A stretch of 64,000 nt of DNA from an uncultured Chloroflexia bacterium (GCA_963828165.1 CAWHDR010000001.1:2131543-2195542), one strand, 5' to 3'; counted from the first letter of the stretch, positions 1 through 64,000 are shown. Program-made: numbers and translations. Notes: generated by a model not told the origin, from the letters alone.

Positions 1-113
1 CGGTCGACGTCATCGGGCCAGATGAATACGGACTCGACCGCGACGATGACGGGCTCGGTTGCGAGTAGGGCTCGGAGAATTGATTGACTGTCGATACGAA
101 AGAGGGAGCATCG

Positions 114-869
114 ATGCGGGATCAGTTCAACGCGTTCGTCGCGAATCACGCGATGGCCTGGGAGCTGGCCATGGCGGCGTTGGCCATCGTCTACGTGGCG
201 ATCGGGTTCGCCCGGGACGCGACTGGGACACCGGCGCCGGCGGTTGAGATGGGGGAGCTGGTCCTGACGGTCGTCTTCGTCGCCGAGTTCGCGACCCGAA
301 TCGCGGCTACCAGAAACCGTGGTCGGTACCTGCGCGACCACGTACTCGACCTTGTCGCCCTCATCCCCATCGCTCGCGGCGTCCGAGTCTTCAGGCTGCT
401 CAGGCTGCTCAGGCTCGTCCGGGCGTTCACCGGACTTCGCCGCGCCTTCCTCAGCGTCGAGCGCGTCGCCAACCACCACGGCCTAGGAACGTTGGTGATC
501 GCCTGGTTCGGCACGATGCTCCTCTGTTCGTGGGCATTCCTGCTGGCGGAGAGTGGGTCCAACCCCCTCGTTGACGATGCCGGCGACGCAATGTGGTGGG
601 GACTGATGACGCTGACCGGTGGACCGTCAACGATCCAGGCTGTCACGCTCGAGGGCCAATGGATCACGGCCATCCTGTTGATCGTCGGTGTGGCACTTTT
701 TACGGGCATCACCGCCGTACTGGTGAGCTTCCTCGTCGCCACCGATCGAAAGCCAGGATTTGCGGACGATCTTCGTTCGCTCGAAACTGCCCGAGCCGAA
801 GGCACCATCACCGAGGCTGAGTTCGAACAGACCAGGGCCGCGATCCTCGCCCGCCTTCAACGGGCGTAG
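114..869 (+). CDS. 6-TM voltage-gated-type ion transport protein with SHOCT-like C-terminus
   Basis: ORF 84..869; in-frame ATG 114 follows AGAGGGAG (101-108). Six hydrophobic segments, S4-like RVFRLLRLLRLVRAF, pore loop MWWGLMTLTGGPS, C-terminal EGTITEAEFEQTRAAILARL resembling a SHOCT domain. Confidence 0.75.
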   Translation: MRDQFNAFVANHAMAWELAMAALAIVYVAIGFARDATGTPAPAVEMGELVLTVVFVAEFATRIAATRNRGRYLRDHVLDLVALIPIARGVRVFRLLRLLRLVRAFTGLRRAFLSVERVANHHGLGTLVIAWFGTMLLCSWAFLLAESGSNPLVDDAGDAMWWGLMTLTGGPSTIQAVTLEGQWITAILLIVGVALFTGITAVLVSFLVATDRKPGFADDLRSLETARAEGTITEAEFEQTRAAILARLQRA

Positions 870-892
870 AAGTCCCCGTCCTAAGGAGCGCC

Positions 893-1492
893 ATGGCGCC
901 TGTCCCACCTCCCATCCGGGTCCCCGGTCCGGCCGGTCCAGCGCCGAGGTGCACCGAATGCGGCGCTCTCAGGGCGATCGACGCCAGGTTCTGTCCGGAA
1001 TGTGGGACCGCCTACAGCCCCGCTGCGGCGCGACCGACGAAGGTTCGAGCCGACATGGGTGTGGGCGCCGGGTTCCGCTTCGGCATCGGCTTCTTTCTCG
1101 CGGCGGCGTTGTTTTCGGTCATCGCGTCGCTCGTTTCGCTCCTCTTGCTGGGAGCGTTCGTCAGCGCCATCACCACATCGATCGCTGGACTGGGCTCAAC
1201 TGGATCATCGAGTTTTGATGGGTCAGGAAACGCCGAGTCCACGCCGTTCCGCCTGAAGGGCGATGTCAAGGTGGCGTGGACAGCGACGGCGCCAGGTTCC
1301 GCTGCCTGTCGACACCGTGGTGCCCTCACGCGAGCGGATCGACCGATCGCGAGCGAGATCGTCGTGGACCTCGCGATCACGACCCAGCAATCGGGAACGT
1401 ATACGGCCGTGGGCCTGCCCGAGGCCGACTACGTCCTTGATATCGGCTCGACATGCGGCTGGACGTTTCGACTGACTCCAGAGCAGCCGTAG
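893..1492 (+). CDS. zinc-ribbon membrane protein (hypothetical)
   Basis: ATG 893 behind AAGGAG (883-888); CTECG...CPECG zinc-ribbon, one TM segment (FFLAAALFSVIASLVSLLLLGAF), then an extracytoplasmic domain. No family recognised. Confidence 0.55.
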   Translation: MAPVPPPIRVPGPAGPAPRCTECGALRAIDARFCPECGTAYSPAAARPTKVRADMGVGAGFRFGIGFFLAAALFSVIASLVSLLLLGAFVSAITTSIAGLGSTGSSSFDGSGNAESTPFRLKGDVKVAWTATAPGSAACRHRGALTRADRPIASEIVVDLAITTQQSGTYTAVGLPEADYVLDIGSTCGWTFRLTPEQP

Positions 1493-1642
1493 GTCGAACG
1501 AGCGGCAACGACCGTCGGATCGACGGCGTCGTGCTCGCAACCATGGATGTTCGACCACATTGCTTCGGCGCAGCCGCAAGCATCGCTATGCTGGATGCGC
1601 GTCCTGATATCGCCTGCTTGCGAACCCCTTGGAGATTGCCTC

Positions 1643-2110
1643 ATGACGGTCGCGCAACCCAAATCCCCACGGCTTCCACCGCGGTTCATCGTTCGTGGCG
1701 CCTGGGTGCTGCACCGCGCCATGCATCGGCTGACCGGCGGTCGCCGCGGACTCTGGAAGCCGCGACCCGGAAAGTGGGGGACGATGCGACTCACGACGGT
1801 CGGCCGCAAGACCGGCAATGAGCGCAGCGCGATCCTCGGCTATTACGAAGACGGGCCGAACCTCGTCACGATGGCGATGAACGGTTGGGCGGAACCCGAG
1901 CCCGCCTGGTGGCTCAACCTGCAGGCCAAACCCGACGTGACCGTCGAGCTGAAGGACGGCACCCGTGCGGTCAGGGGTCGTGCGGCCGAAGGCGCCGAAC
2001 GGGAGCGCCTGTGGGCGAGGTGGAGCGAGTTTGGCGACGCTCCCGACGGCTACGCAAGCCGACGTCCGACCCAGACGGAGGTCGTGGTCCTCGAGCCGCG
2101 GACCGACTGA
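1643..2110 (+). CDS. deazaflavin (F420)-dependent nitroreductase family protein (DUF385-like)
   Basis: ORF 1547..2110, start moved to ATG 1643 behind GGAGA; MRLTTVGRKTGNERSAILGYYEDGPNLVTMAMNGW...EPAWWLNL is typical of the Ddn/DUF385 family. Confidence 0.75.
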   Translation: MTVAQPKSPRLPPRFIVRGAWVLHRAMHRLTGGRRGLWKPRPGKWGTMRLTTVGRKTGNERSAILGYYEDGPNLVTMAMNGWAEPEPAWWLNLQAKPDVTVELKDGTRAVRGRAAEGAERERLWARWSEFGDAPDGYASRRPTQTEVVVLEPRTD

Positions 2111-2126
2111 GCCGCCACCGACAGCA

Positions 2127-2618
2127 TCAGCTCAGCGGCTGGCTTCGCTCCCCCTCCCCGGGCTTCCAGATCGTGATCGTCAGCTGGCCGTCCCGGAATT
2201 CGACCGACGAGGCGCCGGCGAGGTCGGCGACGTAGAACGGATCGAACTTCTGGCCCCGGAGGTCGAACCCGGACTCCGCGAACAGGTCCTCGGCAAACCG
2301 CGCGTGCAGCTCCAGATCCTGGACGTTCCGCGCCTCGCCCCAGACCTTGGCGTCACCGTCGGTAAGGTGCGTATCGACCGTCGCGGTGTGCAGGGAGAAC
2401 CGCGGATCGCGAGCCAGGTCGCGGAACTTCGTCGTGTTCGGCATCCCGACGAGGACCAGGTGACCATCGAGGATCCGCGGCTCCATCGGGCTGATGCGGG
2501 GAGCTCCATCGGATCGAAGCGTGGCCAGGAAGCAGAGGTTGCCCGTCGCCTTGTGGCGGCGCACGAATACCTCGGCGATCCCCGGCGCTTCCCGGGCGAG
2601 TTCGTTCCAGTCGACCAT
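2127..2618 (-). CDS. pyridoxamine 5-phosphate oxidase family (split-barrel FMN-binding) protein
   Basis: 163-aa ORF; NLCFLATLRSDGAPRISPMEP...LVGMPNTTKFRDLARDPRFSLH matches PNPOx-like proteins. Confidence 0.75.
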   Translation of the reverse strand: MVDWNELAREAPGIAEVFVRRHKATGNLCFLATLRSDGAPRISPMEPRILDGHLVLVGMPNTTKFRDLARDPRFSLHTATVDTHLTDGDAKVWGEARNVQDLELHARFAEDLFAESGFDLRGQKFDPFYVADLAGASSVEFRDGQLTITIWKPGEGERSQPLS

Positions 2619-2664
2619 CCGCCAAGACTACGATGGGCGCGTGACGGACGTGCGTTCGGGTCGC

Positions 2665-3016
2665 ATGGACGAGGGGCGCGCCGCGCTCGCCGACTACCAG
2701 TGGGCGGCGGCACTCGCGGCCTTCCGGCCATCGCGCTCATTCGCCTCCGTCGAGCAGCGGCCGACGTACGTTCGACGCGGCCCTCGCCGACCACCAACGC
2801 GCCCGCGATGAGCGGACCCGCGCGATGTTCGATTTCACCAAGCAGCTTGTCGGCTTCGACCCACCGAGCGAGGAGGACGCCGCGCTCTTCGCGGCCATCG
2901 CCGCCGATACCCAGGCCTCCAACGACTTCGCCAGCGTCCTTGCCGGCACGATGTCCGTCGAGGCGTTCTTCGATCCGGCGAACCTCGGCCGCCTGATCGG
3001 CGAACCTGCGGCCTAA
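2665..3016 (+). CDS. hypothetical protein, reading frame broken once (about 2750)
   Basis: ATG 2665 (MDEGRAALADYQWAAALAAF...) in ORF 2494..2811. The plausible continuation ...TFDAALADHQRARDERTRAMFDFTKQLVGFDPPSEEDAALFAAIAAD... is in the +1 frame (ORF 2825..3016). No family recognised. Confidence 0.3.
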
Positions 3017-3020
3017 CCGC

Positions 3021-3671
3021 TCACGGGTCCACCCTGATCGACCCAGCGGCGACCCCTTCCATGAGGCCGACGAGGACTGCCACGACCTCGTCGTCGGAGA
3101 GGCCGCCGCCAGCCAGGGATCGCCACGTCGTGAAGGCGATGGCGTGGCCCAGCACGGCCTTGAAGGTCAGCTGGCGGTCCGGTTCGATCTGCCAGCCCTC
3201 GATCAACGTGTCGATCAGCGCGATCATCCGCGCCTCGAACGCGTCTGGCGTCGTCGATGGTGGCGCACCGGGATCAACGTCGAAGAGGACGTTGCCGAGC
3301 ATCTGCTCGTTCGCCCGGTACCAGGCGATCATCTCGGTCAGGCCGTGCCGCAGCCGGTCCAGCGGGCCGGCGATCGTGCGCCACCCGTCCGGTTCCGGCA
3401 TGCGGGTCGAGCGGATCCCGTGCACCGTGCAAGCCTCGTAGAGCAATTCGAGATCCGGGAAGTGCGCATAGACCGTGTGCCGCTGCAGACCGGCGCGCTC
3501 GGCGATGGCGCGGATCGTGGTGCGCGACGGGCCGACCGTCGCATGGAGCTCGAAGGTCGCGGCGACGATGCGCTCGCGCGTTTGCTCGACCGCGGTCTGC
3601 CGGCGGCCCATCCGGTATGGCCGGCGCGCCGCCGGCGTTCGATCGGGTTTCGTCTGCCCAGCCATGTGCAC
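3021..3671 (-). CDS. TetR family transcriptional regulator
   Basis: N-terminal HTH RERIVAATFELHATVGPSRTTIRAIAERAGLQRHTVYAHFPD; GTG 3671 or ATG 3665 start; divergent from the cupin gene. Confidence 0.85.
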   Translation of the reverse strand: MHMAGQTKPDRTPAARRPYRMGRRQTAVEQTRERIVAATFELHATVGPSRTTIRAIAERAGLQRHTVYAHFPDLELLYEACTVHGIRSTRMPEPDGWRTIAGPLDRLRHGLTEMIAWYRANEQMLGNVLFDVDPGAPPSTTPDAFEARMIALIDTLIEGWQIEPDRQLTFKAVLGHAIAFTTWRSLAGGGLSDDEVVAVLVGLMEGVAAGSIRVDP

Positions 3672-3679
3672 CGAAAGTA

Positions 3680-3738
3680 TTGACCGCGGCCGGTGTGGGC
3701 GCTATGGTCTGTCGCACATGATTGCACATGCATGTGCA
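3680..3738 (+). promoter_or_regulatory. sigma70-like promoter (TTGACC-17-TATGGT) followed by a perfect 16-bp palindrome, candidate TetR operator
   Basis: TTGACC 3680-3685, 17-nt spacer, TATGGT 3703-3708; TGCACATGCATGTGCA at 3723-3738 is its own reverse complement and lies between the -10 box and the cupin RBS (GGAG 3747-3750). Confidence 0.55.
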
Positions 3739-3758
3739 TCGAAATTGGAGGCGAGCTG

Positions 3759-4262
3759 ATGACGGTCGTCGAGCGGACGCGATACCTGGTGGAGCCCGGG
3801 GCGGGGGAGATGATCTGGGACGGCCCGATCGACACCACCGTCAAGGTGCCGACGGAGACGACGCACGGGGCGCTATCGATCACCGAGATGGCGGTCAAGC
3901 CCGGGTTCATGGTGCCGCCACACGTCCACAGCGACACCGACGAGTGGTCGTACGTGCTCTTCGGGCGTATCGGCGCGCGGATCGGCGACGACGAGTTCAC
4001 CGCCGAACCCGGCAGCTGGATCCTCAAGCCGCGCGGCCTGATGCACACCTTCTGGAATGCCGGGCCCGAGCCGGCTCGCATCATCGAGCTGCTGACGCCC
4101 GGCGCCTTCGAGCACATGTTCCGCGGGATGGCCGACCTCGCGGCGTGCGACGAGCTGACCGCCGAACGGATGGATAGCCTGGGCGTCGAGTTCGGGACGA
4201 CGATGGACATGGCATGGGTGCCCGACCTGGCGGCCCGGTACGGAGTCGAGGTCGCGCTCTAG
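3759..4262 (+). CDS. cupin domain protein
   Basis: ORF 3693..4262, ATG 3759 behind GGAG; cupin motifs PPHVHSDTDEWSYVLFG and GLMHTFWNAG. Paralogue of 8564..9094. Confidence 0.8.
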   Translation: MTVVERTRYLVEPGAGEMIWDGPIDTTVKVPTETTHGALSITEMAVKPGFMVPPHVHSDTDEWSYVLFGRIGARIGDDEFTAEPGSWILKPRGLMHTFWNAGPEPARIIELLTPGAFEHMFRGMADLAACDELTAERMDSLGVEFGTTMDMAWVPDLAARYGVEVAL

Positions 4263-4342
4263 AGACGGGTCGGTGCCGCCGCCCCCGAAGAAGAGCCTGG
4301 AGCATCCGGCACACAGGCGGTGGGATCGACCCGATATGCGAG

Positions 4343-5209
4343 CTAGCCAACGAACCGAGCGACCACGGCCGCGGTCGCGTCCGGTTGCTCGAGCTGGGGT
4401 AGGTCCCCGGCGCCCTCGATGGTGATCCGTTCCAGGTGGGCGTTCGCGGCGACAAGCGATTCCGCGGCCGCGGGGTCGGTGAAGTGCGGGTGATCCCCGA
4501 AGAGGAGGAGCGTCGGGTTCGAGAGCCGCTGGTAGGCGTCCTCGGCGCGTGGATCATTGAGTAGTCCGGAGACGAATGCCAGCGGAGCCCGGTAGGCGCC
4601 CGGCTGCTGGCTTGTGTGCCAGCAGTACCGCTCGTACTCGCGCGGGACCCCCTCCGGATGCGCGAAGGTCTGCCGGAGGAACCAGCGGATCACCTGGCGC
4701 CGAGCGAGCACCGCGAAGATCAGCCGACCGACCCCCGTCCGACGCAGGAACCGATAAAGGTTCCGCGAGGATCGGCCGGCGCTGCCTTTGAAGCGGCCGA
4801 ATCCGGTCGGACTGATGAAGACGATGCGACCGAAACGGTCCGGATGCTCCGCGGCCGCGACGACGACGTACTGCGCCGGAAGGGAGAGGGCGACGACATC
4901 GACCGAGGCCTCGCCCGGCTGCAGGGCGGCCACCCGGATACGTTCGAGCTGCTCGCCATAGAGTTCCCAGCCATATGGCGCGTCGGGCCGATCAGATGTC
5001 CCGAACCCGAGCCAGTCGACCAGCACCACCCGCCGATGCTCCGCCAGCCGGATGGCCAGCGGAGCCAGCTCCATGCCGGTACCGGCTGCGTTGAAGCTGT
5101 GCAGGAGCAGGATCGTTCGTCCCTCGCCCAGCTGATAGGCGCTCACCCTGCCGGCCGCGGTCTCCAGATCAAATGGGACACCGGCTACGGGAGGCGGCAG
5201 GGGGTTCAC
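4343..5209 (-). CDS. alpha/beta hydrolase fold protein (last gene of the heliorhodopsin operon)
   Basis: Only the C-terminal 288 codons of ORF 4343..5785 look like protein (TILLLHSFNAAG..VVLVDWLGFGTSDRP..VVALSLPAQY..LLLFGDHPHF). GTG 5209 overlaps the upstream stop as GTGA. The nucleophile elbow is A-L-S-L-P rather than GxSxG. Confidence 0.8.
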   Translation of the reverse strand: MNPLPPPVAGVPFDLETAAGRVSAYQLGEGRTILLLHSFNAAGTGMELAPLAIRLAEHRRVVLVDWLGFGTSDRPDAPYGWELYGEQLERIRVAALQPGEASVDVVALSLPAQYVVVAAAEHPDRFGRIVFISPTGFGRFKGSAGRSSRNLYRFLRRTGVGRLIFAVLARRQVIRWFLRQTFAHPEGVPREYERYCWHTSQQPGAYRAPLAFVSGLLNDPRAEDAYQRLSNPTLLLFGDHPHFTDPAAAESLVAANAHLERITIEGAGDLPQLEQPDATAAVVARFVG

Positions 5210-6054
5210 GCCCGCGCCCGCAGCTCTTCGATCAGGTCGCCGAGCCCGCGCGGATCGGCGACCCAGCCGTCCGCACCGAGATCGAGCGCCACGCGCCCGT
5301 CCGGGATCGCGTTTCCGCCGACCAGGCGGGGAACCGACGGACGTTCGCGAAGGGCGGCGGCCAGAAGGCGTCCGGCCGCCGGACGGCGCTCGGTGTCGAC
5401 GACACTCACGACGACCGCGGCGAGAGATCCCGCACCACGAATTGCAGCGACGAGCGACGCGGCCGGCGTGTCGGGGCCCAGGTTGAGCACCCCGTAGCCG
5501 GCTTCCGTCAGGATGTCGGCGAGCATCGCTACCCCGAGTCCGTGACGCTCGCCGGATGGCATCGCCAGGATGACGATGTCCTTCTTGCGGCCCGGGCGCA
5601 CGAACCGAGGGCCCAGGCGTCCGATCAGGGTCGTGGCCACGCTGCTCGCGAGATGCTCCTGATCGATGGTGATCGCGCCGTCCTGCCATGACGCCCCGAT
5701 GGCGTGCAACGACGGTGCCAGGATGCGGACATGGACCTCGGCCGGCGCGAAGCCCGAGGCCATGGCAGCCTCGATGACTTGCCAACTACCGGCGACGTCC
5801 CCGCTGAGCATCCGCGCCTGAAGTCGCTCCTGCCACACCGACACCCGCGGATGGCTACGCCCGCGGCGGCGGCGACCACGTTCGGGCGGCGTCGGCGTCC
5901 GCTCGAGATCGGCGCGAGCGATCGTCCACGTCCCTCCGACCTTCCGGGCGGGCAGGATCCCCAGCCGGACTCGACGATAGATCGTCATGTAGTGGACGCC
6001 GAGAAGATCGGCGGCCTCGTGCAGGCTGAGATGACGTGCGGGGTCCGACGGCAT
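5206..6054 (-). CDS. HTH (excisionase/MerR-superfamily) plus B12-binding domain regulator, CarH/LitR-like photoreceptor candidate
   Basis: Start taken at ATG 6054 (M44 of ORF 5206..6183), which shares one base with the upstream TGA. HTH LSLHEAADLLGVHYMTIYRRVRLGILPARKVGGTWTI. Helical-bundle W123-x9-E133-H134 (IGASWQDGAITIDQEHLASS). Rossmann B12 motif E-R-H171-G-L-G in VILAMPSGERHGLGVAMLADIL. Confidence 0.8.
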   Translation of the reverse strand: MPSDPARHLSLHEAADLLGVHYMTIYRRVRLGILPARKVGGTWTIARADLERTPTPPERGRRRRGRSHPRVSVWQERLQARMLSGDVAGSWQVIEAAMASGFAPAEVHVRILAPSLHAIGASWQDGAITIDQEHLASSVATTLIGRLGPRFVRPGRKKDIVILAMPSGERHGLGVAMLADILTEAGYGVLNLGPDTPAASLVAAIRGAGSLAAVVVSVVDTERRPAAGRLLAAALRERPSVPRLVGGNAIPDGRVALDLGADGWVADPRGLGDLIEELRARA

Positions 6055-6845
6055 CAGCCCGCCAGCGTCCCCGCGAAGACCTGCCAGGCGAGCGCCGACT
6101 TCGCGACCAGGCTGAGCACGAAATAGGCCCTCTCGCCGAACACGTACGACTTCCATCGACCGACCCGCCGGTATTGGAGCCACATGTTAAGCGCGAAGAT
6201 GTTGAAGAAGACGAAGAGCGAGACGAAGATCGCGTAGACGAAGGCGGGCGGCTCGGCGGCGCTACCGGGCGACCAGAGGTAGACGCCCACGGCCAACCAC
6301 GGCGCGATCCCGACGACGCATCCAAGCCAGAACGGCCAAAGCGAACCGCCCGGTCGCTCGTATCGCTCCTGGACCGCACCGAAGAGGATCATGGCCGCAT
6401 TGGCCGCGAAGATGCCGATCAGCGCCGCGATATCGCTGATCCCGGTGAGCATGGCGATGAGCGCGATCATGACCGACGATGAGAGCGAATACTCGGCCCA
6501 GCGGAAGTAGTTGTGCTGCGCCGCCAGGCCGGAGGTGTAGCGCTCGAAGACACCGGGCACCGCCACGAGCCAGTGGAAGGCTGCGGACAGCAGCAGGAAG
6601 AGCGCGACGCCCCACGCCACGGAGACTTCGAACAGGGTGGTCGGCGGGCCTGCGGGAGTTCCCGGTGGGCCCTCCATGAACGTCGCGGTGACCGGCAGCG
6701 CGAAGGCGGTGGCGAGCGCGAGCACGGCCACGGCCTGGACGGCATGGAGGAAGCCAAGCCCGATGTTCCAGCGCCGCAGCGACGCGACCTGGGAGCCGGG
6801 GAGTTCGACGATGGGCGCGGTCATGGATTGGCCGGTGGCGATCAC
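6054..6845 (-). CDS. heliorhodopsin
   Basis: 263 aa, 7 TM. Near-collinear match, from memory, to heliorhodopsin 48C12: LHAVQAVAVLALATAFALPVT, GPPGT, FRWAEYSLSSSVMIALIA (E118 counter-ion position), PFWLGCVVGIAPW, GERAYFVLSLVAKSALAWQVFAGTL (K249 Schiff-base lysine). GTG 6845 behind AAGGA; alternative ATG 6824. Confidence 0.9.
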   Translation of the reverse strand: MIATGQSMTAPIVELPGSQVASLRRWNIGLGFLHAVQAVAVLALATAFALPVTATFMEGPPGTPAGPPTTLFEVSVAWGVALFLLLSAAFHWLVAVPGVFERYTSGLAAQHNYFRWAEYSLSSSVMIALIAMLTGISDIAALIGIFAANAAMILFGAVQERYERPGGSLWPFWLGCVVGIAPWLAVGVYLWSPGSAAEPPAFVYAIFVSLFVFFNIFALNMWLQYRRVGRWKSYVFGERAYFVLSLVAKSALAWQVFAGTLAG

Positions 6846-6926
6846 GGCTGTTCCTTCGCGGTATGAGGCTGGGGTCTGGGGTGACGGATGGGCGCTGTGT
6901 CAGATGATCAACTCGACCGGCGCAGT

Positions 6927-6940
6927 ATTTAGCACTAAAT
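6927..6940. promoter_or_regulatory. AT-rich inverted repeat ATTTAG-CA-CTAAAT upstream of the heliorhodopsin operon (candidate operator or -10 region)
   Basis: The one obviously AT-rich patch in the 230-bp divergent intergenic region 6846..7075; 6-2-6 inverted repeat read directly from the sequence. Function is inferred only. Confidence 0.3.
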
Positions 6941-7075
6941 CCGATCTGTCAAGCAAGGATCCCGCGAGGTCGTGACAGGAGTCGACGCCGGTTGGTACAT
7001 CTGTCCATAGGTCCCACCACCTCGACAGCTGACAGTTCGCTACGCAACTACCTGCTATCGAGGAACTGTCACCAC

Positions 7076-7516
7076 ATGCGTACCCACCGACCCCTGATCT
7101 CCGCCCTCCTTGCCCTCGTCGCGCTTGCGGGATTCGCCCCCGCTGCCCTCGGCGCCGGCGCGACCACCCAGACCTTCCGCGACTCGTTCCAGCTCATCGA
7201 CGACCACGGCGATGAGGCGTACATCTTCGACGTCGAAGCGGTCTCCCACCTGACCACGCGCCCGGACGGGACGATGTCCGTGACCTACAACCAGCGACAG
7301 GTGCAAACGCACACGGTCGGGGGCGTGGTCGTCGACGTCATCATCTCGAACTCGGCGCAGCACTCGCTGTCGCTCGGCGAGGACATGACGTTCGTGAGCC
7401 ACACCAGCGCGCACGATCGCTACAGAGCGGGCGACGATGCCTGCCAGACCACGACCCTGTGGCAGGTCGTGGACAACGAGCTTGTCATGCAGCACTTCAA
7501 GAGCGTCTGCCCGTAG
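7076..7516 (+). CDS. secreted hypothetical protein
   Basis: ORF 6992..7516, ATG 7076 gives signal peptide MRTHRPLISALLALVALAGFAPAALGAG; two Cys near the C-terminus. No family recognised. Confidence 0.5.
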   Translation: MRTHRPLISALLALVALAGFAPAALGAGATTQTFRDSFQLIDDHGDEAYIFDVEAVSHLTTRPDGTMSVTYNQRQVQTHTVGGVVVDVIISNSAQHSLSLGEDMTFVSHTSAHDRYRAGDDACQTTTLWQVVDNELVMQHFKSVCP

Positions 7517-7618
7517 GGGACGACAGGCCGGGGAGGGCCGGCGAACCGATCCTCCCCTACGCCCTCACGTGAGCCGTACCCGGCGGCCCGAGCGGTCGAC
7601 TGGTACATTCCCGCCGGG

Positions 7619-8503
7619 ATGAAGCACTTCTTGGCCAGCCTGCGCCCGGATCGCGACTTCGAGGCGGCCCGTACCGCCCTCGACGAAGGTCGATTTGACG
7701 ACGCGGAGTCGGGCTTTCGAGCCGAGATCGAGGCCGGCAGGGGGACACCGGCGACCTGGTTCAACCTTGGACTGGTCTACAAGTTCCGGCACGACTGGGC
7801 GAACGCACGGGAGGCGAATTTGCGATGCCTGGAGCTTCGACCGGGGGACCATGAAGCGACCTGGAACCTCGGCGTCGCCGCGACGGCGCTGCGCGACTGG
7901 TCGACGGCACGGGACGCCTGGCGCGGCCTGGCGATCGATGTCGGCGACGGCGAGGGCGAGCCGATCACCGATCTCGGACCAGCGCCCATCCGGCTCAACG
8001 CCGGTCCGGACGGGGAGGGTGAGGTGGTCTGGGGAACGCGGATCGATCCGTGCCGCTCGCGCATCGAGTCGATCCCGCTGCCGGAATCGGGTCATCGATG
8101 GCACGACGTCGTCCTGCATGACGTCGTCCCACGCGGCGAGCGGATGATCCAGGGGTACAAGCGATCGGTCTTCGACGAGCTCGAGCGGATGGACCCGTCC
8201 CCCGCGCCGACCCACGTCGCCGAGATCGCCTGGTCGACCGACGCAGACGAGGAGGCTCTCCAGGCCGAGATCCTGGATCGAGACCTGGGCGGCGAGGACT
8301 GGAGCCAGAACCTCCAGATGATCTGCGCGGCGTGCAGCCTCGCCAGCGTCCACGAACACGACGGCGTCGAGGCGCCGCAAGTTGGGGTCCACCGGTTCGC
8401 CTTCGCCGGCGACACGCAGCACATCACCGACGCGCTGCGCGCCTGGGCGTCGAACGGCGACGGCAAGCGTGTCGTGCTGACCGAACCCGAGGTCGTCGGC
8501 TAG
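7619..8503 (+). CDS. tetratricopeptide-repeat protein
   Basis: 294-aa ORF with N-terminal TPR-like repeats (AESGFRAEIEAG..WFNLGLVYKFRHDWANAREANLRCLELRPGDHEATWNLGVAATAL). Confidence 0.65.
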   Translation: MKHFLASLRPDRDFEAARTALDEGRFDDAESGFRAEIEAGRGTPATWFNLGLVYKFRHDWANAREANLRCLELRPGDHEATWNLGVAATALRDWSTARDAWRGLAIDVGDGEGEPITDLGPAPIRLNAGPDGEGEVVWGTRIDPCRSRIESIPLPESGHRWHDVVLHDVVPRGERMIQGYKRSVFDELERMDPSPAPTHVAEIAWSTDADEEALQAEILDRDLGGEDWSQNLQMICAACSLASVHEHDGVEAPQVGVHRFAFAGDTQHITDALRAWASNGDGKRVVLTEPEVVG

Positions 8504-8563
8504 CGTCGTTGGAACGCATCTGCTGTTTCGATATCCTGTGCACCCGATGCAGAGGAGTCGACG

Positions 8564-9094
8564 ATGGCGACACACGGACCAGCCACGACCGGCGCGCGCC
8601 TCAAGGTGATCCAGCCCGGCCACGGTCGTACCGGCGTCCTCCTCCCAGGCGTAGGAGTGGTCTTCAAGATCGACAGCGAGGACACCGGCGGAGCCCTCTC
8701 GATCGTTGAGCATCCGTTCGCGGTCGGAGCGCTCGTGCCGCCGCACATCCACACGCGCGAGGACGAATACTCGATCGTGCTTGAGGGCGAGATCGGCTTC
8801 CGCTCGGAGGACCAGGAGGTGGTCCTCGGCGCCGGGGGATACATCATCAAGCCGCGCAATCAGGTCCACGCGATGTGGAATGCCGGGTCGACGCCTGCGC
8901 GCATGATCGAGGTGATCTCGCCGCCGGGCTTCGAGCGGTTCTTCGGTGAGTTGGTCGACATGACGTCGGTCGGCGAACCCGATTCCGACGAGCTGGAGCG
9001 CCTTGGCGACCGCTACGGCGTCCCGTCGGCTGAGCCTGATTGGCTTGCGGACGTCATCGCCAGGTACAACCTCACGCCGCTGCCGGACGCCTAG
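8564..9094 (+). CDS. cupin domain protein
   Basis: PPHIHTREDEYSIVLEGEIGF and NQVHAMWNAG cupin motifs; paralogue of 3759..4262. Confidence 0.8.
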   Translation: MATHGPATTGARLKVIQPGHGRTGVLLPGVGVVFKIDSEDTGGALSIVEHPFAVGALVPPHIHTREDEYSIVLEGEIGFRSEDQEVVLGAGGYIIKPRNQVHAMWNAGSTPARMIEVISPPGFERFFGELVDMTSVGEPDSDELERLGDRYGVPSAEPDWLADVIARYNLTPLPDA

Positions 9095-9163
9095 GGCCAC
9101 CGCCCGGATGCCCACCGGAACCGGTCTGCCCATAGCGAAGGACCGAGACGTCGAAGGTAAAGG

Positions 9164-12100
9164 CTAGCTGCAGCCGGACGTGCTCCCGCAGTTGAGGCAC
9201 TTGTAGCAACTGCCGTTGCGGACCATGATCGAGCCGCAGTCGGCGCAGCTCGGGGCGTCCGCCTGGGTCTGGAAGCTCACCTTCGTGGCCCCCAGGTTCA
9301 ACGTGATGGCCGACGTTCCGCCACCGTTCCCGTTGCCCGTCTTGCTGCCACCGTTCGCGGCATGCCCTTCCATTGGTCGCGATGACCTTCAGGGCATCCC
9401 CGGGAGCAGCGTCAGCCGGTGACGCCGCCACGGCCGTGGCCTTGGGCGACATCCGAGTCACCGGATTGGGCCTCCGAGGCGGTCGGAGGAGACGCCGCCT
9501 CGGAGGTCTCGGTGTGGGCCCCCTCACCATCTGAGCCGATCCCAGGCGCGGCCGCCAAGGTGGACGGAGTTTCATTGCTAGGTGCCACAGGCCGGGCTAC
9601 CGGGTCAGGGCTCGGCGCAGCAAGGCGCTGGGCGCCGAAGGCGGTTGTGCCTTGCGGAGCCGAGTCCTGGCCCGACACCTCAACCTGAGACCGATCGATG
9701 AGCCCCAGGCTCGCCTTGTCGTCCGTGTCCAGGAACCGCGACCCCAGCCACCGGAAGATGTAGTCCACGATGCTCTTCGCGATCGGGATCTCCTGGTTGC
9801 CGGTGAACCCGGACGGCTCGAACCGGACGTGCGCGAACTTGTTGACGAGGTCCTTGAACGGCACGCCGTACTGGAGTGCCACCGACACCGTCGTCGCGAA
9901 GGAGTCCATCAACCCCGAGACCGTGGACCCCTCCTTGGCCATCTTCAGGAAGATCTCGCCCGGCTGTCCGTCCGGATACAGCCCGACGGTGATGTAGCCC
10001 TCGTGGCCCGAGATCTCGAACTTGTGCGTGACCGCGGTCCGCTCGGACGGCAGGCGCCGGCGATGGGGGAGGGCCGCCTCGGCCTGGGCCTTGGCGAGCT
10101 GCTTCTTGAGGTCGGTGACGACCGCCGTGTCGACGACGTCGCCGTTCGTCTTGGAGGTGCTCAGCGGCTGCGAGCGCTTCGAGTTGTCGCGGTAGACCGC
10201 GATCGCCTTGAGGCCGAGCTTCCAGCCCTCGAGGTAGACCTGCTCGATCTCCTTGGCCGTGGCCGCCTCCGGCATGTTCACGGTCTTGGAGATGGCGCCC
10301 GAGATGAACGGCTGGATGGCGCCCATCATCCGGACGTGGCCCATGTAGTGGATGGACCGCGTGCCGTTGGCCGGCTTGAAGGCGCAGTCGAAGACCGACA
10401 GGTGCTCGGCCTTGATGTGCGGGGCGCCTTCGATGGTCTCGCGCTCGGTCAGGTAGTCGAGGATCTCGCTCGTCTGGTCGGCGGTGTAGCCGAGCTTCTT
10501 GAGCGCCGCCGGGACGGTCTGGTTGACGATCTTGAGGAAGCCCTCGCCGACCAGCTTCTTGTACTTGATGAGCGCGATGTCCGGCTCCACGCCGGTCGTG
10601 TCGCAATCCATCATGAAGGCGATCGTGCCAGTGGGCGCGAGCACGGTGACCTGCGCGTTGCGATAGCCGTGCTTCTTGCCGAGTTCGAGCGCCTCGTCGT
10701 AGACGATCTTGGCGTGGTCGATCAGGGTCGTGGGCACGCCCTGGGTCGGGATGCGGTACGCGGCGTCACGGTGCTTGCCGATGACGCGCAGGAACGGCGC
10801 TTCGTTGACCTTGTACTCGGCGAACGGGCCGCCGTGGTCGCGGGCGATGATCGCCGACTGCTTGTACGCCTCGCCGTGCATGATCGCGGTCAGGGCCGCG
10901 GCGTAGTTGCGCCCCTCGTCCGAGTCGTAGGCGAGACCGCGGCTCATCAGCAGCGCGCCGAGGTTGGCGTAGCCCAGGCCGAGCGGGCGGAACTTGTGCG
11001 AGTTCTCCTCGATCTTGGGCGTCGGGTAGCTGGCGTTATCGACCAGGATCTCCTGGGCCGTCAGCGTCACCTTGGCCGCGAACCGGTACGCCTCGGGGTC
11101 GAACTCGCCGTCCGCGTCGACGAACTTCATCAGGTTGAGTGAGGCGAGGTTGCAGGCGGTGTCGTTGAGGAACATGTACTCGGAGCACGGGTTGCTCGCG
11201 TGGATGCGATCCGTGTTCGCGGACGTGTGCCAGTCGTTGATCGTCGTGTCGTACTGGATGCCCGGGTCGCCGCACAGGTGCGCGGCTTCGGCCATCTTGC
11301 GGAAGATGTCGCGGGCCTTGTAGGTGTCCATCGGCTCGCCGCCGACCACGGCGTGGGTCGTCCACTCCTGGTCCTGCTCGACCGCGCGCATGAAGTCGTC
11401 CGTGACGCGGACGCTGTGGTTGGCGTTCTGGAAGAAGACGGAGCCGTAGGCCTCGCCGGTGAAGCTCGGGTCGTAGCCGGCCTCGATCAGCGCCCAGGCC
11501 TTCTGCTCTTCGTGCGCCTTCGAATCGATGAACTCGAGGACGTCCGGATGGCCGGCGTCGAGGATCACCATCTTGGCCGCGCGGCGGGTCTTGCCGCCCG
11601 ACTTCACGACGCCGGCGAAGGCGTCATAGCCCTTCATGAAGGAGACGGGGCCGCTTGCCGTGCCGCCGCCGGCCATCTTCTCCCTGGAAGAGCGGATCGT
11701 GGACAGGTTGCTGCCCGCGCCCGAGCCGAACTTGAAGAGCATCGCCTCGGTCTTGGCGAGGTCCATGATGCTGCTCATCGTGTCCTGGACCGAGTTGATG
11801 AAGCACGCGGAGCACTGCGGCTGCTTCTCGATCCCGACGTTGAACCAGACCGGCGAGTTGAAGGCCATCTTCTGGTGGACGATGAGGTGGGTCAGCTCGG
11901 CCTTGAAGGTCGCCAGGTCCTCGTCGCTCGCGAAGTAGCGCTGGGTCTCCGCCCAGGAGGCGATCGTGTTGACGACGCGATCGATGAGCTGCTTGACGCT
12001 CGTCTCACGCTCCGGGGTGTTGAGGTGCCCGCGGAAGTACTTGGACACCACGACGTTCGTGGCGAGCTGGGACCAGAAGTTGGGGACCTCGACGTCCTTC

Positions 12101-12404
12101 TGCTCGAAGACGCGACTTGCCGCTTTCGTTGGCGATGCCGGCGGTCCGGTACTCCCAGGTGATCTCGTCGTAGGGATGGACGCCTGGGCGGGTCCAGCGG
12201 CGCTCGAAGGTCAGGCCCTTGGCGGGCTTGCCGTTGGGATCCGTGCCGTCGAAGCTCGCGCCGTATGGGCCGGCGTGGCGGCGTGGCGTTGCTTGGCGGG
12301 TGGCTGTGGCGAGGGGCCGAGGCCGCGCCCGACTTGGCGGTCGCCTCCGACTTGGGCTGCTTCGTGTCGTGCTCGGCGACGCCGCTGGTCGTGGCTCGGG
12401 CCAT
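9164..12404 (-). CDS. nrdJ: adenosylcobalamin-dependent (class II) ribonucleotide reductase, frame broken near both ends
   Basis: Core ORF 9412..12051 (NSPVWFNVG, QCSACFINSV, FKFGSGAGSNLS, SNPCSEYMFLNDTACNLASLNL). N-terminus is in other frames: ATG 12404 behind GGAGGAG, and GLTFERRWTRPGVHPYDEITWEYR in ORF 12005..12691. C-terminal zinc-ribbon tail is in ORF 9164..9373 (SCADCGSIMVRNGSCYKCLNCGSTSGCS). Frame breaks near 12300, 12112, 9415 and 9372. Confidence 0.85.
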
Positions 12405-12594
12405 CTGATGCTCCTCCGTGTCCATCCCGCGCGGTAGCTGCCGCGTTTCCGTTGTCGTCTCTGTTCCGAGGCTCCTGCGTGCCGGGCCCCGGGCCGGCGG
12501 ATCGTGCCGTTTGCGGGGCGGGGTTTCGGGGTCTCGGTAGGGCGAGTGACCACAAGAACGATACGCCGATGGATAGCGGTAGTCAAGGCCAAAA

Positions 12595-12643
12595 CCACAA
12601 GATGTAGTGGTTGTGTTGCGAACGCTACCGCTAGATGTGGTGG
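12595..12643 (-). promoter_or_regulatory. pair of NrdR-box-like 16-mers upstream of nrdJ
   Basis: CCACAAGATGTAGTGG (12595-12610) and CCGCTAGATGTGGTGG (12628-12643), 13/16 identical to each other. Box 1 matches about 12/16 of the published NrdR consensus acaCwAtATaTwGtgt. Start-to-start spacing is 33 bp. Confidence 0.5.
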
Positions 12644-12663
12644 TTTGCGTGTTTTCACGCTCA

Positions 12664-12765
12664 TCCACGCTCGCCGCCCGTTCGTCCACATCGGGGAGCG
12701 GCTTTTCCACGGGCTGTTGCGGGGATGTCCACGTGCGTCTGGGCGGTTCTCAACGACGTATCCAC
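12664..12765. promoter_or_regulatory. five co-oriented TCCAC(G/A) motifs phased at about 21 bp (DnaA-box-like)
   Basis: TCCAC at 12664, 12685, 12706, 12728 and 12761 (spacings 21, 21, 22, 33). Contexts TCGTCCACA, ATGTCCACG, GTATCCACG match 7-8 of 9 positions of TTGTCCACA/TTATCCACA. Confidence 0.3.
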
Positions 12766-12823
12766 GGATCGTACACCGAACGGGTGTTCTGTTTGTGCTT
12801 GGACGGTTCTGTCCGCGGGGCTC

Positions 12824-12906
12824 CAGCCCCGAGCCGGCTGCGGCCGCCCCAGCCCCGAGCCGGCTGCGGCCGCCGCAGCCCCGAGCCGTTTGAGGCCGCC
12901 GCAGCC
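12824..12906. repeat. 26-bp tandem repeat x3.2, each junction forming a GC hairpin
   Basis: CAGCCCCGAGCCGGCTGCGGCCGCC(C/G) repeated at 12824, 12850, 12876 (third copy diverged) plus a partial copy. GGCTGCGG-CCG-CCGCAGCC stem-loops span unit junctions. Confidence 0.85.
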
Positions 12907-12910
12907 TAAC

Positions 12911-13100
12911 AACTCCGCCAAATGTGCTTCCACCGGAACGTAAGGCGGTCAGTTAGTGGGCCGGGAGGGTTGCTCGGGGCTGCCCCGACCGGGATCTGAG
13001 CGTGACGCGACGCCCATGCAGCTGCGAATCGCGCCTTCGGCGGCCAGGCGAGGCTCAGTTGCCCGCCTAACGTTCCGGTAGCGATACAAATGGCGGAGTT
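12911..13100. mobile_element. 190-bp MITE-like element / long palindromic repeat, copy A
   Basis: Left arm AACTCCGCCAAATGTGCTTCCACCGGAACGTAAGGCGG (12911-12948). Reverse complement of the right arm (13063-13100) is AACTCCGCCATTTGTATCGCTACCGGAACGTTAGGCGG. Same arms recur at 23889..24088; no coding capacity. Confidence 0.55.
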
Positions 13101-13175
13101 TCGACGCGAGAACGGATCGGTTGCGGCCGCTCCCCCGATAAGCGGCAGTGCAGCGTTCCTGGTCATGATCGGTCG

Positions 13176-13901
13176 ATGGAGGATCTGCGTCTCGGCTCAG
13201 TCGTCCGGACGGCGCGCCTGCGACGCGGCTGGCGCCAGCAGGACCTGGCCGCGAAGGGGCGAGTCTCGCGGGTCACGATCTCGCGGGTCGAGCAAGGGCA
13301 TGTCGGACCCTTGTCCCTGGACTCGATCCGTGCGATCTGCGGGGCCCTGGACATCCGCCTGGAGCTCCAGCCAAGGTGGCGTGGCGGCGACCTGGATCGG
13401 ATGATGAGCCGGCGGCACTCGGCCCTGCACGAGTCGGTCACGCGAACGATCGCCGCGGCATTCCCGGATTGGGAGATCTCGCCGGAGGTCTCGTTCTCCA
13501 TCTACGGAGAGCGTGGCGTCATCGACCTGTTGCTATGGCATCCCGGCCGCCGAGCCCTGCTGGTCATCGAGCTCAAGACGGACATCGTCGACGTTGGCGA
13601 GATGCTCGGCACGCTCGACAAGAAGCGGCGTCTTGCCTGGGAGATCGCCAAGGAGAAGGGCTGGTCGCCGCGAACCGTGTCGGCCTGGATCGTGGTTGGC
13701 GGATCCCGAACCAACGAGCGGCGAGTCGCTCAATTCCAGGCGATGCTCCGATCGGCGTACCCGGCCGACGGCCGCCAGGTGCGGGCGTGGCTGCGGGATC
13801 CCGTGGGGTCGATCGCCGCCCTGTCGCTGTGGTCCGCGGCCGCCAGCGGTGCTCGTGATGTCGCGCCGCGCCGGCGGGTCCGGACGACGCGGGTCGCGTA
13901 G
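13176..13901 (+). CDS. XRE-family HTH protein with C-terminal PD-(D/E)xK-like domain
   Basis: HTH LGSVVRTARLRRGWRQQDLAAKGRVSRVTISRVEQG; C-terminal half has E..D..ExK arrangement (YGERGVIDLLLW...ALLVIELKT). Confidence 0.7.
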   Translation: MEDLRLGSVVRTARLRRGWRQQDLAAKGRVSRVTISRVEQGHVGPLSLDSIRAICGALDIRLELQPRWRGGDLDRMMSRRHSALHESVTRTIAAAFPDWEISPEVSFSIYGERGVIDLLLWHPGRRALLVIELKTDIVDVGEMLGTLDKKRRLAWEIAKEKGWSPRTVSAWIVVGGSRTNERRVAQFQAMLRSAYPADGRQVRAWLRDPVGSIAALSLWSAAASGARDVAPRRRVRTTRVA

Positions 13902-14002
13902 GACCGGCGGGCCAGCGACGCTGGTCGGCTAGCGCCGGGGGGGCCAGCGACGCGGTTGATAGCCGGGCGCGACCTTGTGCGTCGGCCGCGGGTCCGGACA
14001 AC

Positions 14003-14437
14003 CTAGAGGGGGTCGGCTGACCCGCTGATCGCGGCCGCTGCCTCGCAGCATGGGCCGGATTGGTCGAGGACCGGCAGGGTCCGGGCCGTGGAGGTGAGGT
14101 GTTGCTCGAGGCGCTCGAGTCGGCGCTCGGTTGCCTGGAGGCGCGCGATGCGGTCGTGGATCTCGCGGCGTTTGGCGGCCAGCAGGGATGGCAGGTCGTT
14201 GGTGGTCTCTGCGCAGTGGCCGGCCTGGCACCAGCTCGCCATCCGGGCGGCGTCCGCCAGGGGGAGGTCAAGGCCGCGCAGGTCGATCAGCAGTCGCAGC
14301 CTCGCGACATCACTGACCGCGTACTCGCGGTAGCCGTTGTCGCGGCGTGACGCTGCGGGCAGCAGGCCCTCGCGTTCGTAGAAGCGGATGGTGTCGGCGG
14401 ACACCCCGACCTCGCGCGCGAACTCGCCGATCCTCAT
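14003..14437 (-). CDS. MerR family transcriptional regulator
   Basis: MRIGEFAREVGVSADTIRFYEREGLLP...YREY HTH, coiled-coil dimerisation helix, Cys clusters CQAGHC and GPCC. Confidence 0.85.
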   Translation of the reverse strand: MRIGEFAREVGVSADTIRFYEREGLLPAASRRDNGYREYAVSDVARLRLLIDLRGLDLPLADAARMASWCQAGHCAETTNDLPSLLAAKRREIHDRIARLQATERRLERLEQHLTSTARTLPVLDQSGPCCEAAAAISGSADPL

Positions 14438-14464
14438 CCCGGGCCTCCGCCATAGTGCGCCTGA

Positions 14465-15610
14465 CTAGCTGCGTGATCCAGTCGGGGGCACCGGGACTGC
14501 GCGGGCTATAGGCAGGCATTGGAGTGCACGCCGAATGGGTGGGCATGGCGGGGCGGGCCCGGCCCCGACGAGTCTCGCGAGGCGCTCGAAGGCGGCAACT
14601 TTGTCGACGCGCATCCGCTCGATCACGGTTCCCACTGCCGGCGAGTCCCCGTGACGCGCCCATCGGAGCCGGAGCCGGGTCCCGCCCTCGACCGGGTCGA
14701 GGTCCGTGACCGCCTCGATCGGACCGACGTCCGGCACGGCAAGTCGCCACGCGACGCGTTCATACGGCTGCCAATCGACGATCTCCTCGAGCGTCGCCAG
14801 CCGGCCCGTCACGCACTGCGATGTCGTGCCCACGCCACGCCGGCCGCCGACCGCCACGTCCTCCATCACCAGCGGGCCTTCCCACAACGTCCGCAGCGCC
14901 GGGGCCGTGAGATGGGCCCATACGACCGCGGGGTCCGCCGCGATGGTCGCCGCGACATCAAGAATGACGTCGGCTGCGATGGGATCGATGCGGCGGACGC
15001 CGGTCTCGGCCTGCCAACGAGCCTCCAGGTCGAGCGTGAAGGTCGCGATCCGGCCCAGATGCTCGATCGAGAGCTCACCCGCCCGCAAGCCAAGAGCGCC
15101 GGGCTCGAGATCAAGGGCCCGGACCGCGTCGTCTGTGAACAGCGCGAAGCCATCGCTCACCGTCCCGGCAGTCGTCGCCCCCTTCAACAGACGGTGCACG
15201 AGGATGACGTCCGACCCAGCCAGCTCGTCCCGACCGGCGATGCGTCCACGAACGAACGCGCCGTGGTGCACGAAGAGTTTGAGGTCGAGCCGGGGCGCCA
15301 GCCGGCACGAGTTGCAGTCGCAGCTCGTGGCCCCGTCGATGCTCCGCAGCCGACGCCGGAATGCGACGTAGGCCGCCTCGATCGCGTCGAGGAGCAGCGA
15401 GCCGTCGGACCGCCCGTCCTCGACGAAGAGGAATGCCGCATCGCCCTCGAACTTGGCCAGCCGGAACGGTGGTTCCAGGCGGCCGACGATCGTCTCGAGG
15501 AGGTCGCCCGCGATCGCCGGCGCATGCTCGATCTCACTGCCGGTCAGGTACGCCGTGTACCCGGTGAGGTCCGCGATGACCAGGAACCCAGACTCGGGTG
15601 TCGCTGCCAT
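14465..15610 (-). CDS. DUF2652 (nucleotidyl-cyclase-like fold) plus SRPBCC/START-like domain protein
   Basis: ORF 14465..15856, start at ATG 15610. GFLVIADLTGYTAYL...FEGDAAFLFV resembles DUF2652; C-terminal half (AADPAVVWAHLTAPALRTLWEG...) resembles polyketide-cyclase/SRPBCC proteins. 27 bp upstream of the MerR gene on the same strand. Confidence 0.6.
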   Translation of the reverse strand: MAATPESGFLVIADLTGYTAYLTGSEIEHAPAIAGDLLETIVGRLEPPFRLAKFEGDAAFLFVEDGRSDGSLLLDAIEAAYVAFRRRLRSIDGATSCDCNSCRLAPRLDLKLFVHHGAFVRGRIAGRDELAGSDVILVHRLLKGATTAGTVSDGFALFTDDAVRALDLEPGALGLRAGELSIEHLGRIATFTLDLEARWQAETGVRRIDPIAADVILDVAATIAADPAVVWAHLTAPALRTLWEGPLVMEDVAVGGRRGVGTTSQCVTGRLATLEEIVDWQPYERVAWRLAVPDVGPIEAVTDLDPVEGGTRLRLRWARHGDSPAVGTVIERMRVDKVAAFERLARLVGAGPAPPCPPIRRALQCLPIARAVPVPPTGSRS

Positions 15611-15833
15611 GGCGGCAACGCTAGACCCTGGAGCCGCTCCAATGTCAACAGCGAACTGGCCTGACCCTGTCACACGATGCTTCGAAATCGACGTTTCCCG
15701 GTCTGCCGGCAGGCGCCCGAGTGCTCGGTGCTGCGATGACGCCCCGAGTCGCGGCTGTGTCGTTCGTGGCTGGAACGCAACGACCCGATCGCCTTCGCGA
15801 GCGCCGCTGTACGGCCCGGGGACGCAGGCTCCG

Positions 15834-16559
15834 GTGGTGGCGCTGCACGTGGGCACATCGGGGTTCGACTACAAGGATTGGCGTGGGTCGTTCTACCCGC
15901 GGTTCCTGAAGTCGGGCGACCGATTGGCGTTCTATGCCGAACATTTCGACACCGTCGAGCTCAACGTCACGTTCTATCGGATGCCGAAGGCGGAGGCGTT
16001 CCGGGGCTGGCGGGATGCCGTTCCGGACGACTTCCGATTCGCGGTCAAGGCCAGCCGGTACCTGACGCACATCAAGCGGCTCGAGGACCCGCAGGGTCCG
16101 GTCGAGTTCCTGATGGAGCGTGCCGGCGAGCTCGGCGACAAGCTCGGGGTGGTGCTCCTGCAGCTGCCGCCCACCCTCGAGATCGACCTGGACCGATTGG
16201 ACGACACGCTGCGGGCGTTTCGGCGGGCGGTGCCCATCGCGGTCGAGCCGCGCCACCAGAGCTGGTTCGTGCCGGAGCTGTGCGAGCTGCTCCGCGAGCA
16301 CGGGGCGGCGTTCGTCCTCGCGGATCGGCGCGGGCCGATCACGCCACTCTGGAGCACGACCGACTGGACGTACCTGCGGCTCCACCAGGGGAGAGCCACC
16401 CCACGGCCGTGCTACGGGCGGCACGCCCTCGCGAGCTGGGTCGACCGGCTGGCCGCGCTACCCGGCGGCGACCGCGGGTTCGTCTACTTCAACAACGACC
16501 ACCGAGCGTGCGCCGTCTACAACGCCCGGACGTTCGAGCGGATCGTCGCCCGGCGCTGA
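15834..16559 (+). CDS. DUF72 domain protein
   Basis: VALHVGTSGFDYKDWRGSFYP...YAEHFDTVELNVTFYRMP...FAVKASRYLTH is the DUF72 signature; GTG 15834 or 15837 start within ORF 15453..16559. Confidence 0.8.
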   Translation: MVALHVGTSGFDYKDWRGSFYPRFLKSGDRLAFYAEHFDTVELNVTFYRMPKAEAFRGWRDAVPDDFRFAVKASRYLTHIKRLEDPQGPVEFLMERAGELGDKLGVVLLQLPPTLEIDLDRLDDTLRAFRRAVPIAVEPRHQSWFVPELCELLREHGAAFVLADRRGPITPLWSTTDWTYLRLHQGRATPRPCYGRHALASWVDRLAALPGGDRGFVYFNNDHRACAVYNARTFERIVARR

Positions 16560-16599
16560 GGGCTCGCGCGTTCGAACCCCCAAATCGAGACGGCAAAGG

Positions 16600-16668
16600 C
16601 TTTGTCCTAGGTATTGACAAAGTCGTCGCCTCCCGCCACCATCCGCTTCGTCAACTCTCTGGACGAAG
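16600..16668 (+). promoter_or_regulatory. two inverted repeats and a TTGACA box upstream of the ROK regulator
   Basis: CTTTGTC(16600-06)...GACAAAG(16616-22) overlapping TTGACA (16614-19); CTTCGTC(16646-52)-9 nt-GACGAAG(16662-68). Function inferred only. Confidence 0.3.
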
Positions 16669-16692
16669 TGGCGAGGGGCCCGTATCCCACCC

Positions 16693-17847
16693 GTGGCGCG
16701 CACCGAATTCCCGTCCAAGGCGACCCACGCCCAGACCCGCGCCCACAACGCGGCCCTGGTCCTGCGCGCGCTCTACGACCTGGGTCCGATCAGCCGCGCC
16801 GACATCGCCCGGCTGACGGGCCTGACGCGAACCAGCGTCGGCGAGCTGGTCGCGGACCTGGAGCGGGACGGCCTGGCCCAGGACGTCGGCCGCGGCCCGA
16901 GCACCGGCGGCAAGCAGCCGACCCTCGTCGCCCTCAAGGACGACGCTCGAAGTGTCGTCACGCTCGACCTCGGCGAGCGCACCTTCACCGCCGCCCTCGC
17001 GAACCTGCGCGGGGAGCTCACCACGAAACGCACCCGCGAGCTCGAGGGCCGTGATGGCCAGCAGGCCGTCCAGCTCGTCCACGAGCTCATCGACGACGTC
17101 CGGCGTGAGGCCACGAGCCCCCTCCTCGGCATCGGGGTCGGCACGCCGGGCGTGGTCGACGCGGACGGCACGATCCGCTGGGCGGTCAACCTCGACTGGC
17201 AGGACCTGCCGCTCGCGCGCATCCTCGAGGAGCGCCACGGCCTACCGGCGGTCGTCGCCAACGACTCGCGCGCCGCCGCCCTCGCGACGTACCTCTTCGG
17301 TGGCGACGAGCGGCCGCAGAACCTCGTCGTCATCAAGGTCGGTCGCGGCGTCGGTGCCGGCATCATCCTGCGCGACCAGCTGTTCGGTGGCGACGGTGAT
17401 GGCGCGGGCGAGATCGGGCATGTCGTCGTCGACCCGGACGGCATCGAATGCCATTGCGGGCGCTTCGGCTGCCTCGAGACCGTGGCCAGCGTGCCGGCCG
17501 TCGTCCGCGCCGCCGGAACGGCCTCGTTCGGGGAACTCGTCGATCGCACCACCGCCGGCGACGACCGCGTCCTCCCCGTGGTCCTCGCCGCCGGCCGAGC
17601 GATCGGTGCAGCCATCGCCGGGCTGAGCGGTGCCCTCGATGTCCGCAACATCACGATCGTCGGCAGCGCGACCGCGCTTGGTGATCGGTGGTTCGCGGCG
17701 ATCCGGGATGAGGCCGGCCGCCGCAGCCTGGGCACGCTGGCGCGCGACACTCGGATCATCGACGGCGGCACCGGCGAGGACGTGACGCTGCTCGGCGCGT
17801 GTGCGCTGCTGCTCACCCGCGAGCTCGGCCTGACGGTGCATCGATGA
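16693..17847 (+). CDS. ROK family transcriptional regulator
   Basis: N-terminal wHTH (NAALVLRALYDLGPISRADIARLTGLTRTSVGELVADLERDG) plus ROK sugar-binding domain with zinc motif GHVVVDPDGIECHCGRFGCLET. Confidence 0.85.
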   Translation: MARTEFPSKATHAQTRAHNAALVLRALYDLGPISRADIARLTGLTRTSVGELVADLERDGLAQDVGRGPSTGGKQPTLVALKDDARSVVTLDLGERTFTAALANLRGELTTKRTRELEGRDGQQAVQLVHELIDDVRREATSPLLGIGVGTPGVVDADGTIRWAVNLDWQDLPLARILEERHGLPAVVANDSRAAALATYLFGGDERPQNLVVIKVGRGVGAGIILRDQLFGGDGDGAGEIGHVVVDPDGIECHCGRFGCLETVASVPAVVRAAGTASFGELVDRTTAGDDRVLPVVLAAGRAIGAAIAGLSGALDVRNITIVGSATALGDRWFAAIRDEAGRRSLGTLARDTRIIDGGTGEDVTLLGACALLLTRELGLTVHR

Positions 17848-18827
17848 CGGGCATCGTCGCCGGCATCGACATCGGCGGCACGAAGATCGCGGTCCTCATC
17901 GTCGACGCCGAGGGCGAGGTCCGGGGTCGGGCCACCCACGCCGCATCCGTCGGCGACCAGGCCGGTGCCGCCTCCGCCATCGCCGCCGCACTCGACGAGG
18001 CCCTCGCGGCCGCCGGCCTGCAGCGCCACGACCTCGACGCGATCGGTGTCGGCGTCCCAGGTCGGGTGGATCCCGTGGCCGGCCACGTGACGCTCGCCGT
18101 CAACCTGGGCTGGACCGACTTCGACCTCCGCGGCGCACTGGAAGCGGAGTTGGGACGACCGGTCGTGATCGAGAACGACGCGCGAGCCGCCGCGCTCGGC
18201 CTGCACCGGCGTCGCGTCGCCGATGGGCCCGACCGCCTCAACGGCAGCGATCTCGCCTACCTCGCCGTCGGCACCGGGATCGCGGCCGGCGTCGTGCTCG
18301 ATGGCCGGCTCCACCGTGGCACTCGCGGCCTCGCCGGCGAGATCGGGCACGCCATCGTCGACCCGCTCGGTCCAACCTGCGCCTGCGGCCAGTCGGGCTG
18401 CCTCGAGGCCTTCGCCTCTGGCCCATCCATCGCCCGGCGAGCCACCGCGGCCGGCATGGGGGCCGGGACCGCGAAGGACGTCTACGCCGCCGCGGGCGGC
18501 GGCGATCCCACCGCTCGCGAGCTCGTCGACGACGTCGGTCGCCGGCTGGCCTGGGCGGTCCACCTCCTGGTCATGACCTACGACGTCGATCACGTCGTCG
18601 TCGGTGGTGGCGTGTCGCACGCGGGCTCCGCATTCTCGGAGCCCATCCATCGAGAGCTCGAGCGCCTGCGTGCCGTCTCGAGCCAGGCCGGCGAGCTGCT
18701 GCCGGCCCACATCGTCGCGGTCCTGCCACCCGAGGCCGAGCCCGGGGCGTGGGGAGCCGTCGCCGTGGCCAGTGCCGTCCGGGATCCGGATCGGCTGAGG
18801 GGAACGGAGGTGGTCCGTCACGCCTGA
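17844..18827 (+). CDS. ROK family sugar kinase (glucokinase-like)
   Basis: ATG 17844 overlaps the upstream stop (ATGA). GIDIGGTKIAV ATP motif, GEIGHAIVDPLGPTCACGQSGCLEA zinc motif. Confidence 0.85.
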   Translation: MTGIVAGIDIGGTKIAVLIVDAEGEVRGRATHAASVGDQAGAASAIAAALDEALAAAGLQRHDLDAIGVGVPGRVDPVAGHVTLAVNLGWTDFDLRGALEAELGRPVVIENDARAAALGLHRRRVADGPDRLNGSDLAYLAVGTGIAAGVVLDGRLHRGTRGLAGEIGHAIVDPLGPTCACGQSGCLEAFASGPSIARRATAAGMGAGTAKDVYAAAGGGDPTARELVDDVGRRLAWAVHLLVMTYDVDHVVVGGGVSHAGSAFSEPIHRELERLRAVSSQAGELLPAHIVAVLPPEAEPGAWGAVAVASAVRDPDRLRGTEVVRHA

Positions 18828-18888
18828 CCCCGCCGCGCACCGTCGGAACGAACGACCCCACGTGAAAGAAGGAGTTCAAGGAGGAGTG

Positions 18889-20290
18889 ATGCACACCAAG
18901 CGAACCATGGCACTGGCCCTGGCGGCGATCCTCGCCGTCATGGCCTGCACCCCCGCAGTCGCCCCGTCGGCGAGCGCGCCGGCCTCGCAGCCGCCCGCGT
19001 CCCAGCCGCCGGCCAGCACGGAACCCTCGGCACCCGCCGCGTCTCCGTCGGAGGCGGCACTCGCCGTTGATCCGGCCGAAGCCGTCATCCCGAACGTCGA
19101 GCCCAACGCGGAGATCGGCTTCTGGACGTTCTTCCTGTCGCCGACCTTCGACGGGTACATCGCCGAGACGATCGCCCGCTTCGAGGCCACGTACCCCGGC
19201 GTCAAGGTCAACTGGGAAGACCATCAAGGCACCTTCCAGGAGGACCTCAACAACGCGTTCTCCGCGGGCAACGCACCCGACGTCATCAACCTGTCGGTCG
19301 GTGAGGGCTGGGTCGCGGACTACGCCAGCCGAGGCGTCCTTCTGGACCTCGATGCGAGCGTGCCCCAGGAAGTCAAGGACATCTACTTCGAGGGTCTCTG
19401 GAAGTCGCAGCTGGTGGACGGCAAGAACTTCCAGTTCCCGTGGTACCAGGGCATCGCGGTCGAGCTCATCAACAAGCGCATCTACGAAGAGGGCGCCGGG
19501 CTGGCCGTCGCCGATTTCCCGAAGACGACGGATGGCCTGCCGGCCGTCTGCAAGACCATCAAGGACAAGACCGGGGCGCTGTGCGACGTCCGCCTCACGG
19601 TCAACGACCTGCTCGCGCAGATGACCTACGAGGGCGACGTCGACGTCCTTGCCGCCGACGGCAAGAGCTTCACCTTCGACTCCGCCGCTGGCGTCGAGTG
19701 GCTGCAGATGTACGTGGACATGGTCAAGGAAGGCAGCGTCGACACCGCCGCGCTGACCACGGCGGAAGACCGCGTCGGCCTGCTGATCTTCTCGGCCGGG
19801 CAGGCGCCGTTCTACCAGACCGGCCCGAACCTCATCCGCGAGGTCAAGTCGAACAACGCCGTCGCTCTACGAGGATCTGGCCGTCGTGCCCGCGCCCGTC
19901 GGCAAGTCCGGCGTCGTCGGCAAGGGCTCGATGGGCATCTCGGTCAAGGGAGACACCAAGTTCCCGAACGCGTCCATCGCGCTCGCGCAGTTCTTCACGA
20001 ACCCGCGGAGCATGGTCGATTTCGCCAAGCAGGTGGCCGTCTACCCGTCGTCCGCGGCGGCCTATGACGACCCGTTCTTCAGCTCGCAGCCCGAGCTGAT
20101 CGAGGACAGCGCGCGCCCGATCGCCAGGGACATCGTGTCCAAGTACGCCGACATCGTCCCGACGGTGCCCAAGAAGGCGGACGTCAACGCGATCGTGCTC
20201 GACGCCATCGAGTCCGCGCTCTTCAACGACGTGCCGGCTCAGCAGGCGCTGACCGACGCCGTCGCGGAGGCGAACAAGCTGATCGAATAG
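18889..20290 (+). CDS. ABC transporter sugar-binding lipoprotein, one frame break (about 19862)
   Basis: ATG 18889 behind AAGGAGGAG; lipobox LAVMAC. ORF 18862..20067 continues in the +1 frame as ORF 19886..20290 (...SNNAV / LYEDLAVVPAPVGKSG...). Confidence 0.8.
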
Positions 20291-20313
20291 CGACTGGCTC
20301 CGCCCGTCACCCT

Positions 20314-20343
20314 GGCCCGCCTCCCGTCCCCCGGGGGCGGGCC
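20314..20343 (+). other. intercistronic GC-rich stem-loop after the binding-protein gene
   Basis: GGCCCGCC (20314-21) pairs with GGCGGGCC (20336-43); no U-tract, so more likely an mRNA-stabilising or attenuating hairpin than a full terminator. Confidence 0.35.
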
Positions 20344-20382
20344 AGTCCACCGTCACAAGGCTCGTACCATCAGGACCGACCG

Positions 20383-21263
20383 ATGACCCGGAAGCGCTCG
20401 ATCACGCCGTACCTGTTCCTGTTGCCCGCGCTGGCCCTGCTGGGCGTGTTCGTCGTGTACCCGATCATCGCGGTCGTCTACTACAGCTTCACCGACTACG
20501 ACATCATCCGGCCGCCGGTCTTCGCCGGCCTCGACAACTACCAGCGCCTGATCGAGGACGAGACGTTCTGGCTGGCGCTGACGCACTCGTTCGTCTACCT
20601 GCTGGTCACCCCGATCCTCATCGTGCTGTCGATCGCGCTCGCCATCGTCGTCAACCGCAAGCTGCGCGGGATCCACCTCTACCGGGCGCTGTACTTCGTG
20701 CCCGCGGTCAGCGGCAGCATCGCCATCGGGCTGTCGTGGCGCTGGCTGTTCGACCGGACCGGGTTCATCAACGGCGTGCTCCAGTCATGGGGCGTCATCG
20801 ACCAGCCGGTCCAGTGGCTCACGACGCCGTCGCTCGTGCTGCCGATCGCGATGATGCTCACGATCTGGGCGGGCATCGGCTACTACGCGGTCATCTTCCT
20901 GGCCGGGCTCCAGAACGTGAACGAGGAGCTGTACGACGCGGCCCGCATCGACGGCTGCACCGACCTCCAGAAGCACCGCTACGTCAGCGTCGCCGGCGCT
21001 CCGCCCGCAGATCGTGTTCGTGGCGGTCATCTCGAGCCTCGCCGCGCTCAAGGTCTTCGACGAGATCTACGTCCTCACGAACCGGACCGGCGGCATCCTC
21101 GATAGCGGGCGTGACGATGGTCTTCTACCTGTGGCAGCAGGCCTTCCAGCGCAGCAACGCGGGCTACGCATCGGCGATCGCGATCGCGCTGCTGGTCGTG
21201 ACCTTGGCGTTCTCGATCGTCAACGTCCGGCTGCTCGAGCGCGGGGGCCAGGGCGAGGGATGA
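20383..21263 (+). CDS. ABC sugar transporter permease (MalF/UgpA type), two frame breaks (about 20991 and 21103)
   Basis: ORF 20383..21105, then ORF 21014.. (PALRPQIVFVAVISSLAALKVFDEIYVLTN), then the tail of ORF 20736..21263 (VTMVFYLWQQAFQRSNAGYASAIA). Each step is +1. Confidence 0.8.
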
Positions 21264-21279
21264 GCGACGTGCGCGCCCG

Positions 21280-22181
21280 TTGTCCACGCCGCTGGCGTCG
21301 TCGCTGACGGCGGGCGAAGCGGCCGAGGGCGCTTCTCGTCGGCGGGCACGGCGGCGCGGTCGCTGGCTGCGCGATGGCGGCTGGTATGCCGTGCTGTCCG
21401 CGCTCGCCGTGGTCACGGTCTTCCCGTTCGTGTGGATGCTGCTGACCTCGCTCAAGGGTCCGGCCGACGTCATCACCTCGGTGCCGCCGCAGTTCCTGCC
21501 GAACGACCCGACGCTCGCGAACTACGCCAAGGTGCTGGGACAGCCTGCCGATCGCGAGCTTCTTCCTCAACAGCGCCACGGTCGCCGTCGCGACGGGGCT
21601 GCTGAACGTGCTGGTCGCGGCGCTGGCCGCGTACCCGCTGGCGAAGATGCGGTTCCTGGGCCGCGAGGCGATCTTCTACGCCCTGCTGGCGACGCTGATC
21701 GTGCCGGCCCAGCTGACCTACATCCCGAGCTTCGTCCTGGCGGTCAACGTCTTCGGCTACTACGACTCGCTGCCGGCGCTGATCTTCCCGAACATCGTGA
21801 GCGCCTTCAACATCTTCCTGCTGCGCCAGGCGTTCCGCGGCGTGCCCGAGCGACCTGATCGATGCCGCCCGCGTCGACGGGGCGGGGGAGTGGCGGATCT
21901 GGTGGTCGATCCTGCTGCCGATCGTCCGGCCGTCGCTGGCCGCGGTCGCGATCTTCACGTTCGTCACGTCGTGGAACGACTTCCTGTGGCCGTCGCTGAT
22001 GCTGCACACGCCCGAGGGCATGACGCTGCCGGTCGGCCTGGCCGCGCTGCAGGGGTTCTTCGCCTCCGACTTCCGGTCGATCGCGGCGGGCGTGACGATG
22101 ACGGTCGTGCCGATCCTGCTGTTCTTCATCGTGGTCCAGCGCTACTTCGTGCGGGGCCTGGCGGGGGCGGTGAAGGGGTGA
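21280..22181 (+). CDS. ABC sugar transporter permease (MalG/UgpE type), two frame breaks (about 21538 and 21849); start uncertain
   Basis: ORF 21280.. (VFPFVWMLLTSLKG), then ORF 21608.. (DSLPIASFFLNSATVAV...IFLLRQAFRGVP), then ORF 21999..22181 (SDLIDAARVDGAGEWRIWWSILLP...VVQRYFVRGL). Confidence 0.75.
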
Positions 22182-23824
22182 CTGTCGTCGATCCTGGGCC
22201 GGGTGATGCTCGCGTTCGAGGGGGAGGTGCTGCCCGGCCCGGATCGCCGAGCGCGCTCGCGGCGGCGCCGGCGGCGGGGATGACGCTGTTCCGGTATCAC
22301 AACGTCCGGTCTCCGGGTCAGGTCCTGGAGCTGACCTCCGCTTTCCAGCGAGCGGGCGCGGCGGACCCCCACGCCGCGCCCGCCGACGTCCCGGGTCCCT
22401 CGCCGATGCTCGTCGCGGCCGACCAGGAGGGCGGCCAGTTCATCGGCCTCGGTGACGGGCTCGACGGCGTTCGCCGGGAACATGGCCCTGGGCGCGGTCG
22501 ACGATGCGGCGCTCACGGAGCGGGTCGGGCACGCGATCGGTACCGAGGCCCGAGCGATGGGCGTCAACGTGGTCTACGCGCCGGTCCTGGATCTCGCCAC
22601 GGACCCCGCCAACCCGGCGCTCGGGATCCGGTCGTTCGGCGACTCGCCTGAGGCAGTCGGGCGCGCATGGGGCCGCGATGGTCCGCGGCCTCCAGGCGGC
22701 CGGGGTGGCCGCCACGGTCAAGCACGCCCCGGGGATGGGGCACATCTCGAGCGATACGCACCACGGCCTGGCGGTCGTCTCGGCGGCACGCGTTCCGTGC
22801 TGGACGACCGCGAGTTCGTGCCGTTCCGTGCCGCGCTTCGCGGCCGGGGCCCGGCTCGCGATGTCGGGGCACATGGCGCTGCCGGCCGTGACCGGTCGCG
22901 ACGACCTGCCCGGGACGCTGTCGCGGGCCGTGATGACCGACCTGCTGCGGCGCGATCTCGGCTTCGAGGGAGTGACGATCTCCGACGCGCTCGACATGCG
23001 GGCACTCGCCCAGGGCCCGGCCCAGGTCGCTCGACGTCATCGCGGCCGTCCGGGCGGGCGTCGACCTGTTGCTCGCCGTCGGCCGATCCCGAGGCGCTGG
23101 CCCGTATCGAGGAGACGCTCGTCCGGGCCGTGGCCCGCGAGCTGCTCGATCCGGCCGAGGTGGCTGCCACGGAACGTCGTGTGGCCGCGCTCCGGGCGTG
23201 GCTCGGCTCGGCCGGGCCGGCACCGGACCTGTCGGTCGTCGGCTGCGCGGAGCACCGCGGCCCTCGCCGACGGAGCTCGCCGCCCGCTCGATCACGCTCG
23301 TCCGCGACCCGGCGCGGGCTCCTGCCGCTGCTCCGCGCGAGTCCGGCCCGATCCTCGCCGTCATGCCGCGCCCGGCCGACCTCACCCCGGCCGACACCTC
23401 CTCGACCGTCGCACCCGTGCTCGCCGCCGCGCTGCGCCGCCATTTCCGGGACGTCGACGAGATCGTCGTGGACCAGACCCCGGACCACGGCTCGATCGCC
23501 GCCGTGCGCGACCGGGCGGCAGCCGCTCGCGCCGTGGTCATCGGCACGATCGACGGCCATCGCCAGCCCTCCCAGATCGACCTGGTCCAGGCGATCGCCT
23601 CCACCGGCACGCCGGTCATCGCCGTCGCGCTGCGCGGCCCGTGGGACGTCGCGGCGTACCCCGCCAACGTCACGGCCCTCGCGACCTACTCCATCCTGCC
23701 CGCGTCGCTCGATGCCCTCGCCGCGGTCCTCGCCGGCCAGGCCGAGGCGCCCGGTCGCCTGCCCGTCCGCGAGGGGGCGATGACGCCCCGGCCGCCTGCC
23801 GGCCAGACCACCCTGGGACGATGA
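22178..23824 (+). pseudogene. glycoside hydrolase family 3 (beta-N-acetylhexosaminidase/NagZ-like), about a dozen frame breaks (pseudogene or assembly indels)
   Basis: GTG 22178 overlaps the permease stop (GTGA). Conserved pieces are spread over all three frames: LGRVMLAFEGEVLP, MLVAADQEGGQF, NMALGA..GVNVVYAPVLDL, VKHAPGMGH..DTHHGL, EFVPFRAAL, GFEGVTISDALDM, SITLVRDP, VIAVALRGPWD. Confidence 0.75.
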
Positions 23825-23888
23825 CGCCCGCGTCGACCTGCCGTCCGGACCGGCCTCGGACGATCACGCCCGCGTCGACGCCGAGCCC
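23779..23888. repeat. 41-42-bp tandem repeat x2.6 spanning the GH3 stop codon
   Basis: GATGACGCCC..CCTGCCG.CC.GACC..CCT.GGAC units at 23779, 23820 and 23862 (partial), about 75% identical. It abuts element copy B with no spacer. Confidence 0.7.
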
Positions 23889-24088
23889 AACTCCGCCAGA
23901 TGTATCGCCCATGGAACGTACGGCGGGGAATCGATGCTCGATCGGACCTGACCGGGTCGCATCTTGGCCCGTCGCCAGCGGGACCGTGCACGATCCGAGC
24001 GTCGGCAGCCACTCGAGGGTCCTCGGCGGGGTCGCTGCAGGCGGTCGAGTCCGCCTAACGTTCCCGCGGAGGCACATCTGGCGGAGTC
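23889..24088. mobile_element. 200-bp MITE-like element / long palindromic repeat, copy B
   Basis: Left arm AACTCCGCCAGATGTATCGCCCATGGAACGTACGGCGG (23889-23926). Reverse complement of the right arm (24051-24088) is GACTCCGCCAGATGTGCCTCCGCGGGAACGTTAGGCGG. Interior is unrelated to copy A. Confidence 0.55.
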
Positions 24089-24158
24089 CTGATCGTCATG
24101 GCGGTCGAATGACCGGCGGCGCCCTGCACGGCCCCACGCGGTCTGACACCATCGGGTC

Positions 24159-25196
24159 ATGAGCCTGCGCGACGAGATCCTCGAGCAGCCCGAGGTCGCC
24201 GCCCGTTTCCTCCGCCGCGCGCCCGAGGTCGTCGGCCCGCTGGCCGACGCGATCCGCGCGCGCGACGTCGATCATGTCGTCATCGCCGCCCGCGGTACCA
24301 GCGACCACGCGGCGATCTATGCCCAGTACGTGCTCGGTGTCCGCCACGCGCTGTCAGTCGGGCTGAGTGCGCCGTCGGTGATCTCGTTGTACGGCGCGGA
24401 GCCGCGGCTCGATCGGTCGCTCGTCGTGGGCATCAGCCAGTCGGGCGCTTCGCCGGATGTCGTCGCGGTCATCGAGGCGGGGCGCCGTCACGGCGCGCCG
24501 ACGCTGGCCATCACGAACGACCCGGACTCGGCGCTCGCGAACGCCGCGGAGACGACCATCGACCTCGGCGCGGGGCCGGAGCTCGCGATCGCCGCGACGA
24601 AGACGTACACGACCGAGCTCCTGGCGGTCGCTGCCCTGTCGGCGGCGATGTCGCGCGACCCGGCCGACGCGACGGCGCTCGCCGCGATCCCGGATGCCCT
24701 CGCCGGCGCCCTCGCCCTCGAACCCGATGTCGAGACGATGGCGGCCGAGCAAGCGGATGCCGATCGGCTGCTCGTCCTCGCGCGCGGCTACGAATACGCG
24801 ACCGCGCGCGAATGGGCCCTCAAACTCAAGGAACTGGCGCGAGTGTTCGCCGACCCGTACTCGGCCGCCGACTTCGAGCACGGGCCGCTCGCCCTGCTCG
24901 AGCCCGGCGTTCCGGTCCTCGCAACGGTCCGGCCCGGCCCGACGTACACGTCGCTGGTGGCGTTGCTGCGGCGGCTACGGGCGGATCTCGAGGCCGACCT
25001 CGCGATCGTGTCGGACGCCGACGACGCGCTGGCGCTCGCGCGGTGGCCGTTCCGCTTGCCGTCTGGCACCCCGGAATGGCTCGGGCCGATCGTCTCGATC
25101 GTCGTCGGGCAGCTCCACGCGCTCTACCTGACGCGCGCTCGCGGCCACGACCCGGAGGTGCCGCGCAACCTCAACAAGGTGACCCGGACGCGCTGA
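24159..25196 (+). CDS. SIS domain sugar-phosphate isomerase/deaminase (GlmS C-terminal-like)
   Basis: Two SIS modules; HVVIAARGTSDHAA and VVGISQSGASPDVV motifs. Positioned after the GH3 gene in the amino-sugar locus. Confidence 0.85.
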   Translation: MSLRDEILEQPEVAARFLRRAPEVVGPLADAIRARDVDHVVIAARGTSDHAAIYAQYVLGVRHALSVGLSAPSVISLYGAEPRLDRSLVVGISQSGASPDVVAVIEAGRRHGAPTLAITNDPDSALANAAETTIDLGAGPELAIAATKTYTTELLAVAALSAAMSRDPADATALAAIPDALAGALALEPDVETMAAEQADADRLLVLARGYEYATAREWALKLKELARVFADPYSAADFEHGPLALLEPGVPVLATVRPGPTYTSLVALLRRLRADLEADLAIVSDADDALALARWPFRLPSGTPEWLGPIVSIVVGQLHALYLTRARGHDPEVPRNLNKVTRTR

Positions 25197-25409
25197 ACCG
25201 ACCCGCCCGACCGCGCTCGGGCATCCGACCTATCTCGCGCGAGGGTGAGACCGAGGCGCCGGCGGCGCGAGACGCCGTCGAGCGACGGCGCGGTGTGGAC
25301 CCGAACGCTGTGCCTCCCTGGGCGACGCGGCCGCGTCACTGAAACCTTCCGGCCCGCCGCGGTCTCAGAGAAGCAGTGAGTCCTGTCGCCCGTCCCCGGA
25401 GGTCCGTCC

Positions 25410-26792
25410 GTGCGTTCCGTCGTCCCGCCCGCCTCGTCCCGTCGCCGCATCCGCCTCGTGCTGGGCTTCGCGGCGATGATCTACGCCGTGTCCGTCGTGG
25501 GAGTCGCGACCGTCGTCGCCCACGACTTCGACGTCGGGACACCCGACGTGACGATCACGATCCGATCCGGCCTGAGTGACCGCGACGTGCGCGTGTCGGT
25601 CGGCGACGTCGTCCGATTCGTGAACCGCGACGACGATCGTCACCGGATGCGGTCACGCTCGGGGCAGGAGTTCGATACGGGGAACCTGGAGCCTGGCGAC
25701 TCGTACCAGGTGCGCCTGTCGGTCGCGGGCACGTACGCCTACCTGGATGAGCGGAACGATGACGCGGCCGCGTACCGCGGGCGGATCGTGGTCGTCTCGG
25801 GCTCGGGCTCGGGTGGTGGTTCGGCGGGGGGCACGACCCCGCCGTCAGGCGGCTCGGCGGGCGGTTCGGCCGGCGGTGGCGCGGCGTCCAGCGCGACGAT
25901 GACGATCGGTGACGACTTCTATGACCCGACATCGGTGCGGATCGCGGTCGGTGGCACGGTCGAGTTCCGGAACAGCGGCGGCGACGAGCATTCCGCGACG
26001 TCCTCCGCGTTCGACACCGGGGTCCTGGGCAGCGGCGCGTCGGTCAGGAAGACGTTCCCGTCCGCCGGCACGTTCGCGTTCCTGTGCATCTTCCATTCCG
26101 ATATGCGCGGCACGATCGAGGTCGTGGCCCCGGACGGGGGCGGCGATCTGACCGAACCGGACGCCCCGCGCCCCACCCCGACCCCGACGCCATCCGCGGT
26201 GCCCGCGCCGGCCGCCGACCCCACGCCGAAGCTGGTCGGTGCTCCGTTCCAGGTGTCCGTGGACGCCGCCGATTTCGCGTTCCGTCCCGCGACCATCGAG
26301 GTCGCAGCCGGGGGCCGGGTCACCTGGACGAATCGGGGCGTGGCTCCGCATTCGGTCACGGCGAAGGACGGCGCGTTCGACAGCGGGATGCTCGAGCGTC
26401 GCGCGACGTTCGCGCGGACCTTCGCGACGGCGGGCTCGTATGCCTACCTCTGTGCGTTCCACCCCGAGATGACCGCGACCGTGCGGGTCGTGGCGGCCAC
26501 CTCGGGGAATGGCGCGAGCGCCGCGGTCGACCCGGCGGCGGCCGGTGGCAGGGCGACCGAGTCGGTGGCACCGAGCGCCGACGCGGCGGCAGTTGGCGAG
26601 GCGGCGCCCTCCGATGCGGCAGACCCACCCACGGAGGTGCCCGCCACCCAGGTCGCCGCCGACGGCAACCCAGCCACCGACGTCTCGAGCCTGGCCGGCA
26701 TCGTGCTCACGGTAACGCTCGTGTCCGCGGCCGCCGCACTCTTCTCGAGGGTTGTTCGCGGCACGGTGCGCGACCCCGGTCGAAGCGACTGA
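25410..26792 (+). CDS. membrane-anchored protein with three cupredoxin (amicyanin/plastocyanin-like) domains
   Basis: GTG 25410 behind CCGGAGG; signal/TM. Domains 2 and 3 carry type-1 Cu ligands (DEHSAT...FLCIFHSDM; APHSVT...YLCAFHPEM). Domain 1 lacks the Cys. C-terminal TM LAGIVLTVTLVSAAAALF. Confidence 0.75.
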   Translation: MRSVVPPASSRRRIRLVLGFAAMIYAVSVVGVATVVAHDFDVGTPDVTITIRSGLSDRDVRVSVGDVVRFVNRDDDRHRMRSRSGQEFDTGNLEPGDSYQVRLSVAGTYAYLDERNDDAAAYRGRIVVVSGSGSGGGSAGGTTPPSGGSAGGSAGGGAASSATMTIGDDFYDPTSVRIAVGGTVEFRNSGGDEHSATSSAFDTGVLGSGASVRKTFPSAGTFAFLCIFHSDMRGTIEVVAPDGGGDLTEPDAPRPTPTPTPSAVPAPAADPTPKLVGAPFQVSVDAADFAFRPATIEVAAGGRVTWTNRGVAPHSVTAKDGAFDSGMLERRATFARTFATAGSYAYLCAFHPEMTATVRVVAATSGNGASAAVDPAAAGGRATESVAPSADAAAVGEAAPSDAADPPTEVPATQVAADGNPATDVSSLAGIVLTVTLVSAAAALFSRVVRGTVRDPGRSD

Positions 26793-26822
26793 AGGGCCTG
26801 GCCACCGGACCGATCGTCGGGG

Positions 26823-27770
26823 CTAGAGCCCGCTGTACGAGTGCAGGCCGCTGAACCAGAGCGAGCCGGAATACGTGACGAGGACCATCCCGAAGCCCAC
26901 CACCAGCAGGAGCGCGGCCGGCCGGCCCGCCCATGAGCGACGGTTGCGGGCGTGGAGGTAGACCGCATAGGTCAGCCACGTCACGAGGGCCGCGGTCTCC
27001 TTCGGATCCCAGCCCCAGTAGCGCGACCAGGCGATCGAGGCCCACCAGGAGCCCAGGATGATCATCGTGGCGAAGATGGGGAACCCGATGATCACGGCCC
27101 GGTAGGCGACCTCGTCGAGCACCTTGTGTGGCGGCAGCCAGGCGAACCGGTCGTCCTGACCCTGGATCAGGTAGGCGACCCCGGCCGCGAAGGCGGTCGC
27201 GAAGATCCCGTACGAGAGGACCGCCATCCCGACGTGGATCGTGAGCAGCGGTGGGTTCTGGAGAGCCGGCACGAGCCGCGAGATCTCCGACGGCAGGCTC
27301 GATGCATAGAGGAGCAGCATCAGGGCCACGCCGAGCGGGATGAACCCGATGGAGCGGATGGCGTAGCGACGAGACAGGACCAGGTAGCCCGCCACCATCG
27401 ACGTCGAGAACGCGACCGTGAACTCGAACATGTTGCCCCACGGACCTCGGCCCACCACGATGCCGCGCAGGAGGAGGGAGACCCCAAGGAACGCCACGGC
27501 CAGGGTGGACAGCACGGTCGCCGCCCGGGACAACGGGCTCGGCGCGGCGGCCAGGGTGGGCCCGCTGGTCGCCGCTCGGGTCGACTCCGTCACGAACGAG
27601 CCGGTCACCACGCCCGCGAAGGCCGGCTGGCGAGCGGCGCTCAGGACGGGGAGCGCCGCTCGGCGGCCGTTGGCCAGCATCACCGCGTGTCCGACATGCG
27701 CCGCGAACCCGAGCGCCACGAAGACGACACCGATCGGGAAGAGCGCGGTGGACAGCTCCGCCATGGTCAT
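26823..27770 (-). CDS. resC: cytochrome c biogenesis protein, system II heme-handling subunit (ResC/CcsA)
   Basis: Polytopic membrane protein with the tryptophan-rich motif WWASIAWSRYWGWDPKETAAL and conserved His residues. Confidence 0.85.
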   Translation of the reverse strand: MTMAELSTALFPIGVVFVALGFAAHVGHAVMLANGRRAALPVLSAARQPAFAGVVTGSFVTESTRAATSGPTLAAAPSPLSRAATVLSTLAVAFLGVSLLLRGIVVGRGPWGNMFEFTVAFSTSMVAGYLVLSRRYAIRSIGFIPLGVALMLLLYASSLPSEISRLVPALQNPPLLTIHVGMAVLSYGIFATAFAAGVAYLIQGQDDRFAWLPPHKVLDEVAYRAVIIGFPIFATMIILGSWWASIAWSRYWGWDPKETAALVTWLTYAVYLHARNRRSWAGRPAALLLVVGFGMVLVTYSGSLWFSGLHSYSGL

Positions 27771-27847
27771 CGTGTCAGGAGACGCCCGAACACGGTCGCG
27801 GGTTGCGAAGCGAGCGTCGCGGTGTCACGGGTCATCGATCGTTCGGG

Positions 27848-28336
27848 TCAGGCGACCGCTGCGCCGCCGGGCTTCGGCCCGGATGCCGCACGGCGCACGA
27901 CGACCGAGCGTGGCTTGACCTTGAGCACGAGTCCGCAGTTCGTGCAGGTGTCGACCATCGCCATCCGACCGAGCCCGCACATGGGGCAGATGACGGCCAG
28001 CGGGTCCTGGCAGCGCTCGCATCGCGCAGTTCCCGACGGATAGATGAGCCCATCGCGCCGGCAATGGGGCAACCCCGGCTGGAAGATCGGCTGGCCGTCT
28101 GCGCCGATGGCCGCGACGGTCGGACCTTCCTCGAATCGAACGCCCTTCACCCGGGGCTTGCGGAACTGGTAGATGACGATCCCGAGCGGCAGCAGCGTCA
28201 ACAGCGGCCCCACGACGCCCAGGAAGATCAGGAGCGGCAGCAGCCCGATGATCGCGTTCCAGTCCGGGATCACGAACTGGGTCATGATCTCGAGGAGCCC
28301 GGTCCACATCTCGTTGAGCGTGTCGACGATCGTCAC
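27848..28336 (-). CDS. membrane protein with C-terminal double zinc ribbon (hypothetical)
   Basis: GTG 28336 overlaps the NYN gene stop (GTGA). Hydrophobic N-terminal region, then CRRDG..CERC..CPMCG..CTNCG. Confidence 0.5.
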   Translation of the reverse strand: MTIVDTLNEMWTGLLEIMTQFVIPDWNAIIGLLPLLIFLGVVGPLLTLLPLGIVIYQFRKPRVKGVRFEEGPTVAAIGADGQPIFQPGLPHCRRDGLIYPSGTARCERCQDPLAVICPMCGLGRMAMVDTCTNCGLVLKVKPRSVVVRRAASGPKPGGAAVA

Positions 28337-28917
28337 GACGGCATGCTACCCGAGGACGGTCGCCCCCGGCGCGGGTTGCCTCGCTTCGTGGTTGCGCCGC
28401 GTCCCGGCTTCCAGCGCTGCGGTTCCGTAGCGGGGTCGCGCTCCTCCGGAGGGCGAACGGCGGCAGGCCGGCGGTTGCCGACGGACGGCGCCGACAACTT
28501 CGGGCGCTCGAGCCTGCCGAGAAGCCACGCCGAGCCCGCGGTCCGGGCGCCCTTCGCGCGCAGCGACGCCCGGAGTGCGTGGTCGTCGCTGACCACGAGC
28601 AGCGCGCCGGTCGCCGCCGCCCCCGCGACAGCCCGTGTCTCATCCACGAGCGACAGCAAGACCTCGTCGGCGGTGCGCCGACCGGAATGGCGCACGATCA
28701 GTCCCGCCGCGACGCGCTCGCCGCGCATCCCCCGATCCGGCGCCCCGTCGAACACCAGCTCGATACCGATGGCGGCCGGGACGATCGCCCGCAGCCGACC
28801 GATCAACGCGGCCTGCGGCGCCGCGCCGGGCTTGCGCGACAGCGCGTGGAGGAGATTCGTGCCGTCGATGAGCAGTCGATCGGTGCCGGTCAGCGGGTCG
28901 CGCGGAAGCGTCGTCAC
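28333..28917 (-). CDS. NYN/PIN-like (YacP-type) predicted RNA-binding nuclease
   Basis: LLIDGTNLLHAL...ELVFDG...LLVVSDDHALR pattern typical of YacP/NYN domain proteins. Confidence 0.6.
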   Translation of the reverse strand: MTTLPRDPLTGTDRLLIDGTNLLHALSRKPGAAPQAALIGRLRAIVPAAIGIELVFDGAPDRGMRGERVAAGLIVRHSGRRTADEVLLSLVDETRAVAGAAATGALLVVSDDHALRASLRAKGARTAGSAWLLGRLERPKLSAPSVGNRRPAAVRPPEERDPATEPQRWKPGRGATTKRGNPRRGRPSSGSMPS

Positions 28918-28962
28918 GACGCCATCCTACGCGCGGTCCGAGCGGCGGCTACGATCGGCCGC

Positions 28963-29808
28963 GTGAGCCTCCTTCTCCTCGTCGACCTCGACGGTGTCGT
29001 CTACCGCGGCGCCGACCCCGTGCCCGGTGTGGCCGAGGTCCTCGCCGACCGAGCCGCTCGCGGAGACGACGTGGTGTACGTGACCAACAACTCGATGCAC
29101 TACCGCGCCGACTACGTGACCCGGCTCACGGCCATGGGCGCGCCGATCACGGCCGACACGGTCGTCTCGTCGGCGCGGGCCACGGCGCTCCACCTGGTGA
29201 CCCACGAGGTGGGGATCCGGCGCGTCCTCGTCGTCGGCGGGGGCGGTCTCGAGCGTGAGCTGCGCGACGTCGGGCTCGAGGTGGTGACCGCCGCTCACGC
29301 CGCCACCCGGATGCACCAGGAGGGCATCGATGGCTGGGCGGCCGCCGGCGCCCCGGACGCGGTCGTCACCGGCCTCGACCCGAACCTCACCTACCTGCGC
29401 CTCGCGGCGGCCGCCGATTGCGTGCGTGCCGGCGCTCGATCCATCGCGACGAACCGCGACCCGGTCTACCCCACCGAGCGGGGCCTCCGCCCGGGGGCGG
29501 GCGCCGTGGCCGCGGCCCTCGAGGCGACGACCGGGGTCACGCCGCTCTCGATCGGCAAGCCCGAGCCGAACCTGCTGGAACTTGCCGCCGAGGCCGTCGG
29601 TCGGCACGCCAGCGAGGCGATCATGATCGGCGACGGGATCGGGACGGACCTCGCCGCGGCACGGGCGGTCGGGGCGCGCTGCGTGGTCATGCTGACCGGC
29701 ATCAGTACCCGCGAGGACGTCGACGCTCTCCCGGCTCACGAGCAGCCGACCGCGATCGCCGCGGATGCGACCGAGCTTGCCGCCGCCCTGGAGTCGTTCG
29801 CCGGGTAG
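28963..29808 (+). CDS. HAD-IIA family hydrolase
   Basis: GTG 28963 within ORF 28579..29808. LLLVDLDGVVYRG (motif I), VTNNS (motif II), SIGKPEP, MIGDGIGTDLAAA (motif IV). Confidence 0.8.
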   Translation: MSLLLLVDLDGVVYRGADPVPGVAEVLADRAARGDDVVYVTNNSMHYRADYVTRLTAMGAPITADTVVSSARATALHLVTHEVGIRRVLVVGGGGLERELRDVGLEVVTAAHAATRMHQEGIDGWAAAGAPDAVVTGLDPNLTYLRLAAAADCVRAGARSIATNRDPVYPTERGLRPGAGAVAAALEATTGVTPLSIGKPEPNLLELAAEAVGRHASEAIMIGDGIGTDLAAARAVGARCVVMLTGISTREDVDALPAHEQPTAIAADATELAAALESFAG

Positions 29809-29820
29809 CGGGCGCGCCAG

Positions 29821-30903
29821 TCAGCCCCCGTTGCCGCTCAGCTCCGGGATCCCGGCCGCCCAGTCGTCGAAGGACTCCCGCAACGGGGCCAGCGTCGCCT
29901 CGTCGGCGAAGGCGACATCGAGCGCCCGCCGGTCGATGGCCCACAGCTCGGGCAGGGTCAGCCCGATCTGCTCGACCGCGTTGACGTACTCCTCCGACAG
30001 CTTGATGTCCGACACCGTCGTGTCGTCGGTGCTCAGGGTCACGGGCACGCCGCGGCGATGCAGCTGCGCCAGCGGATGCGCAGCCACGGAAGGGACGATG
30101 CCGGCCTGCCAGTTCGAGGTCGGGCAGAGGTCGAGCGAGATGCCGCGGACCCGCAGCTCATCGCACAACGGGGGGTCGTCGATGGTCCCCGGGCCGTGGG
30201 CGATGCGCTCGGGCTCCACCACGAGTGCGCGGCGGACCTGGTCTGCGCCGCCCCATTCCCCGGCATGGATGGTCAAGCGCAGGCCGTTGGCGCGCGCGGC
30301 CTCGAAGGCTCGCGCGTGGTCGAGCGGGTCGGGATAGGCGGCCTCCGGGCCGGCGAGGTCCCAGCCGGTCAGCCCCCCGTCGAGGAACTGCGCCGCCGTC
30401 TCGGCCAGCTCCACGTTCCCTTCGGCGTCGTGGGAACGCAGCGCCGTACAGATGAGGCGCACGACCGTGCCGGTCCGGGAGGCCCCATCACGTGCGCCCG
30501 CGCACACGGCCGCGATGCCGTCCGCCAACGAGAGGCCGCGCGCGACATGGAGGCGGGGGCCCCAGCGGATCTCGACATAGCGCACGCCGTCCGCGGCCTT
30601 CGTCTCGACGAGCTCCCTCGTGATGCGCTCGAGCGCGTCGGTGTCCTGCATCAGCGCGATCGGCAGGTCGAACGCCCGCAACAGCTCCGCCTGGTCGGCG
30701 CACGGCATCGGGGCGATCAGGGCCGCGGACATGCCGATCCAGTCCGACGGGGCATCGATCCCGCGCGTTCGGGCGAGCTCGAGCGCGGTGTCCACTCGCA
30801 AGGAACCGTCGAGGTGGAGGTGTAGTTCGGCCTTCGGCAGCGCCTCGATCAGGCGACGGCGGGCGTCGGTCTCGGTCTCGCGGTCGTCCGGCGGGGTCGT
30901 CAT
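29821..30903 (-). CDS. add: adenosine deaminase
   Basis: LPKAELHLHLDGSL, TIHAGE, LSTDD motifs across a 360-aa ORF. Confidence 0.9.
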   Translation of the reverse strand: MTTPPDDRETETDARRRLIEALPKAELHLHLDGSLRVDTALELARTRGIDAPSDWIGMSAALIAPMPCADQAELLRAFDLPIALMQDTDALERITRELVETKAADGVRYVEIRWGPRLHVARGLSLADGIAAVCAGARDGASRTGTVVRLICTALRSHDAEGNVELAETAAQFLDGGLTGWDLAGPEAAYPDPLDHARAFEAARANGLRLTIHAGEWGGADQVRRALVVEPERIAHGPGTIDDPPLCDELRVRGISLDLCPTSNWQAGIVPSVAAHPLAQLHRRGVPVTLSTDDTTVSDIKLSEEYVNAVEQIGLTLPELWAIDRRALDVAFADEATLAPLRESFDDWAAGIPELSGNGG

Positions 30904-30991
30904 CGCCCGATGCTACGATTCCCTGACTTCCGACGCTCGCGTCCACTGCGTGCGCCGATCCGAGTCGATCATCGGAGCCGACCAACCGCTC

Positions 30992-31945
30992 GTGCCCCAG
31001 ATCCGCCAATCCCTCCTCGCCCTCGCCTGGTTCGTCGCGGTCATCCTCATCGCGCTCGGTGCGGCAGGGCTCGTCGCGGGCATGGACGGTCCCGCTACCG
31101 CCGGATCGCGCCCGTGGCTGACCGCCCGCGACGACGTCGTCGTCACGAGCCACCTCGACGCCATCGCGGCAGACCTGGAGCTCGTCGCGGACCGGCTCGA
31201 TGCGCTCGGGGCGCAGGGTCGCGGCGCGCTGTCGGCGCTGGTCGCGAGCGACCCTACGACGGCGGCGGCTGCGCTCGATGAAGGCGACCGACTCGTGACG
31301 GATATCGCGGCGCGGGCGGCCAGGATCGGGACCGCGCTCGACGACGTGCCGCTCGTCGGCACGGAGGAGGCCGGCTACCGGCTCGGGCCGGCGGTCCGCG
31401 ATCGGCACGCGCGGCTTGCCGCGGCTCTCGCGTCCACCAGGGGCGTCGAGGCGTCTTGGCTGCAGCTCGCCAACGGGTCGGCGGCTGCGACGCGACTCTC
31501 GAATCTCCTCGCCGCGCACGATGAAGCCGTCCTCGCCGCTGCGGAGCAGGGGCGCGACGCCCAGTACGCGGCGGCGCTGACGATCCTTGACGGCGCGGAC
31601 GCCGCGATCGCCGATGCCCGAAGCCTGCGCAACGCCCTGGCCCGGACGGTCGAGGTCGTGACGCTCGACGAATGGCTGGACCGCAGCGCCACCTATGACG
31701 CCGCGCTCCGCGCCCTGTACGCCGCGCTCGACGACAGTGGCGGGCGGATCAACGATGCCGTTCGCGAGGCGATGACCGAAGAAGGCAAGGCCAAGGATCG
31801 GCTCCCGCCGGACACGCGCGGCCTCGTGCTGATCATGGCTGAGATCGGCCGCGGCGGGATGAACGGCGCCGTCATCGCGATCGAGGAGGCTCGCGGTCAG
31901 CTGAGTGCGGCGCTCGCCGAGCCTGCTCCCAGCCCGGGAACGTAA
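30992..31945 (+). CDS. membrane-anchored Ala/Leu/Asp-rich hypothetical protein
   Basis: The 5-prime 370 nt of ORF 30620..31945 overlaps add antisense. A plausible start is GTG 30992, just before the TM segment LLALAWFVAVILIALGAAGLVAG. No family recognised. Confidence 0.45.
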   Translation: MPQIRQSLLALAWFVAVILIALGAAGLVAGMDGPATAGSRPWLTARDDVVVTSHLDAIAADLELVADRLDALGAQGRGALSALVASDPTTAAAALDEGDRLVTDIAARAARIGTALDDVPLVGTEEAGYRLGPAVRDRHARLAAALASTRGVEASWLQLANGSAAATRLSNLLAAHDEAVLAAAEQGRDAQYAAALTILDGADAAIADARSLRNALARTVEVVTLDEWLDRSATYDAALRALYAALDDSGGRINDAVREAMTEEGKAKDRLPPDTRGLVLIMAEIGRGGMNGAVIAIEEARGQLSAALAEPAPSPGT

Positions 31946-32066
31946 GTCCGGACGTTCGTGCCATGGGCAGCCCGAGGCATCGGCCGGACGCTACACTTTC
32001 GACCACTGTCCCTGACTCGCGGTCGCCCGCGCCCATGCGGCCCGACACCCGGAGGAACCCACCACC

Positions 32067-33579
32067 GTGCAGCTTCGTGTCGTCACCGACCAGCCGTGGG
32101 ACGTCAAAGCCGACGTCCTCGTCATCCCGTATGTGGGCGATCCGACCTTCGAAGGGCCTTTCGACGAGATCGACCGGCGAACCGGCGGTGAGCTTCGAGC
32201 GCTCGCCGGCTTCAAGGAGCTGACCGGCAAGCGTTACGCCACGACGCTGGCGGCGGTCGGCGAGCTTCCGGCCGGGCGGCTCGTCCTGATCGGGGCCGGG
32301 GACACGGCGACGATCGACCGCGAAGTCATCGTCCGAGTGGGAGCCGCGGCGTCACGCCGCCTGGGTGGTCGCGTCGTCCGCAGCGTGGCCTTCTGGCTGG
32401 CCCCACTGTCGGGCCTCGACACGATCGACGGCGACGTCGCGGTCGTGGCGGAGCTGCTGACGCGCGGCGTGGTCGAGGGTTCGTACGACCCCAAGTCGAT
32501 CTACCGCGACGACGACGAATTCAAGCCACCGAAGCTCGACGAGCTGATCCTGGTCATGCCGGACGGTGACGCCGGTGCGATCAAGGCAGCGGCCGAGCGC
32601 GGCGTGATCATCGGCGAGGGCGCGAACAACGCGCGGACATTGTCCAATCGTGCCGCGAACGACGTGTCGCCAGAGGTCCTGGCCGAGGAGGCGCGCGCGA
32701 TCGCCGAGCGCAACGACCTGTGGATCGACGTCATCGAGCCCGATCGGGCGACCGAGCTCGGGATGGGCATGTTCATGGCGGTCGGGCGCGGGAGCGACAA
32801 CCCGCCGCGGATGATCGTCATGCGGTCCGGCAAGGAGGGGGAGCGCGATTCGCTGGATCGCCACGTCGCGATCGTCGGCAAGGGCGTCTGCTTCGATTTC
32901 GGGCGGCATCAGCATCAAGCCATCCGACCGGATGGAAGAGATGAAGATGGACAAGACCGGCGCCTGCACGGTCCTCGCGGTCATGGAAACCGTGGCACGT
33001 CTGGCGCCGGGGACTCCATTGCTCGGGCTCGCGCCGGCCGTTGAGAACATGCCAGGGCCGCACTCCACCCGACCCGGCGACATCGTGACTGCGCTGAACG
33101 GCAAGAAGGTCGACATCACGAACACTGACGCCGAGGGCCGGCTCATCCTCGGCGATGCGCTGACCTACGCGGAACGGTTGGGCGCCACGCATCTCGTCGA
33201 TGTTGCGACGCTCACCGGCGCCGTCGCGCGAGCCCTCGGATACCTCATCACGGGGGCGTTCGGTGCCCCGCAGGACTGGTACGACCAGGTCGTGGCCGCG
33301 GGCACCCGGGCCGGCGAGCGCTACTGGCAGCTGCCGCTGATCGACGAGTACGTGCCGGACATGGACAGCTGGTATGCCGACTTCCAGAACGCCGGGTCGG
33401 CCGAGGGTTCGCTCGTGAAGAGCGGTCTCTTCCTGCGCGAGTTCGTCACCAAGCCGTGGGTCCACCTCGACATCGCCGGGACCGCGTACTACCGCAAGGC
33501 CCTGCCGTTCGCGCCACGCGGGTCGACCGGCGTGTCGCACGCCACGCTCGTCGAGCTCGCCCTGGCCGGTCGGGCCTGA
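32067..33579 (+). CDS. pepA: leucyl aminopeptidase (M17), one frame break at the TTT run 32897-32899
   Basis: GTG 32067 behind GGAGG. ...VGKGVCFD then, in the +1 frame, SGGISIKPSDRMEEMKMDKTGA...NTDAEGRLILGDAL...LDIAGTA. Removing one T from GATTTCGGG restores GAT TCG GGC. Confidence 0.85.
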
Positions 33580-33607
33580 GCGCGGCGGCGGCCCGACCGC
33601 GAGCGAC

Positions 33608-34249
33608 GTGGAGCCGCTGAGCCTGATCCTCGGCGTTGCCGGGGCGGCGCTCGGCGTGGCCGCCGACCGGTTCGCGACCCGCTGGCCGGAGCACGACGAG
33701 GAGCATCCGCCGGGGCGGAAGGTCGATTGGCGAACCGTCCTCTGTGGGATGGCGGGAGCCGTGGCTCTTGGGTTGCTGCCCACGCGGTTCGGTGGGGACC
33801 CATTGGCGTTGGCCGTGTTCGGAGCATGGATCGTGACGCTGGTCGTTGGCCTGGCCACGGATCTCGACCAGCGCCTGCTCCCCGACGAGTTGACGCTACC
33901 GGTCATCCCGATCGCCCTGGCCTACGCGGCTTCGGGACTCAACCCCCTCGTGGGCGTGGCCCTGCCGCTGGCCGTGCTGGCGGCTGTCCTGATCCCGGCC
34001 GTCCTGTACCTGCCGTCGATCCCATTCGGGGCCGGCGCGTTCGGCATCGGGGACGTGAAGCTGCTGGTCGGGACCGGACTGTTGCTGGGGGGTGATCGGG
34101 CGTTGGGCGGCACGATCTTCGGCCTGATCCTCGCGGGCGTGGTCCTGCTCGCGCTGCTGGTCACGCGCCGCATCGGGCGGCGGTCGTACGTCCCGTTCGG
34201 GCCGTTCCTCATCATCGGGGCGTTGTGGGCGGTGCTCATCCGCGCCTGA
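33608..34249 (+). CDS. prepilin peptidase (A24 family)
   Basis: Polytopic protein with the two aspartate motifs DLDQRLLPDE and FGIGDVKLL. Confidence 0.8.
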   Translation: MEPLSLILGVAGAALGVAADRFATRWPEHDEEHPPGRKVDWRTVLCGMAGAVALGLLPTRFGGDPLALAVFGAWIVTLVVGLATDLDQRLLPDELTLPVIPIALAYAASGLNPLVGVALPLAVLAAVLIPAVLYLPSIPFGAGAFGIGDVKLLVGTGLLLGGDRALGGTIFGLILAGVVLLALLVTRRIGRRSYVPFGPFLIIGALWAVLIRA

Positions 34250-34405
34250 GGCCCGGTCGCCGACCCGGGGTGGTCGCCGCTTCCGCGACCAAACCCCGAC
34301 GAAACACGGACTCACCGCGGACCAAACACGGACTAAACGCTGACTAAACGTGCCCGAACCGTTGACACCGCTCGGGCCGGAAGCGCATCCTGTCCCGACG
34401 TCGCC

Positions 34406-34419
34406 CTAAACCGGTTTAG
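34406..34419. promoter_or_regulatory. perfect 14-bp palindrome CTAAACCGGTTTAG upstream of the amylase-pullulanase gene (candidate operator)
   Basis: Lies about 40 bp downstream of a TTGACA box (34362-67) and about 100 bp upstream of ATG 34523. The half-site CTAAAC also occurs at 34333 and 34344. Confidence 0.4.
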
Positions 34420-34522
34420 CCCCCGACCCAGCACCGCCTCGCGCGGCGTCCGGAGGGCTCCGGACGGCGCTGTCGAAGTCGTGTCAGGGGCTCGCCCCCG
34501 CGCTCGTCTCGGAGGTTCGTCG

Positions 34523-37500
34523 ATGCGCTCCCCGTCCGGTCAGGCCCGCTGCGCGGGCGTTCGGTCGCGCCTGGTCGCTCTCGTCGGGAGCGTGCTCCTG
34601 CTCGCCGGTCTCGTGCCCGCAGCGACCGTCGTGCCCGTGTTGGCCTCGCATACGACGGCGCCCACGAGCGTGACGATCGCCGGCAGCCTGCAGAGCGAGC
34701 TGGGATGCCCAGGCGACTGGCAGCCGGAGTGCGCCGCCACGCACCTTACGTACGACCCGGCAGACAGCGTCTGGCAGGGCACGTTCGCGGTGCCGTCCGC
34801 CGCCGCCCCGTACGAATACAAGGCCGCCGTGAACGACACCTGGGACGAGAACTACGGCGCCAACGCGACGTTCAACGGGGGCAACATCGGCCTGACGGTC
34901 GGCGACGCAAACGCGACGAAGTTCTACTACTCGCACGATTCGCACTGGGTCACGAGCAACCGCAATGCCGTGATCGCCACGGCCGCCGGCAGCTTCCAGA
35001 GCGAGATCGGCTGCCCCGGCGACTGGGCCCCCGACTGCCTGCGCTCGTGGCTCCAGGATCGCGACGGGAACGGCGTCTACACGTTCGTCACGGCCGACAT
35101 CCCCGCCGGCGACTACGAGTTCAAGGTGGCGCTCGCCGAAGCGTGGGACACGTCCTATCCCGCCGATAACGTCGCGTTCTCGGTCGCGAGCGGGAACACC
35201 GTCACGTTCACGTACACGGCGTCCACCAACGAGGTCGCCGTCGACGTCGAGGGCGACGACCCGCCCGATCCCGCCGACGAGGCCCTGGCCCTTCGCTCGC
35301 TGCGGGACGACCTGACCGAGGAGGTCTTCTATTTCGTCATGCCCGACCGTTTCGACAACGGGAACGCGGCCAACGACGAAGGTAGTCTGACCGGGGATCG
35401 CATGACCACCGGGCTCGATGCCACGGACAAGGGCTTCTATCACGGGGGCGACATCGCCGGCCTGCTGGAGCGGCTCGACTACATCGAGTCGCTCGGTACC
35501 ACGGCGGTCTGGATGGCGCCCATCTTCAAGAACCGGCCGGTCCAGGGTTCAGCCGCGGACGCGTCGGCTGGCTATCACGGGTACTGGACCACGGACTACA
35601 CGCAGATCGACCCGCACTTCGGCACGAACGCGGAGCTGGAGGCGTTCGTGGACGCGGCCCACGGTCGTGGGATCAAGGTCTTCTTCGACATCATCACGAA
35701 TCACACCGCGGACGTGATCGATCACGAGGAAGGGACGTACACCTACCGGAACAAGGCGACGTTCCCGTATGTCGACGCCGACGGCAACGAGTTCGACGAC
35801 CGCGATCACGCGGGCTCGGACACGTTCCCGCCGCTCGACCTCGACTCGTTCCCGTACAGCCCGATCTTCCGGACCACCGCCGACGCGACCGTCAAGGCGC
35901 CGGCCTGGCTGAACGACCGGACGATGTACCACAACCGCGGCGACTCCACATTCGTGGGCGAGAACTCCGAGTACGGCGATTTCTTCGGGCTCGACGACCT
36001 CTTCACCGAGCGTCCCGAGGTCGTCGATGGGATGGTCGACATCTTCGAGACCTGGGTCACGGACGTCGGCATCGACGGATTCCGCATCGACACCGCGAAG
36101 CACGTCAACATCGAGTTCTGGCAGGAATTCGGGCCGGCCATCCAGGCTCATGCTGCCAGCGAGGGCAACGACGACTTCTTCATGTTCGGCGAGGTCTTCG
36201 ACTCGAACCCCGCCTTCATGTCGCGCTACACGACCGAGGGCAAGCTTCAGGCGACGCTGGACTTCGGCTTCCAGGCACGGGCACAGACCTTCGCCGCGAA
36301 TTCCGCCGCGACCGACAACCTGCGCGACCTCTTCGCGCTCGACGACCACTACACGGACGTGGATTCCAACGCCTACAGCCTGCCGACGTTCCTGGGCAAC
36401 CACGACATGGGCCGCATCGGACGGTTCATCGCGGAGGCAAACCCGGGTGCGTCGGACGACGAGCTGCTGGCCCGCGACCAGCTGGCGCACGCGCTCATGT
36501 ACCTCGTCCGCGGGATGCCCGTCGTCTACTACGGCGACGAGCAGGGCTTAACCGGTGACGGCGGCGACAAGGACGCGCGCCAGGACATGATGCCGAGCCA
36601 GGTCACCTCCTACAACGACGACGACCTGATCGGGACGAGCGCCACGACCGCCGACGCGAACTTCGACGAGGCGCATCCGCTCTACGCGTTCCTCGGCGAT
36701 CTTGCCGCGCTGAAGGCCGATCACGCGGCGCTGCGCGACGGCGCCCAGGTTCATCGGTACTCGACGAGCGAGGCCGGCATCTACGCCTTCTCCCGGATCG
36801 ACGCCGACGAGGGGATCGAATATGTCGTCGCGCTCAACAACGCCGAGACGGCGAAGACCCAGACGATCCAGACGTACTCGGCCGACGCCGGCTTCAGCGG
36901 CTTGTGGCCATCCGGCCTCGGCGACCTGACGTCGAACGGTTCGGGCCAGATCACGATCACCGTGCCGCCGCTGTCGGCCGTCGTGTATCGCGCCGACGCG
37001 GCTCTCGCTGCTGACTCGCAGGCGCCCGGCATCACGCTGGCCGCCCCGCCCGACGGCGCGACCGTCGTTGGCAAGGTCGAGGTCGGCGCCACGCTCGCCG
37101 ATCCGGAGTTCGCGGAGGTCACGTTCGCGGCCAAGGTCGGTGACGCGACGGAATGGTCGGTCATCGGGACCGACGACAACGCGCCCTACCGGGTCTTCTA
37201 CGACACGAGCGGCCTCGCGGAAGGCACCGACCTCGCGTTCAAGGCCGTCGTGCGCGACGCAGCGGGCAACGTCGACTCCGACACCGGCTCGGCGGTGGTC
37301 GGCGCGGTCGAGCCGCCACCGAGCGGCGGCGGGACCCCGGACTACGCCGTCGTCCACTACCAGCGGCCGGCCGGCGATTACGACGGCTGGGGCTTCCACT
37401 TCTGGGGCGACATCGATCAGACCGTCGAGTGGACGAGCCCCGTCCCGCTCGCAGGCGAGGATGCCTACGGCCCGTTCGCCTGGGTCAAGCTCCTGCCCAA

Positions 37501-37954
37501 CGCGAGCGAGGTCGGCTTCATCCCGCACAAGGGTGACGAGAAGGACCCGGGCCCCGATCGGTTCTTCAACCCCTCGCAGAACCCGGAGATCTGGCTCAAG
37601 CAGGGCGACCTGACGGTCTACACGTCACGTGCCGACGCGCAGGGGTACGTGGAGATCCGCTACCAGCGCCCGGACGACGACTACACCGGCTGGGGTCTGC
37701 ACCTCTGGGGAGACGCGATCGACCCGAGCGAGGGAACGACCTGGGAGGCGCCGAAACCACCGACGGCGATCGATGATTACGGGGCCTACTGGAAGGTCCT
37801 GATCGGCGACGCGACCCAGCCCGTCAACTTCATCGTTCATCAAGGGCGACGAGAAGGACACGGCCGAAGACCGCAGCTTCCTGCCGACGGAGAACGCGGA
37901 AGCCTGGCTCCAGTCCGGCGACTCCACGATCCACAGGACGCGCGGCTCCGCTGA
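34523..37954 (+). CDS. secreted GH13 alpha-amylase with N-terminal starch-binding-like modules and CBM41-like repeats (intact part of an amylase-pullulanase fusion)
   Basis: ATG 34523 behind GGAGG; signal peptide. Duplicated AGS(L/F)QSE(L/I)GCPGDW modules. GH13 regions DRFDNG, GGDIAGL, DIITNHT, GFRIDTAKH, FGEVF, FLGNHD. Then HYQRPAGDYDGWGFHFWGD and IRYQRPDDDYTGWGLHLWGD modules. The listed stop at 37954 is reached only because of an extra C at 37841. Confidence 0.85.
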   Translation: MRSPSGQARCAGVRSRLVALVGSVLLLAGLVPAATVVPVLASHTTAPTSVTIAGSLQSELGCPGDWQPECAATHLTYDPADSVWQGTFAVPSAAAPYEYKAAVNDTWDENYGANATFNGGNIGLTVGDANATKFYYSHDSHWVTSNRNAVIATAAGSFQSEIGCPGDWAPDCLRSWLQDRDGNGVYTFVTADIPAGDYEFKVALAEAWDTSYPADNVAFSVASGNTVTFTYTASTNEVAVDVEGDDPPDPADEALALRSLRDDLTEEVFYFVMPDRFDNGNAANDEGSLTGDRMTTGLDATDKGFYHGGDIAGLLERLDYIESLGTTAVWMAPIFKNRPVQGSAADASAGYHGYWTTDYTQIDPHFGTNAELEAFVDAAHGRGIKVFFDIITNHTADVIDHEEGTYTYRNKATFPYVDADGNEFDDRDHAGSDTFPPLDLDSFPYSPIFRTTADATVKAPAWLNDRTMYHNRGDSTFVGENSEYGDFFGLDDLFTERPEVVDGMVDIFETWVTDVGIDGFRIDTAKHVNIEFWQEFGPAIQAHAASEGNDDFFMFGEVFDSNPAFMSRYTTEGKLQATLDFGFQARAQTFAANSAATDNLRDLFALDDHYTDVDSNAYSLPTFLGNHDMGRIGRFIAEANPGASDDELLARDQLAHALMYLVRGMPVVYYGDEQGLTGDGGDKDARQDMMPSQVTSYNDDDLIGTSATTADANFDEAHPLYAFLGDLAALKADHAALRDGAQVHRYSTSEAGIYAFSRIDADEGIEYVVALNNAETAKTQTIQTYSADAGFSGLWPSGLGDLTSNGSGQITITVPPLSAVVYRADAALAADSQAPGITLAAPPDGATVVGKVEVGATLADPEFAEVTFAAKVGDATEWSVIGTDDNAPYRVFYDTSGLAEGTDLAFKAVVRDAAGNVDSDTGSAVVGAVEPPPSGGGTPDYAVVHYQRPAGDYDGWGFHFWGDIDQTVEWTSPVPLAGEDAYGPFAWVKLLPNASEVGFIPHKGDEKDPGPDRFFNPSQNPEIWLKQGDLTVYTSRADAQGYVEIRYQRPDDDYTGWGLHLWGDAIDPSEGTTWEAPKPPTAIDDYGAYWKVLIGDATQPVNFIVHQGRREGHGRRPQLPADGERGSLAPVRRLHDPQDARLR

Positions 37955-40900
37955 GGACTTCGCCGTCATCCACTATCACCGCTCGGATGGCGATTACGGT
38001 GACGCAACCTCCACCGACTTCGCCGACTTCTGGGGCCTCCATACGTGGGCCGGGCACCTCGACCCGGATCCGGAGTGGACGGCACCGATCAAGCCTGCCG
38101 GAACCGATCGCTTCGGTCCGTTCTTCGAACTGGACCTCGACGATGGCGCGACCGAGCTTGCCTACATCCTCCACCGCGGCGACACGAAGGATCCCGGCCC
38201 CGACCAGTCCCTGGATCTCGTTACCATCGGGCACGAGGTCTGGTACCTGTCCGGGCATACGGACGCCGACCAGGTGGCCAAGTACCTGCTGCCCATCCAG
38301 GCCGGCTCGGGCACGGACGCCAACCTGTCGCGCCAGAAGGCCCACTGGCTGACCGAGAACACGATCGCCTGGGACATCGAGCCGCTGCCCGGCGGCGAGT
38401 ACGCCGCTCCACTACGCGCCCGATGGCGGCCTTGCCGTCGCGGGAGGGATCACCGGAGGGGAAGACGATCCCGCTGGCCCGTGTCGCGACCGGCCTCACG
38501 GCCGAGCTCAAGGCGAAGTGGCCGCACCTCGCCGACTACGAGGCGTTCCGCATCGCCGCGGGCGACCTCGATGCGGTCCCTGAGGCGCTGAAGGGCCAGC
38601 TGGCTGTCTCCGCGACCGACGCGGAGGGCAGTCTGCGCATCGCGACCGGGGTCCAGATCCCGGGCGTCCTCGATGACCTGTACGCCAACGACGGCGCCCT
38701 GGGCGTCGCGTGGGCCGGCACCGTGCCGACGGTCCGCATCTGGGCACCCACCGCGAAGTCCGTCGCCCTGCGCCTCTACCCGGATGCCACGACGGCATCG
38801 TCCACGACGCATGCCATGACCCGCGACGACGCGACGGGCGTCTGGAGCGTGACCGGCACCGCCGCCTGGAAGAACCAGTTCTACCTCTACGACGTGGAGG
38901 TCTTCGCTCCATCGACCGGACAGGTCGAGCACAACCTCGTCACCGACCCGTACTCGCTGGCGCTGGCCACGCAACTCCACTCGCACCCAGATCGTCAACC
39001 TGTCCGACGCCAGCGCTCCGGCCGGCAGGCTGGTCCACGCTACACGAAGCCCGGCCAGCGGTGCGCCGGAAGGCATCTCGCTCTACGAGCTCCACGTCCG
39101 TGACTTCTCCATCAACGACGCGACGGTGCCGGCCGCGGAGCGCGGCACGTACGCCGCGTTCACGCGGACCACGGCCGCTGACGGCATGCAGTCACCTCCG
39201 GGCCCTCGCGAACGCCGGGCCTGACCCATGTCCACCTCCTGCCGGTCTTCGACATCGCGACCGTGGACGAGGACCGCTCGACGCACCTGGTACCGCCGTG
39301 CGACCTCGCCGAGCTTCCCGCGCGACTCGGCGGAGCAGCAGGCCTGCATCGCGCAGGTCCGCGCCCAGGACGGCTTCAACTGGGGCTACGACCCGTGGCA
39401 CTACACGGCGCCCGAGGGCAGCTACGCGACGAACCCCCAGGGCGCGGCGCGCGAACGACCGAGTTCCGCGCGATGGTCAAGTCGCTCAACGACGACCGGG
39501 CTGCGGGTCGTCATGGACGTGGTCTACAACCACACGAATGCGGCCGGCCAGGCCGAGAAGTCGGTGCTCGATCGGATCGTGCCCGGCTACTACCACCGGC
39601 TGCTCGAGGACGGCACGCTGGCCAACTCGACCTGCTGCGCGAACACCGCGACCGAGCACGCCGATGATGGAGAAGCTCATGGTCGACTCGATCGTGACGT
39701 GGGCACGCGACTACAAGGTCGATGGCTTCCGCTTCGACCTGATGGGCCACCACTCCGAAGGCCGAACCTGCTCGCCGTCCGCGCGCGCGCTCGACGAGCT
39801 GACCCTTGCCGCGGACGGCGTCGATGGCTCGAAGATCTATCTCTACGGCGAGGGCTGGAACTTCGGCGAGGTCGCGAACGACGCTCGCTTCGTCCAGGCC
39901 ACGCAGACGAACATGGACGGCACGGGGATCGGCACGTTCAACGACCGGCTGCGCGACGCCGTCCGTGGCGGTGGCCCATTCGACGCCGACCACCGCGTCA
40001 ACCAGGGGTTCGCAAGCGGTCTGTACACCGATCCGAACGGCGTCGAGCACGATGTCCCCGGAGGAGCAGCGCCAGCGGCTGTTGCTGCTCCAGGATCAGA
40101 TCAAGGTCGGCCTGACGCGGCAACCTCCAGGACTTCGAGTTCGTCGACCGGACCGGCGCGACCGTGACCGGTGCGGAGGTCGACTACAACGGCTCGCCCG
40201 CGGGCTACACCGAGCGACCCGCAGGAGGCCATCACCTACGTCGAGGCGCACGACAACGAGACGCTCTTCGATGCACTCGCCTACAAGCTCCCGCAGGACA
40301 CCTCGAGAAGCGACCGGCGCGCGCGCCCACGATCGTGGGCCTGAGCACCGTCGCATTCGGGCAGGGTCATGCCGTTCTTCCATGCCGGCACCGAGCTGTT
40401 GCGATCGAAGTCGCTCGACCGGAACAGCTACGACTCCGGCGACTGGTTCAACCGCGATCTTCTGGAACAAGACGGACAACAACTTCGGCGTCGGCCTCCC
40501 GCGCGAGGACGACAACGGATCGGCGTGGCCGATCATCGGGCCGATCCTGGCCAACGCCTCGATCGATCCGGCTGCAGGCCGACATCGAGTGGACGAACGA
40601 GCGCGTTCAAGGACCTGCTGCGGATCCGCCGTTCCTCGGCGCTCTTCCGGCTCGGTACCGCGGAGGCGATCGAGCAGCGGCTGACGTTCGCGAACGCGTG
40701 GCCCCGACCAGATCCCAGGGTTGATCGTGATGCGCATCTCGGACAACGTCGGCGCCGACCTCGACCGCAACGCCAAGTCGCTGGTGATCATCTTCAACGG
40801 CAGCGACACGGGTCAGTCGATCAGCCTGGCCGACACGGTGAAGGGTCAGTTCAAGCTGCACCAGGTCCAGCAGACCTCGGACGACGACGTCGTCCTGACC

Positions 40901-41029
40901 TCCAAGTTCAGCCAGAAGACGGGCACGTTCTTCGTGCCCGCGCTCACCACGGCCGTCTTCGTGGAGCATCAGCCGGGGCCCCCGTCAGGGCAGCTGAACC
41001 GTTCGTTCCTGGGTGTCGGTGGGTCGTGA
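37842..41029 (+). pseudogene. pullulanase (GH13 debranching) half of the fusion, about 24 frame breaks (pseudogene or assembly indels)
   Basis: Continues ...IVHKGDEKD in the +1 frame with a third CBM41-like module (IHYHRSDGDYGD..FWGLHTW). Then come pullulanase motifs scattered over all frames: [119 protein letters not shown]. Confidence 0.8.
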
Positions 41030-41301
41030 CTGCGGCCCACCGCAGCAGACCCCACCTAACGTCCCAGTACCGCCCCTGACCTTCGACCCATCCAGTTCGG
41101 GAAGCAGGCCGTCTAGACTGGTCGTTGGCGGTTGGGTTGCCCCTCGGGGTATCATCCCCCGAAGCCGGAACTCTGATCGTCGTCCTGCGGCATGTGCCCG
41201 TCAATGGACGTCGGCACCGGCGGGCTAACCGTCGACCGCGCCACGGCCCCAGCCAGGCGCCGACCAACGGAGTTTGCTCGCACGATGACGCCGCCCAGGT
41301 G

Positions 41302-42696
41302 ATGCCCCGCACCATTCGCCCTGACACGGGCCGTCCCGGACCCACTGGCTGGTCGAACCCGGTCGGCGTTCGCCGCGCACGTCGCTCGAGCCGTGGCCTG
41401 CACGCCCTCGTGCTGATGATCCCTCTGCTCGTGGGCATGCTGGGCGCGTCCGTCTCGCCCCAGGTCGCACGCGGCGATGAGCTGTCCGACGCCAAGGCGA
41501 AGTCGGCGCAGCTCAAGAAGCAGGTCGCGGAGCAGAAGGCCCGCGTCGCCGCGCTCAACGACCTCCAGGCCGGTCTCGCGGCCGAGATCGCCGATACGAA
41601 GAACCAGCTCCGGGCGATCGGCGCCGACCTGACCGCGGTCAAGAAGAAGATCGTGAAGATGGAAGCGCGGATCGTGGTGGTCAAGGCGGCCTACGCCGAC
41701 CTCGTCGAGCAGGTCAAGCAGATGGACGCCCAGCTCACGCTCGTGATCGCCCAGGAGGCGGCCAAGCGGGTCGAGCTCACCGAACGCCGGGCGCTCCTGG
41801 CGGACCGCGTCCGCAATGCCTACGACACCGATCGGACGTCACCGCTCGAGACGTTCCTGTCGGGCGGCACCTTCACCGACATCCTCGCCGAGATGAGCTA
41901 CTACATCGATGTCGGGGAGCAGGATCAGGCGCTGGCCGACCAGATCACGCGCGACAAGGAAACACTCGCCGCGATGCACCAGACCGTCCTGGACACGCGC
42001 ATCCGGACGAACCTGCTGCGCCAGGAGACGGCGGCGCAGAAGCGGGCTCTCGACAAGAGCCTGCTCGAGCTCAAGGAAACCAAGAAGGAGCTCGCCAGGC
42101 TCCAGCGCGCCATCGCGAAGAACCTCGCCGCGCAGAAGGCCCGGTACGCCGCGGTCAAGCGCAGCAGGGCGAATGCAGCCGCGATCATCCGCAGGGCCGC
42201 CGCGGATCAGCGGCGCCTCGCCAAGGAGATCAACAGCCTCATCGCTCGGCAGGTCTCGCGCGGCAACATCCCCTCGAAGTTCAACGGGACGATGCGCTGG
42301 CCGATGGACGACTTCAACATCAGCGGCAACTACGGCTGCAGTTCCTTCGCCTACTACGCGCCGGGTAACGGGTGTGCGCACTATCACAACGGGATCGATC
42401 TCGTGGCGCCCTACGGCACCAAGGTCAAGGCCGCCGCCGCCGGGACGGTCGTCTATGTCGGCTGGAACTGGGCGGACGGCGCCGACCCTGCGTGGGTCGT
42501 CGTGATCGCGCATTCGGGCTCGCTCAAGACCTGGTACGCCCACATGCAGCCCAAACGCCCCGTGTCGGTCGGCGAGACCGTCAAGAAGGGCGAGCTCATC
42601 GGGTACGAAGGCAGCACCGGCAACTCGACCGGCGCCCATCTCCATTGGATGGTCGAGTTCAACGGCACGTTCGTGAACCCGCGCCTGTTCCTGTAG
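41302..42696 (+). CDS. M23 family peptidoglycan metalloendopeptidase with long coiled-coil
   Basis: ATG 41302 within ORF 41125..; TM/signal; heptad-rich region (KAKSAQLKKQVAEQKARVAALNDL...). C-terminal HYHNGIDL and GSTGNSTGAHLHW metal-ligand motifs. Confidence 0.85.
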   Translation: MPRTIRPDTGRPGPTGWSNPVGVRRARRSSRGLHALVLMIPLLVGMLGASVSPQVARGDELSDAKAKSAQLKKQVAEQKARVAALNDLQAGLAAEIADTKNQLRAIGADLTAVKKKIVKMEARIVVVKAAYADLVEQVKQMDAQLTLVIAQEAAKRVELTERRALLADRVRNAYDTDRTSPLETFLSGGTFTDILAEMSYYIDVGEQDQALADQITRDKETLAAMHQTVLDTRIRTNLLRQETAAQKRALDKSLLELKETKKELARLQRAIAKNLAAQKARYAAVKRSRANAAAIIRRAAADQRRLAKEINSLIARQVSRGNIPSKFNGTMRWPMDDFNISGNYGCSSFAYYAPGNGCAHYHNGIDLVAPYGTKVKAAAAGTVVYVGWNWADGADPAWVVVIAHSGSLKTWYAHMQPKRPVSVGETVKKGELIGYEGSTGNSTGAHLHWMVEFNGTFVNPRLFL

Positions 42697-42819
42697 CGGA
42701 CCGGCTCGCCCCGGGTCGAACGTTCACGCAGCCTTGACCAGGCGAAACAGGTTCCCCCGCACCTCGCGTGCTAGCATCGCGACTCGGAACCCATCGACGT
42801 CGGGAGGCGGATCCGGACC

Positions 42820-44196
42820 GTGAAGCGGACCATGGCGATCATCCTTGCGGGCGGAGAAGGCGAGCGCCTCTCGATCCTGTCGCAGGAGCGCGCGAAGCCC
42901 GCCGTCCCGTTCGGTGGCAAGTACCGGATCATCGATTTCACGCTGTCCAACTGCGTCAACTCGGACATCCACGACGTCGTCGTGCTGACCCAGTACAACC
43001 CGCGCTCGCTGAACGACCACATCGGCCTGGGCCGCCCGTGGGACCTCGACCGCAACCAGGGCGGGGTGAAGCTGCTCCAGCCGTACATCGCCCGGGGCAA
43101 GGTCGCCGAGTGGTATCGCGGGACCGCCGACGCCGTCCTGCGCAACATGAACGTGGTCGAGCACGACCCCTCGGACGTCGTCGTGGTCCTGGCCGGCGAT
43201 CACATCTACAAGATGGACTACCAGCCGTTCATCGCCGCGCATCGGCGCCGGCGCGCGGACGTGACCATCGCGGTGCGGCGCGTGCCGCTGGCCGAAGCGT
43301 CGCGGATGGGCATCCTGGCCCTCGACGACGCCGACCGGGTCACCGAATGGCAGGAGAAGCCCAAGCAGCCCAAGAGCGACCTGGCCTCGATGGGCGTCTA
43401 CGTGTTCTCGAAGAAAGCCCTGCGCCGGTGGCTGTCCGAGGACCGCGTCGACTTCGGCCGCCACATCATCCCGGCGATGCTCGAGGCCAACGCTCGGGTC
43501 TTCGGCTACCGCTACAACGGCTACTGGCAGGACGTCGGCACCATCCAGTCGTTCTGGGAGGCCAACATGGCGCTCCTCGTCGACGACCCGGAGCTCGACC
43601 TCTACGACAAGGACTGGCTGATCCATACGCGCTCCGAGGAGCGTGCCCCGGCCAAGGTCGGGCCCACGGCCCAGGTTCATCGGTCGATGATCAGCCACGG
43701 CTGCGTCATCAACGGCACGGTCGTGAACTCGGTGCTGTCGCCTGGCGTGCGCGTGGATGTCGGTGCCGTCGTCCGCGATTCGATCGTCATGTTCGACTCG
43801 GTCATCCGGTCGGGTGCCGTGGTCGATCGGTCGATCCTCGACAAGGAGGTCGTCGTCGGGCCGGGCGCGATCGTCGGTGACGGCCCGTTCCCGGACAAGC
43901 CCAACAAGATCGAGCCGAGCCGACTGAACACCGGCATCACGGTCGTCGGCAAGCGTTCGGTCATCCCCCGCGGCGCGCGTATCGGGCGCAACGTGAAGGT
44001 CGCGGCGGACGTTCGTGCGCCCGATTTCGTGAAGCGCGTCATCAAGAGCGGCGAATCCGTGGAGCCTCGTCCCGCGAAGCGCACGAAGACCGTGCGCGAC
44101 GTCGTAGCGCCGATCCCCGAGATCGTCGCACCGCGCGGGGTCGCCAGTGGCGGACGCGCCAGTGGCGCACGCGGCAAGGGCGGCAGCGCGAGCTGA
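42820..44196 (+). CDS. glgC: glucose-1-phosphate adenylyltransferase
   Basis: [43 protein letters not shown], then left-handed beta-helix repeats. About 60 aa of basic C-terminal extension. GTG 42820 (or ATG 42832). Confidence 0.9.
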
Positions 44197-44284
44197 TCCG
44201 ACGGTCCGTTCGGCCGCGCGAGTCTGCGATCCGACGGTCCGTTCGGCCCGCGCGAGCTGATCCGACGGTCCGTTCGGCCGCGAC
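44187..44284. repeat. 31-33-bp tandem repeat x3 that begins with the last codons and stop of glgC
   Basis: GATCCGACGGTCCGTTCGGCC at 44195, 44228 and 44259, each preceded by GCGAG(C/TC)TG. Each unit can form a bulged hairpin CCGACGG/CCGTTCGG. Confidence 0.8.
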
Positions 44285-44343
44285 TCGAGTCGGCGGCCAG
44301 GTTCGTGGATCATGGGCGCATTGGCAGGGCCGATCGGCGTTTG

Positions 44344-44551
44344 GGCCGATGTATGCGTGCGGATTCACTGCAGGTGAACGCTGACGAAGGCAAGGGTCCC
44401 TCGCACCGCGTGTAGCTGCGCCTGAAGGCAAATCCTTCACGGCGGGTGAAGGGTCGGACACGAAAGGGCAGGCGGCGCGCGGACAGAGCCATTTCGACTC
44501 GCAAACGTTCACCCACGCAGAATCCAATTCGGGCTGATGAGCTGATCGGCC
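44344..44551. repeat. diverged third copy of the long palindromic element (copy C)
   Basis: GGATTCACTGCAGGTGAACGCTGACG (44361-) versus the reverse complement of 44491-44525, GGATTCTGCGTGGGTGAACGTTTGCG. Outer GGCCGAT/ATCGGCC (44344-50 / 44545-51). Shares the G-GAACG-T core with copies A and B but is otherwise weakly similar. Confidence 0.35.
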
Positions 44552-44585
44552 GCGAATCCCCGCGGGTGGGCTAGACTCCGCGGGC

Positions 44586-45167
44586 ATGTCATCCGCCGAC
44601 CCCGGTGCACCCACCGTGCACCCGGCCGACGTCGAGCGCTGGCTCGCTGACCTCGGCCTGGAGCCGGTCGAGCGAGCCGATCGTGACGGGATCACCAGCT
44701 GGGACCTCGTGCTCGACGGCCGTCGCCGCTTCGATCTCCGCGTGACGGTGATCCTGGACCCGTCGCTCGCGCTCATCTGCTGGGCGCATTTCGCTCCCCC
44801 GATCAACGACATGTTCCGCAAGTCGTATCGGAAGCTGCTGCGCTGGAACGACGAATTCCCGTTCGCGAAATTCAGCGTCGGGGAAGACGAGCGGCCGCTG
44901 CTGGCCGTGGAGCTGCCGATCGAGACCCTGGCTGCGGCGGACGGAGAGGACTCCCTTGGCCTCGCCCTGACCCGGGTCGTGGGCATCGCCGACCGCCTGC
45001 TCGACGACTCGAAGTCGTGGCTGTGGATCGGCGGCCGCGCTCCCGATCAGGGCGCTCGAACACCACGCAACGCGGCCCTGCTCGATCGGTTCGCGGGCCG
45101 GTTGCCGGAGATCTTCGAGGACGCGCCCGCTGCGAGCGACGCCGACCCCACGGCGGTGTCGCGATGA
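44586..45167 (+). CDS. YbjN-like (putative sensory transduction/chaperone-fold) protein
   Basis: 193-aa acidic protein; overall pattern (WDLVLDG..RFDLRVTV..LICWAHF..LLRWNDEFPFAKFSV) resembles the YbjN/T3SS-chaperone-like family. Assignment is tentative. Confidence 0.55.
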   Translation: MSSADPGAPTVHPADVERWLADLGLEPVERADRDGITSWDLVLDGRRRFDLRVTVILDPSLALICWAHFAPPINDMFRKSYRKLLRWNDEFPFAKFSVGEDERPLLAVELPIETLAAADGEDSLGLALTRVVGIADRLLDDSKSWLWIGGRAPDQGARTPRNAALLDRFAGRLPEIFEDAPAASDADPTAVSR

Positions 45168-47192
45168 CCGCCCGGCGGCTCCCGATCCTCCTGCTGGCGT
45201 TCGTGGCCGCCGTCGGCCTGCTCGGTGCGCCGGTCGGGCCGACCGCCCCGACGGAGGTCCACGCCGCCGTCCAGCCGCTCCGGTTCACGAGCAACGCCCG
45301 CTACGACGTCCAGCCCAAGCAGCGCCGCGTCCGGGTGATCGTCGACCTGCGGATGACGAACCCGAGCAAGGACACGCCGACCACCGCCTACTACTACGAC
45401 AACGCCTTCGTCCAGGTCATGGCCGGGGCGAGCAGCTTCAAGGTCGACGGCCCGGGCTCCCCATCGGTTCGCGTCGTCAAGCGCAGCAAGCAGGACACCC
45501 AGCTGCGGATCGACTTCGGCGCGCCGGCTGACCAGCGGGAAGTCGGCCACATATCGCCTCACGTTCTATCTCAAGGACCCGGGTGGATCGGCGACCCGGG
45601 ACCTGCGGATCGGCGACTCGCTCGTGTCCTTTCCGGTGTGGGCATTCGCCACGCGGGCGACGCCCGGCAGCACCGTCACGGTCGTGTTTCCGAGAGGCTT
45701 CGACGTCGAGGTCGAGGCCGGGAAGATCGCGGCCCCGACGACCGAGGAGGACGGCCGGACGATCTTCCGTACCGGCAAGCTCGCCAAGCCCCTCGAGTTC
45801 TTCGCCTACCTCGTCGCCGATCGACCCGGCGCCTACCGTGACGACACCGTCGCCACCGACGTGCTGGGGGCGCCTGTACAGATCAACGTCCGGGCGTGGC
45901 AGGACGACGAGCCCTGGGCCAAGCGGATCAGCGGCCTGCTCGACGTGGGGTTGCCCGCGCTCGGCACCCGGATCGGCCTCGATTGGCCCGAGTATGCCCA
46001 GCCGCTCACGGTCCAGGAAGCGGTGAGCCGCACGACCGGTGGCTACGCGGGACTGTTCGACCCGAGTGCCGGCAAGGTGGAGATCGCGTACTACGCCGAC
46101 GATTTCGTCGTGCTCCACGAGGCGGCCCACGCCTGGTTCAACGGCTCGCTCCTCGCTGACCGCTGGGCGAACGAGGCGTTCGCGTCCTACTACGCGACGA
46201 TCGCTGCCGCCGACATCGACAAGAAGATCCGCGCTGACGAACTCACCGACGAGCTCGAGAAGTCAAGGATCCCGTTGAACGCCTGGGGACCGGTCGGCTC
46301 GGAGGACATCGCCGAGGAGGACTACGCGTATGCCGCCGCGCTGGCCCTCGCCAGGGCCGTCGCGAAACGAGCCGGCGACGAGGGCCTGCAAGCCGTGTGG
46401 CGCGATGCGCAGAGCGGCGTCGGCGCGTATCAGCCGGCCGGTGGTGGCGCCGCGGAGACGATCGAGACACCGCCGGATTGGCGTGGCCTGCTCGATCTGC
46501 TCGAGGAGCGGACGGACGCCACGTACGACGACTTGTGGCGGACGTGGGTCGCGCGCGCCACCGATCTGCCGCTGCTCGACGCGCGGGCCCAGACGCGCCA
46601 GCGCTACGACATGATGGTCGTGGCGGCCGGAGACTGGAACCTGCCCCGCCCGATCCGCGACGCTTTGCGGTCGTGGCGCTTCAGCGACGCGGCCGCGCTC
46701 CTGTCCGACGCCGAGGCCGCCCTGGCGGGGCGCGCGACGGTGACGAAGGCCGCGGCCGGCGCAGGCCTCATCGCGCCGGCCAGCCTCCGGCTCGCGTTCG
46801 AGGACGACGACGGCTTCGACGACTCGACGGCCGAGGCGGCTGCCGAGATCGACGTCATCGGGCGGTACGAGGCGGCGAGCGCGCTGCGACCGGCCGAGAT
46901 GACCCCGTTCCTGACCCTCGGCCTGTGGGGTCTGGCACCGGAGCAGGAGCTGGCTGAGGCCCGCGACGCCTTCGCGATGGGGGATCTGGCGGTATCGGCG
47001 GCCGCTTCCGATTGGGTCGCCACGACATGGGCCAACGCGGAATCGGTGGGGCAGAGCCGGGCGCTCAGCATCGGACTGATCGTGCTCGCTCTGATCTTCG
47101 CCCTCGCGGTGGTCATCGAAACGGCCCGCAGGCGTCGACGCCGACGACGCCGGCGACTGATCATGCAGGCCCGGCCTCACCTCGACCCCTGA
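45164..47192 (+). CDS. secreted gluzincin (M1-like) metallopeptidase with C-terminal TM anchor, one frame break (about 45521)
   Basis: ATG 45164 overlaps the upstream stop (ATGA); signal peptide. ...LRIDFG then, in the +1 frame, RRLTSGKSATYRLTFYLKD (ORF 45624..47192). HEAAHAWFNGSLLADRWANEAF zinc motif. C-terminal LSIGLIVLALIFALAVVI plus a poly-Arg run. Confidence 0.7.
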
Positions 47193-47304
47193 CCATTCCC
47201 TCGTCGGCGCATCGTCTACACTCCCGCCACGTCGGCCAGGGCGGTGCGTCGTCCCGGGGCGTCGGCAAGGTCCACCTACCTGTACCAGGAGCCGCGTCCG
47301 ACTG

Positions 47305-48333
47305 ATGGGGATCCAGCGCGCTCGTCCCTCGCACGAGATCCTGTCCGGCGACTCGGCCGACGTCTATTTCGCGCGAGCGGACAGCATCCTTGCCGCCGAG
47401 GGCCTCGACCCGCTCGTGACGATGGAGGTCTTCACCCGCCACGAGGCCGTCCTGTGCGGCATCGACGAGGCCAAGAACCTGCTGGGACACGTGCTGGCCG
47501 CCGCGGACCCGAGCGAGACCCACCTCGAGTCGCTCGACGATGGCGACCGCATCGCGCCCCGCGAGATCGTCCTGCGCATCCGCGGGCGATACCGCCAGTT
47601 CGGGCTCTACGAGACCGCCTTCCTGGGCATGCTCGCCCATTCGACCGGCTGGGCGACCGCCGCGCGCGAATGCGTGGACGCCGCGGCTCCCCATCCGGTC
47701 ATCAGCTTCGGGGCGCGCCACATCCACCCGGACATCACCGACGTCCTCGACTACGCCGCCATCATCGGTGGCTGCGTGGGCGCGTCGACGCCCGCCGGCG
47801 CGCGACTGGCCGGGCTCGCGCCGACGGGGACGATGCCGCACTCGCTCGTCCTGATCTTCGGCGACACCGTCGAAGCCGCGCTGGCATTCGACCGCCACCT
47901 CGGGTCGGACGTGGCGCGGATCGTGCTCGTCGACACCTTCAAGGACGAGGCCGAGGAGGCGTTGCGCGTCGCGCACGCGCTCGGTGACAAGCTGTACGGC
48001 ATCCGGCTGGACACGCCGTCCGAGCGAGGCCGCGTCACCGCCGACCTCGTGCACGAGGTGCGGGCCCGGCTCGACCAGGAGGGCTACCAGCACGTCCGGA
48101 TCGTGGTCTCGGGCGGACTCAACCCCGATCGAATCGGGTACTTCAAGGAGGCCGCCGCCCCGGTCGATTCGTACGCCGTGGGCTCGTACATCAGCGGGGC
48201 GAGCCCGATCGACTTCACGGGCGACATCAAGGAGATCGACGGACGCCCGATCGCCAAGCGCGGCCGGATCCCGGGCATCACGGACTCCCCACGGTTGAAG
48301 GCCGTGGACCTCTCGGCGTATCGGGAGCGCTGA
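47305..48333 (+). CDS. pncB: nicotinate phosphoribosyltransferase (short archaeal/actinobacterial type)
   Basis: LYETAFLGMLAHSTGWATAA, GTMPHSLVLIFGD, IVLVDTFKDE, GIRLDTPSERG, VVSGGL motifs. Confidence 0.8.
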   Translation: MGIQRARPSHEILSGDSADVYFARADSILAAEGLDPLVTMEVFTRHEAVLCGIDEAKNLLGHVLAAADPSETHLESLDDGDRIAPREIVLRIRGRYRQFGLYETAFLGMLAHSTGWATAARECVDAAAPHPVISFGARHIHPDITDVLDYAAIIGGCVGASTPAGARLAGLAPTGTMPHSLVLIFGDTVEAALAFDRHLGSDVARIVLVDTFKDEAEEALRVAHALGDKLYGIRLDTPSERGRVTADLVHEVRARLDQEGYQHVRIVVSGGLNPDRIGYFKEAAAPVDSYAVGSYISGASPIDFTGDIKEIDGRPIAKRGRIPGITDSPRLKAVDLSAYRER

Positions 48334-48368
48334 CGGCGGCCCGTCCGGTTCCGTGCCACCATTTCCTC

Positions 48369-48857
48369 ATGGACGACGAACACGGGTCGAGCGGCGAGCC
48401 CGGCACCGACGACCCGGCTCCCGAGAGCGCCTACGAGCTGCTCCAGCGCGGCCAGACGCTGCTGGACGGACGCCATCACGCCCAGGCGGCGATCGTCCTC
48501 GAGCGAGCCGACCGCGCGGAGCCCGGCAAGGCGTCGATCCTCGAGGCGCTCGGTCGGGCGTACTTCAACTCGGGCCAGCACGAGGCGGCACGAGTCACGT
48601 TCGAGCGGCTGCTGGAGGTCGATCCATCCGAGCACTACGCCCACTTCGCCCTGGGGCAGAGCCTCAAGCGCCTGGGGCGGCGTGACGAGGCGGGCACCCA
48701 TCTCCGGCTGGCGGTGGCCCTGAGCCCGGGCTCGCGGCTATACCGGGACGCTCTCGCGCGCCTGCCGTCGGGGCCGAGCCGGCCACCGGGGATCCCGACT
48801 CGTGACCCGGACGGCCCCCCGAGGGGTGACGGGCCGGAGCCGAACGCCCCGGCCTGA
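48369..48857 (+). CDS. tetratricopeptide-repeat protein
   Basis: Three TPR-like units (AYELLQRGQTLLDGRHHAQAAIVLERADRAEP..., ALGRAYFNSGQHEAARVTFERLLEVDP..., FALGQSLKRLGRRDEAGTHLRLAVALSP). Confidence 0.65.
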   Translation: MDDEHGSSGEPGTDDPAPESAYELLQRGQTLLDGRHHAQAAIVLERADRAEPGKASILEALGRAYFNSGQHEAARVTFERLLEVDPSEHYAHFALGQSLKRLGRRDEAGTHLRLAVALSPGSRLYRDALARLPSGPSRPPGIPTRDPDGPPRGDGPEPNAPA

Positions 48858-48899
48858 CCCGACGCCCCGGCCTGACCCGCCGGTACCGGCCTGACCCGT
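48845..48899. repeat. 18-19-bp tandem repeat x3 containing the TPR gene stop codon
   Basis: CCGGCCTGACCC at 48849, 48867 and 48886; the first copy supplies the TGA (48855-57). Confidence 0.7.
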
Positions 48900-48905
48900 G
48901 GGGCG

Positions 48906-50068
48906 CTAGGTCCGACCGCCGCTGGGCAAGAGGCCGTTGCGATCCAGCTTGCGATAGACGACGGCGAGCTCCGAGTCGGAGAACGCCCGCTTGGGCACGA
49001 CCATGCTGACGCCCGCGGCGTTGTCGAACAGGAAGCACTCAGCGACATCGTGGACCTTTCGGAACGTCGACCAGGTCCTCCGTCCTTGGGTGACGTCGCT
49101 CCCGATCCGGATCCCATCGTCGTCCACGGTCAGGGTCGTATCGGCCCCGACAAGGTCTGGCCGCTTGCGAAACATCCACCACGCGAACGGCGCGATGAAC
49201 CAGCCAGTCGCGATCGCGAGACCCAGGGCCAGGAAGATCAGGCTGACGAGATCGCCATTCATGACCGGCACGATCGCCAGCACCACCATCAGCAGCCCGA
49301 AGAGGCGGACGATGTTGGACCGACGTGACAGCCCGACCGTGGCGCGAAGCACCTCGCCCATCGTCATCCGGTAGGTGACCGTCACCGATTCCCCGCCAGT
49401 CGTCGAGCCGTCGGTCGCGGCGACCGCAGCCGACGCATCGATGCCCGTCGTGTCCTGAGGACGTCGCAGCCGCTCCAGCCAGAACAGCCCGACGATCGAC
49501 TTCGCGTCGCGGATCTCGCCACGCTCCGCCGCCGCGACCGCGTCCTGCCACGGGCGCCATTCCAGGATCAGCCGCTCATCCTCGTCCGGACCCAGCCGAC
49601 CGTCCTCTGCGGCCGGCTCCAGGTCCGTCGCGAGGTACAGGTGCATCAGCTCATCGGTGAAGCCCGGCGCGGTGTAGAACACGCCGAGCTTCCGCCACGT
49701 CCGGGCACGAAGGCCCGTTTCCTCTTCGAGCTCTCGCCGGGCCGCGATGTCGGGGTCCTCCTTGGTGGCGTCGTCGGCGACATCGAGCCCACCGGCGGGG
49801 ATCTCCAGGAGTGCCGCATCCGCCGGCAACCGCCACTGGCGAACGAGCGCCACGCGATCCTCGGCGTCGAGCGCGACGATCGCCACCGCTCCCGGGTGGC
49901 CCGCGATGTCCCGGACGGCGCGCGAGCCGTCGGCACGCTCGACGGTAACGATCCGGAACTCGAGGAACGCCCCGCGATGGAGGACGCGGGTATCGACGAC
50001 CCGTTCGACGAGATCGGCCCCGGAGGGGTCCTCCGGGGCCGTGGTTTCGCGTTCGGGCGGCTCGGGGG

Positions 50069-50072
<4 letters not shown>
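48906..50072 (-). CDS. NUDIX hydrolase (ADP-ribose pyrophosphatase-like) fused to a YcxB-like membrane domain; start codon unresolved
   Basis: Nudix box GGLDVADDATKEDPDIAARRELEEETGL. The conserved N-terminal extension (..VERADGSRAVRDIAGHPGAV) lies upstream of the ORF-track start (GTG 49886) in the same frame and contains no ATG/GTG/TTG. The only candidate is CTG 50072. C-terminal half has two TM segments plus a YcxB-like region (TWSTFRKVHDVAECFLF). Confidence 0.65.
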
Positions 50073-51199
<1,127 letters not shown>

Positions 51200-51338
51200 G
51201 GCGCGCAGTCCTCCGTCCCGTCAGCTCATCGCGGGCCCTTGCATCCTGCCGCCGAAGCGAACGTGGACGGGCCCCGTACGTGGCAGCGCGGGGTCGCCGC
51301 ATCGTACGGTCCGCGTTCCCCGGGCGCAAGCCTCGGAC

Positions 51339-51746
51339 TCAGCCGGTCGGCAGGTGCCGTGCGATCTCCGCGAGCAGTGCGTCGACCCGCACCGGCTTGT
51401 CGATGAACCCCGCGCAGCCGGCCTCCTCGGCCGCGATCCGGTCGACCGGGAGGACGCTCGCGCTGACGAGCAGGATCGGGATCGTGGCGGTCGTTTCGGA
51501 CGCCCGCAGCTCGCGGGCGAGCGAGAGGCCGTCGCCGTCGGGCAGGTGGCGGTCGAGCAGCACCAGGGCCGGCGTCCTCGCGCCGACCGCCGCGCGTGCC
51601 TCCGCGAGCGATGCCGCGATCGTCAGGTCGTAGCCGGCCGGACCAAGGATCGCGCGCAGCAACGCGGCGTTGCGGGCCTCGTCCTCGACGGCCAGGATCG
51701 GCGTCCCGGGGCGGCCCGTCGCGCGACCCGTCATCAAATCCGTCAC
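51339..51746 (-). CDS. single-domain response regulator (CheY-like)
   Basis: ILAVEDEARNA...LVLLDRHLPDGDGL...GFIDKP receiver motifs; start overlaps the kinase stop by 4 nt. Confidence 0.8.
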   Translation of the reverse strand: MTDLMTGRATGRPGTPILAVEDEARNAALLRAILGPAGYDLTIAASLAEARAAVGARTPALVLLDRHLPDGDGLSLARELRASETTATIPILLVSASVLPVDRIAAEEAGCAGFIDKPVRVDALLAEIARHLPTG

Positions 51747-54349
51747 GACGACGCCCGTGGGCCCGTCGCGATCCGATCGAGCCAGCCCTTCAACGCATCG
51801 AGCCCGCTGCCGCCCCGCACGACCACGCCCTGGACCTTGCCGTTGATCCGGGCGCGCTCGCGGTCGTCGAGGTCGCCGCGGGTCGTCACCCAGATCGGGA
51901 TGTCGGAGGTTGCGGGATCGGCCTTGAGCCGGGCGACCAGGTCAGGCCCGTCCGTGTCCGGAAGGATGAGGTCGAGCAGGATGAGATCGGGCCGCTCGTC
52001 GCGGGCCCGCTGCATGCCCGTCTCGCCGGAGTCGGCGACCACGACACGGAACCCATCCGGCTCCAGCTGCGCCCGATAGCTCGCGCCGGCGGCGGGATCG
52101 GCATCGATGACGAGGGCGGTCACGACCCGAGTCTGCACCTTCGTCGTGAACGTCAACAACCCGAGAGACCCGAGCAGCGCTTCGCGCGAGACCGGCTTGA
52201 CGAAGTAGTCCACGGCACCGAGCGCGAACCCAAGCGGCGCGTCGTCGACGACGGAGACGACGATGACCGGGATGTCGCGGGTCTCCTCGGCGCCCTTGAG
52301 TCGCTGGAGGACCTCCCAGCCGTCGAAGTCGGGCAGCAGGATGTCGAGGATGATGGCGGCGGGTCGCAGCGAGGTCGCCCACTCGACCCCCGTGCGTCCA
52401 TCCGCGGCGATCGCGAACGCGAAACCGGCCTCCTCGAGATAGACGCGCAGGAGCTCGGCCGCAGACGGGTCGTCCTCGATGGCGAGGACCAGTCGCTGTC
52501 CCGCGAGCACGGGTTCCGCCGAGACGGCAGTCGCCACCACTGGCTCGCGCGACGCCCGGCCGAGCGGCAGGACCACCGTGAACCGGCTGCCGCGACCCAC
52601 CTCGGATTCGAGGTCGATGCTGCCGCCGTGGGCCTCCACCAGCTGTCGCGCGAGCGTCAGGCCCAGCCCCGTGCCCTCGAGCCCGGCCGCCGCCGCGGCC
52701 TGCTTGAAGGCCTCGAAGATCGACGCCTGATCGTCCATCGCGATGCCCACCCCGGTGTCGACGACCTCCAGCCGCGCGGTGCGACCATCGCCCGACAGCA
52801 GCACCCGCACCGATCCACCCTCCGGGGTGAACTTGATGGCGTTCGATAACAGGTTGAAGACCACCTGCCGGATGCGGCCCCGATCTGCCTCTACGTCCTG
52901 ACGTCCGTCAGCCTCCGCGCCGAGCCGGATGCCTTTTCGATCGGCGAGCGGTTGCATCTGGTCGATGGTCTGGCGGACCAGCTCTTCCAGGTCGAACACC
53001 GTCGGCCGAAGGTCCAGCTTGCCGGCCTCGACCTTCGCGAGGTCGAGCACCTCGTTGATGAGCTCGAGCAGGTGAAGACCGGACCCGTGGATGTGGCCGG
53101 CGAACTCCTCGACCGTCGCCGCTTCGTGCCCGTCGGGCGAGATCGGCCGCTCCAGGAGCTCCGAGAAACCGATGATCGAGTTCAGCGGCGTCCGCAGCTC
53201 GTGGCTCATGGCGGCCAGGAAATCGCTCTTGGCGGCACTCGCCGACCGTAGCTCGACGATGAGCCGCTCGCGATCCGCGAGGACCTCCTCGCGCTCGGCC
53301 GCCAGGATCGCCCGGCGCGAGATGAGCTGCAGGACCGCAAGGTCGTCGGCGACGAACAGCGGGCTGCCCTCGACGTACAGGTCGAGGTCGCCGATGGACC
53401 GCCCATCCAGCGACAGGGGCACGCCGATGTGGCGCCAACGACGAGGCAGGTCCTCGGGCGAGAGCTGGGTGGGGTCGCTCGGGGCGCCCGCGGCGTCCTT
53501 GGGCCAGGCCCCGACGGTGATCCGCCTCGCTCGACCGTGGTCGTCGCGGACCGCGACCGCGGCCGCGCGTGCGCCGATCGAGTCGGCCGAGATCTGGGCG
53601 AGGAGCCGCCAGATGTCGTCCGCTGCGCCACTGGTCGGGAGCGCATTCACGCGACGGACGAACTCGTAGGCGGTCGATTGCTGGCCAAGCCGATACAGGA
53701 CCGCCGGCGGCTGGAAGGCGATCAGGTATCCGAAGGCCGCCGTCAGGGCCAGCACGCTGACCAGGGTGCCCGTCGAGTTGGTCCCCTCCGTGCCCGAGCC
53801 GAGCCCGCCCACGATGATCGTCAGCGCGGCGATCCCCAGGAGGGCTGTCGACACCCCCGCGATCATCAGTCGCGCTCGGGACGCCCCGGCCCGGCGGACG
53901 GATTCGTGGAGGAACCCGGCGGCGGCGACCAGCTCCAGGACGACGAAGAACGACAGGGACGCCAACAGCACCGCCAGGATCGTCCCGGTGCCCGTCTCGG
54001 CGGCGCCCCGCCAGGCGACGACGATCGCGCCCAGTCCGAGCAGGATCGCGAACGCCGTGCTCGCGCGGATCAGCCAGTCGGGGATGGCCTCGAAGTGGCG
54101 CACGAGGTTGAGGGTGAGGACGGGGAGCGCCAGGAATGCCGCGAAGGCGCTGGCCGCCGTGATCGTCCGGAGCTCGGGCAGCAGCCTGCCGAGACCGGTG
54201 ACCGCGAAGAGCACGAACACCGCGAAGAAGACCGTGACGACGGCGCGACTCACCGGTTCGCGACGGCGGCGGTATTCGTTCACGGCGATGACGAGGACGC
54301 TCAGGTATGCGACGCCGAGCGCGAGGGTCAGGACGTCTGCGAGGGTCAT
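51743..54349 (-). CDS. hybrid sensor histidine kinase (multi-TM sensor, GAF-like, HisKA, HATPase, two receiver domains)
   Basis: H-box FLAAMSHELRTPLNSIIGF, N/G boxes (NLLSNAIKFTPEGG, DTGVGI, GTGLGLTL), REC1 ILDILLPDFDGWE, REC2 ILLDLILPDTDGPD. About 230-aa hydrophobic N-terminus. Confidence 0.85.
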   Translation of the reverse strand: MTLADVLTLALGVAYLSVLVIAVNEYRRRREPVSRAVVTVFFAVFVLFAVTGLGRLLPELRTITAASAFAAFLALPVLTLNLVRHFEAIPDWLIRASTAFAILLGLGAIVVAWRGAAETGTGTILAVLLASLSFFVVLELVAAAGFLHESVRRAGASRARLMIAGVSTALLGIAALTIIVGGLGSGTEGTNSTGTLVSVLALTAAFGYLIAFQPPAVLYRLGQQSTAYEFVRRVNALPTSGAADDIWRLLAQISADSIGARAAAVAVRDDHGRARRITVGAWPKDAAGAPSDPTQLSPEDLPRRWRHIGVPLSLDGRSIGDLDLYVEGSPLFVADDLAVLQLISRRAILAAEREEVLADRERLIVELRSASAAKSDFLAAMSHELRTPLNSIIGFSELLERPISPDGHEAATVEEFAGHIHGSGLHLLELINEVLDLAKVEAGKLDLRPTVFDLEELVRQTIDQMQPLADRKGIRLGAEADGRQDVEADRGRIRQVVFNLLSNAIKFTPEGGSVRVLLSGDGRTARLEVVDTGVGIAMDDQASIFEAFKQAAAAAGLEGTGLGLTLARQLVEAHGGSIDLESEVGRGSRFTVVLPLGRASREPVVATAVSAEPVLAGQRLVLAIEDDPSAAELLRVYLEEAGFAFAIAADGRTGVEWATSLRPAAIILDILLPDFDGWEVLQRLKGAEETRDIPVIVVSVVDDAPLGFALGAVDYFVKPVSREALLGSLGLLTFTTKVQTRVVTALVIDADPAAGASYRAQLEPDGFRVVVADSGETGMQRARDERPDLILLDLILPDTDGPDLVARLKADPATSDIPIWVTTRGDLDDRERARINGKVQGVVVRGGSGLDALKGWLDRIATGPRASS

Positions 54350-55494
54350 CGGCGGCTGGAGGCTCGCAGCGCGGCGAGGGAGTCGATCCGCAACCGGTCG
54401 TCGGTCCCGTCGAGGTCGTTTCGCTCAACGATCGCCGCGAACCGTTCGACGAGGTCGGGATCGAAGTGGTGGCCGGATTGAGCGACGATCTCCCCGATCG
54501 CGTTCTCCGCTGAACCCGCGTCGCGGTACGGCCGGTCGTGGACGATCGCGTCGAAGGCATCGACGAGGCCGACGATGCGGGCGCCGATCGGGATCTCCTC
54601 GCCCTTCAGGCGGTCCGGGTAGCCGCCGCCGTCCCAGCGCTCGTGGTGGTGCCGCACGATCGGGGCGAATTCGCGCGAGCTCGCGAGGGGACGGCAGATC
54701 TGCTCGCCGATGATCGGGTGGCGTCGCATCTCGATCCATTCGTCCTCGGTCAGGGCGCCGGGCTTCTTGAGGATACCGTCGGAAACGCCGATCTTGCCGA
54801 TGTCGTGGAGAAGGGCCCCGAACACCACGCCCTTGATGCTCACAGGATCGAGCTCGGCGGCGGTCGCGAGGAGATGGGCGAGGCCTGCCAGGCGCTGGCA
54901 ATGATGCTCGGTCATCGTGTCCTTGGCTTCGACCGCATTGGCCAGGGCGGCCACGACGCCCTGGGCGCTCTCCATCTCGGCCATGACGAGGGCCAGGCGC
55001 CGGGCACTGCGGAGTCGCGCGAGCAGCTCCGCCTCGTGGAAGGGCTTGGCGAGAAAGTCGTCCGCGCCCGCATCGAGCCCAGCCACGACATCGTCGACCG
55101 ACGTGCGCCCCGTCAGCAGGACCACGGGCAACGTCACCGTGCGCGGGTCCGCTCGCAGGCGGCGGCAGATCTCCAGGCCATCCATCCCGGGCAGGCCGAC
55201 GTCCAGCAGCACGACATCCGGCGCCGTCTCGAGCGCGGCCTCCAGGCCGGACGGTCCGTCGTTCGCGGTGACCGCGCGGTAGCCCGCACGCTGGAGCAGC
55301 GCGGTCAGAAGGGCACGGTTCGCCGGGTCGTCCTCGATCACGAGGACGGTCGGCGCCGTGGGTTCGATGAGGGTTGCCGACGTGGCGGCGTGCAACATCG
55401 CGTCGAGTGTGACCCTTCCATGGTCCTCTGGGCAATGCACCATGGGTCCCGATTCGGCTTGCGAGTGCCGCACGAATCGGTTCTCGTGCATCAC
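54346..55494 (-). CDS. response regulator with HD-GYP output domain (RpfG-like, putative c-di-GMP phosphodiesterase)
   Basis: REC (VLVIEDDPANR...VLLDVGLPGMDGLE) plus HD-GYP (HHCQRLAGLA, LLHDIGKIGV, HHERWDGGGYPD). True start may be an internal ATG (55443 or 55398). Stop overlaps the kinase start by 4 nt. Confidence 0.85.
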   Translation of the reverse strand: MMHENRFVRHSQAESGPMVHCPEDHGRVTLDAMLHAATSATLIEPTAPTVLVIEDDPANRALLTALLQRAGYRAVTANDGPSGLEAALETAPDVVLLDVGLPGMDGLEICRRLRADPRTVTLPVVLLTGRTSVDDVVAGLDAGADDFLAKPFHEAELLARLRSARRLALVMAEMESAQGVVAALANAVEAKDTMTEHHCQRLAGLAHLLATAAELDPVSIKGVVFGALLHDIGKIGVSDGILKKPGALTEDEWIEMRRHPIIGEQICRPLASSREFAPIVRHHHERWDGGGYPDRLKGEEIPIGARIVGLVDAFDAIVHDRPYRDAGSAENAIGEIVAQSGHHFDPDLVERFAAIVERNDLDGTDDRLRIDSLAALRASSRR

Positions 55495-55512
55495 ACCGGC
55501 GTGTCGGGGGCG

Positions 55513-56415
55513 TCAGCTGATGAAGTCGCCGCCGGTGACCGGAAGCACCGCTCCGGTGATGTAGCTCGCTGCGGGGGAGGCAAGGAACACGAATGCTCCT
55601 GCCAGCTCAGCTGGCTGCGCGGGTCGTCCGAAGCCGCTTCCGGCGCCGAACTGGGTCAGCTCCTCCGGATCGGTGGTGGTGGCCACCAGGGGCGTCCAGA
55701 CGGGGCCGGGCGCCACGACGTTCACCCGGATCCCGCGTGGGGCCAGCATCTTCGAAAGCCCCTTCGAGAAGGTGATCAGAGCCCCCTTGGTCGTGGCATA
55801 GGCAAGGAGCGACGGCGACGGTTGGGCGGCCTGGATGGAACTGACGTTGATGATCGAGGCGCCCGGTTCCATCACGGTCGCGGCCTCGCGGCACAGCCAG
55901 AACGTGGCCGTCAGGTTGGTGCGCAGGATGCCCTCCCACTCCTCGGTCGTGATCTCCTCGATCTGAAGTCGCTTGCGTTGCGTCGCCGCATTGTTGACCA
56001 GGATGTCGATCCCGCCGAAGTCCTCGCGGGCCCGCTCGACGAGCTGCCGGCAGTGGTCCTCGTCCTGCAGGTCGCCTCCAACCGCGATCGCCCGGCGTCC
56101 CGCGGCTTCGACGAGCCGCACCGTGGCGGCTGCATCGTCGTCCTCGCTCCGGTACGAGACGAGGACATCCGCGCCCTCGCGGGCAAAGGCGATCGCGACG
56201 GCGCGGCCGATGCCACTGTCCGACCCCGTGATCAGGGCACGCAGCCCGGCAAGCCGCCCCGCCCCGACGTAGGAGTCCTCCCCGTGGTCGGGTCGCGGGT
56301 CGATTTCGTCGACATCGCCGGACTGCGGCTCGCGCTGCCGCGGAAACGGGGGACGAGCGTAGGCGTTGCGAGGGTCGACGAGCTCACGCTTCGTCGTCGC
56401 GTCGGGTTTGGGCAT
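55513..56415 (-). CDS. SDR family oxidoreductase (YghA/general-stress-protein-39-like)
   Basis: ATG 56415 within ORF 55513..56502. ITGSDSGIGRA cofactor motif, NNAA, YATTKGA catalytic Y-x3-K. Confidence 0.85.
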   Translation of the reverse strand: MPKPDATTKRELVDPRNAYARPPFPRQREPQSGDVDEIDPRPDHGEDSYVGAGRLAGLRALITGSDSGIGRAVAIAFAREGADVLVSYRSEDDDAAATVRLVEAAGRRAIAVGGDLQDEDHCRQLVERAREDFGGIDILVNNAATQRKRLQIEEITTEEWEGILRTNLTATFWLCREAATVMEPGASIINVSSIQAAQPSPSLLAYATTKGALITFSKGLSKMLAPRGIRVNVVAPGPVWTPLVATTTDPEELTQFGAGSGFGRPAQPAELAGAFVFLASPAASYITGAVLPVTGGDFIS

Positions 56416-56677
56416 CACCGCTGGTTTACCAAGACTGGTGTCGCAGGCGTGTGTGCGCGGACCGCGCGCGGCTTGCGGCGACGCAACGACCGGTTCGCGC
56501 ATGCACCGGCCGGCGTCTACCGAGCCGCATCAGCGTTAGTGACCGTCCGGCCGATCGCTCTGCGAGATGGCTGCAATGCGTCGGAGATCGCCTTCCACAC
56601 GAGCGTGCAGCCGCGTGGCCTACGGTCACGCTGCGACCAGCGATCGGGTCGCTTCTGTTTAGAGGAGCGCGTGAACT

Positions 56678-57016
56678 GTGGATCAGCCGCTGAACGAAGC
56701 CACCTCCCACCCAGCCCTCAGCCGCCTTCAGCCCGGGGAGACCGTGCAGGCCCTCGCCAAGGCCGCCACCGCCAGCCTGTTGGTCACCGATCGGCGGCTC
56801 GCGGTCGCCGATGAGGATCGGCTGGCGCTCGACATCCCGTTCGACGGCCTGCGCCGCATCCAGTTCGACATCGAGCGGGAGCGCCCGGCGACCCTCGTGA
56901 TCGTGCCCGAGCACCCGGCGCACGAACCACAGGTGATCGCCGTCCCGCCAGAACGCTTCGATGAGGTCACTCGGGCGCTCGCGCTCATCGGCGCGCGGCT
57001 CTACCAGCTCGACTGA
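56678..57016 (+). CDS. hypothetical protein
   Basis: 112-aa ORF from GTG 56678 with protein-like composition. No family recognised. Confidence 0.4.
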   Translation: MDQPLNEATSHPALSRLQPGETVQALAKAATASLLVTDRRLAVADEDRLALDIPFDGLRRIQFDIERERPATLVIVPEHPAHEPQVIAVPPERFDEVTRALALIGARLYQLD

Positions 57017-57049
57017 GCGGTTGCGCGAGCCCGCCGTACGATAGGGGCG

Positions 57050-57457
57050 TTGGATGCCCTTTTCCCGCTCCTGATCACCCTCGGTGCCATTGCCGCCGTC
57101 TGGCTGGCACTCGTCGGGCTCATCTGGCTCCACCGACCGTCCAGGGAGCTCGCCCTGCCCGCGCTGCGGACACTGCCAGACATCCTCCGGCTCGCCCGTC
57201 GGCTGCTGGTCGATCCGCGCACGCCGACACGCCATCGCGTCGGCCTTATCGTCCTGATCGTCTGGCTCGTCAGTCCCATCGACCTGCTGCCGGAGTTTCT
57301 CCCCGGCATCGGCCCGCTCGACGACATCGTGGCTACCGCAGTGATCCTGGGTTGGATCGGTCGTGGTACCGGCCGCGGCCGATTGCAGGAGCACTGGCCG
57401 GGCGACGCCGCGGGCTTCAGGGTCATGACACGGTTGCTGCGACTCCCCGCGGAGTAA
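57050..57457 (+). CDS. DUF1232 (YkvA-like) membrane protein
   Basis: RLLVDPRTPTRHRVGLIVLIVWLVSPIDLLPEFLPGIGPLDDIV is the DUF1232 signature; TTG 57050 start is uncertain. Confidence 0.7.
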   Translation: MDALFPLLITLGAIAAVWLALVGLIWLHRPSRELALPALRTLPDILRLARRLLVDPRTPTRHRVGLIVLIVWLVSPIDLLPEFLPGIGPLDDIVATAVILGWIGRGTGRGRLQEHWPGDAAGFRVMTRLLRLPAE

Positions 57458-57482
57458 CCTCGAGTCCAGGACGCCAGGTGGT

Positions 57483-57559
57483 TGGGGTGGCCTACGGGGC
57501 TCGAACCCGTAACCTCTGGAGCCACAATCCAGTGCTCTGCCCATTGAGCTAAGGCCACC
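57483..57559 (-). tRNA. tRNA-His (anticodon GTG)
   Basis: Hand-folded cloverleaf: G(-1), acceptor GTGGCCT/AGGCCAC, D stem GCTC/GAGC, anticodon stem CTGGA/TCCAG with loop TTGTGGC, T arm ACGGG-TTCGAGC-CCCGT, discriminator C, encoded CCA. Confidence 0.92.
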
Positions 57560-57654
57560 GCGGGCGTTCGTCCGTGGCGGTGCGCGCGTGCGCGGGTGGA
57601 CGAAGCCTGCGGAGTATATCGAAGGCGCTTGGAGCCGACGTCGAAAGGGGTCAG

Positions 57655-59316
57655 ATGGCCATGAACCCGAAAGCCGGCAAGCCGGTGGATCCCTCGTCGC
57701 TGGTCGATGTCGACGCGCTCGTCGGCGCCTACTACGACACGACGCCCGATCCGGGCGATCCGGCGCAGCGGGTCGCGTTCGGGACGTCCGGCCACCGCGG
57801 CTCGGCGTTCCGTGGCGCATTCAACGAAGCCCACATCCTCGCTATCACCGAGGCGATCTGCCGGTACCGGGCTACGCGCGGATACACGGGGTCGCTGTTC
57901 CTCGGGCGCGACACCCACGCGCTCTCCGAGCCGGCGACGCGGACGGCGCTTCAGGTCCTCGTCGCAAACGGCGTCGACGTGCGTGTCGATGCCGTCGACG
58001 GCTTCACCCCGACCCCGGCGCTGTCCCACGCGATCATCGTCGCGAATCGGCCGGCGGACAGCTGGCGGCGACTGGCGGACGGGATCGTGGTCACGCCGTC
58101 GCACAACCCACCCGACGACGGCGGCTTCAAGTACAACCCGCCAAACGGCGGCCCGGCGGACACGGAGGTCACGCGCTGGATCCAGGACGAGGCCAACCGC
58201 ATCCTCGAGGCGTCCGGGACCGACGGGGTGGCAGGGATCAAGCGGGTCTCGGATGTCGATGCACGCGTCCGCGCGACGCCGTACGACTTCATGGGCATCT
58301 ACGTCGCGGACCTCGACGCCGTGATCGACATGAACGCCATCGCGGCGTCGGGATTGCGGATCGGGGTGGACCCGATGGGCGGTGCGTCGGTGCGGTACTG
58401 GGGCGCCATCGCGGAGCGCTACGACCTGGACCTGACGGTCACCAACGACAGGGTCGACCCGCAGTTCGGATTCATGACCGCCGATTGGGACGGCAAGATC
58501 CGGATGGACCCGTCGTCACCGCATGCCATGGCCCGCCTCGTCGCCCTGCGCGACGAGTTCGACATCGCGCTCGGCAACGACGCGGATGCCGACCGACATG
58601 GCGTGGTCACGCCAAAGGCCGGACTACTCAACCCGAACCACTTCCTGTCCGCGGCGATCGCCTACCTGTTCGGGGGAGCACGCGGCTGGGGCAGCGAGGT
58701 GGCGATCGGCAAGACGCTCGTATCGTCGTCGATGATCGATCTCGTGGCAGCCGACGCGGACCGGCGCCTCATCGAGGTCCCCGTCGGGTTCAAGTGGTTC
58801 GTGGACGGGCTCGTCGACGGGTCGCTCGGATTCGGTGGCGAGGAGAGCGCCGGCGCCTCGTTCCTGCGGCGCGATGGCACGGTCTGGACGACCGACAAGG
58901 ACGGGATCATCGCCGACCTGCTCGCGTGCGAGCTGACCGCGCAGACCGGGCGCGACCCCGGCGAGGCGTATCACGAGCTCACCGAGCGGTTCGGCGTCTC
59001 GCCGGCGTACCGGCGGATCGACGCGAAGGCGACGCCGGCCGAGAAAGCCGCGCTCGGCCGGCTGACGCCCGACGCGGTGACTGCGGCGACGCTCGCCGGC
59101 GATCCCGTCACGGCGATCCTGACCGAGGCCCCGGGGAATGGCGCGCCCATCGGTGGCTTGAAGGTCACCACGGGCCACGGGTGGTTCGCCGCCCGCCCGT
59201 CCGGCACCGAGGACGTCTACAAGGTGTACGCCGAGAGCTTCCGAGGCGAGGAGCACCTCGAGAGACTCATCGAGGAGGCCCAGGCCCTCGTCTCGGCGAC
59301 GGTGGCCGGGGCCTGA
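57655..59316 (+). CDS. pgm: phosphoglucomutase (alpha-D-glucose phosphate-specific)
   Basis: ATG 57655 behind [16 protein letters not shown] active-site serine loop, GVDPMGGA Mg loop, GGEESAG sugar loop, ARPSGTE phosphate loop. Confidence 0.9.
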
Positions 59317-59424
59317 GACCGCCGTGTCATACGCCTGTCACGGACGCAGGCCGTCGCGTAGGCCCGTCTCGCTGCAGCTCGTGGGACGTTATGCCCAGTC
59401 AGAATCCGCCGAGGAGTGGTCGAC

Positions 59425-59757
59425 ATGAGCGATGACGTGCGCGAGCGTGACCCCCAGCGCGACCAGGGTGACGTCCCGCTTGAGGACGGGATCCGCAGCG
59501 ATCCGGCCGGCGCCGGGGCCGGGGTGGTGGGGCCTGCGCCGGGCGGAGGCGATCCCGAGAACGTGGCGCAGAGTCCGGCCGGCGATCCCGAGCCGCCATC
59601 CGGGGCAGGGAAGACCGCAGGTGGTGGGTACGGATCGGGAAGCGACCGCCAGTCATCCGGCGGGACGGGCGAGGCACAGGCACCGGCCGGCGACGACGCC
59701 CAGACCGACTGGCTGCGGAGCACGGGCGACGCTCCGCCCGGATCGGAAGGACGCTGA
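59425..59757 (+). CDS. acidic Gly/Pro-rich hypothetical protein
   Basis: ATG 59425 eight nt after GAGGAG. Low-complexity product; coding status is uncertain. Confidence 0.3.
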   Translation: MSDDVRERDPQRDQGDVPLEDGIRSDPAGAGAGVVGPAPGGGDPENVAQSPAGDPEPPSGAGKTAGGGYGSGSDRQSSGGTGEAQAPAGDDAQTDWLRSTGDAPPGSEGR

Positions 59758-59763
59758 CGCCGA

Positions 59764-60471
59764 TCAGCTCCGGTTGTAGAGGGGGATCCGCGCCCCGTTG
59801 ACCGCCGCCGACTCGTCCGAGGCGAGGAACCGGAAGGTGGCCGCGATCTCAGTCGGCGCCGTCCAGGACGCCTTCTTCGGGTCGGTCGTGCGCACGCCCT
59901 TCTCGTCGATCGCCTTGACGATGACCAGGTTCACCGTGACGCCGGTGCCACCGACTTCCCGCGCCAGCGTCCGGAGCAGCACCTCCTGCGCAGCCTTGCC
60001 GATCGCGTACGGCGCCATCTTTGCGGGCGGCTCGGACGCGACCGGCGGCGAGACCGCAAGCACCCGGCCCCAGCCGCGCTCGACCATCCCGGGGATCACG
60101 GCCTGCGCCAGGTGCAGCGTCGTCCACAGGTGCTGGTCCAGCATCCCGGCGATATCGGCAGGATCCAGCTCCGCGATGGGCGTGCCCGCGGTATAGCCAC
60201 CGACGAGGTGGATCAGCACGTCGACACGCTCGAAGGCCGCCTTGACCGCGTCGACCGCGGCCCGGGCGCCGTCGCGCTGACGAACGTCGCCGACGGCCGC
60301 CACCCATCGGTCGTTTGACAGGCCGAGGTCGCTCGCCACGCCGACCAGTCGATCGTTGTCCGTGCCGGCCAGGCCCAGGCGGGCGCCGGTGTCGGCGAAG
60401 ACCCGCGCCGTTTCCCGGCCCAGGACGCCGGTCGCACCGGTGATGAGGACGACGCGGTCGGTGTCGGACAT
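59764..60471 (-). CDS. SDR family oxidoreductase
   Basis: ATG 60471 within ORF 59764..60573. ITGATGVLGRE cofactor motif, YAIGKAA catalytic Y-x3-K. Confidence 0.85.
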   Translation of the reverse strand: MSDTDRVVLITGATGVLGRETARVFADTGARLGLAGTDNDRLVGVASDLGLSNDRWVAAVGDVRQRDGARAAVDAVKAAFERVDVLIHLVGGYTAGTPIAELDPADIAGMLDQHLWTTLHLAQAVIPGMVERGWGRVLAVSPPVASEPPAKMAPYAIGKAAQEVLLRTLAREVGGTGVTVNLVIVKAIDEKGVRTTDPKKASWTAPTEIAATFRFLASDESAAVNGARIPLYNRS

Positions 60472-60515
60472 CTCGCGAGCGAGTGTGCCACGGAGTGGCA
60501 TCCGGGGTTTTGTGG

Positions 60516-61052
60516 TCAGCCGACCTGCTGGGCCCCCCGGGTCGAGGACGCGTCGATGGAGACGGTACCGCACGGTTGCAGATCGCCGAGGACGTCATCG
60601 ATGGTCGCCGCATCGTCGGCGAAGACCACGGCGTTCCAGCGTTGTCCCTGATCGAGGGCGCCGGCGCTCGGCGCCAGCAGGCCGTCGCATGCACCCGTCC
60701 TTCGGACCTGTCCGGCGATCGCCCGCGTCCGATCGCGATCGAGGATCCATTCGTTGTCGAGCGGCAGGTTCAACGCTTCGCGGACGGCATCGCGGCGCAG
60801 GTCCAGCGCTCGCAAGAGCCGGAGTTCCACGCGAAGCAGGTGCGAAGTCTGCTGAAGGTCGTCCGGGTGGCGGCCTGACTCGATCAACGCGAGGCCGGGG
60901 TCGCCGCTCAGGTAGATGGTCGGCTCGCCCTCGCCGTTCCAGCGATTGGGCCGGTCGGATCGAAGATCCAAGGCCGACGTGCTGGGCACGTCGTCAGGCC
61001 GGCACACCCACGCCATCCGTCGGGCCGGCTCGACGAGTCGCACGAGGTCCAT
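60516..61052 (-). CDS. RES domain protein (RES-Xre type toxin, NAD-targeting family)
   Basis: ATG 61052 within ORF 60516..61160. PNRWNGEGEPTIYLSGDPGLALIE and GLLAPSAG carry the Arg/Glu/Ser signature positions. Confidence 0.7.
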   Translation of the reverse strand: MDLVRLVEPARRMAWVCRPDDVPSTSALDLRSDRPNRWNGEGEPTIYLSGDPGLALIESGRHPDDLQQTSHLLRVELRLLRALDLRRDAVREALNLPLDNEWILDRDRTRAIAGQVRRTGACDGLLAPSAGALDQGQRWNAVVFADDAATIDDVLGDLQPCGTVSIDASSTRGAQQVG

Positions 61053-61315
61053 GCCGTGAGACTGCGTCAGCTCCGATATCGCCCGCCCGGTGCGCCCCGA
61101 AGGCTTCGGTTGCACGGCTCTTGCAGTCCCTCCAACCCGACCTGACCGCACCGGACGCACCCGAACGCCCCACGACCGACCGGTACCGGGGGTGTTGCCC
61201 GCTTGGGACCTTCGCGTCGGAGACCCGACCGCACTCCCTGCTTACCGTGAGGACCACACCAGAATGCCCGCCGCCGCTCCCGCGGATCGGCCGCATCCGG
61301 ACTCGAAACGAGCGC

Positions 61316-62300
61316 ATGACCCTTCCTCCGAGCAGTACGACCCCGGCCTCCCGGTCGTCCGCGCGCGTCTCGCGACGGATCGCGGGACTCGTGGCGGTCG
61401 TATTCGCACTGGCCTCCGTCATGAGCCTCGCCCAACCACGATCTGCGCTCGCGTGGGACAGCGGCGCCTACAGCGTGGCGTCTGAGAAGGACCTCATCGC
61501 GCTGACCAACCGCAGCCGCGCCAATGCCGGGCTGCGGGCGCTCAAGATCGACAGCACCCTGACCTCGGTCGCGCGCTGGCGCAGCCAAGGACATGATCCA
61601 GCGCGACTACTTCAGCCACGACATCCCGGGCTACGGCTCGGTGTTCAAGAAGCTCGATTCAAAGGGCTACTGCTACAAGGTCGCCGGCGAGAACATCGGC
61701 TGGAACACCTACCCGGACGACACCGCGACCGCGGCGATCCACAAGATGTTCATGGATTCCTCCGGCCACCGGAAGAACATCCTGGGCCGGGCCTGGGACG
61801 TCATCGGCGTCGGGGCGTATCAGGGACCGGGCGGGAAGAAGATGTGGACCGTGCTGTTCGCGGACAAATGCGGTGGGACGGCCCCGAAGCCGACGGCGAA
61901 GCCCACGCCCAAGCCGACTGCCAAGCCCAAGCCGACCGCCAAGCCGAAGCCCGTGGTCCGGGCGACCCCCAAGCCGACCGCGAAGCCCACGCCCAAGCCG
62001 ACGTCGAAGCCCACACCCAAGCCCACGCCGTCACCGACACCGTCACCGACCCCGCGGCCCCAATTCGAGGAGCCGCCCGTCCCCGAGAACAGCGGTGGCG
62101 GAAACGGCCTCGGCCCGGGCGGTCAGGGCAACGGCAACGGCCAGGGCGGCGAAAACGGCAACGGCGGCTCGTCCGGCAACGGCACGCCGCCCGGTCAGGC
62201 GGCTGGGGAGACCGGGCTCCGGATCGTCGCCTCGAACCATTCGGCCGGGCTGCTCGAGACGATCGTCGGCGGAGTCGCCGGAGTCTTCTTCGGCGGCTGA
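61316..62300 (+). CDS. CAP/SCP (YkwD-like) domain protein with KPTP-repeat linker, Gly/Asn-rich region and C-terminal TM; one frame break (about 61585)
   Basis: ATG 61316; signal peptide. ...LTSVARWRS then, in the +1 frame, [43 protein letters not shown] (ORF 61593..62300). An extra C in AGCCAAGG. (A)KPTPKPT repeats about 61880-62040. Confidence 0.75.
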
Positions 62301-62411
62301 CCGGCGCTCGACCAGGCCCGGTACTAGCAGGACCGTGACCATCGGGCTGCCGACCGCTGCCGACCGCACGGTTATGGTCACCCCACAAGACCGCTCCGCA
62401 CCGAGGCAGAC

Positions 62412-63236
62412 ATGACCGCGCAGCTCGACACCAGCCGGGCCGACGGCGCCCCCGACCGCATGCCCGGCCCCGCGACCGTCGCGACCGGCCCGATCCTCGA
62501 AGGTCGCGCCCTGACCAAGTCCTATCCGCTTGGCGAGACGACCGTCGACGCGTTGCGCGGCGTCTCCCTGTCCGTGGCTGCCGGTGAGTTCGTCGCGCTC
62601 ATGGGCCCGTCGGGCAGCGGCAAGAGCACCCTCCTGCAGCTGCTCGGCGGCCTCGACCGGCCCACGAGCGGCGAGGTGATCCTGGAGGGCGAGGTCATCA
62701 GCCAGCTTTCGGACGACCGAGCCACGCGGTTGCGCCGCGATCGGACCGGGTTCGTGTTCCAGTCCTTCAACCTGATCCCGCTCCTCGATGTGAGCGAGAA
62801 CGTCGCGCTGCCGTTCACGATCGCCGGGCAAGACACCTCGCGCGGTGAGATCGCCGAGCGCATCCGCGACGTGATCGAGCTCGTCGACCTGACCGGCAAG
62901 GAGCACCACAAGCCGGACCAGCTGTCCGCGGGCGAACAGCAGCGCGTCGCGGTGGCACGCGCGCTCGTGACCCGACCGGCGCTGCTCTTCGCGGACGAGC
63001 CGACCGGCAACCTCGACTACACGACCGGCACCGAGATCCTCGATGCGCTGTGGCGCTCGTGCGAGGAGCGTCACCAGACGATCGTGCTCGTGACCCACGA
63101 CTCGAAGGCGGCGGCCTACGCGGACCGCGTACTGGTGGTCGGCGACGGGACCATCCTCGACACGATCGAGCTCGGACGTCGCCGGGACCACGACGCGGCC
63201 ACCCTGATCGGTCGCCTCGCCCAGCTCGGGCTGTAG
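62412..63236 (+). CDS. ABC transporter ATP-binding protein (MacB/LolD/FtsE type)
   Basis: Walker [10 protein letters not shown], signature LSAGEQQRV, Walker [13 protein letters not shown]. Confidence 0.9.
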
Positions 63237-64000
63237 ATGGCTGGCCTCAACGGCCTCGCCTGGCGTGGCCTCCGGGCCCGCCCGATGCGGACCGGCCTGA
63301 CCGCCGCGGGCGTGACCCTTGGCGTCGCCGTCCTCTTCGCGGGCCTCGCCACGAACGCCGGCATCGAGACCGCCGTGGACCGAGCCGTCTCGACGATGGT
63401 CGGTCGGGCAGAACTGCGTGTTGCGGCCTTCGGCGAGATCGGCCTGTCCCAGGACACGCTGGCCACGATCGCCGGCACCCCCGGCGTGGCCGTGGTCGCG
63501 CCCGCCTTCGAGCGCCGGACCTACCTGGGCGCCGAAGCCTTTGGGCCGGGCGATCCGCTGCCCCCGCCGGTGACGATCGCCGGGATCGACCCCGCAGCCG
63601 AAGCAGCGCTGCACGACCTCACGTTGCGCGAGGGATCGGCGATGACCGGGGCCGCCAACGACGCGCTCGTGAACGCGACGCTGGCCCGCGAGGACGGACT
63701 CGCGGTGGGCGACATCATCGACCTCGAGACCATCGAGTCACCCGTCCACCTCCGGATCGTCGGGATCCTGGCCGGCGACGGTCCCTGGGCGGGTGGTGGC
63801 GGCCGCGCCGTCATCGTGCCGCTCGAGACCGCCCAGGCGGCCTTCGCGGCGGACGGGCTCACCCGGGTCGACATCGGGACGGCGTCGCCAGCGGCGGTGA
63901 CGGATGCCCTCGAGAGCACGCTCCTCAACGAACCCTACGTCCTGTCCTCGCCGCAGGACATCGGCGCGTCGATGCGGGCGTCGACCGGGGACTTCGCCGC
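63237..64000 (+). CDS. FtsX/MacB-type ABC transporter permease (partial, runs off the right edge)
   Basis: ATG 63237 directly after TAG 63234-36. Hand translation: MAGLNGLAWRGLRARPMRTGLTAAGVTLGVAVLFAGL... then an extracytoplasmic domain, open to position 64000. Not in the ORF track because it lacks a stop. Confidence 0.8.
   Translation, partial: MAGLNGLAWRGLRARPMRTGLTAAGVTLGVAVLFAGLATNAGIETAVDRAVSTMVGRAELRVAAFGEIGLSQDTLATIAGTPGVAVVAPAFERRTYLGAEAFGPGDPLPPPVTIAGIDPAAEAALHDLTLREGSAMTGAANDALVNATLAREDGLAVGDIIDLETIESPVHLRIVGILAGDGPWAGGGGRAVIVPLETAQAAFAADGLTRVDIGTASPAAVTDALESTLLNEPYVLSSPQDIGASMRASTGDFA

Follow-up and report, generated by a model that had tools for sequence, protein, structure and literature searches.

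Little is settled about the function of heliorhodopsins (HeRs); to our knowledge, roles have been assigned in only a few cases, each time from operon neighbours. The described partner operons pair AbHeR with glutamine synthetase, TsHeR with a photolyase and OcHeR with the OmrDE ABC transporter, and in these HeR is proposed to regulate its neighbour by binding (PMC11109279). The ten HeR neighbour groups of the same study include 'MerR family transcriptional regulator' and 'alpha/beta hydrolase', given without a link to B12, and the gene context of HeR has also been surveyed by Bulzu et al. (PMC8612252). In neither paper is there a mention of CarH, LitR, cobalamin, or B12 as the cofactor of a regulator.

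Cobalamin-based photoreceptors include CarH and class I LitR (CarH of Thermus thermophilus, 5C8D/5C8E, and of Myxococcus; LitR of Bacillus and Streptomyces) and CtMerR of Chloracidobacterium thermophilum (8JBS/8JBT). Experimentally validated light-responsive cobalamin domains carry the motif set GxxW, EH, GxxH and GxxxP, and this four-motif signature, which includes Wx9EH, separates them from enzyme-type cobalamin domains (PMC11796333). HTH-fused cobalamin-binding domains form one predicted class in that SignatureFinder study, which describes no operon, operator or heliorhodopsin link for light-responsive cobalamin domains. In Pseudomonas mendocina, the class II LitR PmlR2 no longer senses B12 and relies on an adjacent 'short' LOV photoreceptor, PmSB-LOV; LitR-controlled, light-inducible genes include those for photolyase, SDR, FAD oxidoreductase and CFA/UfaM-type synthase (PMC9758184). 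In the literature that we searched, no paper linked HeR with CarH, LitR or cobalamin regulators. Here we describe a locus in which, in contrast to the HeR-partner operons above, the neighbouring photoreceptor-regulator most likely controls HeR.

A heliorhodopsin gene overlaps a regulator gene

We analysed a 64-kb stretch of DNA from an uncultured Chloroflexia bacterium of soil, hereafter the window. Three genes lie on its (−) strand in the order HeR (6054..6845), REG (5206..6054) and HYD (4343..5209), and the gene caller of a public assembly made the identical three calls, of 263, 282 and 288 aa. At the HeR/REG junction (TGATG, 6056-6052), the HeR stop TGA (6056-6054) and the REG start ATG (6054-6052) overlap by 1 base; at the REG/HYD junction (GTGA, 5209-5206), the REG stop TGA (5208-5206) shares bases with the HYD start GTG (5209-5207). 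An initial annotation of the locus had proposed translational coupling at both sites, and the overlaps are not only present as it described but recur in relatives: the first is seen in 43 of 54 related loci and the second (4 nt or 1 nt) in 25 of 27. Given these synteny counts, chance adjacency of HeR, REG and HYD was ruled out. In being co-oriented and overlapping with its neighbours, HeR resembles the described HeR-partner operons, and photolyase genes occur close to many of the related loci that we identified. The three genes are predicted to be co-transcribed on one mRNA. No terminator was detected downstream of HYD.

A Pfam scan of ~50 window proteins revealed no carotenoid or retinal biosynthesis domains and the window holds no crt genes, as had been noted initially; whereas the cargo of CarH is carotenoid genes, that of the window locus is a heliorhodopsin. 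An AdoCbl-dependent class II ribonucleotide reductase is encoded 2.6 kb from the locus, indicating that the cell handles adenosylcobalamin (AdoCbl).

Profile searches bore out the identities first assigned to all three genes (heliorhodopsin; HTH plus B12-binding; alpha/beta hydrolase). HeR (263 aa) starts with GTG (6845-6843), 6 nt after a Shine–Dalgarno-like GAAGGA (6852..6857, (−)) of which AAGGA is kept in the alignment of upstream regions. It matched the Pfam profile Heliorhodopsin (PF18761) with 332 bits (cut-off 26.7) over profile positions 1-242 of 242, and the NCBIfam equivalog NF038020 with 318 bits (cut-off 100) over positions 1-244 of 244. Consistent with the earlier identification, E118 (the counterion, in TM3) and K249 (the Schiff-base lysine, in TM7) align with E107 and K241 of 48C12 (6su3), so that both positions are conserved. 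By profile and alignment, 6845-6054 (−) is a bona fide heliorhodopsin. The N-termini of the MerR-group HeRs, as given in the accessible part of PMC11109279, differ from that of the window HeR, and the regulators of that group may not be of the REG type.

REG (282 aa) comprises an HTH_17 domain (residues 9-52), a four-helix bundle and a Rossmann cobalamin-binding domain, the same domain order as in CarH and class I LitR, and lies above the Pfam cut-offs for HTH_17, B12-binding_2 and B12-binding. Its motifs are GASW123, E133-H134 (forming Wx9EH with W123), GERH171 (within GERH171GLG) and GPDTP197; REG shares Wx9EH with CarH and class I LitR, as it does the lower axial His of ExHxxG. All four light-responsive motifs are invariant in 32 homologues and kept in loci of both phyla. 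The best PDB sequence matches were CtMerR (8jbs, 4.5e-16), photocobilins and CarH (5c8d, 3.9e-13); CtMerR has all four motifs in common with REG, but the identity between the two proteins is only ~26-29%. An AF2 model (pLDDT 81.5) has helices over residues 69-151 followed by a beta/alpha domain, and its top 50 Foldseek matches were all CarH, CtMerR or photocobilin, with a TM of ~0.8 over the cobalamin-binding domain. The CarH-type B12 photoreceptor signature first read in this protein holds up, and REG is predicted to be a CarH/LitR-like AdoCbl photoreceptor that would bind B12 and respond to light.

In its DNA-binding domain, REG departs from the known proteins. It scored 69.8 bits against the NCBIfam TransRegCarH equivalog, far under the cut-off of 400, and over residues 58-270 only, which is the cobalamin-binding part. 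At Pfam thresholds, its N-terminal domain is of the excisionase type (HTH_17, 39.5 bits) and not MerR_1/MerR as in CarH and class I LitR; no match to MerR or MerR_1 was found at E<=0.01. One REG relative, P0128, additionally matches PF00376, and the REG DNA-binding domain is therefore MerR-related but not canonical. An actinobacterial search for REG-type proteins returned 1442 matches at E<=1e-20. As judged from sequence, the REG group is an uncharacterised, very large subfamily of CarH-like regulators for which an operator is predicted and whose DNA-binding domain is of the excisionase type.

HYD (288 aa) has an alpha/beta-hydrolase fold (Pfam Abhydrolase_6, 56.5 bits; Abhydrolase_1, 51.2 bits) and also matches esterases and hydrolases in the PDB. 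Its nucleophile elbow reads A-L-S-L-P(A/G), with an invariant Ser109, in place of Gly-x-Ser-x-Gly. Relative to PlaF (6i8w), D258 is replaced by P241 and H286 by D269, and the His loop (residues 264-275) contains no His, carrying D269 and Q272. The canonical acid and His are replaced in the same way in every orthologue examined (22 and 30), D239 and H240, which adjoin the acid position, are invariant, and the full set of Ser, Asp and His is seen at the aligned positions in only 31 of 123 distant relatives. HYD is a dispensable accessory and probably no canonical serine hydrolase.

A conserved palindrome lies in the predicted operon promoter

A search for sigma-70-like sites over 4000-7300 returned a single one (10/12 matches), formed by the −35 hexamer TTGACA (6947..6952, (−)) and the −10 hexamer AATACT (6924..6929, (−)) with a 17-nt spacer; direct reading of the sequence also gives an alternative extended −10, TGcTAAATA (6934-6926, (−)). 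The spacer is filled by a palindrome, ATTTAGTGCTAAAT (6927..6940, assigned to neither strand; core TTTAG-N2-CTAAA), which overlaps the −10. In ~45 loci from Chloroflexota genomes and ~70 from metagenomes, TTGACA is likewise conserved at this distance from the palindrome. In the 64-kb window there is one site (0.02 expected), with no second operator at up to 3 mismatches; 47 of 61 related loci have a single copy of the palindrome, in every case at the operon head. On this comparative basis, ATTTAGTGCTAAAT is a candidate REG operator, although it could belong to another regulator. From what is known of the MerR family, a 17-nt spacer is optimal, and a protein bound there would therefore be expected to occlude the promoter, not to remodel it. 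The operator of Thermus CarH consists of 11-bp direct repeats over the −35, whereas the candidate REG operator, a 5-2-5 palindrome, occupies the promoter spacer. Like CarH and class I LitR, REG is predicted from these comparisons to be autoregulatory, with an operator overlapping its own promoter.

The palindrome is also found beside REG relatives that lack HeR, in Acidimicrobiia and other Actinobacteria, against a composition-based chance expectation of ~5e-4 per locus. In Acidimicrobiia it adjoins REG relatives of 40-48% identity, lying between divergent amine-oxidase/DUF1365 genes and an SRPBCC-SDR-pyrimidine-dimer-glycosylase-NmrA/DUF2867-REG operon; where REG stands alone, a second copy lies ~50 nt upstream of REG. 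Two further actinobacterial loci have it, and it is missing from L140 (actinobacterial), L047 (Acidimicrobiales) and L063. In the last, a HeR-REG locus, the sequence immediately upstream of HeR encodes a fusion between the N-terminus of an enolase and a remnant of fasciclin; because of this fusion, L063 is probably a rearranged or chimeric assembly and was not counted against the operator. The recognition helix of REG, VHYMT(I/V)YRxVR, is conserved in step with the palindrome.

When metagenome contigs were scanned for the complete promoter pattern, 74 loci were recovered, and with few exceptions these are fasciclin-(HeR)-REG operons; this near confinement indicates a dedicated autoregulatory site. 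Three candidates for extra regulon members (L100, L106 and L113) proved to be chance matches in low-GC DNA. Single, unconfirmed cases of the operator pattern were seen at another lipoprotein gene (L069) and a BlaI-like gene (L075). The window yielded no additional target that bears the operator, and the metagenome contigs yielded no convincing one.

The window locus is a reduced form of a variable operon

In relatives, the usual operon runs promoter/operator, fasciclin, HeR, REG, (HYD), (NmrA/DUF2867), often beside a photolyase; the trio of HeR, REG and HYD is thus not the complete set that it had been taken for. The fasciclin–HeR intergenic hairpin shows compensatory changes in related loci, and alignment of upstream regions identifies its leftover 3′ arm, GACCCCAGCCTC, at 6865..6876 (−). 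By this comparison, the arm shows where the fasciclin gene was lost by deletion, and the window locus is a derived, fasciclin-deleted form of the usual operon. Fasciclin and NmrA/DUF2867 were invisible to the initial annotation for this reason, as only HeR and HYD are linked to REG in the window itself. The short fasciclin-to-REG distances of L002, L015, L016 and L019 are real deletions.

Of 64 loci of the Chloroflexota type, 50 have HeR as the gene immediately upstream of REG; in 14, HeR is missing or a remnant (a few possibly assembly frameshifts), while REG is intact with all motifs. HYD is intact in 21 of 48 loci, absent from 23 and partial in 4. The survey of relatives thus does not support the claim of a fixed partner set. 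Separately, frameshift-split genes (for example, M17 peptidase and pullulanase) occur in the window and in many MFD MAGs, and for this reason some 'partial' calls of HeR or HYD (for example, in L034) may be assembly errors.

The actinobacterial REG relatives sit in classic photoprotection clusters without HeR. Genes adjoining REG relatives encode photolyase, pyrimidine-dimer glycosylase, CMAS/DUF1365/amine oxidase, SDR and NmrA/DUF2867; this proximity to photolyase and photo-oxidative-stress genes is a further likeness to CarH and class I LitR, and the genes beside REG and its relatives are of the same kinds as the LitR-controlled, light-inducible genes of PMC9758184.

A light-derepressed, autoregulated operon is the favoured reading

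We propose, with a probability of roughly 0.68, that the locus is a light-derepressed, autoregulated operon in which REG is a CarH/LitR-like AdoCbl photoreceptor with an excisionase-type HTH_17 domain and HeR is cargo. A light-autoregulated operon was one of three ideas offered initially, and it is supported by a conserved palindromic operator within the promoter that accompanies the regulator family in two phyla. In the dark, oligomers of REG loaded with AdoCbl would bind ATTTAGTGCTAAAT between the −35 and the −10 and block RNA polymerase; the predicted mode is repression rather than activation. UV-to-green light would photolyse the Co–C bond and release REG from the DNA, allowing one mRNA to be made, from which HeR, REG and HYD would be translated through stop–start coupling. 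The switch would be reset as newly made REG is reloaded with AdoCbl. Under control by REG, HeR would be light-induced cargo of a photoprotection-type regulon, which in relatives would also include fasciclin and NmrA/DUF2867 with photolyase nearby, and not a sensor upstream of REG. Points against the proposal are the non-canonical DNA-binding domain, the score below the CarH equivalog cut-off, the palindrome-less loci L140, L047 and the probably chimeric L063, the chance that the palindrome serves another regulator, the failure to find a second convincing target of the operator in the window or the metagenome contigs, the failure to detect a terminator after HYD, and the tight HeR/REG overlap.

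The alternative that survives best, which we nonetheless consider unlikely, places HeR upstream of REG: light-activated HeR in the membrane would bind REG (or HYD) and modulate the repressor, for example by sequestration. Retinal and cobalamin light signals would thereby be integrated by the pair. HeR/REG overlap (43 of 54 loci) and adjacency (50 of 64) are what such a pairing would lead one to expect, and the tight overlap would also fit a stoichiometric complex. Both HeR, which absorbs at ~550 nm, and AdoCbl absorb green light, however, so little spectral information would be gained. Characterised HeRs do bind proteins of their own operons, namely glutamine synthetase, photolyase and ABC transporter (PMC11109279), and PmlR2 offers a precedent for a LitR-family regulator that stands beside a separate photoreceptor and acts as the effector of that LOV protein (PMC9758184). 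In contrast to this class II LitR, REG keeps the full signature of a B12 photoreceptor that works autonomously, and several lineages do without HeR. At least 10 Chloroflexota-type loci have no HeR or only a C-terminal remnant, while REG, its motifs and its operator are equally conserved, and the actinobacterial relatives have the same operator and recognition helix and no HeR. Because HeR-less lineages keep REG, motifs and operator, a HeR-dependent regulator was rejected as the main reading of REG. A circuit running in both directions, which we regard as quite doubtful, would have REG gate HeR synthesis while light-activated HeR binds REG, or the non-catalytic alpha/beta-fold protein in the role of an adaptor, at the membrane and so prolongs or tunes derepression.

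It is improbable that REG senses cobalamin availability or redox state instead of light, in which case the operon would respond to B12 status and the linkage to HeR would reflect incidental co-expression. The fold also occurs in non-photoreceptor corrinoid proteins, REG has weak matches to MtgC, MtaC and MetH, and the B12-dependent ribonucleotide reductase lies nearby; yet the light-responsive four-motif signature, as defined in PMC11796333, is complete and invariant in REG, the top structural matches are all photoreceptors, and the linked genes (rhodopsin, photolyase, pyrimidine-dimer glycosylase and CFA-type synthase clusters) are all related to light or UV. Least probable of all is that HYD, first suggested as a possible output, is an enzyme under HeR or REG control, acting for example on a retinyl/carotenoid ester or a lipid: despite the REG/HYD overlap in 25 of 27 loci, the occurrence of alpha/beta hydrolases among HeR neighbour groups (PMC11109279) and the invariant Ser109, D239 and H240, which leave room for a non-canonical active site, 23 of 48 loci lack HYD and 4 have only part of it, its elbow is ALSLP and not GxSxG, every orthologue has Pro241 at the acid position and Asp269 and Gln272 in a loop without His, and the three catalytic residues coincide in only 31 of 123 distant relatives.

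Implications

The palindrome inside the HeR promoter, which occurs with REG relatives across Chloroflexota and Actinobacteria regardless of HeR, is new here. Across a widespread group of Chloroflexota from soil, production of HeR appears to depend on a light signal from a second photoreceptor, one that uses cobalamin. The REG operon places HeR among light-induced genes of the response to sun damage, most likely switched on in light, and its position within a set comprising fasciclin, NmrA/DUF2867 and photolyase, the actinobacterial counterparts of which are photo-damage clusters, points to a photoprotective or repair-assisting role. The system is compact and directly testable, comprising a promoter/operator of 30 bp, a single regulator and a single cofactor, and REG-type regulators could act as green-light switches in high-GC hosts. 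If the two-way circuit between HeR and REG were true, feedback by a rhodopsin on a cobalamin photoreceptor would be seen for the first time, and the circuit would provide a direct handle on heliorhodopsin signalling.

A predicted cobalamin-binding regulator encoded with heliorhodopsin

Profile searches and stop–start overlaps bear out the three genes and two junctions described in the initial annotation. The heliorhodopsin gene HeR (6845–6054, minus strand) scores 332 bits against the Pfam Heliorhodopsin profile and 318 bits against the NCBIfam HeR equivalog, and alignment with the 48C12 heliorhodopsin places E118 at counterion E107 and K249 at Schiff-base K241. Its stop shares one base (TGATG) with the ATG (6054–6052, minus strand) of the regulator gene REG, whose 282-residue product carries the Pfam domains HTH_17, B12-binding_2 and B12-binding; a mechanically listed 325-residue ORF from GTG 6183 was rejected as the REG gene because homologues and the public gene call begin at the ATG. 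The REG stop in turn overlaps (GTGA) the GTG (5209–5207, minus strand) of HYD, which encodes a 288-residue protein matched by Pfam to the alpha/beta-hydrolase fold.

Four motifs (GxxW, EH, GxxH and GxxxP) define experimentally validated light-responsive cobalamin domains (PMC11796333), and REG has versions of all of them (GASW123, E133-H134, GERH171 and GPDTP197), each invariant in 32 homologues. The best PDB sequence matches are CtMerR (8jbs), photocobilins and CarH, and the top 50 Foldseek hits to the AlphaFold2 model (pLDDT 81.5) are exclusively CarH, CtMerR and photocobilin structures. The DNA-binding domain is an excisionase-type HTH_17 rather than the canonical MerR domain, and the score against the NCBIfam CarH equivalog falls far under the cut-off. 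Because its cobalamin-domain motifs and fold match CarH whereas its DNA-binding domain and equivalog score do not, REG is, as judged from sequence and model, CarH-like in its predicted working yet no strict CarH orthologue. Some members of the family are labelled 'MerR family, light-induced transcriptional regulator' in JGI/KEGG-style annotation.

A candidate operator within the promoter

The only sigma-70-like site in window positions 4000–7300, TTGACA-17-AATACT (6952–6924, minus strand), holds the perfect palindrome ATTTAGTGCTAAAT (6940–6927) between its hexamers. This palindrome occurs once in the 64-kb window (69.5% G+C) against an expectation of 0.02, and the block cTTGACA-N7-TTTAGTGCTAAATAct is conserved among related genome loci. 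A scan of metagenome contigs with the full promoter pattern returned 74 loci, all but a handful of which represent the same operon, and among REG relatives the recognition helix VHYMT(I/V)YRxVR is conserved together with the palindrome half-site.

We propose that in the dark AdoCbl-bound REG would oligomerize on the palindrome, in an optimally spaced promoter, and repress the operon; that in the light AdoCbl photolysis would release REG; that a single mRNA would then yield HeR, REG and HYD by coupled translation; and that newly made REG would restore repression. Ligand binding, the response to light, the direction of control and co-transcription are all inferred, and we give this most likely mechanism, all four steps together, a probability of roughly 70%. 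An AdoCbl-dependent class II ribonucleotide reductase (9412–12051, minus strand; NF005122, 1315 bits) is encoded 2.6 kb from the operon, which shows that the cell uses AdoCbl and depends on it.

Gene content of the operon in related genomes

MAGs that carry the label Chloroflexia, Chloroflexota or Candidatus Limnocylindrales, most of them from soil, are the closest relatives of the window. In most relatives a fasciclin (PF02469) lipoprotein gene follows the promoter, the usual order being promoter/operator–fasciclin–HeR–REG–(HYD)–(NmrA/DUF2867), often with a photolyase gene nearby, either convergent downstream or divergent upstream. The window and three other loci (L018, L022 and L024) have no fasciclin gene; in the window a deletion that starts in the fasciclin 5′ UTR ends within a conserved GC-rich hairpin and leaves just its 3′ arm (6876–6865). 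In related loci (L001:5160-5200 and equivalents) this fasciclin–HeR intergenic hairpin, CCGAGGGTGGGGCC...GGCCCCACCCTCG, shows compensatory changes at 6 of 13 pairs and lacks a T-run; its role may be to attenuate or to stabilize the mRNA where the coding sequence of a highly expressed secreted protein gives way to HeR–REG. MAG contig CAVYZQ010000011.1 carries two complete fasciclin–HeR–REG–HYD operons (L007 and L012), about 37 kb apart and in opposite orientation. At L082 (303–1090 and 2553–4211) the promoter is preceded by a second HeR, which is only 44% identical, and the usual HeR of the operon proper, fasciclin to REG, is reduced to a small remnant.

The trio had been proposed as a fixed partner set, a claim that the synteny survey does not support. 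Full-length HeR lies directly upstream of REG in 50 of 64 Chloroflexota-type REG loci, with partial HeR in 8 and none in 6, and HYD is intact in 21 of 48 loci, partial in 4 and absent in 23. Stop–start overlaps join HeR to REG in 43 of 54 loci (the remaining 10 adjacent pairs have spacers of 16–61 nt, and the flanking HeR of L082 is non-adjacent) and REG to HYD in 25 of 27. The partial HeR genes of L002, L015, L016 and L019 are C-terminal remnants from internal deletions. Within the window, the genes for an M17 aminopeptidase and a pullulanase-type enzyme are broken into ORFs that adjoin or overlap one another (32067–33579 and 34481–41029), which points to frameshift errors of the kind common in long-read assemblies and therefore calls for caution in reading partial genes of related MAG loci. 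At HeR-less loci REG has diverged no more than elsewhere and retains its motifs, recognition helix and operator, which argues that the constant core is operator plus REG, usually with fasciclin, and that HeR is a passenger often present yet dispensable, whereas HYD travels along only occasionally. Set beside the usual adjacency of HeR and REG on one side and the HeR-less loci on the other, direct signalling from HeR to REG seems unlikely.

The roughly 50 window proteins scanned include sugar-metabolism, ABC transport, two-component signalling, cytochrome c assembly, M23 peptidase and pullulanase functions; as first noted, none is a carotenoid or retinal biosynthesis protein. A MalK-like ABC ATPase gene (50069–51199, minus strand) has immediately upstream a malK-III RNA motif (Rfam RF03009; 51197–51293, minus strand), which scores 79 bits where the gathering score is 50.

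Regulator relatives beyond Chloroflexota

REG relatives in Acidimicrobiia (40–48% identity) occur without HeR. At one such locus (L050) an amine oxidase gene diverges from the operon SRPBCC–SDR–pyrimidine-dimer glycosylase–NmrA/DUF2867–REG, with the palindrome TTTAGTACTAAA between the two. Five others (L042–L045 and L049) have one copy in the intergenic region that separates amine oxidase/DUF1365 from SRPBCC and a second, TTTACTGCTAAA, about 50 nt upstream of REG; the chance expectation is about 5e-4 per locus. Other actinobacterial relatives adjoin CMAS–DUF1365–amine oxidase | SRPBCC–SDR–NmrA/DUF2867–photolyase. L138 has an exact palindrome in the divergent intergenic region, and L139 has one ahead of a two-gene operon whose last gene is REG; L140 has none. 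SRPBCC is the first gene of the actinobacterial operons predicted to be REG-controlled. A DUF2652 + SRPBCC (Polyketide_cyc2) gene in the window (14465–15856, minus strand) neighbours a canonical MerR_1 regulator gene (14003–14437, minus strand), and no palindrome is found there.

These actinobacterial neighbours are of the same kinds as the published LitR-controlled, light-inducible genes (PMC9758184). B12 or redox sensing by REG without light appears very improbable. In Planctomycetota and Deltaproteobacteria, too, homologues of fasciclin, NmrA/DUF2867 and photolyase (43–57% identity; L053, L056, L058 and L060) are encoded beside B12-binding proteins more distant from REG, a hint that a light-response gene set, fasciclin included, is shared across phyla.

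The hydrolase

Aligned with PlaF (6i8w), HYD retains the nucleophile as S109 (elbow ALSLP) and has P241 for the catalytic Asp and D269 for the catalytic His, a pattern common to 22 locus-derived and 30 database orthologues, in all of which D239-H240-P241 and D269 are invariant. Among 123 distant representatives, Ser is retained in 115, the position of Q272 holds His in 55 and Gln in 52, and Ser, Asp and His occur together in only 31. A canonical serine hydrolase is unlikely because the catalytic Asp and His positions are replaced in the orthologues; a non-canonical site using D239/H240 is possible. Residues 238–243 contain an invariant G-D239-H240-P241 at the usual catalytic-acid loop, with Asp at the usual His position, so that acid and base seem to have changed places; the site could be dead, or it could be unusual. 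Retained serine notwithstanding, HYD as the enzymatic output of the operon is the least probable alternative.

Relation to known systems

Our literature search found no paper that connects heliorhodopsin to CarH, to LitR or to regulation by cobalamin, and Bulzu et al. (PMC8612252) mention neither B12 nor MerR. Of the ten HeR neighbour groups given by Shim et al. 2024 (PMC11109279), one is 'MerR family transcriptional regulator' and another is 'alpha/beta hydrolase'; they note no B12 domain and state that the MerR group came without any other grouped gene. The regulator itself is of a known kind, a CarH/LitR-like B12 photoreceptor; the uncharacterised parts are its HTH_17 subfamily, the predicted operator and the proposed control of a heliorhodopsin.
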